Source: Geosiphon pyriformis uo1 (Eukaryota; Fungi; Glomeromycota). Taken from it: a stretch of DNA of 64,000 nt. The stretch spans positions 938,635-1,002,634 of the forward strand of contig JAAOMT010000617.1 in the NCBI GenBank assembly GCA_016748015.1, read 5' to 3'. Position 1 is the first letter of the stretch, and every line of letters begins with the position of its first letter. Position numbers and translations under genes: made by a program. Positions 1 to 64,000 of the stretch are shown in pieces. The notes under the pieces were generated by a model, which saw nothing but the letters and a program-made list of their open reading frames with translations, had not been told where the DNA came from and ran no database searches.

Positions 1-227
1 TAGGTATATCGCGTGTGTTACCAAAAAAACTTGATTAAATATGAAAGGTGAAACTTGAAAGATTGGGAAGCTTAACTTTAGTGGTTAGTGGTTAATGGTT
101 TTACCACTCTTGGTGTTATTACATTTTTAAAAATTAAGATGACCCCAAAAAGGTAACTTTTTTCCATTAACAGGTATAATGATCTTTTAAAACCATAACA
201 TAACATTGTCAACTGCAGCAAAAACGA

Positions 228-229
228 CC

Positions 230-262
<33 letters not shown>

Positions 263-345
263 AACAATAAACAACAACAACAACAACAAAAACCACTGCA
301 ATAACAACAACTGCAACGACGACAACAATAACAACAACCCCGACA
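228..345. repeat. (CAA)n microsatellite, imperfect
   Basis: Direct read of caacaacaa... runs; explains the spurious ORFs 78..296 and 187..372. Confidence 0.9.
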
Positions 346-1160
346 AATAATAATAAATTTGCGAATTTTCAAAATGGCATCCTTATCTTCTCTAATTGGT
401 TTAATATTGAGGAAAATATTATGATTTGATAAGCTTCAGATCAAAATTTTTTTACCACTATTATAAAATACCAGTATTTCTTTTAATGACTAATCCTGAC
501 CTTAATCATTAGTAATATGTGAGTCAGTTATTGTCAGTTCATTCTAAAACAGCCTCAACAAGGGTCTTTGAATTGAATGATTTGAAACAAGCCACAAGGT
601 TTTAATAAGCACTTTTTAAGAAACAAAAAAGGTTCAAATGTTTATATATTGTCAGTTATTTATTTATTTATTTATTTATTTATTTCTCTCTCTCTCTCTC
701 TCTATAAATATATATATAAAAATAAAAAAAGCAAGATTTTCATTTTGTCTACTAATTTATTTTGTTTTCTCAATGATTGTTTCAAATCAAATCTTTTCCG
801 ATTAATTTGAACTTTTTTCTTTGTATTTTTAAATTATTTTTTTAATGATGCATACAAACAGTCAACATTTAAACATGTTTTGGTACCTGTTGAAATTTAA
901 ATATTTTCGGATAATATTTTGACATACAACTAACTAAGCCTCCAAATAGTCTAGAAGGAAAAGTTTAGTATTTTTCATGGGATGAAAAAAAAGAAATTCA
1001 AACGCTAAAAATTTAATGAAATAAAAAAAAAAACTCGTGATAATGCTCAGAATAAGAAAATTCATTTATTAATATCAATTTTTAATATAAAGAAAAAGAA
1101 AAAGAAAATGCAAATTAGAACAACCCTGAAACTTGATAAATTTTGAATATTAAACTTTTT

Positions 1161-1973
1161 TTATTGGAGTTGATCCATGAACCAAATATTTTTTATCCCA
1201 CCACCACCACCAACATTTATTTCAGGAAGAGAGTCTTGGGACGACAACGGGGGCAACGGTGACAACGATTCATCTCGTGATTTATCTTTCCAATGATGAT
1301 AATTCAAATGATCTTCTGAAGGATTCGTAATCATTCGATTTAATTCTTCAGTTTTAAAATAATGACTTTCTTGTTTTACCATCATCATTCTATCATTATC
1401 TACTATTCCATTTTGTAGAGGAATTTGGGGAGAAGGAGGTGGTGAAGATGTTTGTTGTTCTTTTTGTTGATAAGACGACGATGACGACGATGTTTGTCGT
1501 GGTGATGGTGAATAGTTGTAGTTACCATTTTCATACTCATCAATCATCATTTCAACCTGGGTATCAAAGTGATAATCCGTTGTTGTCATTGTAGTTTTTG
1601 TATTTCGATGATGATGATGATAGGATTGTGTTTGATTGGAAAAGTTTTTTGAGATTGGTTTATCATACTCCATCACCATCATAATTGTATCTTGATTCAA
1701 ATCTTCTTCTCTATCATCATCATCATCATCATATGATTCGGTGACAGGAACATAAATGGAGTAATTTTCTTTCTGTTGTGAATTGGTGATATAGATATAA
1801 CCATCATCATCTTCCAAAGAATCATCTAATTCATCTAAACAAGCGTCCAACCAATTTTCTTCATCTTTTTTTACGTCATCTTCATTCCAATCTACCATAA
1901 AATTCCCTGAATGAATATCATTATGTTGACGATATTGATTATTATTATTATAATTATAATTATTGTTGTTGTT

Positions 1974-2006
<33 letters not shown>

Positions 2007-2231
2007 GCTATCATTGAACTTTTCGTTCATGAAATTTTGAATCAATACCCAACGACATAAATCTACATTATCTTTTCTACCAGTTTGAAAAGAGTTTACT
2101 TTTCGATGAAATAAACGATAAATGTGGTCAACGAGATTGGTGTCAACCTTTGTCGAAGTAAATTTATGAAAATTATCCTGGTTTGAGGATGATAAAGAGG
2201 AAGAAATTGTAATTTCAGTTGCTGGTGCCAT
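1161..2231 (-). CDS. Hypothetical low-complexity protein (356 aa) with N-terminal SERTA-like motif and acidic EENWLDACLDEL segment
   Basis: Uninterrupted 356-aa ATG ORF in AT-rich DNA with CpGs retained. Motif IYRLFHRKV...VDLCRWVLIQNF resembles the SERTA core; the rest is N/D/S/Q-rich and likely disordered. Confidence 0.75.
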
Positions 2232-2790
2232 TTGAAAAAGATTTTTATTTTAAAAGGTTTATTATTTTGACGGGTTGATTTAAAATGAAGGGTTTCTTTT
2301 GTGAAAAGAAAAAAAACAGAGGTTCAAAGTTGTTGTATTAGTTGTTTTTGGTGCTTAAAAGAGATTCGAAATTATGAATAGCTTTTAAACAAAATGAGGA
2401 GATAAATATTAGTCGCTAAATTTTTAAGTTAAAAGATTTTTTTTTTTGATCGGTTAGAAAAATCAAAAGGTTTTTTTTAATTTCTCGTGTAAGCAACTTT
2501 TGAACTTCTGAAACGCCAAAAATGAGTGACTGAACAAACGCTTTATAACTAAAATACGAATGATCTACAACCCTTTTTACCCAATACGCATGGCACAGTT
2601 ATCAATGCCATCTTTTTTTAACTCCGATAATTTTTGAGCTGCGGTCTAGGGTGATGCTAGGGGATATTTGACTCCCGATCACGGGTCGTCCATATGAGTG
2701 TAAAAAAAAAAAAAAAACTAAAAAGGTTTTGTTTCTTTTAAAGAAACAAGACAGAGAAAGAGAAAGAGATTGGCGCTGTGCTGCTAATGT

Positions 2791-2817
2791 TTTTGAGCTG
2801 CTTGTTGCAGCTCAAAA
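2791..2817. promoter_or_regulatory. Perfect 11-bp inverted repeat TTTTGAGCTGC-N5-GCAGCTCAAAA, with a third half-site at 2632-2642
   Basis: Seen directly, 400-590 bp upstream of the 2231 start codon; regulatory role is inferred. Confidence 0.35.
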
Positions 2818-3199
2818 CTAAACAAACACATAAAAGCAATTTGGCAATATTCCTCTACTATGCACACGAGTCACTTTGTTTCAAGTCTTATAAACTAATA
2901 AAAATTTTTGAAATATATTATATATATAAGAGAAGGAAAATTTGTGACCAGTAAATATTCTAAATTAGTTTTAGTACTTTTTGTTTGTATTCGTTTTGTT
3001 GTGAGACCCCGAGTTTTCTTGTTCTTTTTAATTATTGGTACTGCTGCGGTGACAAATTAACAACCGGAAACCTGTTGTTTCTGTTTCTGTTCAAAAAAAT
3101 AAAAAATAAAAAAACGATTTTAATATAAATAAATGAAATATATATAAAACAGAATGTTCTATCAGTATTCGTTAATTTTAAAAATTAATAAATATATAA

Positions 3200-3220
3200 A
3201 TATATATATATATCTATCTA

Positions 3221-3281
<61 letters not shown>
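3200..3281. repeat. Compound (TA)n/(TCTA)n/(TC)n microsatellite
   Basis: Direct read. Confidence 0.9.
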
Positions 3282-3285
<4 letters not shown>

Positions 3286-3595
3286 GTCACATTAAAAATT
3301 TTGGTTGGGAAAGATTTTAGAGATTACGGAATAAAAAAGACAAGAAATTATTTATATAGACTTATCTTTTATCCCTCATAATAAATAATTTTTTTTATAA
3401 AGAAATTTTTTATCAAATATGGTATACTATCAAAAAAAAATTTTTTGTAATATCCCACTGCGGTTAAAAAATTTCTCATATGGAATGATGAAATAATCGT
3501 GGTTTAACAATGGCAAAGCAAAGAACTTGGGTTCGGAGAATAAAAAACTTGTATTACTTAATTGTCTTATATCTTGGAAGTCCACGTAAGAAAAG

Positions 3596-3655
<60 letters not shown>
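3596..3655. repeat. Poly(A) homopolymer of about 60 nt
   Basis: Direct read. Confidence 0.85.
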
Positions 3656-3657
<2 letters not shown>

Positions 3658-4186
3658 ACAAGAAAAATTCCAAAAGTTCAAATTAAAAATTAATTTTTTT
3701 TAAGGTTATATATTAAAAAATAAAAATAAAATCATAATAATTTTGTGTTGTTGTAAAAAAAAAATTTTCATCTTTTTGATTGGTCAAAATTTTTTTGAAT
3801 ATTACTTTTTTTGGGAACTTGACTTTTTTCCAAAAAAAATTACGTTTCTTATTTGGAAAATCGTTAAATTAAATTTGCCCAATTTTTTTGATCAACGACG
3901 AAGATGACATCGATCACGCATTTCTTTTTACAACATTACTCTTCAATTAAAAATTCCCGATTTCTTTGTACGATAATGTGATCATGCTTCATTTCTTGAA
4001 TAAATTTCTTTTTTTTTTTTTGACCATATGATTATGACAACTCTTGTATCATGAGATCATATGATTCATTCATATTAAACAGATAAAACATTGATAAATC
4101 TCTACTTGTCTCTGGGATCTTTTTTTTTTAATTTAATTTAATTTAAAGATCATATCAGATATTATTTTAATTAACAAACAAAATAA

Positions 4187-4887
4187 TCACTGATCCTTGA
4201 GTTCGGCAACAAATCTTAATCTCACATATCCAATCACCCATTTCTCTTCTGTTTCTTTGTACGCTACCACACGACACATTTCTTCCACTTCCCGTTTCAC
4301 CTCTTCTCGTTGTTCGATCGATAAGGGTGCCAGAAAAGCGAACCCAAAAGTTTCAATCCATCCGCTCAAAGAGGTAGGAAGTTCCGTTGGACGAGGAATT
4401 AGGTTGATAAATTTAACATGAAATGTTTCTTTAATTAAAAGCTTTGAATAGGATTCAGGCGTTGGAAAGTACCTTTAGAATAATATTTTTTATTTGTCAA
4501 GAATAAAAGATAAAATTTTTTAATTTAAAGTTTCATCAATTTTTTTTCCTAATGCTCACCATGGTGAAAATGATTTGCCATCAAAACCACGTTTGTTCAA
4601 CGCTGCAATAAGCGCATTTTCAATTTCTACATGATTCAAAAATTTCCCATTTTTAAAAGTGTATTGTTTTCCATGATTATTGTTCTTATTCTTGAAAAAG
4701 AAGAAGAGGAAAAGAAGAAGAAGAAGAAGAAGAAGAAGAAAAAGAAAAAGAAAAAGAAAAAGAAAAAGAAAAAGAAAAAGAAAAAGAAAAAGAAAAAGAA
4801 AAAGAAAAAGAAAAAGAAAAAGAAAAAGAAAAAGAAAAAGAAAAAGAAGAAGAATAGTAACAATAAAAAGAACAAAATAATAATAAC

Positions 4888-4967
<80 letters not shown>

Positions 4968-4985
4968 GAACAAAATAATAATAAC

Positions 4986-5073
<88 letters not shown>

Positions 5074-5621
5074 TTACTCTACCTTGACAATTTCCATAAC
5101 CACCCATTTCCCCAACAAATAATCCTCCAGGTTTCAAACATTTACGAACCCCACGAATAACTGATTCACCATCTTTCATCCAATGCAATGCTATTGAAAA
5201 TTTCATGATTAAATTTTTCTCAGTTTAATCATGAAATAAACAAAAATAAATAGTTTCTCTCACCAGCATTCGAAAAAACTTTATCAAATTTTCCTACAAA
5301 TCCTTCTCTCTCAATCCATTCTTCTAATAGTTCACAATCAACAATTCTAACATCACGACACCCATTTTTCTTGCTGGCATCAATCATTCTTGGACTCTTA
5401 TCCAACCCAATACATTCCTTACAAATCGATTGAATATGCAAGGTAAGAGTGCCATCACCACATCCAATATCTAAAATATGTTCATCTGGTTTGGCATCAA
5501 GAAAACTAATTAGATCAGAATGTGGAAGAATCGGAACAAAATTTCCATGGATGCTGTAATTTCTTGGAGACCATGGATCATGTAATTTTTCCCTATTTAT
5601 ATCGGATTTGGTAGATGTCAT
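4187..5621 (-). CDS. Class I SAM-dependent methyltransferase (trans-aconitate methyltransferase-like), 4 exons: 5621-5264, 5190-5083, 4626-4560, 4472-4187
   Basis: Motif I ILDIGCGDG. Three GT-AG introns restore the frame and give FDKVFSNAALHWM, LKPGGLFVGEMGG, SPWYFPTPESY, LIPRPTELP and a C-terminal YVRLRFVA. Confidence 0.92.
4713..5070. repeat. Compound (AAG)n/(AAAAAG)n/(AAT)n microsatellite filling intron 2 of the methyltransferase
   Basis: Direct read; lies inside the intron 4627-5082 defined by GTAGAG...TAG. Confidence 0.92.
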
Positions 5622-6142
5622 GATGATGATTATTATGTTAAGTTAATATAGATTATTAATCATTGAAATTTGAACTTTTTTACTCAAAATTCTAACTGAC
5701 AAAAAAAATATAGAGTTTTTATTTATTAAAAGGTTTAGATTTGTGTATTATTCTGAGGCATCAATCAAATTCGTTTACCATCTCAAAAAATTGACTCAAT
5801 ATTACCAGTTAAAATTTCCCACCATGATGTACATTCTCAATGATGATGTTTGGCGTGTAACAAACATTTTTAAGTTTTTCTTTTTGCAGGGTAACACTAA
5901 TTTTTTATTCATTGCAGCCTTCTATCTATCTAATTGACAATACGATCCTATTTGTATCGATTATCTGATTGCAGCAGGTCACCAGTGAAAGACGAGATTT
6001 TGAAGATAGGTCTGTTCAGTCCGGGTGCTGAAGAACATTGGTCAAGAGTTCTTTGGTGATTTCTACTTTTTAAGAACATCGGTTCTTATTAATTCTAGGC
6101 TGTGAAATATTTTATTGTTTTGCCAGAAGATACAGACAATTG

Positions 6143-6143
6143 A

Positions 6144-6216
<73 letters not shown>
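6143..6216. repeat. (ATT)n microsatellite
   Basis: Direct read. Confidence 0.9.
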
Positions 6217-6217
<1 letters not shown>

Positions 6218-7232
6218 GTGACTGAAACTTATTCATGCAAGGGTTACAAAGGTGAGTTAAAAGTTATTTTTAGCTGATAAACAGTTAATTGCAATTAATT
6301 TCAATGATCTCTTATATAGGAAATTCAAAAGTTAACGTTAAAAAAAAAAACCTAATCTCTTCAATCGCAAAGCTTTTTTCGATCGTGAACAGTCGGAAAT
6401 TTGTCACATTGTCACATGGGTGAAATCTTGATTAATTGAGACCCGGGATTGGTGAACAATTATCCTCCAACGATTGTATCACTTAAAAATGTTAGGTCGT
6501 GCCTTTATTTATCGTTAATCTTCGATCCCGTGTTAAAAACCTACATTCTTTTTTGCTTAGATTTTAGAAACGATAATTTATCTTTGCCATCTATTTATTT
6601 ACTTTTAAATTTTTTTTTTCATATTTACGTCCTTAAAATCTTTCATTGAAATCGTCTTAAAAAAAAAATTAATTTAATATGATTATCATGACCTGACTTT
6701 TCCTAATATAATTTAATCCTCTTTGCGATTGTAAATATGATTATGGTTCAATAGAAAAATATCAAAGACAATTTTTATCTTTGAAGGTAATAATTTAATT
6801 TTATATATATAATATAAATTTTTTTTTTGGTTGAATTATTTTAAAAAAAATTGTTTTGTAATATGTTTAATATTTTTATATTTATTTTTATTTATACTTA
6901 ATTGCTACCATTTTTTTTATTATAAAGAATCACTACTTTTTCTTTTGAATTGTAACTGGTTAAAAAATTTTGAAAATACAAAAATATCATCTTTTATAAT
7001 TTCCCAATAAAATTCTTTTTTTTTTTTTTTTTTTTTTTTGAGAAAAATTAATATATTTAAAAAAAAATTGTTTTTCATTTTTTTAACAAAGATTAATAAA
7101 AGAAAGTCAAAAACAATTTTAATTATCATTCATTTCGAATATTAAATCTAATTTTTAACAGGCTTCACATTTTTTTATAATGAAATCTCAAATTTTTCCT
7201 CTCCACTATTTTTATAGATGATTTCCAAGTTT

Positions 7233-9055
7233 TTATTGGCCGAATTTTGTTAATCCACTAGTAACGGAATACCCATTCATCCAATCCTTCACTGATATCT
7301 CATTTTTCTTTTCCATTTTCACTTTTCTACAACCAATACGTGTCCCACCGGCACAAATAATATGTAAAGAGCTCGTTTTTGAATCATAAATTATGGTTCC
7401 TGTTGGTAAGATTTCAGGTTCATGTTTTAATGTTTCATCATCGGGTAGAAACAGATCGTGCAATTGGATCATTTTTTCGTTAAAGGTTGTACGCAATGGA
7501 AACTATTACATCAAAGAGAAACTATTAATTAAATTGAAGGATATTGAACTTTATCCTTATTCAATCTCTCATGTTACCTGATGTGAAATTGCTCGATCTA
7601 AACGAATCACTCTATCAGCTGTCATCTTATCCCATTTTATAAATGACCTCTCTTTCCGGATTTTGAAAGCTCTAGTTACTTTAGATGTATCTTGTTCTTG
7701 GGCGTTAGCCTTTTCAGTGTGATTACAAAAAAATTTAAAAGAAATCAAATAACAAGGATTAATCATGCATTTCACTCACTTTACATTTTTCGAATTCACG
7801 TAATGTGTCTAGTAATAATTCCGCTCCTTTTGTTGCTAAAATCTCTTCTAGGGATAAGTAGTTTGCATTCAAGGGTATTGGCTATGCGAAAAAGATTGAT
7901 CAGATATTTGAAATGAACTCATAAACATTTTTATTTACGGTAAGCCGTGAAGTAGGAAAAGCAAAGTACCACCGTAATCTGTTTCAAAATTCTTCCGGCA
8001 TCGTAATAGGTCGGATGTATCTCTTGTAAAGTGATACCGGTCTCTAGATCTCCATTTTTTATTGCATACTGAATGGGTGAAGCCCCTCTATATCTTTTTC
8101 GTGAATTTGGACATGTAAATGAAAATGATTTTAAATAAAAATAAAATTATCTAGTTCTTACTTTGGTAATAATGATGGGTGAACATTAATGACATCTGAA
8201 ATTGCAGAAAGAACTTGAGGGGTCAAAAAATATCCAAATGATACAACAATCCCAATATCAAATGATAATGCATTGGAGGGTGTTGGCGGCTTAAATGATC
8301 AACAACAAAAAAAAAATTTTTATTACCAAATGTTCATTTTAGTTCTTAAATCATGAATATTTGACGTAAAAATTACCTTCCAGCCATCGAGACTTCGATC
8401 TGGTGCGTCATATATCCGTAATCCATGTTCCTCTGCAAATATTTTTGCGAGACCTGAATAAGAGATGACCCAAAGAAAAATTAAATTGATCTAACCCATA
8501 TTTTTCATAAAATGACATCCACACATACTTTTCTTGCTGGTCTTTAACCCACGTCCAACTATTCGATCAGGAGGTACCACAACCTCCAAAGAATTCACGA
8601 TTGATTGGTACCGGGCTTTTCCGTTATTAAGAAAATTAGCTTTAAAGATCCTTTTTATAAGAATTTTTTAATTATCGAATAATCTTTTTTCTTTTGTTTA
8701 CATTTTTCATCAACTAATGCTTTCAGGGAAGCCAAAGAAAAATTGTCTGATCCAAAAAAGAGGATGTTATATGGAGCTTTTATGTTTGGCTTGATCGCTG
8801 ATGAATTTGAAGAATAATTTCGTTGAAGATGAGGTCTTTTCTGTAATTTCTTTGTACAAAAAATCCCATTGAAGGATAAAAAATGTTTTCTTTGATGCCA
8901 TCGATCCAGTTTCTACAAAATAAATCATAGACCTTTAATTTTCTTTGTCTTCTTTTAATAAATCAAAATTTACATACTGGACTTATTCCATTTTCAAAGA
9001 AAAATTTACTAGATTTCGATAATCCGGTAAGGAATCCCGAGTTACGAATCATCAT
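7233..9055 (-). CDS. FMT1: Mitochondrial methionyl-tRNA formyltransferase, multi-exon
   Basis: Exon 1 (9055-8978) MMIRNSGFLTGLSKSSKFFFENGISP looks like a presequence. Exon 2 (8912-8702) has YNILFFGSDNFS. Later exons give VVVPPDRIVGRG, DIGIVVSFGYFL, NVHPSLLPKYRGASPIQY, ETGITLQ, DAGRILKQ and a C-terminal domain ending at TAA 7233. Confidence 0.9.
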
Positions 9056-9509
9056 AGGCTTGGGCAAATATTGACGTGCTTATTGGTGATATATAACTTG
9101 TCAATCGATCGTCCTATGAATCACTGGATCAGAATCGTGAAATATTGCTACGCTTAACTAGATATTCCGATGAATAGAATAAAAAAATTGGCTTCTATTT
9201 GATTTTTGAACAAGCTCAATTGATGAATTTTTTTCTTTATTTTCATTATAATAAAGTGTAATCTAATTACATATAATATAATATGTTATATTTTAAGTGT
9301 AAATTATGTATTTTTATATGTGACCAGTTATTTAAATTTATGTTAAAATTAGATACCAAAAATTTTTTAACTGCTTTAATATTTAAATTTAAATTAATAT
9401 TTATTTTGATTTTAACAGTCTTAAAACTTTTTGGTTAAATCAAAGTTATTTTAATTTTATAAATAATTAAAATTTAATAAAAATATGTATTAAAAAACCA
9501 CAATATAAT

Positions 9510-10180
9510 TAAAAAAAAACTCTTTTTCTCTCTTAATTTTATGATTATGATTAGAACAAAGAGTATAAAAGTTTTAAACATTACTTTTTCTATAATAACT
9601 AATAAAGTTTCAACAAAAAAAAATCTCTCTATTGTCAAAACAGCTAAGCAAAATGTTTTGACAATATTTTTTTTAAATATTGATAGTGTAAAGCTGTTTT
9701 TGGTAACTTCTAAAGCATTTTTTTATCTTTGATTGGTGATTTCTCTTCAGTCAAAATTTCTTTTAAAAGACACACTAAAGTTAATTTTAGTATTGTTTTT
9801 ACTCTCTCTAAAAGCCCCCAAAGTTTTTAATAATAAATTAGTTAACATGCTAGTTTTTTTTGCTCTTATCATTAATTTCTTTACAAATAGTTAAAAAGAC
9901 TAAAAACTTAAAAAAACAGCACAGTTACTAATATTTGCTGTTTTTATATCAAATCTTTTTATAATTCCAGATAAGATCTTAAATAAAATTTTCTCTAAAG
10001 CAATCAATTCTTTTTTTAATATAGACAACTACAATAATAACATATCTTTTAAAATAAGCAAAGATTAACTACTAATTGTATTGTTAAATATGGTGTTTTT
10101 TAATAAATTATTACTGTTTTAAAAAGTAAAACAACTTATTAGTTATTTGATTCTAAAAATTAAGCTGACCAAATAGTAAA
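9510..10180 (+). pseudogene. Heavily decayed 5' part of the ORF1-only non-LTR element
   Basis: MIMIRTKSIKV...NKVSTKKNLSIVKTAKQNVL...KLFLVTSKA aligns by eye with MTTTRAKSKKA...NKISTREALSVVEATRQNIL...KLPLVATES; same 'cttaatttt ATG' context as the copies at 38151 and 62218. Confidence 0.7.
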
Positions 10181-10199
10181 ACTTTAGTTGTAATTATAC

Positions 10200-11251
10200 A
10201 TAAAATGTCTTTTCAAAATAGATTTTTATTTGTAAATTTAATATAATTTAGTTTAAACTAAATTTGTGTTTAATTACATATAAAAAATACTTAATTTATA
10301 CTTAATTTAAAACAATTTTAAAAATTATATTATATTAAATAATAAGTAAATTTATATATTAAATATAATAAAAAAAATAATTTAAAAAATCACTTTTTTT
10401 TTAATTTTTATAATTACAATTAAAACAAAAAATAAAAAAGCTATATTTTTTTACTTTTATTATTATTTAAAGTAATTAATAGTTTTTTTATTAATAAAAC
10501 ACTAATTATTGTTTAAATAACCAAAAAAACCAACAATTTTTTATATTTTTAATATGTTTAATAACAACTTTTTTAAAATATCAAAAAGTTTTTTTTAATG
10601 TTTTTAATAATTTTAATTTTTTAAAGTCTGCTTTTTTGGCTTTTTTGCTAGTTTTGTATTATTAGTATTAATTATAATGCTTAATTTTGTTATAACTATA
10701 AATAATAAAAGTATATTAATCAATTTTAGTTTAAATTAACATTTGGTTATATTCTCTTATATGTTAATTTTTGGTCAATTTTTATTAATTTTAAAAACAA
10801 AACAAAGTATGTTTTTATTTAATTATATTATTAAATTACTTAATTTTAAAAATTAAGTTAAATAAATAAAAATAAAATCAACTTTTTTTTTGTTTTTTGG
10901 TACTGTTTTTAATAATATTTAAAAAACAATTATTAATTATTAAAAATTTATTACATAATTAATTTTTACTCTAATGTTTAGTGTTTTTTAAGATTAAATT
11001 ATCTTTATTAAATAATATTTAATCTATACATAATTTTATTAATATAAAATTTGTATTTAATAATAATATAAAACTTTTTTATATAAAGTTTGCTTTTTAA
11101 GTTTTTTTAAATATTGTATTTTTAACTAAACTTATTGGTTTTATTCTTTTTTTATTTTTAAAATAGCTAAGTTTTTGGTAATTTTCGAGTTTTTTTTTAC
11201 TGTTATTAATTTGTATAATATATTTTTAATATATATTTATAATTAAGATTA
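10200..11251. other. Near-pure A/T tract, probably terminally decayed repeat DNA
   Basis: Very few G/C, no ORFs; joins 38256 once the TSD-flanked composite is removed. Confidence 0.6.
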
Positions 11252-11391
11252 AAACAGTATTTTTTTTTTTTTTTTTTTTCGAGTGAGGTCCACACACAAC
11301 CTAGCACTATACATCAAAGAAATGATCTAAACTAGGCATGAATCATGCATTTTCTACATGTGACCAGCCGCTCGGGCCAGTCAGAACAACA

Positions 11392-14300
11392 CTACACAGC
11401 TATATAGACAGAAGTTGAATCACCAATGCTGGAAAAAAACATACAAGACTTGCGAAAACCAAAATGCACACCAAAAGCTTCATTAATACCAAGCAAATTA
11501 ACCACACCAGCAGAAAGCTGTGAAGTCAAACCAGAAACTGAAATAGAAAATGCACCATCTAAAGGAATCAGTCTGTGCTTTTCTATATAGGCATAGTGTT
11601 TGGTCCGAACCAACCAGATCTTATCTCTAAAAGCGAGACCAAGAGAACACGCAAAATTAACGACTTCCAAACATGCCACCTTGAGATTATGGAAGACGAA
11701 AACAGTTTCACCAAATCATTTATCAAAAACAAAACCCTTATGGAGAGCCATAGACACTGAGAACCCTGAAACACAAGACGACAACAACTACAACAAAACC
11801 AAAGAAGAGACAGAAGAACCAGAAAGTGTTTCTCAAGAGTTCATGTGAGAATCTAACAACCGATGCTGAGCAGAATCATTGACCTTACAAGAAAAAACAT
11901 GATCCAACACCTCTACATTACCACAATATAGACACAATACACTGGGATAAAGTCTATTATAAAGCCATTTTCGAACAGCCACAGGCAACTGATGGTGCAA
12001 AGCCTTCATAAAATAAGAGTGCGCATTAGCCGAAATCTTGCTAGTGAAACCGGTGGCCATATGCAAATTAGGATGCCACACCAAAGAAGAGCGGGACCAA
12101 TCAACATCAGCACACAAGTTGACAGGCAAAAATTTAGAACCAGACCCCACCTTCCAATGTGCACAACACATGGCATGAAAAGTGTCACGGACAAAGTGCT
12201 TTGAATTGACAGAGACAACGTTGCCATCAGCCATCAAAAAGTGTTCATCCAGACGAGGAGGAAGAAACCAGTCAGAAACAAAAACAGCACCGGCAATCAC
12301 ATCAGCATGCTCGTTTCCCGAAATCCCAGAATGACTTTTGACTTTGTGCCAGTTAACTCTTAGGCCCTTACTGTAAATGACGTTGGCAATGTGCCAATGC
12401 TCAACCCAATACCAATTACAGAAATCAGGAACCACCAAACCCAATTCCGACTTGTAAGCATCCAAAGCAGACTGACTATCTGAAAATAAATAAACAACAC
12501 TAAAAACAGGAACACACTTGAGAGCCAACGCAATTGTCTGTAACTCAGCCATGGTAGATGACATCAACCCAGACACGCCAACACCCAAACCCACACCAAT
12601 GTCCTCGAAAAAGGCCACAGCACCTGCTTCACAGCCAACCGTACTCAAATTTCTCAATGACCCATCTGTGTAGACCAATAGCACCCTTGCATTGACTTGC
12701 AAAAGACAATCACAGACAGACACAAAACCAGAGGAACCCAGAATGTTCAAGGGACCAATATTAGCAAGAAAAGGGATGCGGACAGGAGAGGAATCCTCAC
12801 TAGCAAGAAACACAGCAGAAAGTCTGAACCACTCAGGAATAGGGCCACGGGGGTCCAGTTTCTTCCATCACTTAAATGTGGACCAATCAAAGACAGTACC
12901 ATAATGATCACAAAGTTGGTCTACAAAGGCCACACTATACCACCGAAGCAAGGGGAGACACCTAAAGAAAACTGATTCACCCAAAACAGTTGACATGGGC
13001 ATCCCACTATTGGCATGAAAGGAATTGGGAAAGGATCCATCCAATGACAATTTGCAATTATAAAGCATGTGAACCACACCCACCAAAAAATTATTAGAGA
13101 CACTAACACAAATGCGAACAGGAGAACTCAATGGATAAATAGGGCGCCAACACAAAACCTGCAGGTCATGAGACCTATTAGAGAACAAATGTCCCACAAT
13201 CTCACCAGAGTTGGCAAAATTAATAAGAGAAGCAACCTTGTCTTCAGACTGAATCTGCAGGAAAGATCTCAAACTATAAAAGGAGGGGTGGTGGATCGAA
13301 TCACTAGGAAAGTCGAGCGGAAGTCCAGATTTGAGCTTTAGGCCCTTACAAATCATAGTATCCCACTTGTTGCAAATGCCTATAGGAACAAAGCTAAATT
13401 GTGTCCTGTAGCTAATTATAGGTTGGGGAACTGCTGAAACCAAATATAAAAACTGCTTATCTGAGATAGCTTTTTTCAGAACCAAATTTGTAAAGAAATG
13501 AACGTCCAAATGTGCCTTAGCTAAACTGGGTTTGGAAAGGCCCTTAGTTAACAGAAATATGCCCAAATACCAATGGAATTCACCCTTTTTGGCAACAGAG
13601 ATAGGTGAACCACTAATGAAAAGAGCAGGATTTCCAACTTTACAATTGATAGAAATAGCTACTGTCTTGTCATTGTTTATTGAGATGTCATTAATCTGAA
13701 AAAACTCACTAGTAATGTTCAAAATGTGTTGAGTAGCTCTCTGACTACTGCCAACCCAAATTGTATCATTAACAAAGACACCAGTGGCAAAATAGGAAGA
13801 AAGCCCAACTTGCGATTCGACACAACCACTTTTGGAAACAAAATGAGAAATTAGTCTATACCCACAGACACTCTTCTGACACTTGACTTTGCACAAAAAG
13901 GGATCATAAAAAATGCACCACAGGAGGGGGGAAAAGACCTCTCCTTAATCTAAACCATCATAGACATAATAACCATCTGTCAAACCAAAATCTGTTATGA
14001 CTCGATTAGTGTGATCTTTGTGAATGCCACCAAAAAACCGAATAAACTTGTCGCACATTTTAATTCTGACCAAACACTTCTCCAAATGTTCCCAGCCAAC
14101 AGAATCATACGCCTTCCTCATATCTTGCAAGACCAGCCAAAGCTCTCAGTTCTTTTCCAGAACATCTTCAACAACTGAATTAACTGCAAAAATGGAGGAC
14201 TGTGTTATTGTACCTTTCAAAACTGAAAAATTGTCACCATGAAGGACATCATGAGTGCTGCATGCTGAAGAAATTCTGTCTGAGAGTATTTTGGAGAGAA

Positions 14301-16080
14301 TCTTGTGAGCTGTCTCAATCAGTGCAATAGGACAAGTATTTGTAAGAACACCTTCCCATTTATACGGTTTGGGAATCATCAAAACCCAAGCTTCTCTTCA
14401 AGGGCCAGGGACAGATTCCTCAGACAGGCAAAAGTTCAAAAGCACCAAGAGCATATTAAGGACTGAAATATCGTAATGTTTCCAAAGCTCATTCGAGATA
14501 CCCAAAAGGCCAGCAGCTTTGCCATCCGGCAGGTTGGAAACAACCTCAAACAATTCATCGAAGTCGATCACACCCATTACACCAGAAAAAGCTTTGTCGA
14601 AAACATAACCTAAAGGATGATACTGGTGAGACCATTCATCATTAATGTCGAGCACCATCCTTCGCTTTCTAGTCCAGCCTTCCATAATCTCATCCACCTT
14701 AGACTTCACAGGAGCAGGATCCAACACCAGCTCATCCTCCACCACCAAATGATCTAAAACTACCTTGCGGAAGAGTCATTCCAAAACACTACGTACAGTA
14801 TGATCTTTGTTTAACTCAAAACTCTTCATTCTCTTGTCAATTGCTGACTTGATCTGAGATTCTTTGGCACAGTTTAATTCTAACAACTTAGATGAATGGT
14901 AAGATTTCCTTATCCTGGTCAAAGCTGAATGAATGGCATCAAAATGAGAACCCGAAAGAAAGAAAGACTCCACAACAGAAGCATTAGCAGTATCAATTCC
15001 CTTCCATGTGTCAAGTAGAGAAACAAATTCCTCATGAGAGACCAGACGAGAGGCTTTAACAATCTTCAACACCAAAAGTTCTAATTTGTGAAATCTGGAT
15101 GATTCTCTATTATAAACACTGTCAAAACTTTTAAACCATTTTTTTTTGAAAACATTTTCAGCCGACAAACACACCACTTAGCAAAGGTGACTCCACATTG
15201 TGTCCAGGTCCAAACATATCTTGGCAGCATAAAATTTATCATGAAACATGGCAGCATTTGCCGAAGTATCCTTTTTAAACTTGATTCAATTGGCATCACC
15301 AGCATTCACAAAATTGTACTTCCAATGATCCTTATTTGCTTGATTGTGCAATGAGTTCAACTGCACATCCAGCAAACCACCAAGACCCACAGAGACAGAA
15401 ACAGCTTTATGATTAGTGTCAAAATACTCTTCGACACCAGACACATCATGATCCAAAATGGTATTAACAAGACTTGACGACACAAACACATAATTAATAA
15501 CTTTAGCCACTCCATGAGAATTGTTCCACGTAGCATTCTTTCCAAACAAGCTTCTGCTCAAAGAGTTGACCAAACCCAAATCAAAGCATTTTCTTAAGCT
15601 GGCACTTTTGCAAGAACCATCTTCATTGAAGTCACCACCCAAGATGATGAAGGAAGACTTATTTACTGCCCTCGCAATTAAAAAATTGATATCATCTACC
15701 TAAGAGAAATGTACTGCCAAAGATGATCTAGCATATAGCCCCAAAATTGACACAGACAGTTTATTTTTGAAGAGAAGCTTAACAGAAAGAAACCAGTCAG
15801 AAATGTCTAAAACCTTACACACATGCCAAGCCAAGAAATTGTTCATAATGATTGCAATCCCAGAACCCATGTGATCAAAACTCAAACCAGAAGTAAAAAC
15901 CCAAATGCCAACAAACTTGTTCATAATCCAAGGACGAACCCCATCTTTCAACTTAGTCTCAGTAACAATTGAAATCATATTGTTTATTTCTTTATGCCAA
16001 CGAATAATATCCTCCTGTTTCGTAGAATTGTTCATACCTCTAACATTGCATGTGGCAATTTTCCAAATATAACTGGTCAT
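11392..16080 (-). pseudogene. LINE-1 ORF2: APE endonuclease, reverse transcriptase, RNase H, C-terminal Cys/His finger
   Basis: IATCNVRG, VTETKL, GGDFN, DTNHKAV (EN); PIALIET, QDMRKAYDSV, FVNDT (RT); VYTDGS, AELQ, FSDSQ, KVKSHSG.GNE.AD (RNase H); CLYC...HVFSC. All ORF-track fragments share one frame and are broken only by point stops. Confidence 0.92.
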
Positions 16081-16898
16081 TGAGATGAGAAGAGGACCAG
16101 AGAACCCGAACCAGCACACATTTGCTCCAACTTCGCCAAAATTGAACCAATGGAGGCATCGAGAGCAACCAACTTCGATTCTAAAACACCAACTTTAGAA
16201 GTCAGCACCTTGGAACTGCTATGACCCAATTGAGAATTATCATTGCTAGAAGGAAAAGAAATGGGTTGAGTCAAAGGAACGTCTAACATCATGTTGGAAT
16301 CCAAGTCAGAATTAGCCACCATAAGAGAACCAGAAATAGACGGTTGAGGAGTATTTACTGGAGGAATTATATTAGAAAGAGAAGTTAAAGGCACCAAACT
16401 GAGATTGTTAAAACGAAGAAGAATGTTCAAAATTTGATCAGATAAAAGCTCTACAGAGTGTTCCAAACATGCCAAACACACACCCAAGGGGACATCAACC
16501 ATAGAGAAAGGAGAAGGGGTATCACCAGAACTTGAAGCACCAATGAGCAGAGAACCAGAACCAGAGCCATCAAGAGAACCACGAGAGACCAAAGCAACTG
16601 AGACCACTTGGGCCCAGGATTTGCCTCCAAAAGCGACAGGACGAGAGATCGGAACCTTCTTTTTAGCATATAATTTGGCCAACTGGAGATGAGTATCCAA
16701 GTTAGCAGGCTTTTTAAATGACTTGGGTGACTGAGAAACTGATGCAACCTCAATATCACATTCCAGAGCAGAATGACTGAACTTCTTACACCGTTCACAG
16801 CGAACCAAATCCAACCTAGCCCATGAGAATTTCACTCAACCAAAGATTGGCTCTGTGTAAAAAGCTGACTCCATAGCTTCATCAGATTCAAAACATAC
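16077..16898 (-). pseudogene. LINE-1 ORF1, C-terminal part (CCHC knuckle, coiled coil)
   Basis: CERCKKFSHSALEC; its TGA overlaps the ORF2 ATG (ATGA at 16080-16077). Confidence 0.85.
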
Positions 16899-17588
16899 TG
16901 TTATGGTTGAAACACATAGTTTTTATTAATTATCACATGTATTAGCCACTGATGTTATATAATTAGCCACCCTATTTTTAGATATTGATCATTGACCTAA
17001 TCAATGACCTGACCATTGACCTGATCATTGACCTGATCATTGACTTGATTATTGACCTGGTCATTGACCACTTTAGATAGCTATATAAGCAATGATTCTT
17101 TTAGCTGTAGAAAGACATGATAAAAGTAATGAAATAAACAATATCAATTACTTTCTCTCATAATCACTTATTCTCCTTTCCTTACCTTCAAGTATCTACT
17201 TGTTGGCATTCACATACCTTATCTTTTCCCCTTCTTGATTTGTATTTATTAGAATTAGCCTGAGAAGCAATTGGCTTGCTCTTGTAATTTATTGAATAAA
17301 GAAATGATTGAAAAGTACAATGATACCTGTTATTGATTCTAAGAATTGCCGAGTTAAGGCATAGAATAATAGCAGCGGTGTTATCTTGTTGACAATCACA
17401 GACTATTCCTCTACCTTCAGATTTAAGAAAAGATTAGTGACTGTGATTTTTATGAGACTGATCATGCACATTGAATTCCTACTTATTCAATTTGCTCCCT
17501 TATTGTAATTCCTTCTTTGTTTATTTCCATCACCATACAATACTGTTCTTCTTTGCTATCTGTTAGCTTGTTACTCCAACCTGTAACA
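16899..17588 (+). repeat. Element A 5' LTR (690 bp)
   Basis: Matches 34061-34738; 12-bp tandem array at 16985-17070 and TATATAA at about 17082. Confidence 0.95.
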
Positions 17589-17594
17589 TAAAAG

Positions 17595-17611
17595 TGGTGC
17601 TCCTTGTGAAG
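17595..17611 (+). promoter_or_regulatory. Primer-binding site of element A, probably elongator tRNA-Met
   Basis: TGGTGCTCCTTGTGAAG, 6 nt after the LTR; resembles the complement of eukaryotic elongator tRNA-Met 3' ends (TGGTGCYCCNTGTGAGG). Confidence 0.65.
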
Positions 17612-17640
17612 TTGTCAAAATTCACTTATTCCCTTATTGT

Positions 17641-19194
17641 ATGGGTGATTACTCATATCTGCCACAGCAATTAGAAGAACACTTTGCAGCACACAACAGA
17701 AATGACCAAAGTTTCATTGAACTTAATCCTCTGCCCTTCTGCTTGATCTGCTTCCCCCTTAAAGAACAATCCAGTAGACAATTCCAAGACTTTTGGAACT
17801 GGTTCCTGAATGAGCATTCAGCTGAAACCTACACAGCTTATACAACTTATTACTTTGACCAAGCTTATTTTGAAAACGACTTTGAAAAAAGAAACAACAG
17901 TATCAATCAGCTCTTATATTCTGCAACCTTTGAACAACAGCCCTCTGATTTCGAATATCTGAATCATCAAATCCACATTTGGATTGCTGCCCATCAAGCA
18001 ACTGAAACTCCCTTTGAAACAGAAGAAGAAAGCTATCAAACTGCCCCTGTTTTTGATCTTTTATCAAGCGAATCAGACTCGTCTATACAAACAGTTACCC
18101 CTGAACCAATGGCTAATGACCCCATGCAAGCAAACATTCTGGCCGCCCTCCAAGGTATACAAACTGCTCTAGGGCAAAGAAACAACACCCCAATACCATT
18201 ATTTAGAGGTGATGCACAAGATCCAATTGAATGGTTGGATGACTTTGAAAGAGCTGCTACAGCCAATTAATATGACAATGAGTACAAGTTCCAAATTGTC
18301 GGTGGCTATCTTCAAGGATCCTCTGCTACCTGGTTCTCACAAGAAACAGATGCCAATGCCCAGCAAAGAATTGTTAGATGGACACCAGCAAATGTGGGAG
18401 AAATCAACACTTCTTTCACTACCCAGTTTGAAAACAAGTTCAAAACCCCAATATTAATATCAAAATGGTGTATGGAATTGGAAAGAAGAACCCAAGGTCC
18501 TGGTGAAGTTGTAACCGAATATGCCAAAGCAATCAGAAAGTTAATCAAATGAGTAGACACTGGAAGAAATTAGACAGAAGAGCAGAAAATTCACTCCTTC
18601 ACAAAAAGATTGAGAACTGATCTATCGTATGCTCTTTGGCCCCTCCTGGCTCTGAAAGATAATCCCACCATGAATATGGCCATTGAATTAGCACAAAGAA
18701 TTGAAGATAACCAAAGGATGCACTTGGGATCCACACTACCAGTTTTTGCTCCTGTTTTTGTCATGGCTCCTGCCCCTCAAATGGCTGCTACTTCTTTTGC
18801 CACTCACACTCAAGATCCAAATGAACAGTTAATAGACAGACTCACAGCAAATCTTGCTCGGTTATTAGAACTCTTAGCCCAAGCAGTCAGAGAAAATCAG
18901 CAACCACAAAGACCCAGATTTGAACCACGCTTCAATCAGCCCCAGCAACCACCTTATCAAAGACAACAAAATCGTGGCCCACTTGTATGCTATCACTGTG
19001 GATTAACTGGACACTTTTCAAGAGATTGCAACAATCCTCCACTGCCTCCATCAGTTCCCAGAAACAATGATACTCAGAACAACAGGATCAACAACAACAA
19101 TGTGCCCAACCAAAGACCCAATCATGCCAACATTAATTTCTTTGGAGAGGATCCCCTAGTTGAAGCCACTGTTTATCAGCCTTTAAACTGGTAG
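17641..19194 (+). pseudogene. Element A gag
   Basis: FRGDAQDPIEWL capsid region, QGPGEVVTEY, CCHC knuckle CYHCGLTGHFSRDC; one frame with point stops. Confidence 0.88.
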
Positions 19195-19224
19195 GCGCAC
19201 CTCCAAAGGGTGAGAGTGCAAGCC
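19182..19224 (+). promoter_or_regulatory. -1 programmed ribosomal frameshift signal (T TTA AAC plus downstream hairpin)
   Basis: Heptamer is in gag phase (CCT TTA AAC TGG TAG); the -1 frame is open into pol; GGC-GCAC-CTC/GAG-GTGC-GCC stem follows. Confidence 0.75.
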
Positions 19225-21296
19225 AACCAAAAGAAAACTCCTTTTACGCTTTTAACTTAACTGATGATGACCATGACATGAATGAATTAGCAATCAACCC
19301 CTCTGAATCCACAAGAAAGAAGAAGAAAGCCAAAGTTGATTTCGTTCTAGACCCCAATAAAGCTTTTACATCAACTGCTGACAACAATGAGCCCCCAAAA
19401 GCCAAAGTTTTCAAGAACCCTCCAAAGTTGGAACCCCCAGAAATAGTACAAAAATCCGGTCCCTATTCTGTTGTCAAAGACCTTATGGAAACCCCAGCAC
19501 ATATAATTTTTGGCCAATTAATAACCCATCCACAATTTAGAAAAGATCTTCACAAATCCCTGATTCCAAAGAAAAAGACACCCAAAACCAACAAACGCCT
19601 TCGCCAAGCTGGACTTGCTGACAATAGCAATATTACTCCTCTAATTTATAAAGCCCAAGTGGCTGGCTACTTCATCGATTTGATCCTAGACAGTAGATTA
19701 TCTGTTAGTGTTATTGCCAAACACTTTCTTGAAGCAATTGGCAGAAAAATTGATGAACCATCCACATGACCAATGACCAATGTGCATGGTGATAAGAAGA
19801 AAGGGCTTGACATAGCCAAAGCTATTCCTGTTCGCATCAATGGCATCAGCATTGAAACTGATATGGAAGTGTTTGAAGCAAAAGAATACATCATCATTGT
19901 TGGCAATGAATGGCTCAAAAAAACAAAGGCTTTGCTTGATTATGAACTCTGTGAACTAACCATCAGATGTGGTGAGAAACCCATTATGGTTAAGTGTCGC
20001 CATTGGACAATTCCCCCAGTACCCAAGCAGAGCCCAGAAGAAAATGAATCAGATGAATCAGATAATGAAGAAAGTGAAAAACAAGAAGAACAAGAAGAAC
20101 AAAAAGAATCTGCTGAACTTGCCTATATCATCTTCACTAGCAATGGCAAACCACTGGATAATGTCAAGGCAGATAAAAAAAGAATCATTGTCAATGGCAA
20201 GCTGATCTGCTGGCCTTATTATGACATGCTCAGAAGAACCTTTGACAGAAAGCCAGGCAAGAAAGCCAAATACAGTTATTGGTGGCATGGTCCTTGTGCC
20301 CGGTGCTGGTGCGACAAACCATTGTATTCTCCTAATGATGAATGCATGTCCTGCCTGATCTATTACAAAGATTGGGAACCAATCAGCTTGATACCCCAAG
20401 AGGAAATAAAAGAAGTCCAAAAGTCCTTTGAAAATGAACCACCTGAAATCCAATCACTGGTTGTAGAACAAAGAGAACCCTCTCTAGAAAAAAGAAAAGT
20501 AGACATTGAAAACCTGCTGGCTAGAAACAGCCCAGTTATCTCAAAAGAAGATGAACCTCCTGGACATACACATGTGATACAACACACCATCATTACCAGA
20601 GAAACTCGCCCCATCCATTTAAAGCCCTATCAATCTAACTGGCGCAATAATAAGTTTATCAAAAAGAAAATAACCTGAATGAAAACCCTTAGATTCATAC
20701 AGGAAACCAAGAGTGAATGGGCATTCCCAGTTGTAGTGGTATCCAAGAAAAGGGAAACCCTATGCTTTTGTGTTAACTATCGCCAATTAAATACCATTAC
20801 TGAAAAAGACATGTACCCACTTCTCAAGATTGATGCAATGCTAGACCAATTCCATGGTGCCACTTTCTTCTCAACCATTGACTTAACTGCTGGATTCTGG
20901 CAAGTAGAGATGGATCCAGAAAGCAGAAAGAAAACTGTCTTTATTACCAAGTATGGTACCTATGAGTTCACAGTCATGCCTTTTGGTCTCACAAATGCTC
21001 CTCCCATATTTCAATGCTTAATGGACAAAGTATTTGAATCAGTAAAAAAAAACTTTGTTCTGGTTTATTTGGACGACATAATGGTATACTCAAAAACCTG
21101 GGATGAACACCTTGAACATTTGCAAAAGGTTTTTGACCTCCTTAGAAATGCTGGTCTCAAGATCAATCCAATCAAATCATTCTTTGGATGTCAATTCACC
21201 TAGTTCCTTGGCCATCTTATTACAAAAGATGGAATCTTCCCTGATTCAGCCAAAATTGAAAAAGTTCAAAACATTAGACAACCAATGAATGTTCAT
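19188..21296 (+). pseudogene. Element A pol, 5' part: protease, small Cys-rich insert, RT
   Basis: LILDSR (DSG site), IIVGNEWL, WAFPVVVV, VNYRQLN, MPFGLTNAP, VYLDDI. Confidence 0.9.
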
Positions 21297-22278
21297 TGTT
21301 ACCAGACGAAATTAGAGATATTATTTAGCATAAAATTATCTTATAATTCTTATCATTAATTAGCATATATTATCATTTCAAATGATTACTTATTACATTA
21401 GCAAAAATGTCCGAAATTATCATTTAATTAATAACCCAAATTGTACACAACACAAATGTAACCTAATTGCGATGATCAATCATGCAATACCCCGAACTAT
21501 GTAACATTCAAAAAGTTTGCTGAAATTTGTAGAAATTTGCCGAAATAATTGATAGTTCACCGAAATATCTAATAGTTCGCTGAAATAACTTATAGTTTGC
21601 CGAAATGTATCTTTAGTTCAGCGAAATTTTAGAAAATAGCAAAGTTCAAGTTCATAGAATAGTGTTACGACAAGTTGTATAAAAGAAGAGCTTCTCTCTT
21701 CGAGAAAATGTATCTTACTTTAGATTTATCTCTTAAAACCGTTCCTATACACACAAAAAGAAATAAATATCAAATAATTCGAAAAACCAAATTCTTTAAT
21801 TATTGTACTTGGAAAATCCCCAAAACCCAACTAACATTTTGAAATTGATTAGCTACCAATTTCAGTAAACTGTTAGTGACTCCAGGCCTGGATAGAAAAC
21901 GTTCCCTTGATAAGATCCTATTTCTTTTACACTTCTTTTATTTTTCTTTCTTTTCTTATTACAATCATTAAGGTAGTCTACAGACGAGATTCCTGTAGAA
22001 GAGTTGACTTTCACAGCAAAGTAACTACACATTTTTTTTAGTGAGCTTCCAGACGAGCAATTCCTGGGAAAGAGTTGACATTTACTACAACGTAACTACA
22101 TAAAGCAACTGGCATGGAATTGGCCATTCCACTCATAAGCCTAGCAAGTTCAAATTATAGGAGATAATTTGAAGATAAATTCAGTTACTGGAGGTTCAAC
22201 CACATCCAAAAAACGTGAATTCACAGCAAATAAGTATCAACAACATTACAGAAAAGAGACCAAAAACCTCCAGTAACA
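21297..22278 (+). repeat. Element B 5' LTR (982 bp)
   Basis: TGTTACC...GTAACA; matches 30493-31431. Confidence 0.95.
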
Positions 22279-22323
22279 TTTGGTGCTCTCCCACAGAAAC
22301 AACACAGCAAAAACAAATTCAAA

Positions 22324-25300
22324 GTGGTGACCACACCAGATGCAACAACTCTAGAGTATTATCAATCAATTTACACCCACTGCAAGCAAAGATTCAACAT
22401 TCCAGACGGAATTGAAATTGTCAAGAAATCAGTATACCAATACATTGAAAACCGCATCAACAATTATCTTTTTGAAAATTACAATATCTCAGAAGTTAGA
22501 AGCAACTTTTATAATAATTTAGCACACTATTCACAGTTGGGAACTGAAGACCTTAATAGTGAAACACTTGCCACTTACTTTCACAAACTTAATTATAACA
22601 TTATCAAATACTGTGAAGAAACATATCCAGTGCAGTCTCAATACACTATTGATTTTGAATCGGAAACAGAAACAAGCAACAAAGGCAAAAACAAATTAAA
22701 GCAATATTCAAGAACCACCCCAAATACTCCAACACTACCGAAAACAACTGCTAAACATTTACAAACACCTGAACAAGGAACCAGTTCAAAACTTCCACTT
22801 ACTATCACACTTTTTCCAGCCTCACTTGTACAAGCACAAACACCTAATTCACCCTTGAATCGATTTGTAAGACCAGAAGATTTTACATCACTCAGAAGTC
22901 CCATCAGACAACAAAAACCCCTTCAAACTAGTTCCAATCTCCTTGATTTTCTAGCTGAAAATCAAAGTGAACACTCTGAGACAGCAGCAAACGAAGAAAA
23001 CAACTCTGAAATAACCGAAGAAGAATCAATAGACAGTGAAAATGAAGAAAACAAAATGACAACATACATCGCAAAAATCCCTGAATTCAATGGAGAAGAT
23101 ATTGAGACCAGTCCCCAAGAATAGCTTGACCAAGTTACTAAAGCTGGAGATGCAAATGGATGGAATGCTGCCAGAATGTTAAGAACAATTCCCTACTTTC
23201 TTAAAAGAACAGCAGGAGAATGGTTTGAAAACCTTGCCACCCCATTCAATGATTGGAATGCTTTCAAAGCAGTCTTCCTTGAACAGTTCACTGACAATAA
23301 TACTTCTATCACTCTTCACAATTGTTTTCGAAATATCAAACAAGAACCCTCCGAATCCGTTATGACTTATATTGGGAAATTCAACAAACTTCTCAGATGG
23401 ATTCGCCAACTCGAGACAAATGATTATTATTCCGATGCTCAAATCTTGGATCAATTTATTGCTGGTCTAAAAGATAAACTAATTAAAAAAGTTTGCCCAC
23501 ATGCACCAGAAGATTTAAACTCTGCAATACAGCACACAAAAAAATATGAAATGGCCATAGAAGAAGCCAATCGTACAAAACTTGTAAATTTGGCAATTGG
23601 AGAAACCAGTTCAGCAGCTGAGAAAAAAATTAACCAACTCACAAAGAAGGTCAAAAACTATTTTACCAACTAACAACAACAACCCCAAAGATATCAACCA
23701 CCCCAAAGACGAAATCAAAATAACTTTGCACCACTTTCAAATAACCAGCCCCAGAATTGCCATTACTGTGGAATCTCTGGCCACTGGAAAAGAGATTGCA
23801 GAAAGCTACAGCGAGACCAACAAAACAGAGGTAATCAACGTTACTCTCCACCACAGCAATCTTATTATCAACCATTACCACCAGCTTACTATCTACCAAG
23901 ACCCCAATACCAAAATAACTATTATCAGCCTGCTCCACAACCAATCCAACAGCAATACTAACAACCACCCACACAACATTATCAAGTACCTGCTCGAAGA
24001 CTGATTACACAAAATCAATTCACACCACAAAACCGATACCAAGTAAACAACAATAGAATCAGTCTGAACAACCAATTGGTTCCCCAAAATACCACTCAAC
24101 CAAAATCCAACCCTTACCACACTCAACCCAGTTATTTAACAATGCTGGAAGAACAGAATTTTCACCATACTGCACCCTTGGAAGGTAGAGCTGCAGCCCA
24201 ACAACAACGAAACCCTTCTCATAACCACACCACTATTCCACCAGCCCGAATTGCTGAAAATGTCAATCTCTCTGATATCTTTCCTTTTGAATTTAAAGCA
24301 AATGAATCACCATTCTTGCTTAGCAATACAGCAGCTAATGAGCAAAAAGTCATCACTACAATGTACGCAGAAGCTGAAGTAGAAGGAAAGCCAATTCGTT
24401 TGATCCTAGACAGTGAATCTGCCGGAAGCATTATTACCTACCAGTTAATGCAACAGTTGAAAAAAAATGTCGACCGACCAGCTCAAACAGTAATCGTCAC
24501 TGCCAATAGCATGAAAAAGACTCCAGTAGGAGAAATTGACAATTTTCCATTCACTCTTGATGGAATCACCATTCCAGTTAAAGTTCTTGTAATGGATGCA
24601 CCCCAGTATCAAGCCCTCATCAAAAATGATTGGCTTCAAAAAGCCAATGCTAATCTGAACTGGGAAACACAAGAGTTAACAATTTCCTACCAAGGACAAC
24701 ACGCCTGGGTACCTGCCATTTGTGGTACATTCAACAAACGCTCTGAAAAAGCCCTGGCTTTTGAATTTGAACCAGAAGAAAAAAAACCAATAATCAAAAC
24801 ATTCATGGCTCTTGGATCAATGTCCAACTGGGCTGATAAAACAGAACAAGAACATTTTACACCACACACTAAACCCGAAACCTCTGGATGGAATATACCT
24901 TACTCAAAACCCGAACCAAAAAAACAATGCCCCTATATTCCCCTTAAATGTAAGGACGGCCACAAAAAACTATCATTAATGGGAGCCTGCATTTCACCTG
25001 AAAAAGAATATGAGAATCATACTTGTTATTACTGCAAGGCTTGTCACAGAGAGTGATGGAGCCATCTAATAAAAAGAAGCGGAAAATGGGACAACACCCC
25101 TTGTTTGACTTGTGGGGATATGCTACCAGAAGAATGCAATTGAATTGATGTAGCAATGAGAGGAGGCATCTGCGATCAGACCTGCCAATATGCTTTATCA
25201 ATTTCAGAAAAAGTAAAAAGAAGAACACCCTTTAATGCAGCATACAACCGTGCTCTCAACAAACTTTATCACTACCCTCATGATGCCGAGATGATTTTCG

Positions 25301-27942
25301 ACTTAGCAATGGCATTAATTAATGGAGCTACCAAAGAAGATGTTCGTCAAATAAAGGAAGCAGAATACATTGAATACACTATGGAATTAGCTGGATTCAA
25401 TTATGAAGATAAAGTAGAAGTCTATCACCAAATTGCAAGTCACACCTACCTGACCCAAGAAGCTCAAATTCAACGATTAGAGCAAATGAACATTAGGCTA
25501 TGTGAAGAATGCATTATGCCTTGCGATGAACAATGGTGTCCCGAATGCTATGCTCTTAGTATTTCCTTGCCCAGCGAAAATGATGAGAATAAAATTGAAT
25601 TTGGAGAACCTGAAGAAACGGAAGAAATTGAAACAACACCCATCTACCTTATTGAAAATCAGTCTGTCTTACAACTTAAATACTTCAACAACAACGGACA
25701 AGGAATAAAACCTGAAAAAGCACACGAAATTGATGCTGGATATGACCTAAGATATCCAGGCAAGGATACTCTTGTTCTCAAACCCAAATCTCTCACAAAA
25801 ATCAACCTCAAAATTGCACTCGAAATCCTGCCAGAAGCAATGGTTCAAATCACCTCTCGGTCCTCTCTGGCAAGCAAAGGAATCAATGTCAGAGAAGAAA
25901 TAATTGATGCTGGATATACTGGAGACATAACAGTGATGCTTCAAAATGAAACTGACAAACCATTCAAGATCAAACATGCTGAAAAAATTGCCCAAGCTAT
26001 TTACCTACTCTTAATCAACATTTCGGGTTTGCAACTAGTCAATCAAAGAGAACAATTAGGAAAAAGCGATAGAGGAATCCAAGGCTTTGGTTCAACTGGA
26101 CGATTCACAGTTCCAGTTAATATAGCTCTTAACACACAGAACAAATCCCACCAGATTCTCAGACTTCCACAACCGATTACCATCTCACCCTTTGGAGAAC
26201 ATCCAGAAATTTACATTTGCATAAAGCCAACAACCACACAACAAATTTTTGAGTCCAATGAACAAGCCTGCTTGTAACATAATATTTTGATCCCAAACAT
26301 TTATATTCCAGAAGGAACAAAGAAAGTCCGAGTTACTTTTTACAACCCCAATAATTACCCCATAATTTTATTAAATAATTTAGAAATTGGAGTTATTCAC
26401 AGTAATATATTTCAACAAGAATTACCCCAAACAGTCCCCGATTTCTCTGAAATTATTGGACATTCACTACTGAAAATCAACCCAAACCCTAGCTCTGAAA
26501 ACTACCATGTTGTTATGGAAAAACTATCTCGAATCAACATAGGACAACTTGAACTACAACAACAGACCCAGCTCAAAGAACTAATTGCAGAATTTGCTAA
26601 TATTTTCACCGAAAACAACAATGACTTAGGAAGAACTGATTTGGTTCAACACCAAATCTATACAGGAGATGCCAAATCCAGGCGACAACAAGCCTACTGA
26701 GTTGCTCCAGAAAGTCACCAATTTATCTGAGAAGAAGTACAACAGATGCTTAACAATGGGTTTATTCAACTATCAATAAGCCCATGGGCCTCACCTGTGG
26801 TTTTAGTTAAAAAGAAAAATGGAAAGATACGATTTTGTGTTGATTACCGACAACTCAACAGTGTCACCATTGGGGATACCTATCCTCTTCCCCAAATTGA
26901 TGACATGTTGGATGCTCTTGAAAAGTCCAAATACTTTTCAACATTAGATTTAGAGAGTGGATACTGGCAAGTTGCTATGGATTCCAAAGACCGCCCCAAA
27001 ACAGCATTCACCACTCAAGAAGGAAATTACGAGTTCAATGTAATGCCTTTCGGATTATGCAATGCACCAGCAACATTCCAAAGACTCATGGATGTTGTTT
27101 ACAAAGGCCTCCTTTGGAAATCAGTAGTAGTTTATCTTGATGACACTAATGTTTATTTACCATTTTTCGAGCTACATTTAATTCACTTGTGAGAAGTTTT
27201 TCAACAATTATGGAAAGCAGGATTGAAATTGAACATTGAAAAATGCTACTTCGGAAAGACAAGTTTAGCTTTTCTTGGTCACATTGTTAGCAAAGATGGA
27301 ATTAAACCAGACCCCGGAAAAATCAGTACTGTCAAAAACTTCAAGACTCCACGAAATACCACAGAATTAAGAGGATTTATTGGATTAGCATTCTATTACC
27401 AAAAATTCATCAAAAGATTCTCAGAAATTGCAAAACCTCTCAACCAGCTCACTACAAAAAATGTCGAATACAAATGGACAAAAGAACACCAAAATGCCTT
27501 CGAGATACTCAAGGAAAAACTCACAACAGCTCCAATCTTTGCCTACCCAGACTTCAGCAACCAATTCTGGTTAGCAACTGATGCTTTTTATACTGCCTTT
27601 GGTGCCATTCTATCACAGTTAGATGACAATGGAAATGAGCGAGTAATTGCTTATGCTAGTAGAACATTAAAGCCAGCCAAAAAGAACTACCTCGCAACAG
27701 AATTAGAAACCGCAGTAGTAATCTGGGCCTTACATCACTTCAATTTTTACCTCAGATCCAAAGAATTTGATATTATCACTGATAATATTAGACTTAAATG
27801 GCTACAAAACAAAAACACCCAGCTGAACGCAAAACAAACCCGATGGACAGGATTTTTAGCTAATTACCAATACATCATACACCACAAACTAGGAAAACTC
27901 CACACCAACGTTGATTGTCTCTCAAGAATGAGACAAGATTAG
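22324..27942 (+). pseudogene. Element B single-frame gag-pol: capsid, CCHC, protease, Cys-rich domain, dUTPase, RT, RNase H
   Basis: ORF-track fragments at 22324, 23176, 24076, 25156, 26287, 26746 and 27223 share one frame. Motifs CHYCGISGHWKRDC, LILDSES, DAGYDL...SRSS...IDAGYTG...RGIQGFGSTG, YLDD, LATDA. Confidence 0.92.
25670..26103 (+). other. dUTPase domain within element B pol
   Basis: Trimeric dUTPase motifs AGYDL, SRSS, IDAGYTG, KIAQ, RGxxGFGSTG. Confidence 0.9.
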
Positions 27943-27991
27943 AAAACAAAACCAACACCCATTTGAATTAACAGCATCAAAACAACAAACA

Positions 27992-29687
27992 ATGAACCCC
28001 AAAAACTACAACAATCTCAAACAATATCTGGAGACATTAACAATCCCAACAGATTGGTCCCCAGACAAAAAACATTGGTTACAACAACAAGCCAAACAAT
28101 ATTTTCTACACAACAACATTATCTATCATCGAAATTTCAAAAACCCAACCAAACCACTCAGATTAATACAAGAACCAGGAAAAAAAGACCATTTTATACA
28201 ACATGCACTCAGATCCTTCATNNNNNNNNNNNNNNNNNNNNGACAAGATTAGAAAACAAAACCAACACCCATTTGAATTAACAGCATCAAAACAACAAAC
28301 AATGAACCCCAAAAACTACAACAATCTCAAACAATATCTGGAGACATTAACAATCCCAACAGATTGGTCCCCAGACAAAAAACATTGGTTACAACAACAA
28401 GCCAAACAATATTTTCTATACAACAACATTATCTATCATCGAAATTTCAAAAACCCAACCAAACCACTCAGATTAATACAAGAACAGGAAAAAAAGACCA
28501 TTTTATACAACATGCACTCAGATCCTTCATCAGCACACTTCGGAAAAGATAGCACCACCCAAAGAACACTAGAATACTACTTTTGGCCTCAAATGAGAAA
28601 AGACATTCACGAATATGTCGAATCTTGTAATAGTTGTCAAAGAAGAAGAGGAACTCACCCTACAGAACCTTTAAATCCAATCAAAGTTGAACAGCCTTTT
28701 GACAGAGTTGGTATCGATTTAGTTGGACCACTATTTATTACCACTTAAGGAAACCATTATATTGCAGTAGCTGTAGACTATCTTACTAAATGGCCTGAAG
28801 CCAGAGCCATTCAATGAGCAGATGCAAAATCAGTAGCAAATTTTATCTACGAAGACATTATTTGTAGACATAGATGTCCAATTGAACTTTTATCTGATCA
28901 GGGAACACACTTTGTAAACAACCTGATACAAGAAAATTGTGAACGATTCAATGTCAAAAGACCTCTGTCTTCGCCCTACCATCCACAAACAAACAGACTT
29001 GTGGAATGTTTTAACAGAACATTGTGTGAGTCATTAGCCAAAGTCTCAACCGATTTTGAGCAAGAATGAGATCTCTTTATTCCATCAGTGTTATTAGCAT
29101 ATAGGACATTAAAACAAGATACCACGAAACACACACCATTTGATTTAACTTATGGAAGGACAGCAACATTACCAATTAGTTTCACAGTGGAAACATACCC
29201 AGCACAACTGATTGATGAAAACAATTTCCAAGAAACGCTTCAGCAAAGAGCCTACACTCTGCTTAGTACATTGGAAGGAAAATGACAAATAGCAGCCACC
29301 CATATTAAACACTCCCAAGCTCAACAAAAAGAATGGCATGATGACAAATTGCCTTCAGTCACCAATAAATTCAAAATTGGAAACAAAGTTCTCTTATACA
29401 AAACTAAAGCTGAAAAACAATGGAGTGAAAAATTTGAAAATAAATAGGATGGACCATTCTTTATCCATGAAGTCCTAGGCAATGGATCATACAAGCTAAG
29501 ACTTGATGACAAAATCCTAGCAAAAGTTGCACATGGAGATCGTTTGAAACACTATCATTCCAGAAACAATCCTGAACCATTAATTCCACAAATTGGTACA
29601 CATTCTCCTTTGGTCAGTCCTGAAGATATTCCCTGAAACTTAGAACCAATAGTTGTCATTGAACAACCTTCCAACCTGAACACTTAA
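27992..29687 (+). pseudogene. Element B integrase (HHCC + DDE, no chromodomain); includes an assembly duplication at 28242-28529
   Basis: MHSDPSSAHFG...CNSCQ, GIDLVGPL, SDQGTHF, YHPQTN, C-terminal LEPIVVI. Confidence 0.88.
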
Positions 29688-29804
29688 TTTAATTTTACTA
29701 GTCATTCTCTTATAATTTAGAAACAATCTCACAAAAACAAAAACAAAAATAACATAAAAACCCATACACCAAAAATAGTTTTTATTTTTTTTCAATTGCT
29801 TATA

Positions 29805-30524
29805 ATGACTATTCCTTAAAACATTCAACAATTATCCCAAAAACTAATGTTAGCTTTAAAAACAATATCCAAATTATCTATTACTATTACTGAAAACCAC
29901 ATTAATTATATCCAAACAGAAGTAGTTACAAATTTAGTCCCAAACTTACGAAAATATCACCCATATAAAAAGAACACAAGAAGTTATACTGGAATTCACC
30001 TGCCAGAACTTTTAAAGCTTGCTTTAAGAGAAAACCTAATGCTCACTCCAATTAGTATTCCACCAAATGCTACAATTCAACAAAAACTTCAACTGTGTCT
30101 CAATGAGGAAAACACTGAATATTCTCCAATCTATAAATATTTTCACATTAGAAAAACACTCTACGAACGGAAACTGGAACTTACAACAGCAAACCTCACA
30201 AAAGAAGCTATTCAGAAACAACTCCACAATGAATTCAAGACAACAGCTGGATCAACAAACAGTTGCTACAGGCTTAGAGCCGCCCTTAGACTTTATGACC
30301 TATTCCACACCTGTGAAAACGTACTACAAAACCCAATTTTTCAACCTTTGAAGATTCAATACATTGGAAAGCTCACAAAACTGAAATTTCAACAATTTTC
30401 AGACCAAATTTCTTCAATAATTTTGGATTATTATCTGGAAATAACAGACAGTACTTGGACTTCGATGGAGCTCAGTCTTAAGGAGGAGGTTATGTTACCA
30501 GACAAAATTAGAGATATTATTTAG
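29805..30524 (+). CDS. Element B accessory ORF3, unknown function (one CAA->TAA at codon 5; open from 29847)
   Basis: 225-aa open frame between IN and the 3' LTR, ending inside the LTR; homologous by eye to ORF3 of A and C. Confidence 0.7.
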
Positions 30525-31431
30525 CATGAAATTATCTTATAATTCCTATCATTAATTAGCATATATTATCATTTCAAATGATCACTTATTACATTAGCAA
30601 AAATGTCCGAAATTATCATTTAATTAATAACCCAAATTGTACACNNNNNNNNNNNNNNNNNNNNNNNNNNNNNNNNNNNNNNNNNNNNNNNNNNNNNNNN
30701 NNNNNNNNNNNNNNNNNNNNNNNNNNNNNNNNNNNNNNNNNNNNNNNNNNNNNNNNNNNNNNNNNNNNNNNNNNNNNNNNNNNNNNNNNNNNNNNNNTTC
30801 AAGTTCATAGAATAGTGTTACAACAAGTTGTATAAAAGAAGAGCTTCTCTCTTCGAGAAAATGTATCTTACTTTAGATTTATCTCTTAAAACTATTCCTA
30901 TACACACAAAAAGAAATAAATATCAAATAATTCGAAAAACCAAATTCTTTAATTATTGTACTTGGAAAATCCCCAAAACCCAACTAACATTTTGAAATTG
31001 ATTAGCTACCAATTTTAGTAAACTGTTAGTGACTCCAGGCCTGGATAGAAAACGTTCCCTTGATAAGATCCTATTTCTTTTACACTTCTTTTATTTTTCT
31101 TTCTTTTTTTATTACAATCATTAGGGTAGCCTACAGACAAGATTCCTATAGAAGAGTTGACTTTCACAGTAAAGTAACTACACATTTTTTTTAGTGAGCT
31201 TCCAGACGAGCAATTCCTGGGAAAGAGTTGATGTTTACTACAACATAACTACATAAAGCAACTGGCACGGAATTGGCCATTCCACTCATAAGCCCAGCAA
31301 GTTCAAATTATAGGAGATAATTTGAAGATAAATTCAGTTACTGGAGGTTCAACCACATCCAGAAAACGTGAATTCACAGCAAATAAGTATCAACAACATT
31401 ACAGAAAAGAGACCAAAAACCTCCAGTAATA
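30493..31431 (+). repeat. Element B 3' LTR (contains an N gap at 30645-30797)
   Basis: Match to the 5' LTR; terminal CA mutated to TA. Confidence 0.92.
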
Positions 31432-31435
31432 TTAT

Positions 31436-32014
31436 GAACTACACTCTTTTCTTGGTTTGGCCTCTTATTATCGCAAGTTTGTCAAGGATTTCTCCAAAAT
31501 TGCTGCTCCTCTTAATCAGCTACTTAGGAAAAACATCAATTATCACTGGGGCACTCATTAACAAAAAGCATTTGAAATTCTGAAGGAAAAACTGGTTACA
31601 GAACCCATCCTCATGCAACCTAATTTGGATCAACCTTTTATCCTCCACACTGATGCATCTGGCTATGGACTTGGTGCTGTTTTTTTCCAAAAAGACGAAG
31701 ATGGCAGGGAACATGCCATAGCATATGCCAGTAGAACTCTCACACCAGCAGAAAGGAATTACTCAGTCACTGAGCAAGAATGCTTAGCAGTAGTTTGGGC
31801 TACCAGCTACTGGGACAAATATCTTAAGGGTGTGAAATTTTTGGTGATAACAGATCACCAAGCTTTGGTTTGGCTACGCAACAAAAGAAACCTGGAACAT
31901 AAACGGATAACTCTCTGAATACTCCACTTGGACGAATTCGACTATGACATTCAACACCACAAAAGAGCTAATCATCAAAACGCCGACGCTCTCTTCAGAC
32001 TTACCATCCAGTGA
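31436..32014 (+). pseudogene. Element A pol, 3' part: RT connection and RNase H
   Basis: FILHTDASGYGLGAV, IAYASRTL, EQECLAVVW, ITDHQAL, NADAL; ends in TGA TAG TAA. Confidence 0.9.
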
Positions 32015-32079
32015 TAGTAAAACCCTCTCAAACCAAACCAACTTAATTATTTATAACTCCCCCACAAACAAACACGATA

Positions 32080-33387
32080 ATGGACTTGGACAACTACTCT
32101 GCTTTAATGAAATTTTTGGGTAAAAAACAATACCCGCCAGACTATACTCGACAGCAAAGAGAATATTTGTGCAAACAATCAAATTTCTATTTGATTTGCC
32201 AGAACCAGTTATATAAAAGAAATAAAAAAGATCCTGACTGCCCCCAAAGAGTCATTAAATTTGAAGAAAGAAAAATTGTGATCTACAATATGCACACTGA
32301 TCCATTAGCTGGACACTTTGGAAAAACAAAAACAATTCAGAAAACTTTAGCTCACTATTATTGACCTACCTTGGGAAAAGACATTGCTAAATACATTAAA
32401 ACCTGTGATATCTGCCAAAGAAGAGAAAAACCCAATCGCAAGGAAGATATCCATCCAATCTTTGTTGGTCAACCATTTAATAGAATTGGTATAGATGTTG
32501 TTGGACCTTTAACAGTAACTCCTAATGGCAACAGATATATTATCACAGCTACCGACTATCTTACAAAGTGGGTAGAAGCAAGAGCCATCCCAGATCAAAC
32601 AGCAGTCTCAATTGCCAATTTCATTTATGAAGATATTATCTGTTGCTATGGCTCCCCCAAAAAACTTTTATCTGATAGAGGAAGAGCTTTTCTCAGTACA
32701 CTGGTTGAAGAACTTTACAGAAAAATGGGAATATGTCATAAACTCTCTTCCCTTTATTACCCCCAAACAAATGGCCTAATGGAACATTTCAATAGAACAC
32801 TATGTGAAACCCTAGCCAAAACCAGTGAAGAAACCAACCTATGGGACAAAGTATTGCCTTCAGCTTTGTTCGCCTACAGAACTGTGAATTATGACATAAC
32901 AAGTTATGAACTCTTTTATCTGCTCTATAGACAAATGGCAACTCTACCAATAAAAACGGATATAGAAATAATACCTTTTGAAGAAATAACAATAGGAGAT
33001 TACAAGAACATTTTGCAAAGAAGACTTGGTACCATTCTTGACTCATTAGTAAAAGCACAAATAATTGTCTTTGAAAAGATAAAACAGTTCCAAGAGAAGC
33101 TTAAAAAGAAAAAGACTTATAAAACACTTTCCTTAAGTGTTGGTGACTTAGTTTTGGAATACCGTTCAGACAGAAACAATGTCTATAGTAATAAATTCTC
33201 TAGCCAGTGGAAAGGATCCTTTATAGTCAACAAAGTTTTGAATAATGGTTCTTATATCTTACAAGATCAATATGGAACAATATTCAGTAATCACCCTGTT
33301 TATAACACGCGACTCAAGAAATATCACAAACGACCTGATTGGTTACCTGTTGTGGTAATACCGACCCAAATGATCAGCAAAAATTAG
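32080..33387 (+). pseudogene. Element A integrase with its own ATG
   Basis: MHTDPLAGHFG...CDICQ, GIDVVGPL, SDRG, YPQTNG, C-terminal WLPVVVI; one TGG->TGA stop at about 32362. Confidence 0.9.
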
Positions 33388-33434
33388 ATATAAATAAATG
33401 CACCATTCCCAAAACAGAGGTATTTTCAATCAAC

Positions 33435-34091
33435 ATGAACAATTATTTTCTGGATCAAAACATTCAAAATGCTTTCTATACTCTCCATGAGTACTGGATC
33501 AAGAACTATCCAAGTGCTACTCTGACTATTGGAAAACAAACCACTATAACAGACAACAGTGAAACTCACACTGTTATTAGACCAAAGAAAACAACTACCA
33601 GAAGAGAAAAAATTGGTGGCAAAATGGATAAATACCTGCTGGAAAGCATAACAGCAGCAATACTTTCACCTTTCAGCACAATTGGAAAAACAATACAAGA
33701 AATCTTGCCCATAGACAAAAACTTGTCATATAGAAGACAACTAGAACTCTATGGTCGTCTTGGTGAAATCATAGAAGACATGAAGCTCATGAAGAAAACA
33801 ACTTCAGAGATACAAGTGGAAATTTTGGACATTATACAATTAGATGTCCCAAGAGTTTTGACCATTGCTAAAAGAGCCAGAACTCTAATACAAAGATTTG
33901 GTCTCTTGGATACAAAGCTTATTTTGCCTCAAGTACTATATACTCTATCCACAAAAGACTTCAACAAATTAGTTAGTTTTGAGTTAGACAAAACCCTTCA
34001 CATAGACTATCCCATAAATAGTTTGATTTTGCCGAAGCTCAATCTCTTTGGAGAGGATGATGTTATGGTTGAAACACATAGTTTTTATTAA
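33435..34091 (+). CDS. Element A accessory ORF3 (218 aa from ATG 33435), unknown function
   Basis: Intact frame between IN and the 3' LTR, reading through the PPT into the LTR. Confidence 0.7.
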   Translation: MNNYFLDQNIQNAFYTLHEYWIKNYPSATLTIGKQTTITDNSETHTVIRPKKTTTRREKIGGKMDKYLLESITAAILSPFSTIGKTIQEILPIDKNLSYRRQLELYGRLGEIIEDMKLMKKTTSEIQVEILDIIQLDVPRVLTIAKRARTLIQRFGLLDTKLILPQVLYTLSTKDFNKLVSFELDKTLHIDYPINSLILPKLNLFGEDDVMVETHSFY

Positions 34092-34738
34092 TTATCACAT
34101 GTATTAGCCACTGATGTCATATAATTAGCCACCCTATTTTTAGATATTGATCATTGACTTGATCAATGACTTGACCGTTGACCTGATCATTGATCTGATC
34201 ATTGACCTGGTCATTGACCACTTTAGATAGCTATATAAGCAATGATTCTCTTAGCTGTAGAAAGACATGATAAAAGTAACGAAATAAACAATATTAATTA
34301 CTTCCTTTCATAATCGCTTATTCCCCTTTCCTTATCTTCAAGTATCTACTTGTTGGCATTCACATACCTTATCTTTTCCCTTTTTTGATTTGTATTTGTT
34401 AGAATTAGCCTGAGAAGCAATTGGCTTGCTCTTGTAATTTATTGAATAAAGAAACAATTGAAAAGTACAACGATATCTGTTATTGATTCTAAGAATTGCC
34501 GAGTTGAGGCATAGAATAATAGCAGTGGTGTTATCTTGTTGACAATCATGGACTATTCCTCTACTTTCAGATTTAAGAAAAGATTAGTGACTGTGATTTT
34601 TATGAAACTAATCACACACATTGAATTCCTACTTATTCAATTCGCTCCCTTATTGTAATTCCTTCTTTGTTTATTTCCATCACCATACAATACTGTTCTC
34701 CCTTGCTATCCATTAGCTTGTTACTCCAACCCGTAACA
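34061..34738 (+). repeat. Element A 3' LTR (678 bp)
   Basis: Match to the 5' LTR with one fewer 12-bp unit; preceded by PPT GGAGAGGATGA. Confidence 0.95.
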
Positions 34739-35830
34739 ATACCACAACACAGCGTGTTCTGTTGCCAGTCTCCAATGAACAATTGATGACACAAGTTTTC
34801 CCACTGGTCCCTTCCAATAGATTCCCAAAATCATGAGCTGTCATTCCCACTGGCAAAGTAAACAAAAGTGCCCTGAATTGATCCCTAAAAGCCCATGTCT
34901 CACAATCTCTCACAGTCTTGACCACATGCACAGAATTTTTCCCAACTAGGAAAGACCATTTTGATGCCAACAGATCAGCCTGGCTAGATTTGGCAAACTC
35001 CACCACAGCCTTCTGCCACAGCCCAATTAACTGAACTTTGATAGACACAATCTGACCATACTCGGATACTGCGGTGATGATTATTTCTTTTGGCATATCC
35101 ATAGGAATTTTCTTGATTACTACAGTCTGATCCGAGCAAATTCCTTGTCTCTTAAGATCGCTGTTTACTATGATGTTATTTTCCTTGGCCAATGATGCGG
35201 CCTTTTCCAAGCTCTCTGATAAAGTAAACATTGATCTGATGATCCTTTCAAATTTTGAGGGGGTAGTGGCCCCCCCAAAACCGTTGATTTTTGAAAACAA
35301 TTTCCTGATCAATTGAGTTTTTACAGTCGCCGATTTGCCTTCCATAGCTGAGAGATTAATATCTAATGCAAAGGACTTCCTAACAGCGACTTCCACTTGA
35401 GATTTAACAATTTTGGGATCCAACCACATTTTTTTTAAAGGAATACCAAGAGGAGGGGGGAGAGAACCGCCATCATCATCATTTACGTTGTAATCTAATG
35501 AACCAAGAGGGGAGCTGCAATCCAAATTATTCTTAACTCTCTTTGCCTTAGGAGTTGTTGCAGCTGAGCCAAAAAGAGATCCATCATCACCACCAGCCAA
35601 GATGCTACCAGCAACACTGTTACCAGAATCACTTTTCATATTCGAGTATTGACTCCCACCAGAATGAGGTTTGGCCAAAACAGCTTTGTTTTTATCACCA
35701 AACTGATTCATATGATGAAGGGAAACTCTTTTTTTTTGAGAGAAGGGACCACCAACAGAACCAGAAGAAGCACCAACAGGAGCTTTCTTATTCGACATAC
35801 TACTGCCAGAAGCAGCTTCCAAGTCCACAA
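34739..35830 (-). pseudogene. LINE-1 ORF1, N-terminal part (disordered N-terminus, RRM-like repeats)
   Basis: VIKKIPMDMPKEIIITAVSEYGQIVSIKVQLIGLWQKAVVEF and LFTLPVGMTAHD; homologous to 55018-56859. Confidence 0.85.
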
Positions 35831-35899
35831 TAAAAGGATTATTTGTAAGAAAAATGTTGAGATACAGCAAGTGAAAAACAAAAAAAACTACTTTCAAAA

Positions 35900-38243
35900 T
35901 TTTTTTTTATTATATTTTAATGAACGAGACCCAAATACTACCTAAACTATAATACCACAGAAGAGATTACATTATAGGTGTAAATCATGCATTTTCTACA
36001 TGTGATCAGACACTCGATCCAATCAAGGACTCACTATGCTAAATCAAAAGTAAGTGGAAATAATTCCAACCCATGAATTCTCTCAATGATACCATTCAGA
36101 TTCCTAGAGTCAAAAATAAACTCACTAAGAAACAATCTAGTAGACTCAATATTGCCTCTGGTTTCAGCACCAGACATATGCCACAAAGCAATAACACGCT
36201 CAATAGTGTCCTCACTTAAAAAAGAAGGCTTAGCAGCTAGCATATCATCATAATCCATATCACCAAAGTCAACCTCAGATCTAAGACAAGCAATGTCCTT
36301 GGAGACCCCAACCAAGAGATTAGAAAAATTGTTAGCAGCACTTTTCATAGAAATGAGATCCTTCTCGACCTGAACAGTCTTAGCAGCATTATCATCAAGA
36401 AGACGAGACACCAAAGCAACCAAAGAACCAACAGGCTTAACAATAGACTTAACCAGAGCAGCCAAATCCGAAATCTGCTTTTCCAAAGAGTCCAATCTAG
36501 AACCAACAGCAGGATCAACAACAGAAGCAGCCAAAGAAGCCACCAAAAGAGGAAACTCAGAAAGACCAGAAGAAGCAGCAGTCTTGGCATATAAAGCAGA
36601 ATTCACAAAATGAGACTTGAAAACCTTGGGAGTGGGGGGTGGGGAAATCTTGCAATCTATGGCCAGATGGCCCATTTCTTGACACCTAAAGCAGCGCCGG
36701 CAGCCAGGAGTTTCCCACCAGATACGGCATTTCCTTAGAGTACCAGTCTTGACTACAGCAGAATCCAAATCACCTTGAGAGCCAAATGTAACCAAAGCAA
36801 ACTGGAAATAACGACCAGAATCAGGAAAACGAGGGATGAAACATGTACGACCACCAATCTGAGAAATCATATCACTGATTTCAAAGGCAGTACAACCAGG
36901 GGGAAGGTTGACCAATTTGGCCTTAAACTTATCACAAGACAAAATAGTCTCATTTTGATTTATTAGAGGGAGAATTCTAACACTATCCTTGTCCACCAAG
37001 ACTGACCAATGCTTCAAGACAGACATAACAGAGTCCAATTTTTCAAAATAAACCACCACATACTGCCAAATGCCAGCAGGCTTCAGCACAACATGAGCGA
37101 CACTACCAAACACACTAAGAGTCAACTTAATGTCAGCAGCAGACACACCCAAAGGTACATCATGCAGCACAACAGCAGCAGAAGAAGAACCAAATTCAGA
37201 AACCACCAAAGACTTGGCAATTTTGAGAGTGGCCAAACGAACAGAGCTTGTAAGCTCAACCAGAAACGCAGCTTCCAAAGACTGTTGAGAAGCAAACTCT
37301 ACACAGAAAAGCTTTACATTGTCTTTTGAAACAGATTTGGCACCCAAAAAACCATGCACAGACTGAAAAACAGTCTTAACATAAGCCAATTTGGTCTTGA
37401 AAATAGCACCAGGCACCAGAGTGGAGGCCACCTACCCAGCAAATCTTTGATGACTAGTAATAGTTTTCCAAGCACCACCAAAAGTAACACCAGAAACTAG
37501 AGAAGGAGATAAATCAGTTTCCATTTAATCAGCCCAGTTCTCAAGAACAGGTGACCCAACAGGAGGAGATTGTTTTGCTTCTAAAACCAGCAATAATCTA
37601 CTGGAAAACACCACATTTAGCAACACAACCAGTGGTTGATCTTGGCCCATCTTAGATGATGTGCCAAATGATGCTACTGAGATCTCATCTAGGATCTCAT
37701 TGGGAACCACAAAGGGGTTCGGTGTAACAATAGCAGAGGCAAGCAACTGCCCCCACTTTTCTGAACTTTTGGTCTTTTTGACCATTTTTTTTGAAGAGGT
37801 GGTGCCAGAAGCACCAGATATTGAGTCTATAGAGGGGAAGACCAGCTTATTTACTGGTCTATTATTAAAAACTTTTGGGCTCTTAGTCAGGGTGGAGGCA
37901 ATACTGGAACTAATCCAAGTGTGTCTCTTTGAAAGAACTTTGACTGGTGAAAAACCAGCCAAAGATGGGGAAGTTGATTCAGTAGCTACCAAAGGCAGCT
38001 TTTCACGATTACTGGGTAAGAGGAAGGCTTCTAAAATGTTTTGCCTAGTTGCTTCTACAACAGAAAGAGCTTCTCTGGTTGAAATTTTATTAGATATCTT
38101 AGGACAGATATCAGATGCAGCCTTTTTACTCTTAGCTCTAGTTGTGGTCATAAAATTAAGGAGACAAAGAGTAATAGTTTTTTTTTCCTTTCAAAATATG
38201 ACTCTTTTTCAAGAATTTGGGATGAAGGAGAGAAAGAGTTTTT
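35900..38243 (-). mobile_element. ORF1-only non-autonomous non-LTR element (about 2.3 kb) with LINE-type 3' UTR and A-rich tail
   Basis: Single ORF1-like frame, no ORF2. 3' UTR (35920-36033) is homologous to the LINE 3' UTR; A-rich tail at 35900-35918; TSD copy AAACAGTATTTT at 38244-38255. Confidence 0.85.
36034..38151 (-). pseudogene. ORF1-like protein of about 705 aa (RRM-like repeats, CCHC knuckle, coiled coil) with two point stops
   Basis: LHDVPLGVSAADIK...GIWQYVVVYF, KLVNLPPGCTAFEI, CFRCQEMGHLAIDC, RLDSLEKQISDL. Stops at 37525 (CAA in copy 2) and 37432 (from TGG). Confidence 0.85.
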
Positions 38244-38979
38244 AAACAGTATTTTGGTATTTATGATAAAATTTTTAAATTAAAATTTGTTAATATTTGA
38301 CAATATATTATTGTTTATTTTAAGTGTTTTAATATAATTACAGCTATTTTAATATGTTAATTGGTTTTAATAAGCAAAAATAGTTAAAAGTTTTTTTTAT
38401 AAATTAAAAAAAATTACTTTTTTTTATAATATGTTTAAAACTAAATTAATCAATTTTTTTTGGTTGTTTAATCTTTAAAATTAATAAATTAATTTTTTAA
38501 GTTGGTAGTTGTGTTTATTTTATTTTTAATTTTTCTGATTTTATAAATAATTTTAATATATAATTGTTATTTTTGGTTTTAAAAATAATCTAAATACTAT
38601 TGTTATTAGAATTAATATTTTAAAAAAGTATTATATCTAATAAAAAATATTTAGTTAATAATATTTTTAATATTAAAATTTTAATCATTTGGCTTTAAAT
38701 TATAAAATTTTTTTTTCTTAGATTTTTGTTTTAATTTATTGCTTCAAAATTTTTAATTTGTATTTTGTTAAAATTAAATTTTATGATATAGTTTTTGTTT
38801 GTGTTTTATTAAATTCTTTTATTAATAGTTTTTAGTTACTATTATTAAAAATTTAATAAATTAAATCAAACTGAACTTTAAATATTGTTTAAATTTAATT
38901 TAAATTATAAACTAAACTTGAACCAAACCAAATTTTGATAAATTTATTATAGTTATATTATTAAACTTATCTTAAACAG

Positions 38980-39842
38980 TATTACAGGTGATTATTTGGG
39001 GTCTCAAAGCAAATAACAAACTTGTAACTTGGTGTTAATAGCTAATATAATTGTTATGATTTGAAGGTTTTGGTTGTTTGAAAGTTTTGGTTGTCTGAAG
39101 ATTTAAGTTGAGTTCTTTGTATAATGAACAAAGATTCAATAGTTGTTTTCAGTAGTTTCTTGGAATCACAATTCTGTCAATTTTTTTCTCAGCTTGGTGG
39201 CCGGCAATTTTTTAATAAGCAATTCATATTTCTTACATGTTTTACTCACTTGTAGAGGTCTTTTACCAGACAATCTTTAATGTCAATAACTTAGTACTTT
39301 AATTTTTAATTAATTAATTAAACAACAAAAAATAACAAAAATAAAAGAAAATAAAATAAAAGAAAGAAAGAAATAAGTCAAGACAATGAATGTTAATATT
39401 CTGTTAATAGTCATTATTAAAAGCTATTGTTCCAATGTAGTTAAGTATCAGTTATTATCAATATAAAGTGTTGATAGTAGAAAGTGAATTAAGATAACAA
39501 ATAATTATTTATTGATATTTGTGAACTAGAAGATTGCTTAAATAAAATCTAAACTGAAAGGTCTGTCTTTTTTACTTCTAATGCTACTATTATATATACA
39601 TAATTGAGATTTCTTAATTCCTTAATTCTTTATATCAGAAATCCTAAAATTCCTGGAATCCTGTAATTTTTTTGAGAGAAATTTTAGAATTCTGGAATCT
39701 TGCAATTTCTTATACAAGAATCTTAAAATTTCTGGAATTTTGTAATTCCTTTGAGAGAAATCCTGGAATTCCACATTTACTACATCCACTTTTGATTGGC
39801 TAATTTATATACTAATATATTTTTTATATTCTATAAATAACA
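38980..39842 (-). repeat. Element C 3' LTR
   Basis: Matches 49462-50317. Confidence 0.92.
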
Positions 39843-39856
39843 TTATTTCTTTTTTT

Positions 39857-40476
39857 TAATATTGAGCTCTGTCAAGATCTCTGAACTCTCCTAATTCTCT
39901 TTTCTTGATTATTTTTTGAACTTCTTTTTCAAGAATTACTTGTGTTATTTTGGTCTGTAATTTTTTAAATTGGGTATTTATTTAATTAGTAGTAACTGTA
40001 TTCATTACTGTATTGAATAGTACTTTTGGTTGGTCTTGAAATCTGGCATATAATCAATAGATGGCTTTTGCTTGTATTGTTAAATTGTTCTTTCCCACAA
40101 ATTGTTCAAGTTATTATAATATTCTTGAATTGAATAATCACTTTGTCTTATCTATATATAAGTTCTGGATATTCAAATATTGTCCCAAGTGAAAATAACA
40201 AAAGTTTTTTGGAAATTGTTGTATCTACCAATTCTATGTTTCTATCATTATCTCTTGATATGGTACACCTTCTGTTTGTATTTTTATTGCTGTTTTTACT
40301 TTTGTTATTATTTTGTCAATGGTGTTTTCTGGTTTTCTTTGTTCTCTGTTTTGAGATCTCTTCTTTGTATTTTTATATCAAATAATTTGTTGGTTAATGG
40401 TAATTTCTATATTTTGTTGTTGAATCAGTTAGAAGAGTTGTTGTGTCAGTATGTGTATATCATTAGTAATTTCCAT
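39857..40476 (-). pseudogene. Element C accessory ORF3 remnant
   Basis: MEITNDIHILTQQLF*LIQQQNIEITINQQII ... LLFSLGTIF ... QAKAIY*LYARF ... TQFKKL, homologous to ORF3 of B and A. Confidence 0.65.
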
Positions 40477-40529
40477 TTTTCTGGTATCTTTTGTCACATA
40501 TACTGTGTTTTTATATACTCCTTTGGTTT

Positions 40530-41901
40530 GTTCAATTTAACATGTTTGGTTTAATAATTATGATTGGTTTCAGATCTCATAGAATTTTATCTAATTGGAT
40601 TAGTATTCATTGTATTTTCAGTTGTGGAATATTATTGGTGGATAATAATACTATATGGTAATATGGTTTCAGTCGATCACTATGTGCTGTTTTGGTTAAG
40701 ATTTTATTGTCTCATCTTAATTTATAAACTCTATTTCCAAGAATTTTTTCTATGTGAAATGGTTTGTCCTATTTGGGATCAAATTTTTTACTCCATTGTT
40801 TTTCTACTTTGGTATGATATAAAAATACTTTGTCTCCAATCTTAAATTCGACTGGTTTGTCTGGTAGTTGGTTATTATGTCTTTTTTTTTGTTTTTTTTG
40901 TAACTTTTGGATGTTATCAGCTGCTTTTTGTCATTTGTTTTCTAGTGTTTCTATTAAATCATATGTTTTTTTCAACAATATTTCTTGGAAATTTTTTTTT
41001 GTTATTGGTTTTGTTGAATATGCGTTAACTTTTATTTTAACTGGTAGTATTGCTGTTCTACAATATACTAATTTAAATAGTGTTGCTTGTGTAGTGTCTT
41101 GTTTTATTGTCCAATAAGCAAATAATACTAATAGTATAAACAAATCTTATTTGTCTTGATTTTTTTGGCTGATTTTGGCAATTGTTTTACACAATGTTCT
41201 ATTGAATCTTTTAACTAAGTCATTGGTTTGTGGATAATATGGTAATAATAATGGTCTTTTGATTTCAAATCTTTGACTTAATTTTGCTAATGTTCTATTC
41301 ACAAAGTAAGTTTTTTGGTTGGATAGTAATTCTTTTAACAAATCAAACCTTGATGAATGAATTTGGCAATAAATTCTGCATCTGTTCTTTGAATTGCTTT
41401 TGCTTCTGGCCATTTTGTGAGATAGTTCATAGCTACTGTAATGTATCTGTTATCTCTGCTGATGATTATTAGTGATCCAACTAAATCAATTCTAATTCAA
41501 TCAAATGGTTGCCTTACTTTGATTGGTCTCAATAGTTCATTGGGTCTTGTTTTTTCTCTTCTCTGACAAGCATCACAATTTTGAACATATTAGATAATGT
41601 TTGGATATATAGATGGCCAGTAATATCTTTTTTTGGTTCTTTCTATTGTTGCTTCTTTATAAAAATGTCCTGCTGTTGGGTCTGAATGTATATTGAATAA
41701 TATTGTCTCTTTCTCTGATTCTGTAATTACTCTGGTTAGTTGATTTGGATTCTTTCTGTTTTTTTGATAAAGTATATTTTGGTGAGTAATAAAATATTTA
41801 TATTGTTGTTTGATATAGCTTTGTTTTTTTGGAGATAATTTCTTCTTAAACTGCTGGGTATTAATATAGTGTTGAAATTGTTGATATTTTTGTATATTTA
41901 T
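40530..41901 (-). pseudogene. Element C integrase remnant
   Basis: HSDPTAGHF...CDACQ, YYPQTNDLVKRFNRTL, C-terminal DLKPIIII. Confidence 0.8.
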
Positions 41902-41931
41902 TTTTTTTTATATTTTTGGGTTAAAATGTTC

Positions 41932-44900
41932 TTAGATTTGTCTTATTCACAACAAACCATTGGCATTTTCGTTTTCTTTTCTCTTTTTGTAATATACTGT
42001 ATAATTAAATAGTGAAAGTTTTATTTTCTATCTAGCATGGCAATTATTTCTAAATTTTTGCTTTTGGATTGAAGTCAATTCTTTATAATCAGTATATACA
42101 TCAAACTTTTAACTCAAGTATTCTTTCTATTTTATAATTGTCCAGTAAATGGCTAAGTGTTTTAATGCTGAAGTTCCATAGTTCTTTTCAGTTGGACTTA
42201 AGTTTCTGCTAGCATAAGCTATTGGATGTTCTTATCTATCCAGTTTTTTTTGAGATAGTACAGCTCTTAATACTTAACCAGATACATCAGTGGTAATAAT
42301 AAATGGTTTGTTGTAATTTGGATAAATTAATACTGGAATTTGAATAAGTTTTCTTCTCAGTGTGTCAAAAGCTTTTTGTTAAGTTTCAGTCTATTCATAT
42401 TTGGTGTTTTTTATTTGGAGTTGGTGTAATGGTTGAGCTATTTTGAAAAAGTCTTTGATGAAATAGCAGTAATATTCAGCAAATCTCAAGAATGTTCTTA
42501 ATTCTGTGAGATTATTTGGTACTGAAAAGTTCTTAATAATCTCAATCTTATCTGGATCTGTTTTAATATTGTTTTTGCTTACAACATATCCCAAAAATTT
42601 TAATTCCGTTTTGCCAAAGAAGCATTTGGTGGTATTCAACTTTAATCTGGCTCTTCTTAGTCTTCCAAATACTTGTTAGAGATAGTGTAAATGATCATTA
42701 AATGTTTTGGAAAACACATTGGTATTATCTAAGTAAACAACTACTGATTTCTACAGTAGTCCAGTATAGACAATTTCCATGAGCTATTGAAATATGGCTG
42801 GTGCATTCATTAAGTCAAAAGACATAATTTCAAATTTGAAATTTCTTTTTCATGTTGTAAAAGCTGTTTTCTCCTTATCTTTTGGTTTCATGGCTACTTG
42901 CTAGTAATTACTGTCTAAGTCTAAAGTTGAGAACCATTTCTTTCCTTTAAAAGTGTCAAAAAGTTTTTGGATTTTTGGAGTCAGGTAGCTATCTCTTTTT
43001 GTTACTTCATTCAGTTTCCAATAATCCACATAAAAGCAGATTTTCCTATTTTTCTTACAGATTAGTACTATAGATGACAATCATGAACTCATTAATGGTT
43101 GGATTAACCCATTGTCTAATATCCAGTTAATTTCTTGTCAGATGATTTCATGGCTTGCTAGTAGTATTTAGTATGTTCTTTGTTTAATTGGCATTGTATC
43201 TCCAGTTTTGATCTGATGTTGAATAATATCAGTTCTGCCAAATTTGTTCTTGCTGGCAAAAATGTCATTAAAGTTGTTTAGTAACATCATAAACTGCATA
43301 TGTTGTAATGGATCTAAATTTTCTAAGTTTATCTGTTTCAATTGTTCTGGTTAGAGCAAATAACATTCTTCTTATTTATATATTATTTGTGATGTGATAT
43401 CTACATATTCACACAGTTGTGGAAAGTCAGGAATGAGGTTTGGTGATTGTTTTTCAACTTCAGTGCTTAAATATTCTATAGTAGTTCTTTTTGGTATCTC
43501 AAAAACATCTTTTGTTGTATTGTAGATAAGAATTTTAATATGTTTCAGGCTTTTGACTGGTATGTAAAGATTGGTAAGTCCAATCTTTTCTGATTTACAC
43601 ATAGTAGTTTCTGCTTTAAAAATCTGAGCTTGATTCTTTACTCTTCTTTCTATAGCTAACATGTACTGGTTATATGATGAAATGGAAATTAATTGACAGG
43701 TGAAAATAATTTCTTCCTTGTCAATAAATTTTTTTTTTGTCATATTAACTGATACATCTATTCTATTTATAGATTCAAATCCATTAATCTCTCTTGCTGT
43801 TATTCCTAATTCTTCTCTTTTTTTTACTGACACTAATTGAGCTATTTTAACCAGAGGCAAAAATATTGTCTGTGCTATCTTTTTATTTGGCTCTATGATA
43901 TAGGTTTTTTCTGAGTCATTTTGTAGCATTGCAATAATATTTTCTATATATTCTGTATCAATTATTTCTCTTCTGATATTGATTTTTTTTTTTGCTAAAC
44001 TACTCCTAGATGCTAATTGAACCATTGTTGTTGCTGAGATTTCTAGTGCTATTTTGAAATCAATATAGGTGTACAAATGTGGTTTTAATTTTATGACTTC
44101 TTTTCTTGAATATCTTAGATCAAATCCTGCATCAGTATCATGTGTGCATTTGGGCATAATACCTTCATTATTATTGTTGAACCATTTAAGTTTCTGTTTC
44201 TTAGAAAGATCAGAAAGTGCAATATATTGTTTTGGGTTTGAATCAGAGTCTGAACTATTGTTATCTTTATTGCCATTTTGGACAGAGCTGGAATCATTAT
44301 TTTCATTGTCATTATTGTCAGAGTTTGAATTGGAATTGAACTGTGATTCCAATTCTATTTTGCAGCTGCTGATTGGTTCTTCTTTCTCTGAAATCATGTA
44401 GATCATGCGTGGTGGTGGATTGTAAATGAGATCACATTTATTACAATATTGGAAGTCACATAAAATTAAACAGTAATCATATAGTCAAGTATTGATTTCT
44501 TTCAAGCATTGTTTTTGCTTTTTTTTTGTAAATGCTAATTCTTGGTAGTGTTTGTGGAATTGTTTTGGGTCTATAGAATCTAAGACAATATCTGAATTTG
44601 GGTCCCAATTGAGTTCTATGGGTTCTGATGGGTTGTTTTTAATCACCCTTATTTCTTTTGGTGACACTTCTTTGATCTTGGTGAGTGCCATGTACCATAT
44701 TTTGTTATTATCATGTGGACAATTGTCTAGCTATTTGACTGTTCTCCTTCAGACAGCTTCTATAGGAGTCTTTTTTCTCACTCAATTACTGATTAGAATC
44801 ATGTATTGGCATAATTCATTACAAGTTCCTTCTCATCCAGGAATGTTATTCCATATTTCTTCATCCAACAAAGTCTTTTCACATGCAAAGCATGGTTCAT

Positions 44901-47900
44901 TATTCCATTTTTTTTGTTTTTTTGGTTAACCAAACCATTTAATAATACAAAGATAACAATAGAATTTTGTTGCTGTTGGGTATTTTTTATTATCACTATA
45001 GCATGCACCTATTAATAACAATTTTTTATTACAATCAATGCATTTCAGTTTCAATTAGCAATAATTAGACAGTTGTGATATGATATAAATATATAATATA
45101 TAAGTTGTAATGATTGCTAGTGCTGGCTCTTTTTTTTCTTTCCCTTTTGAAGTTCTTTTCACTTTCAAATTGGTGTCAGCTCATTCTGATTGTTACTAGT
45201 CCACAATAGTTAATTATTATTTCAGATAAGTTTTTCTTTTTGCTTTCTCTTTCTTTTATTGTCTTATAAAGATATGAGTAATAGTTTATTGTATTTGTCA
45301 TTGGCCCATGAAACTTGGTAGACTTTTCAGATAGATTTTTTTTTTCAAGCTTGATTAGTGGTGCTAGAGTATAAGTGGTCTTGAAATAATCACATATGAC
45401 AGGTACATATGTGTGTTGTCTATTTTGACTGAGTTGGAGCTTTTGTGTAATTTAATTAAACACTGCATTGGTTTTGGACAACCAGTCATTGCTGACAAAT
45501 ACTTGGTATTAAGTGGCTTTTATTACTAAGACTTTAATGAGAATGATGATGTCATTAATTTCAAATGAAAAGTCATTAATTTTGCCTATAGAAGTTTTGG
45601 TTGCTCTATCAGCTGTAATAATTCTGGTGCTGGCTGTGCAATTAACTTGGTGACCTAATTGGTTCATGAGTTGTTATGTGATGATGCTGTCTGCTGATTC
45701 ACTATCAAAAATCAGTTTGATAGATTGACCATCAACTTTGGTATTTGTATACATTGTGGTGATGGGTTTCATATCAAGGATAGTTTTACTAAAAAGAAAT
45801 ACTTTGGTTGGTTTTTCGATCTCAAAGGGAAAAATTGTTGCTAATAATTTGTTATTGGTAATAGTTGCTGGTGGAATGTTGTTGGTACTTGGTTTTGGGT
45901 TGATTTACAAATTGTTGGATGAGATTTCTTCTGGGATAGCCAGGAGACTTAAATAGTTCTGAGAACTTGAGTTTTGAGTGTACCTAGATCCCAAATTTCT
46001 TAGACATAATCCTGAGGGTTGTTGGAATGTGTTAAGGATTAGTTAATGAATAATTATCACCAATTTTTAGTTTTGTTGGATGGTTCTCAGCCTTTAATTT
46101 CTATTGGGCACAGTCATTTGTGATGGTGCTTGAATGAGTTAAGGTTAATAAATTAATTGTGGCTGCAGTAGTTGATATATTATGAGTATTGCTAGTTGAT
46201 ATATTGAAGATACATATATTGGTTATTGCATTATTTGGGTGTAATTAAGTTAATACTAATCTTGATTTGGGTAATAACTCGGGGTTTGAAACCTGCAATT
46301 AAGGTTTTGGTATTGATTTTCTGATCATGAATTATTGCTATAAACTTAGCAGTTAGCTCTAATATAACTTTGTTTACCACAATTGTAGCAAACATACATC
46401 TCTGATTGCCAAAATTGATTGGTCACTAATAATAGTTGTGCCTAATTTTGGAAATGATTTGAGTTTCCTGAATTATTGCATTGTTGTAGAGGTTGATAAA
46501 TGACTTAATTGTTAGCTAAATATTTCACTAATTTCTAATTGATTGAATCACTGAACTGCTTCAATTTGGAATTCAGGTCAGATGATCTATTTATTACTAG
46601 ATTCATGGCTTGGGTGTGGTTGATTTCTAATTCAGCTGCTTCAAAATTTTGGATGTAAATAACTGCTGCTTGAAGATCTGCTGAGTGTAATAGACATATG
46701 CATTAAAAAATGCTACTGTGCAAATCTTTAATGAATTGATTTAAAATTTGTGGCACTGTAAAATAATTAGCTTGTATTGTCTAGATTTGGTGCACATTCT
46801 TGTGAAAGCATCCTAGGTAAGTAGTAGTTGCTTCAGTTTTTCCTTGCTTAATGGTAGTAAAAATATTGGTTAGATAATTAATACTATTATTGTTGCTAAA
46901 ATATTGTAGAAACTCAAGCTTGAATGCATTAAAATCTTGAGGTTTGTTGGCCAAGCTTTGATACCACAAGTCAGCAGTATTTTAAAAAAAGTATGGGATA
47001 GTTTAGAGTGCTCTAGTGTCGTTCTATCTATTGGCTGCAATGGCTTTTTTAATATTGTTTAACCATACTTGTGTATTATCTTCTTTGCCAGTAAATTTTT
47101 CAATTTTGGTGATTGGTACATAGGTCATTGGTTGTTATTGTAATAGTTGTTGAAGTGGTTGTTGTGGTTGTTGTTAAGGTAATACTTGCAGCTATTGAAT
47201 TGGTTCAACAATCAGTTCAATTAGTGACTGATTAATCATGATTACTGAAGGTAAGTGTTGCTGATTAATAATGTTGAGGTTTAGATTGTTCTGATTTTCT
47301 TGAGTTTAAATATTCAGGATTTGATTTTCTGGGTTTTTTAGAATTGGGTTTTGGTAATTAAATTCCTGATCCTTGGTTTCTTCCTCTTCTGATTTTGTCA
47401 CTTCCCAAGGACTTGCAGTTCCAAAATCTGGTTGAAGTGGTAGTAATTGAAATCCTGATGATATTGGTGATTATGATTTAAATTCTTCAAAATAATTGCT
47501 GTAGGTTTCTAATAATTCTGTTTTCTTTTGTTTACTTTGAAATAGGAGTTAAACTAATAATGGTTTTGTATTTGAGGTGGATATGCTTGGTGATAAAATA
47601 TTGATGGCACTTCTGGATGTATAGTGGTATGATAGATTGGTTGGAAATTCTATTCTTGTTTTCTTTTAAGTAAATGGTTGTATTCTTTGAGGTGTTATTG
47701 CTAGTGTTTGTAGTTTTCTTTTGTCTTTGTTTGTGTAAGTAATTGGATATCTTTGTTGAGTGTAATGTTTAATTTCTTTATTAATTTCAGTGAGGATTGC
47801 TGGGAAATTATAATTTGCTGGTAGACTGGTATTTTAAATTAATTCATTGTAAAAATTTTCTCTTGTGAAGTCGGTTTCTACTGGTACTCTTAGCAAATAT

Positions 47901-49430
47901 GAGATTCTTTTGTTAACATAAAAATTGAATGCTGATTCTGCTAATACAGGGGGGTATAAAAAGTATTGGATACTTTTATAATATGTTATATAAAAGAACT
48001 AACTTATGAATTGTTAATTTTTTATTATTATATTAAAATACATATTAGTATTTTGTTTGACTCTTATTTGCTTTAAGAATAGCTTGAACTTGACATGACA
48101 TAGACTTGATCAAATTATGATAGTAATTTACAGGTATTGCATCTTATTCTTCTTTAATCTACTATTCCAATTGTATAATATTTGAGAGTTGTAAATTACA
48201 TTGACAAATTTTAACTTCAATATATGACCAAAGATTTTCTATTGGAGTAATATCAAGACTTTGTGTTGGCCAAAGAATTAATTCAACATTTAAAGAGGTA
48301 AGAAAAGAATGCATGACTTTTGATGTGTGAATTGGTACATTGTCTTCCTGAAAAAAAAACTTTTTTTTAGTTTTTTTTGCATGAAGTTTTACTGTAGAAA
48401 TTGCATAATTAGCCAAGATTTTATGGTATATAACTCCAGTAATATGACCAACCAAAGGAACTAAAGGACCCAAACCAACTCATAAAAAACATTCCCAAAA
48501 CATGTGACCAAAGGTTTTTCTAACTGTGGCTATAATACAATCCTTATGAAACTCTTTGGAAGATTTATGTCATACACGTTCAAATCTTATAGTCCTAAAT
48601 TATGTATATATAGATTCATTTGACCAAAACTCATTTAAAATCTTTTACTGTCCAATTTTCATAAGTACAAACCTATTGTAAATGTTTTTCTTTATTTAAT
48701 TTGGAAATTAATGGCTTGAGATAAGAAATGCACAAGCAAAGTCTTTTTTGAGCTAATCCATTTCAAATAGTTTATATAGAAATAAATTTGTTGATATCTT
48801 TAATAAAATTCAATCATATTTGAGAAAGAGTTTGGCAGCAGGTTTCTTTATTCTCCATTATTAAATATTTGAGTTGTTTACATACATGTTTGTCAAGAAT
48901 TTGTGGTTGGCCTGTTCATTTTTTAGGAAGTTTTTTTAGCTCATATGACTTCTATACACATATTACAGAAAAATGTGAACATTTAATAGTCATAGAAATC
49001 TTACTGTTTGTATGTCCTAACTTTATTGCTGAAATAATCTCTCCTTTTTGGTATTCAGAAAGTTTTTTTCCAAGACATATTTGATGTAATAAATTTTTTC
49101 ATGACAAAAATGTTTGATATTTTATATATACACATATAATCTATTGTTGTGTTTTAAAAAGATACAATTTATGTTAATTTGTAAATTATAACTATAAGTA
49201 ATTATAAAAAAAATTATGGCTTAAATTGGTAATAGTATTATTATATATAGTCTTTTTTATATATTATATTAAGTGTCCAATACTTTTTATACCTCTCTGT
49301 AGATAATTTTTAATTAATCCCAAATGTTAACAGTAGTATTGGAATAAAGATTTGGCAAATTCTAGATGGTTTGTTCCTATTTTTTTTGGTTCTGCTACTT
49401 TTTGATGGTTGTTAGTTGGTACTAGTTTTC
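41932..49430 (-). pseudogene. Element C gag-pol remnant (gag split by Tc1; PR, Cys-rich domain, dUTPase, RT, RNase H)
   Basis: LIFDSES at about 45710; DAGFDL...SRSS...KIAQ at 44130-43770; KCFFGKTELKFLGY; FIITTD. Confidence 0.85.
47947..49299 (-). mobile_element. Tc1/mariner (DD34E) DNA transposon, degenerate, 1353 bp
   Basis: About 29-bp TIRs CAGRGRGGTATAAAAAGTATTGGAYACTT; TA duplication at 47945 and 49300; transposase FQEDN...WPTQSLDITPIENLW with 34 residues between D and E. Confidence 0.93.
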
Positions 49431-49461
49431 TGTAAAATTATACCTTACAGGGAGCACCAAA

Positions 49462-50317
49462 TATTACAAGTGATTATTTGGGGTCTCAAAGCAAATAACA
49501 AACTTGTAACTTAGTGCTAATAGCTGATATGATTGTTATGATCTGAAGGTTTTGGTTGTTTGAAGGTTTTGGTTGTCTGAAGATTTAAGTTGAGTTCTTT
49601 GTATAATGGACAGAGATTTAATAGTTGTTTTCAGTAGCCTCCTAGAATTACAATTCTGTTAATTTTTTTCTTAGCTTGGTGGCTGGCAATCTTCTAGTAA
49701 GCAATTCATATTTCTTACATGTTTTACTCACTTGCAGGAGTTTTTTATCAGACAATCTTTGATGTCAATAACTTAGCACTTTAATCTTTAATTAATTAAT
49801 CAAACAACAAAAAATAACAAAAATAAAAGAAAATAAAATAAAATAAAAGAAAGAAATAAGCCAAGATAATGAATGTTAGTATCCTGTTAATAGCCATAAT
49901 TAAGAGCTATTGTTTTAATGTGGTTAAGTATTAGTTACTATCAATATGAAGTATTAATAGTAGAGAATAAATTGAGATAACAAATAATTATTTATTGATA
50001 TTTGTAAACTAGAAAATTGCTTAAATGAAATCTAAACTGAAAGATCTGCTTTTTCTACTTCTAATACTACTGTTATATATACATAATTGAGATTTCTTAA
50101 TTTCTTAATTCTTTACACCAGGAATTTTGGAATTCCTAAAATCTTGCAATTTCTTTGAAAGAAATTCTGAAATCCTGCAATTTCTTGTATAAGAATTCTG
50201 AAATTTTTGGAATTTTGTAATTTCTTTGAGAAAAATCCTAGAATTTCACATTTATTACATCCACTTTTGATTGGCTAATTTATATGCTAATATACTTCCT
50301 ATATTCTATGAGTAACA
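49462..50317 (-). repeat. Element C 5' LTR
   Basis: Matches 38980-39842; followed on the minus strand by the PBS. Confidence 0.92.
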
Positions 50318-50819
50318 ACAGTAATTTAATAAATAGTATTATTATAAAACAACTTATAAACTAAATAAGTTATCAAATTAATTATGCTGTTAATACATAT
50401 ATTATTTTAGCTAATAAAATCATAAAAATTTCAATTAATAAAATTTCAATTTTTTTTTAAAGTTAATAATATTATTGTATTTATTAAAGTTTTTATTATA
50501 GAAGTTACTTAGTATTAAGTACTTATTAATAATAACTAATTGTTTAAAATTAATATTACTTTTAATTAAAACATATAAAAATTTTATTTAAGTTATAATA
50601 AATATTATATATAAATATTAATAATTTATAGTTATTTTAAAACAATTATTATAATTAAAATATCTAATTAAATTAAAAAAAATCTTATAATTAAAATTTA
50701 TTAAGTTTTATAAATTAATAATTTTAAAAAAAAGTCAAAAAAAAACTCTAAATTAATAATTTATTTATATATTATTTAACTAAAAAAACATATTTATAAA
50801 TAAATACTAGTATAAAACT

Positions 50820-53612
50820 TCAAAAAATCCAATCAAATTTTTTGGTAGTATTTATAATGATAAGATTAATTAAATTATAACAGATTATAAACTTACTAAT
50901 AAATATAAAATATATGATAGTCTAAACCAAGATAAAATCTTCTTTTTTCTGCTTAGGAGAATTTTTTATGACTCTCTCTTATATAAAGTTAAAAGACATA
51001 AATATTTATATGGTTATCATATTAATATTAAATTTGTTGCCAAAATTGGCAGAATAAAAAACCAATCTGAATTAATTTTCTACTTAGCAGCCAATATTTT
51101 TGTTAATAACACGATTTGGGTGAAAAAAAGTTAGATTACTACTCAATATATTTTAAATATTACAAGTGATTTTTTTAAGATTAATAACATCTTAATTAAC
51201 AATAAAAAAACTGTGGTAATTTTTATTAATTAAAAAATTAGGAATATTTTTTTGTTAATAAGTAGTTTGCCAATTTTTATCACATAAAAAAAAGAATTTT
51301 ATAGATATTTGGATATTTTTTTGTCTTTAAAAAATTTATCTAAACTAAATTTAATAAAGATCTATTTGAATATTAAATTTTTATTAATATAGTTCTAAAA
51401 AAAACTATTTTAGACAAACAATTTTTTTATTTAGTTTTAGCTATATTGTAACTTATTATTAGTTATAAAACTCAGTTTAGTTTTATTTCTAGAAGTGTGT
51501 ACAATAAGTGAGATATGCTAATTAGGAAAAATTTAAGAGTAAAAATTGACTTGTTAAAGAATTTTCCCAATAAAGCTTTTTATTATTTATTATTGTATAA
51601 CTTAAAGACATTTAAACAAGTATAAGCAGAAAGTAAAATACCATTTGTTTCAAGTTTTGCAAATGCTAGTAGTGTTTTCAATTACTTGTTTAATTATAAG
51701 GTTTTGGATTTGTAAGTATTAAATTGATTTTTTATTTATTTTTTATTTATTTTTTGCAATATTATGTAAAATTAAAAATCAGTTTAATTAATAATTTCTT
51801 GGCTAATATAATAATTTTTTTTTTGAATTATAATGTTTTCTTTATGAACAATTTACCTTCTGTATTTTGATTTTCTGGTGGCATTCCAATGTTTTTTGTT
51901 TTGGGAGATTCAATGTTTTATAGTAGTTCTTACTTACTTAAAAAATTTGGTATTGCTTTTATTAAACAACTATACAATAAAAAAGAGTTGGTTTTTGATT
52001 AGAAAAGCTTTTATTATTAAAAAAAACTCAATCTTAGAGGCCCAATTCCTGTTTGGTTTAAATTGACATGTAATTATTTGGTTAAAGCTGTTCTATATTC
52101 TGCTAACTGTTTATTTAATAATAATATATGCCTTATGAATATTTTTAACTTCAGTGATTTTTTAATGATAAAATACTGTCTTGTTAATGTCAATTTGAAC
52201 ATTATAAAAGTTTATACTAATAAGTTATTAAAAAATTTGAATAGACATAACTTAAGATACAGTGAGACTGCATTTTTTGCTAATTTGAATTTAAATATAG
52301 ATGTTAAAATTAGTGATTTAGTCTCTTTTATATTGGTGAAGTTATAAGCAATAACTTTAATCTTAGAATGTATTTTAGCTTCTAGTGCTGTTGTTGTATA
52401 TTTAAATAGCCAAACTGCTTTAAATATCTGTACTGCAGAATTGAATATATTTTTATTGAATTTTTGCAATTGTTGTTGGCTTGAAAGACACAGTATCATG
52501 AATTTTATCAAATGTAAAAAACTTATCATTTTCTGGTCCAAAATAAAAAATTATTTGGATGTTTTGAATAATAAGTATGCTAATAAGTTAACTAAATTAG
52601 TATTATATTTAAATTTGGTACTTCCTATTTATATCAAAAAGAAATACATTAAAGCTAAAAAAATAGTAGTTTTTAAGAATACTTACTATTTTGTTTAAGA
52701 TGTTTTTAAGGCCATTTGTTGTATTTGTTAAAAAATTAGGTTTGAATCTAATATTATTAATAAGAATATAATTAAAAATATAAATTAAATTTAAACATTA
52801 TTAGTTTGGCATTTTAATTTGTATATGACTTTTGGTTTTATGAATAAAGCTATTGTTGATTTATATTCATATTTTAAGAAGGCTCTATATTGTTATTTGC
52901 TAATTGCTGTATATAAGCACTTGTATGATAAAGAGTATTTTAGTGTATTATGTCTTAATTATGAAAAAATAAAACTTTTTGATTATTTTTTAACATGTAA
53001 AATAGATTCTGCTATTTATAAAAATCTGTTTAATAAACATTTAGCTTAGTAAAACTCCATATTAAACTTGAACTTGTCATTATTTTATGTCTTATAAATA
53101 CTCTTTTTATATATGTTTGATGATATTATATATATTACTATATGTAAAAATTTTATGTTTAGAAAATAGTATTTAGAAACTGTATCTGTTTTTGGCTGTT
53201 TTAAAATTGTTGGCAGGAAAATTATTAATTTAGTGTAAGGCTTAGAAATAACTTATTATGCTAAGATGTGATTAGTAAAATCTAAGTATAAGGCTTTTAT
53301 AAAAAAAAATTGTTTGATTATACAGAATAATTCTATGTTTTTAATAATCTATGGTTTATTATCTCTGTTCTTGGATGATATTATTAAATTGCTTAGAATT
53401 GTAAAAACATATTGTGTTAATTTTAGTTTGCATAGATTGTGTAATTTTTTTGGATATTGATTATGTGATTTTTGTTAAAATAAATTTATAGTGTTGTTCT
53501 GATTAGTTTAAATAGTTGGTTATATATAAAAAATACATAATACATACTTAGTTTAGATTACTTAGTTTGATATATAGTACTAAATAATATTTGGATCTTA
53601 TTTGTAAAATAT
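50820..53612 (+). mobile_element. LINE-2: 5'-truncated or decayed, strongly A/T-shifted LINE remnant (RT C-terminal half, RNase H, Zn finger, 3' UTR)
   Basis: Colinear with LINE-1 ORF2 from IRFFGGIH onward; 3' UTR at 53490-53610 is the C->T/G->A version of the LINE-1 tail. Confidence 0.8.
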
Positions 53613-53619
53613 TAATAAT

Positions 53620-54915
53620 AAAAAATTTCAAATTATTAATATTTAAAACTTATTTGTATTGATTGTAAAAAAAGTTGTTATTTATAAAAACATATAAAAA
53701 ATAGCTTATTATTACTAATACTATTATTAATTATATATTTTAAAACAATTTAGTTAATTAAAAAAGCAAAATAAATAAGACAATAAATTATAACTTACTT
53801 ATAATATTATCTTATTTAATAAAAAAATATTTTAGAATAAAAAAACACATAATAAATTATATTAATATACAAATATTATTAATAATTAAATTAAAAAAAA
53901 ACTTCTTTTATAATTATTTACGATTTTTTTTAATTAAATAGTTATTTATATAATAAAAATAAAATTTAACAAATAATTATAACCAAAATTAATGATATTA
54001 TAACAATATAAATCTTTATAATCAAAATTACTTTTATTATTAACTCCAAAAAAAAATTATTTTTCTTAAAAAACTTAAAAATTTTTTATAAATATTACCA
54101 TATATTAAAAAAAAACAAAAGCAAAAACTTGTTAATTTGATGTAAATATTGTTTTATTTTATATTAATTTTAATATTATAATAAATGTAATTTTGTTTAT
54201 AATTTAATATTATGTATTTTTTATTTAAGTTTCAAAATTAATAAGCTAATTAATAAGAATAAATAAAAATTAAAATCAATATATTGTTATTTTGTATTAT
54301 AATTTAAGAATTTAGTAAAAAGTTATAAAATATAGCATAATATTAATCTTAAAATAATAATAATTAACATAGTAAAAATTACCAAATAATATTAACAGTA
54401 AACAATATTTTATAATAACAGTAAATATTATATTAAAATATTAAAAAAAATATTATAATATGTTTTCTTATAAAACTACAAATATATATATATTATAATT
54501 TTAATATTAAAAAAAAACATTTTATTTTAAAATATTTTAATATTTATATTTAATTATTTTCTGGTTTTTATTTTTAAAGAAATTTTCAATAAAAAAAAAA
54601 AATATTATTAAAAACTTATTTGTATTATCTATAAAATATTAGTTAAATTTTTTAAAAAAATAATTTTTGATTAAAATTATTTATATTATTATTAAAATTA
54701 AAAAAATACTAAAAATTATTAATATTTTATGTTTCTAAATTAGAAAAACATTTTAAATAATTACAAAAATAATTTTAAAAAAAACTTTATTAATAGTAAA
54801 TAGAATTTAAATTAATTTTTTAAAAAAATACATAAATATATATAACAATTAAAATTTTAAAAATAACTTTTATTATAATATTTACAAAAAAGTTTTTAAT
54901 ATTATATTATTAAAA
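53620..54915. other. Near-pure A/T tract
   Basis: Direct read; no ORF. Confidence 0.6.
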
Positions 54916-55017
54916 AAAAATTTTTTTTCCTTTGTCCAAAATTTCCAAAAAAGAGTTAAAAGTTTTTTTCTGAAAGAAGTTTTTTCTACAATTCAGTATA
55001 ATAAATTCAAACCTTTT

Positions 55018-56859
55018 TTGGTTAATTATGAAGCCACTGTTGGCTGTAGTATTGCTGTAATAAAGAAGTCTGTTAAAGACTTTTGTTTTGTTGACAATAG
55101 AAAGAACATTAAAAAAGATGTTGCTTTTAGGAAAAAAAAAAGTGGTGTTTTGAAGGATAGTGCTGCTAATAAACTAGTCTTGTCTAAAAAAGCTGTTGGT
55201 GGTTCTTGGGGGTTTGAAGTTAGTAATACCACTAAATCTGATAGTGTTGACATAAAAAAGGAGTGTCTGGTAGAGAAAACCAGTGTAGAATATGGTGAGA
55301 AAAGTTTGTTTATGGAAGACAATTCTAACCAAATGCTAAAGAGTTTGAGGTTGGTAACCATAAAAGTTCTAAGTACACCATTAAAAAAAATCAACTTTTT
55401 GGATAATGTTGATGATGATGACATTCTTTTAGATACTCCTGTAATTCTTCTTTCTCCCTTGAAGAACTTGGTTAATGTTTCTGTTTGGAAATTTTTTGTT
55501 ATGGATATTGAGCTAGATAAAGTGGCTGAGAAATCTTCTTAGGAAAAGCTGGTGGTGGTCAGGAAACTATTTTCAAAAGTCAATGGTTTTGAGGGGGTCT
55601 CTATTTCCTCAAAATTCTCAGGGATCATCTATGCTTCCTTTACTTCTAAATCTAGTTTGGCACAGGCTACAGAAAAGACAAGAGTGGCAAATATTTTGGT
55701 AAATACTAATCTCAAAAAATCAACTGGTCATTCAAATTGGACTGTGGTGGTTAAGAAAATTCCAATTGAAACATTGGCTAAGGCTATATACACTGCACTA
55801 TCTGAGTTTGGAATAATTAAGTCGATTAAGATGCAATTGGTGGGGCTGTGACAGAAAGCAGTAGTGAAATTTAAGCAATTGGATTATACTGATTTGGTTG
55901 CAGTTAAGTGGTATATTTTAATTAGAAAGAATGCTATGCATGTTGTCAAGACTGATTTAGACAAAGAGATATGGAATATAAGGGATTATCATAGAGCACT
56001 GCTCTATACACTGTTAATGGGAATTAATACTTATAATATCTAGGACTTTGTTCAATCTGTGAATGAGAAAACTTGTGTTATTGATTACTATCCAGTTATA
56101 TATGCTCAAGTCAGGTGTGCTGTTGTTTGTTTCAATTCTGCTGAGTCATTAGATGTTATTATAAGAACCATATCTGTGCTTAGGGACACTAATTTATATT
56201 GGTTTAGTCTTGTTTCTGCCAGATGTGCCAAGTGTAGAAAGTCAGATCATATATCATTAAGCTGTGTTAAAAGTGGAAAGGTTTCTTTTGGTAGTTTATT
56301 GCATAGGGTGCTTTCAGATGTAGATAAAAGCAGGCTGGCTGTGATATATGCCAAACAATCTGCTCCAGTTGCTTGTCCTGTTTTTTTTGATGGCTTTTTT
56401 TGGGCAAAAGTTGCTAGTGGGTCTTCTTCTCCTCTTCTCTCTGGCCGAATTGTTTTAGTAAATGTTGGCTTTTCTTTAAAGATAAAGTCATCTTTACCAA
56501 TTGCAACAAAAATCAATGATAGATTTGCCACTCTTGAGTGCAGTCTTGCCAGTCTCACAGAGCATGTTGATATGCTGGCTAAGAGGTTGAAAACACTTGA
56601 GCCAATGGTTTCTCAGCTTAGCCCTAAATGTCAGCTGTTGGTAAACCTTTCATCACAGAATCAAGGGGTGGATATAGTGATGAGTGAAGGTTCAAGTGTG
56701 GTCACTAGTGGTGAGACTGTTGTGAGAGCAGTGGTTTTTAATTTTTCTATTATCAGAAAAATGGAGAACACTTTAAAAAATCTTGCAATTATGGTTATGA
56801 GCTTTTTGGCCAAAATAGACAATGCTGGTTTGGTTTCTGCTGCTTTTTTCTCTCAATAA
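55018..56859 (+). pseudogene. LINE-3 ORF1
   Basis: VVKKIPIETLAKAI...SEFGIIKSIKMQLVGL and CAKCRKSDHISLSC. Confidence 0.85.
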
Positions 56860-59800
56860 TAGAGCTAGTGTGAAGGCTTGCTATGTGTAATGTTCAGGGT
56901 ATCAATGTTCCTGTCAAGCAAAAAGACATTGTTTGTTGGCACATAGAATCTGGTAATATGATTTTTATTGTTACAAAAACAAAATTGAGGCCTAGTATAA
57001 GGCCATAGATCATAAACAGGTTTGATAAGGTGAGAATATTCTCTTCTGGTTTGAACAAAGGATTTTTTGGTACTGGGATGGTGATCATTTTGAATGATTC
57101 TCTTACACATCATGTTGCCAAAATTGAGGAAGTCCCTGGTCATTTTATCTCTATTCGGCTCCTTTTTAAAGACAAGCTATTGGTGGCAATCTTAGGTCTG
57201 TATGCTGGGGCTTTTGCTGAGACCAGATTTAGTCAGTTCTCTGTGATCAACTTTTTTATTGCTAAGGCTGTTAATTCCTTTACATTTGTGGTGCTAGGTG
57301 AAGATTTCAATAAGAATGGATCTAGGAAAAGTGCAAGTTTTAAGTTCTGCTCAGATTTGGGCTTGGTCAATGCTTTTAATGGACATTTGCTGGTCAAAGC
57401 TTCTACTTGGGGCAATTCAAAGAGTGCCATGAAAGTTATTGATTATATTTTTGTAAGTAAGAGTTTGTTATCTGCAGTGGCTAGTCACAAGGTCATTTCT
57501 GTTTCGGATTTCTTTGATACTGATTATAATGCTGTCATGGTGTCTATTGGTTTGGATGGGCTCTTAGACATTCAGTTGAATAGCTTGTGAAAACAGACTA
57601 ACAGAGATTGTTAAAAGTTTAAAATCAAAAATGCAAATAATGTCAAGTGGTTATATTATAGGAATTGTTTTTCTGCTAGGCTTTTGGGAGTGAAGAATAG
57701 GTTTTTTGTTGCTGCTGCTAATAATAATTTGGACTTAATATGATCATTACTGGAGGGAATGATGGTGGAATTTGCAGATAAGATTTTCTCTAAGCATTGG
57801 TTCAGTAAATTTCAGTGTTCAAAAAATAAGCAGTTCTCTAAATTTCTGGGGCTTGAGTTGCTAGTTGCAAAAATTATCAAAAAGTTGAGTTTGGCTGATG
57901 TTCTTAGTTTCAATAATCTTGTGAAAAAGTGGTCAACATTAGATGCTAATAAGACTTTTGTTGTTACTAGCATGGTTTAAGCTAGTGAAAAACAGATGAA
58001 CATTCTTAACCATTTATCTCTTGTTAGAAGGGAATACAGGAAATTCAAGATATATAAATCGAAATTGGCTGAAGAGACATCTATCAGAAATGTGATTGAG
58101 CAACACATAGAGAAGTTTTGCCTAGACAAAAGTGACATAATTAGGAGTGTTTTGGATTGTCTGTTTTACAAAGTGGTGTTGGACCATTTGGTGATAGATG
58201 ATAAATTGGTTTTAGAACCAGAAAAAGTGAAGTCAAGTGTAGATAAAATTATAGAGGGTTGGACAAAAAAACATGTGGTGTTTCCAGTGCTGTCTGATCT
58301 GTAGGCTTGCTAGTATGTATCACTAGACTATGTTAAGGATAATGTCTTCTTCGATGTGATGTGTACAATTAACATGAGTGAATTGGTCCTAGTTGTTGGT
58401 AATCTGCCTGATGACAAGGCAGTCAGTCTATCAGGCATTCCTAATAAATTATGGAAGCATGGTAGTGAAGAAGTATTAAAGTGTTTATTGGTGCTGTTAA
58501 ATACATGTTTAACTGTTGGTAGAGTGTTCACTTTGTGGAAGAGAGCATGAATTTCAATGATTCTTAAGCCATATGACTGGGATGGCATTTTTATAAACAC
58601 TCAACTAATAGCACTAATTGAAACTGCTAAAAAGATTCTGTCTAAGGTTTTGTTTGATTATATCTCGTTGGCATATAGCAAGTTTAATGTTCTTTAAGGT
58701 AACAACTTTTTGGTGCTAAAAGGTATGTCCATACAGTTTTCAGTGTTTGCCATCAGGTCAGTGGTTAAGGATGCTTTTGAGAAGAATAGAAAAATCTGAT
58801 TGGTTCTGTAGGACATGTGGAAAGCATATGATTCTGTTGGATAATATCACCTAAAAACTAGCTTGTGGCATATCAAAATGTGTAACAGATTTATTGAGTT
58901 CTTTGGGAATATACATATGGATAGAATTAATAAGATAATGACTGATTTTGGTCTGTCAAATGACTACAAGATACATGATAAGTTGGATTAAGATGAGGTC
59001 TTCCCACCCCTTTTGTGAAAAATTTTTTACAATCCACTCTTGTATGAGGTTAAATAACATGAGCAATTGTATAGGTACAGGATTAATACTAAATTTGTTT
59101 TAAGAACAGATAGAATTAAGAGTGGTGGTGGGATGACATCTTGTTTTGCAGCTGGCACATTTGTTGATAATATTATTTGGGTTGGGAATTGTCAGGCCTC
59201 TACTCAGTATACTTTGGACATTGTCAGTGAGTTTTTTGTGATTAATAATATCTTTATTAACAGTGAAAAGACAGTAGCTATCCCCATTAATCAAGGTGTT
59301 AGAGTAGCTTCTTTCAGTATTTGTGGACAGCCAATTTTAATAGCCAAAAAAGGTGAGGCACATTGTTACTTGGAAATCTTTTTGTCTATGAAGAAGTTGT
59401 TTAAGCTTAGTGTTGTCAAAGCTTATTTTGACATTCATTTTTTCATTAATGTTTTGCTTAAGAAGACTGTTACAGATAAGCAGTTCTTGTACTTGGTCTT
59501 GGCTGTTTTGCAGTCTATAGTTAGCTATTGAACTCAGTTTAGTTTTGTTTTGTTAAATATTTGTCACAGATAGGATGTTATGATTAGAAAGGGCCTCAAG
59601 TCTAAAACATGTTTGCCATATAATTTTCCTAGTGAGACTTTGCATTACCCATCTTTGTATGGTTTAAAGTCATTTGAGCAAGTCCAAGCTGAGAGTAAAT
59701 TGGCTGCTATAATTTCATTTTCTAATGTTCATGGAATTCTTGGTCATTTGTTTCATTACCAGTTCTTGGATTTGCAGGTTTTGGGTTGGGCTTTTTTAGA

Positions 59801-61547
59801 TTTTTTATGGTTTTCTGTTAGGTTGTATGTTAGCCCAGTGAACAATTTCTTGGCTGGTGTGGTTAGAATTTTTTTGGACAATAAGCTATCTCTGACAAAC
59901 ATATTACTCAGTGCTTTCCATAATTCTAGTGTCTTTCCAATGTCTTTGGTCTTGGAAAAGTCTTTGTTCTTTGATTCTGTTTGTTTCTTAAAGTGTTTTG
60001 GGGTTGTTTTTGATGACTGACTGTATGATAAGAAAGGGAGAGTGATGGACTGGAAAACTTTCCACCACTAAAAAAGATTGGATCCTAGAGGTCCTGTGCC
60101 TTATTGGTTTGTGCTTACTTCTAAATTTTTGAATGATAAGGGTTTCTTGAAATCTGTCTCTGTAGTTTTTTCTTCTTTTTTGTCTGGTTTGAGCATTTCA
60201 GATTCCAAGAAGTTTTTGAATATTCAAGATGGCTTGCATGAAGTTTGGTCTAGCATTTTTGAAGTCTATACAGATGATTTATTGAAGAATGCTGGTTCTG
60301 CTAATGTCATGAGTAGGGCAGCTGCATATTTTCTAGTTTTAGACATGAGTGTTGACATAGAAGTTTAGGACTTTCTTTCTTCTACTATGGCTGAATTACA
60401 AGTGGTTGCCTTGGCTTTGAAGTGTGTTCTGTTCTCTTGTAGTGTAGATTTATATCTTAATAGTCAAGCTGCTATTGATGCATGTGTGTCTGAGATGTTA
60501 TTTGTTTCTTTTGATTTTCATAATCATTGCTGGATGGAAAGAAGACATATTTTCAATTTGGTCTAGAATAAAAATCTTACTGTATATTGGATTAAGGTCA
60601 AGGGTCATTTTAAAGTTGCCAATAATGTGAAGACTAATACTTTGGTTGGTGAAGCAGCAGGTTCTCCTGTTTTTTTACTTGTGGATGTGCAAAAACATTT
60701 TTTGATGACTGAGGGCATGGCTGTATCTGGCAATACTTGTCACTTTGTTTGGGATGTGTTCAGGTCTGTTTGTCGAGCTTGTTGGAAAGTGGGTTTTAGT
60801 CACAATGTGATTTCAAGAATGTTAGTTGGTAATGTGAATTGGGTCACCATTTCAAGGGTGTAGTATCCCAATTCACACATGCTTACAGGGTTTACTAGTC
60901 AGAAGTTGGCCACTTTGTGCATGTATATGATAAAAGCTGTGCATTATAGGCTGTTTGTTGCTGTCCATAAGAAGCTTTATAATAAGGAGTATTCTGGTGT
61001 GCTTTGTTTATTGTGTGATAAGATGGAATTGCCAGATCATGTTTTTACTTGTGTTTGGGATGTTGACATTCGAAGAGAGATTTTGTTTGAGGCTTCTATA
61101 TTTTGGACTTTCTTGGTTGGTGTTCATTGCTTGTCTTTTTCTGCTGTTTCTTAAGTGCTTGATTTTTGTCAATCGGATGTTGGCTTGTATTTGGTAATAT
61201 ACAAGGGTTTTATGCTGAAGAATTGATGTAAGGAGGCTATTGGGGTTTTTAATGAAAAAAAAGAGCTGTTAGCTTTGTTGTTGATTTGATTGGGAGGTTG
61301 GTCAAGCTGCATTATTCTAAAGTGTGGTTGATGAGATCTGAGTTTAGGGTACATATAGAGAAGACTGGTTTGATTGGTGATGATGGTATGTTGTCAGGTC
61401 TTTCATGTTGTGCAGAATCAGTATTATTGGATAGTATGATCAAATTTCTTGGTGTGTTAGAATTTTTTGCTCTTAGCTTTGGTTATTGCAGGTCTTGTTT
61501 TTTTTTCTGGTTTGGATGATAGTTTTCATGTTAATATAGGTGTGTAG
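56859..61547 (+). pseudogene. LINE-3 ORF2 (EN-RT-RNase H-Zn finger)
   Basis: CNVQG, LGEDFN, IDYIF, DM.KAYDSV, FVDNI, VYTDD, CLLC...HVFTC. Confidence 0.88.
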
Positions 61548-62159
61548 TATTGCCTTGTCTAGCCTAAGTGGCTAGCCATATGTAGAAAGTACATAAATCA
61601 TATTTAGTTTGAGCCACTTAGTTTGGTTCCATGTACTAGATAGCAGTTGGATTTCATTCATTAAATAAATTAATAAAAAAATAATATATTATTATTATTA
61701 TATAAATAAAATTAAAAAACTTATAAAAAACTAATTATAATTAAAATAAAAATATTAATAATTAATATTTCAAGAAAATATTTTCATAATATTTGGTAAA
61801 TTTTATAAGAAAAAAAAATCAAAAAATAATAATAATTAACAATAATTTATTGCTAAAAAAAACCAAAATAATAACAAAAACTTTTAATTTTGCTATTATT
61901 AAATTCTATTATACTCTTTATTTACAATATTAAAGTAACTTTAAATTACCGAAAAATATTATTTAGTTAAAAATACTTTTAAATATTATATTAATATCAG
62001 AATAAATTATTACATAAAAAAAAACCATATAATATAAAACTTGAATTATATAAAAATTTATAACAATATATTACAAAAAAAACAATAATAATAACCAAAA
62101 TTATTGTTAAATCTACCATAAAATTAAGTATTATATCAATAAAAATTATTTAATATTTA

Positions 62160-64000
62160 CAGAAAATACCAAAAAATATGCAAAAAAACTTTAATAACTC
62201 TTTGTCTCCTTAATTTTATGACCACGACCAAAACAAAGAGTAAAAAAGCTGCACCTAATATCTGTCTTGAGATATCTAATAAAATTTCAACCAGAGGAGC
62301 TTTTTCTGTTGTAAAAACAACTAAACAGAATGTTTTAGAAGCCTTTTCTCTACCCAGTAATCGTGATAAGCTGCCTTTAGTAGCTACTAAAGCAACTTTC
62401 TTATCTTTGGCTGGTTTCTTACCAGTCAAAGTTCCCTCAAAGAGACACACTTGGATTAGTCCTAGTGTTGTCTTCACTCCGACTAAGAGTCCAAAAGTTT
62501 TTAATAATAGACCAATAAATAAACTGGTCTTCTCCTTTATAGCTTCAACATCTGGTGCTTCTAGTACCACCTCTTCAAAAAAAATGGTCAAAAAAACCAA
62601 AAGTTCAGAAAAGTGGGAGCAATTGCTTGTCTCTGCTATTGTTACACCGAACCCCTTTGTGGTTCCCAATAAGATCTTAGATGAAATCTCCATAGTATTA
62701 TCTGGCATGTTATTCAAGATGGGCTTAAATCAACCACTGGCTATATTGTCAAATGTGGTGTCTTCTGGCAGATCATTGCTGGTTTTAGAAGCAAAACAAT
62801 CTCCTTCTGTTGAGTCACCTGTTCTTGTGAACTGGACTGATCAAATAAAAACTGAATTATCTCTTTTTCTAGTTTCTGGTACTACTTCTGATGATGCTTG
62901 GAAAACTATTACTAGTCGTCAAAGGTTTGCTGAGTGAGTGGCCTCCACTCTGGTGTCTGGTGCTACTTTTAAAATCAAATTGGCTCATGTTAAGGCTGTT
63001 TTTTAGTCTGTACATGGTTTTTTGGGTGTTAAATCTGTTTCAAAAGACAATATGAAGCTTTTTTATGTGAAATTTGCTTTTCAAACCTCTTTGGATACTG
63101 TGTTTTTAGTTGAGCTTACAAGCTCTGTTTGTCTTGCTACTTTTAAAATTGCCAAGTCTTTGGTGGTTTCTAAGTCTGGATTTCTTTCTGCTGTTGTTGC
63201 ACTGCATGATGTGCTTTTAGGTGTGTCTGCTGCTAATATTAAGACAGCTTTTAGTGTTTTTGGTATAGTTACTCGTGTTGTGCTGAAGTCTGCTGGCATT
63301 TGGCAATATGTGGTAGTTTATTTTGAGAAGTTGGATTCTGCCATGTCTGCTTTGAATCATTGGTCAGTATTGGTGGGCAGGAATAGTGTTAGAATCCTTC
63401 TCTTGGTAAATCAAAATAAGACTATTTTGTTTCATGATAGGTTTAAGGCCAAGTTGGTCAACCTTTCTCTTGGCTGTACTGCCTTTGAAATCAGTAATAT
63501 GATTTCTCAGGTTGGTGGCCGGTTTTGTTTCATTCTTCGGTCTTCTGATTTTGGTCATCATTTTTGCTTTGCTCTAATTATGTTTGGCTCTCAAGCTGAT
63601 TTGGACCTTGCTGTTGCCAATACTAATATGCTTAAAAAGTGCCATATCTGGTAAGAGACTCTTAATTGTCAGCATTGTTTTCAATGTTAAGAAACAAGTC
63701 ACTTGGCTGTAGACTGTAAAGTTGTTTCATTTCTCTTTCTTAAGGCTCCCAAGATGTTCAAACCATGTTTTGTTGGTTTTTTGTCTTATGCTAAGGCATC
63801 TGCTCTCCCTGTTATGTCTGAATTTCCTTCTTTGGTGGCTTTCACTCCTTTTGTGGCTGTTGTTGATCCTGTTGTTGGGTCCAGATTGGACTTTTTGGAA
63901 AAGCAAATTTCGGATTTGGCTGCTTTGGTAAAGTCTATTGTTGAGTCTGTTGGCTCTTTGGTTGCCTTAGTGTCTTGTTTTCTTGATGATAATGCTGTTA
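62160..64000 (+). mobile_element. Second recognisable copy of the ORF1-only element, running off the window end
   Basis: 62218 onward is colinear with 38151-36390 (MTTTKTKSKKAAP...); its 3' end is outside the window, so ORF1-only status is inferred from the other copy. Confidence 0.8.

What the first reader, a model, noticed from the sequence alone, without database searches (positions are those of the whole stretch)
29805..40476. Three different Ty3/gypsy families carry a homologous, unannotated accessory ORF3 between integrase and the 3' LTR
A (33435-34091), B (29805-30524) and C (40476-39857, minus) have unrelated LTRs, yet each has a ~210-240 codon sense ORF running up to or through the PPT. 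N-termini align by eye: B MTIP(Q)NIQQLSQKL...LSITITENHINY, C MEITNDIHILTQQL...IEITINQQII(R)Y, A ...DQNIQNAF...TLTIGKQ. C-terminal halves share a pattern: A LYGRLG...AKRARTLIQRF...LSTKDFNKL; B KYFHIR...AALRLYDLF...LTKLKFQQF; C LFSLG...AKAIY(R)LYARF...TQFKKL. No signal peptide or transmembrane segment is visible, so it is not env. Inference: a lineage-wide soluble helical accessory protein, possibly a DNA-binding transactivator, targeting factor or anti-silencing protein (compare VANC or Tas).
Basis: partly seen in the sequence, partly recalled or inferred. Interest (0 to 1): 0.8.

Follow-up and report, generated by a model that had tools for sequence, protein, structure and literature searches.

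The report
Third gene of fungal gypsy retrotransposons
Three jumping-gene families in this fungal DNA each carry an extra gene after their integrase; two of these genes are clearly related and the third probably is, and they are predicted to make a small soluble helical protein of no named family that likely regulates the jumping gene itself.

Summary
The three ORFs are real. Each lies between integrase and the 3' LTR of a complete Ty3/gypsy element. A is intact (218 aa); B has 1 stop and C has 9 stops from later decay. Every named relative is a Geosiphon pyriformis hypothetical protein, so they are gene-called but unnamed.

B and C are homologous (HHalign E 2e-4). They belong to a family of at least 8 subfamilies, two from metagenomes; one metagenome contig shows the same layout. 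A fails HHalign and HMM tests but aligns end to end in global profile tests (z 2.8-6.6; unrelated controls at most 2.5), so it is probably a distant member.

AlphaFold2 (pLDDT 79) gives a small alpha-beta-beta module, a basic loop and a helical domain. There is no membrane segment and no significant Pfam, PDB or viral-structure match, only faint ParB/KorB-type DNA-binding look-alikes. Integrase is also a separate ORF, so the layout is gag-pol | IN | ORF3.

Best guess (0.35): a nucleic-acid-binding regulator acting on family-specific U3 repeats. The function is untested.

The parts
33435..34091 (+). ORF3 of element A, intact, 218 aa; last ~10 codons inside the 3' LTR
   Evidence: 130 relatives at E<=0.001 among 332 candidates, the 120 listed all named G. 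pyriformis
29805..30524 (+). ORF3 of element B, 239 codons, one in-frame TAA at codon 5; reads through PPT into LTR
   Evidence: 208 relatives among 546 candidates, the 120 listed all named G. pyriformis
39856..40476 (-). ORF3 of element C, 206 codons, 9 internal stops, no frameshift; ends just before the PPT
   Evidence: 30 relatives among 72 candidates, all named G. pyriformis
16899..34738 (+). Element A (Ty3/gypsy, no dUTPase found), interrupted by element B; 4-bp TSD ATAC/ATAC
16899..17588 (+). A 5' LTR, followed by PBS-like TGGTGCTC; 12-nt tandem array at 16986-17069 upstream of a TATA-like box
34061..34738 (+). A 3' LTR (642 of 680 aligned bases identical to the 5' LTR); 12-nt array at 34148-34219
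32080..33387 (+). Stand-alone integrase ORF of A: own ATG about 65 nt after the stops that end RNase H; one internal stop
21297..31431 (+). Element B (gag-PR-dUTPase-RT-RNase H in one frame, then IN, then ORF3), nested in the RT/RNase H region of A; TSD TCAT/TTAT
21297..22278 (+). B 5' LTR; 20-nt array at 21539-21606 upstream of a TATA-like box
30493..31431 (+). B 3' LTR (97% to 5' LTR; N gap 30645-30797 hides the array)
28302..29687 (+). Stand-alone integrase ORF of B (its start is duplicated at 27992 across a 20-N assembly gap); decayed
38980..50317 (-). Element C (dUTPase-bearing, most decayed); TSD CTGT/CTGT
38980..39842 (-). C 3' LTR (765 of 854 aligned bases identical to the 5' LTR at 49462-50317); 40-nt array at 39637-39772
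40630..41900 (-). Decayed, frameshifted integrase of C (approximate ends)

Best explanation
These Ty3/gypsy elements carry a third gene after a separately encoded integrase, and its product is predicted to be a soluble two-module helical protein that likely binds the element's own nucleic acid, most likely the repeat arrays in the LTR promoter, and so would switch on or protect from silencing copies of its own family.

Shown: the ORFs, the gag-pol | IN | ORF3 layout, B-C homology, spread over at least 8 subfamilies, absence of a membrane segment, and family-specific repeat arrays upstream of the LTR TATA-like box.

Probable: A is a distant member.

Predicted: the fold, i.e. an N-terminal alpha-beta-beta module, a basic flexible loop and a helical domain with a conserved helix-G-x-x-N-helix turn.

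Inferred and untested: a separate subgenomic mRNA, nuclear location, DNA binding through that turn and the following helix, the U3 arrays as target, and activation or anti-silencing as the outcome.
For: Real gene:
- Open or near-open sense frames.
- Colinear subfamilies at 16-77% identity over the helical domain, with shared residues Y102/Y104/I107/G108/L111, G142-N145, R155/L156/Y157/F160, N178/G181/F188 in P0317 numbering.
- The helical domain is more conserved than the N-terminal part between B and its sister subfamily (81% against 55-64%).
- ORF3 divergence follows integrase divergence: IN B-C 48%, B-A 41%; ORF3 B-C 24%, B-A 17%, C-A 15%.
- Same layout with an intact ORF3 in metagenome locus L001.

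Fold:
- AF2 with a 47-row alignment gives pLDDT 79, and 85-95 over residues 81-200.
- Three ParB-family DNA-binding domains are among the 50 rows of the wide structure search: Spo0J 1vz0 (Z 4.2, rmsd 5.2, 92 aligned, model 78-207), KorB 1r71 (Z 3.5, rmsd 5.1, 96 aligned) and ParB 6s6h (Z 3.2, rmsd 3.1, 59 aligned).
- The top weak Pfam hit for family B is DUF1016_N over the same helices (7 of 52 members, best E 0.015).

Target:
- Each family has its own tandem array just upstream of the LTR TATA-like box, the arrangement reported for VANC targets (PMC5735166, abstract).
- The elements are under heavy C-to-T decay, so there is silencing-type pressure to counter (inference).
Against: - No structural match is significant: best Z 4.6, 0 chains at Z>=5 of 48,161. 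The ParB rows are tied with unrelated helical proteins.
- The YhcG N-domain profile test was not significant (HHalign P 0.09; z 1.5-1.8, equal to a control at 1.8).
- The intact metagenome proteins are acidic (pI 5.4 and 5.9). The basic pI of Geosiphon copies may partly come from G-to-A decay (the cause is my inference).
- Tandem arrays in U3 are common in LTRs and may bind host factors (general knowledge).
- The supposed recognition domain is the most conserved part while the arrays differ, which fits a fixed partner better than a changing DNA target.
- For A: HHalign E 0.40, 0.24 and 0.11; HMM scores no better than reversed sequences (median 2.7 against 2.95 bits; -1.25 against -0.5); global test A-C z 0.7; 0 of 116 hits of the B+C profile were family A.
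Confidence: 0.35

Rival explanations
1. ORF3 is a partner of the stand-alone integrase. It would fold it, bring it into the particle or tether it to target chromatin, replacing what fusion to Pol or a chromodomain does in other gypsy elements.
For: Integrase has its own ORF and ATG in A, B and L001, so it needs another way into the particle (inference). No chromodomain was found in the C-terminal 340 residues of A's integrase. The helical domain is the most conserved part. ORF3 and IN diverge in the same order. Intact proteins are acidic.
Against: Co-divergence is expected from linkage alone. No interaction was tested. I have not shown that the stand-alone integrase and ORF3 always occur together.
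Confidence: 0.25
2. ORF3 is an RNA-handling factor like CERV or Rev. It would export unspliced genomic RNA or control the subgenomic messages that IN and ORF3 need.
For: A three-cistron layout needs spliced or subgenomic RNAs, or unusual translation (inference). CERV of the C. elegans element Cer1 is such a factor, made from a spliced mRNA (PMC10309623, abstract). ORF3 has a basic flexible loop, residues 41-51.
Against: No RNA-binding family or fold was matched. The spacers are short and G-poor (0-10% G), which also fits reinitiation without splicing.
Confidence: 0.2
3. ORF3 is a captured member of a wider unnamed Mucoromycota helical-domain family, carried for a job outside the replication cycle, such as acting on a host defence protein.
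For: The nearest ESM Atlas clusters by features are unnamed, all-eukaryote, mostly Mucoromycota clusters (0.93, 98 members, 173 of 256 features; 0.94, 63 members).
Against: Scores of 0.9 or more arise 4-10 times in 100 for shuffled proteins, a closterovirus coat protein scored the same 0.93, and there is no alignment. Those clusters may themselves be retrotransposon ORF3s. Of 28 identified hits of the deep search, none was a host gene of another named fungus.
Confidence: 0.12
4. A's ORF3 was acquired independently and resembles B/C only as a generic helical protein. This rival concerns the three-way homology, not the function.
For: Standard profile tests fail. A is missing from the deep search. 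A lacks dUTPase, and B's capsid finds C but not A.
Against: With PPT-derived tails removed, global profile scores are z 3.8 (B), 6.6 (A7), 2.8 (metagenome pair only) and 4.5 (broad), each 0 of 60 block shuffles. The single sequence P0001 scores z 5.4, against at most 2.5 in 22 unrelated window proteins. Both halves match separately (z 3.9 and 3.7, 0 of 200) and crossed halves do not (z -1.1 and -1.6). Same position, size and PPT read-through frame as B.
Confidence: 0.25
5. The ORFs are neutral open frames or env remnants.
For: Differences among Geosiphon copies are mostly decay: 74-85% are reachable by one transition. dN/dS was not computed.
Against: Colinear conservation across 8 subfamilies at 16-48% identity outside the B pair, a confident fold, no membrane segment and 0-3 cysteines.
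Confidence: 0.03

Closest known systems
Sense additional ORFs between pol and 3' LTR (aORF-3S) of LTR retrotransposons (PMC7264820, first third of the text read)
   Same: Sense ORF between pol and the 3' LTR, kept in many copies, function unknown.
   Different: Those described are env-like, some with membrane segments. This one has none, is in a fungus, and follows a separate integrase ORF.
Family-specific ORF3s of dUTPase-bearing bdelloid rotifer LTR elements (PMC5408684, passages read)
   Same: Third ORF in dUTPase-bearing elements; some are 210-230 aa.
   Different: Rotifer ORF3s are env, GDSL esterase, DEDDy exonuclease, coiled-coil or membrane proteins. None of these families was hit here.
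VANC anti-silencing proteins of Arabidopsis VANDAL transposons (PMC5735166, abstract read)
   Same: Element-encoded accessory protein; related families have different tandem-repeat arrays in non-coding DNA.
   Different: VANC belongs to DNA transposons. No shared Pfam domain was seen. Binding and demethylation are not shown here.
CERV of C. elegans Cer1 (PMC10309623, abstract read)
   Same: Non-env accessory protein of an LTR retrotransposon that acts on its own element.
   Different: CERV is shown to be nuclear, made from spliced mRNA and needed for RNA export. None of this is tested here, and sequence similarity was not tested.
ParB/Spo0J/KorB helical DNA-binding domain and the YhcG (DUF1016) N-terminal domain
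   Same: Similar run of helices with a Gly turn; weak structure rows over the whole helical domain; same register in HHalign.
   Different: Scores do not exceed controls. No ParB N-terminal domain and no PD-(D/E)xK nuclease domain.
Foamy virus Tas (recalled, no call)
   Same: Transactivator gene between the enzymes and the 3' LTR, overlapping the LTR edge.
   Different: Retroviral, with env present; no similarity tested.

Membership tests
Ty3/gypsy LTR retrotransposon (the carriers) | LTRs with TG...CA ends, PBS, PPT and target-site duplication | tested here: met
   three LTR copies end in TA instead of CA, consistent with decay
Ty3/gypsy LTR retrotransposon (the carriers) | Domain order gag, PR, RT, RNase H, IN | tested here: met
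   Pfam and tblastn
Ty3/gypsy LTR retrotransposon (the carriers) | Integrase as part of the Pol polyprotein | tested here: not met
   Stop right after RNase H and a new ATG 24-65 nt later in A, B and L001; C too decayed to judge
Chromovirus | Chromodomain at the integrase C-terminus | tested here: inconclusive
   No chromodomain hit in A's C-terminal 340 residues. B's and C's C-termini were not scanned, and no tree with reference clades was built
env / env-like ORF3 | Transmembrane anchor | tested here: not met
   Highest 19-residue hydropathy 0.41-1.29 in 8 of 8 proteins
env / env-like ORF3 | Cys-rich ectodomain or match to a fusion-protein family | tested here: not met
   0-3 Cys; no env or fusion family in Pfam scans
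env / env-like ORF3 | Signal peptide | not tested
   No predictor available; the N-terminus is modelled as a helix plus hairpin
DUF1016_N (YhcG N-terminal domain) | Profile match above cut-off or above controls | tested here: inconclusive
   Pfam E 0.015-0.12, P0127 12.9 bits against cut-off 32.8; HHalign against 46 YhcG sequences P 0.09; z 1.5-1.8 against control 1.8
DUF1016 / YhcG | C-terminal PD-(D/E)xK nuclease domain | tested here: not met
   The protein ends after the helical domain; no match to the YhcG C-domain profile
ParB/KorB DNA-binding domain | Structural match standing above unrelated rows | tested here: inconclusive
   Z 4.2 (rmsd 5.2, 92 aligned), 3.5 (5.1, 96), 3.2 (3.1, 59), tied with unrelated helical chains
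ParB/KorB DNA-binding domain | Sequence-specific DNA binding | not testable with these tools
   Needs EMSA or DAP-seq
VANC anti-silencing proteins | Family-specific tandem repeats in non-coding parts of the element | tested here: met
   Distinct arrays in U3 of A, B, C and L002; motifs were read off the same LTRs, so their enrichment there is partly circular
VANC anti-silencing proteins | VANC domains (DUF1985/DUF287, names recalled) | tested here: not met
   Not among the Pfam hits listed (one search showed the first 25 of 49 families)
VANC anti-silencing proteins | Binding to the repeats and loss of methylation | not testable with these tools
   Experimental
CERV/Rev-like export factor | Spliced mRNA, nuclear location, need for RNA export | not testable with these tools
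   No RNA data were available to the session

The most novel reading that the evidence does not exclude
A lineage of three-cistron fungal Ty3/gypsy elements (gag-pol | IN | ORF3) encodes its own transcription factor or anti-silencer: a ParB/KorB-like helical DNA-binding protein of an undescribed family that co-evolves with family-specific repeat arrays in the LTR promoter, and that helped these elements expand in a genome where LTR elements cover about 41% of the DNA.
Probability: 0.2. Interest if true: 0.8.

Novelty: new variant of a known kind. Interest (0 to 1): 0.5.

Why it matters
LTR elements cover 41.2% of the G. pyriformis genome (PMC11952901, passage), and hundreds of its 'hypothetical proteins' are copies of this ORF3. 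Naming the family would clean up annotation and mark out a fungal gypsy lineage with an unusual three-gene layout.

Non-env accessory genes of LTR retrotransposons mostly have no known job. Here there are intact natural copies (P0317, P0320), a confident model and candidate target repeats, so the function is directly testable. If it is a sequence-specific activator or anti-silencer, it would be a fungal retrotransposon counterpart of VANC or Tas. Eight literature searches did not show a description of this family. The library lacks most subscription journals, and Repbase-type and supplementary TE libraries were not seen.

Tried and rejected
- Pairwise BLASTP among the three ORFs: nothing.
- First AF2 model, family B alone: pLDDT 47. 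Its fold searches gave nothing and were set aside.
- Foldseek of the good model against PDB and BFVD: 0 hits at E<=0.001. The N-terminal module was barely tested by the structure search and was not folded alone.
- Profile searches against PDB sequences: only weak hits, E 0.096 or worse.
- PHROGs: only unnamed weak hits; phrog_23683 in 14 of 47 members, best E 4e-4, mainly B types, not followed.
- tblastn of P0317 against phages and P0320 against plasmids: no match.
- Three scans of viral contigs: no relative.
- DUF1016_N/YhcG lead: tested with 46 non-redundant sequences from 72 of 80 fetched loci; not significant.
- P0383, the last of the 116 deep-search hits, is a cyanobacterial WD40 protein and was dropped as false.
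- The shared C-terminal 'EL.LEEE.MLP' is spelled by the PPT and LTR edge, so it was removed before the homology tests.
- RNA runs: no RNA holder listed; this is no evidence on expression.
- Homodimer prediction: no answer, score 0.17, alignment not used; no evidence either way.
- No whole genome was held, so copy numbers and dN/dS could not be computed.
- TATA-like words upstream of ORF3 were seen but are expected by chance in such AT-rich spacers; not used.
- Look-ups of earlier findings by sequence (P0002, P0317), by place and by two word sets returned nothing.
- From recall, an abundant unnamed helical domain in arbuscular mycorrhizal fungal hypothetical proteins resembles the C-terminal half; I could not fetch it to test.
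Full report
Setting. The window holds three complete LTR elements. A spans 16899-34738, B is nested in it at 21297-31431, and C lies on the minus strand at 50317-38980. Each has paired LTRs (94%, 97%, 90% identical), a PBS-like TGGTGCTC, a PPT and a 4-bp target duplication. Domain order is Ty3/gypsy; B and C carry dUTPase, A does not. The three LTRs share no blastn similarity. All listed relatives of the three ORF3s are Geosiphon pyriformis hypothetical proteins, the best at 91-93% for A and B, so the window is likely from that fungus or a close relative. No whole genome was held.

Observation. A 33435-34091 is open for 218 codons. B 29805-30524 has one stop at codon 5. C 40476-39856 has nine stops and no frameshift; sister copies carry mostly Q, W or R at eight of those positions. 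LTR pairs differ almost only by transitions (36 of 38, 21 of 21, 87 of 89), so the stops are post-insertion decay. Chance of an open frame is about 1e-8 to 1e-7 for A and B. C's ORF3 has more stops per codon than its integrase (4.4 against 1.1-1.6 per 100), partly because it is rich in stop-prone codons (9 of 34 against 6 of 42). A and B read through the PPT into the LTR; C ends just before it in a shifted frame.

Homology of B and C. BLASTP between the three window proteins finds nothing. With family alignments, B and C match end to end: HHalign E 2.3e-4 over 173 columns, phmmer up to 27 bits, global profile z 7-9. A B+C profile run over 1.84 billion representatives gave 116 hits. Of these, 115 fall into subfamilies C (64), B (18), B' (10), E (10), F (7), D (4) and two metagenome proteins, and one is a false WD40 hit. 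I identified 28 of the 116: 25 G. pyriformis (8), 2 unnamed metagenome clusters and the false hit. The other 88 were not looked up. A metagenome scan found 2 loci among 256 pattern matches. L001 shows RT-RNase H, integrase, intact ORF3, PPT and LTR in the same order, and L002 holds the LTR. Subfamilies are 16-48% identical over the helical domain, 77% for the B pair.

Homology of A. A fails HHalign (E 0.40, 0.24, 0.11), scores no better than reversed sequences against HMMs and was not recovered. A global profile alignment of my own (BLOSUM62, fixed gap costs, block shuffles) gives z 4.1-6.8 against B, the broad set and A7, but 0.2 against C. After removing the PPT-encoded tail it gives z 2.8-6.6, and 5.4 for the single window protein against at most 2.5 in 22 unrelated window proteins. 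Both halves match their counterparts separately and crossed halves do not. ORF3 identities (24, 17, 15%) rank like integrase identities (48, 41%). I put A's membership at about 0.75.

Protein. AF2 on family B alone was poor (pLDDT 47). On intact P0317 with 47 rows it gave pLDDT 79 and pTM 0.64. The model shows helix 7-20, strands 24-29 and 34-38, a low-confidence basic loop 41-51, and helices from 54 to 221, with confidence 85-95 over 81-200. Conserved positions cluster at Y102-L111, G142-N145, A152-F160 and N178-F188. There is no membrane segment and there are few cysteines, so it is not env. No Pfam family reaches its cut-off within the ORF3 region. Foldseek finds nothing at E<=0.001 in PDB or BFVD, and the wide search tops out at Z 4.6. 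Three ParB-family DNA-binding domains are among its 50 rows, two covering the whole helical domain, but they are tied with unrelated chains. The DUF1016_N hint aligns in a sensible register but is no better than a control. The ESM Atlas's nearest clusters are unnamed and mostly Mucoromycota, at scores that chance reaches 4-10 times in 100. Intact metagenome proteins are acidic.

Layout. Prompted by earlier notes of this scan, I checked the RNase H-integrase junction. In A, B and L001 the pol frame stops right after RNase H (three stops in a row in A), and integrase starts at its own ATG 24-65 nt later across a G-poor spacer. ORF3 follows after 47-316 nt. Unlike in some of those notes, start and stop codons do not overlap here. 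The elements are thus gag-pol | IN | ORF3, which needs subgenomic messages or reinitiation (inference). Each family has its own tandem array upstream of the LTR TATA-like box: 12-nt units in A, 20-nt in B, 40-nt in C, and other motifs in L002.

Mechanism. ORF3 is a selected, vertically inherited accessory gene of this lineage (high confidence for B/C types; dN/dS not computed). I commit, at 0.35, to a nucleic-acid-binding regulator acting in trans on the family's own U3 arrays. Rivals are a partner of the stand-alone integrase (0.25), an RNA export or processing factor (0.2), a captured host-type domain with another job (0.12) and a neutral frame (0.03). Nothing here shows binding, location or expression.

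Comparison. It works most like the non-env accessory genes of LTR elements: plant aORF-3S (PMC7264820, first of three parts read), rotifer ORF3s (PMC5408684, passages), CERV (PMC10309623, abstract). By analogy it resembles VANC (PMC5735166, abstract). It is a member of none of these by the features I could test. An 'add. ORF' of unknown function is drawn for some fungal elements in PMC2864245 (passages; figure not seen, supplements not read). PMC3248453, PMC8778642 and PMC11952901 (passages) showed no description of this ORF; their supplements and the TE library of PMC11952901 were not seen and may bear on novelty. Several earlier AI notes describe a similar ORF3 in other genomes. They are leads, not support, and sequence look-ups did not link them to this family.

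Verdict. A real, conserved, unnamed accessory protein family in a three-cistron fungal gypsy lineage; two-way homology shown, three-way probable, function open. New variant of a known kind; interest 0.5.

Noticed in passing
window 31990-32080, 27930-27995; L001 760-800: Integrase is a separate ORF with its own ATG after a stop at the end of RNase H, across a nearly G-free spacer.
   Followed up: partly
LTR pairs of A, B, C: Almost pure transition decay (144 of 148 substitutions), with CpG o/e 0-0.36 in the elements. In C the C-to-T changes fall in CpA, CpT and CpC contexts alike, a broad hypermutation or methylation-driven process.
   Followed up: partly
window 34040-34060, 30470-30492, 39865-39843; L001 3090-3118: A short motif (GCTCA-A/G-T) sits just upstream of the PPT in all four elements despite unrelated LTRs; possibly a cis signal for plus-strand priming.
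   Followed up: no
window 34739-35906 and 16898-11836 (minus): Element A appears inserted into the ORF1 of a non-LTR element whose reading continues on the far side, followed by RT- and RNase H-like frames recognised by eye. Further copies of such elements, one with RRM and zinc-knuckle hits, lie at 36034-38190, 54853-60017 and 62143-64000.
   Followed up: partly
window 24900-25500: Cys-rich insert between protease and dUTPase in B's pol, with a similar Cys/His-rich stretch in C near 44480-44900; no Pfam hit.
   Followed up: no
window 48162-48479 (minus): Fragment that looks like a Tc1/mariner-type DDE transposase (motif recalled, not tested) inside element C's 5' region.
   Followed up: no
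window 27932-28530 and 30645-30797: A 290-nt duplication around a 20-N gap and a 153-N gap in B's 3' LTR: likely assembly artefacts.
   Followed up: yes
LTR of C (39600-39640) and L002 99-183: A short AT-rich repeat stretch of C's LTR matches L002's LTR in opposite orientation (E 3e-4), perhaps a double-stranded DNA binding site.
   Followed up: no
proteins P0295, P0300, P0323, P0342, P0275: Public gene models that fuse ORF3 pieces to non-LTR element sequence; probably annotation chimeras.
   Followed up: no
window 1164-2249 and 4559-5642 (minus): Probable host genes: a low-complexity protein and a methyltransferase-like gene (recognised by eye) among long simple repeats.
   Followed up: no
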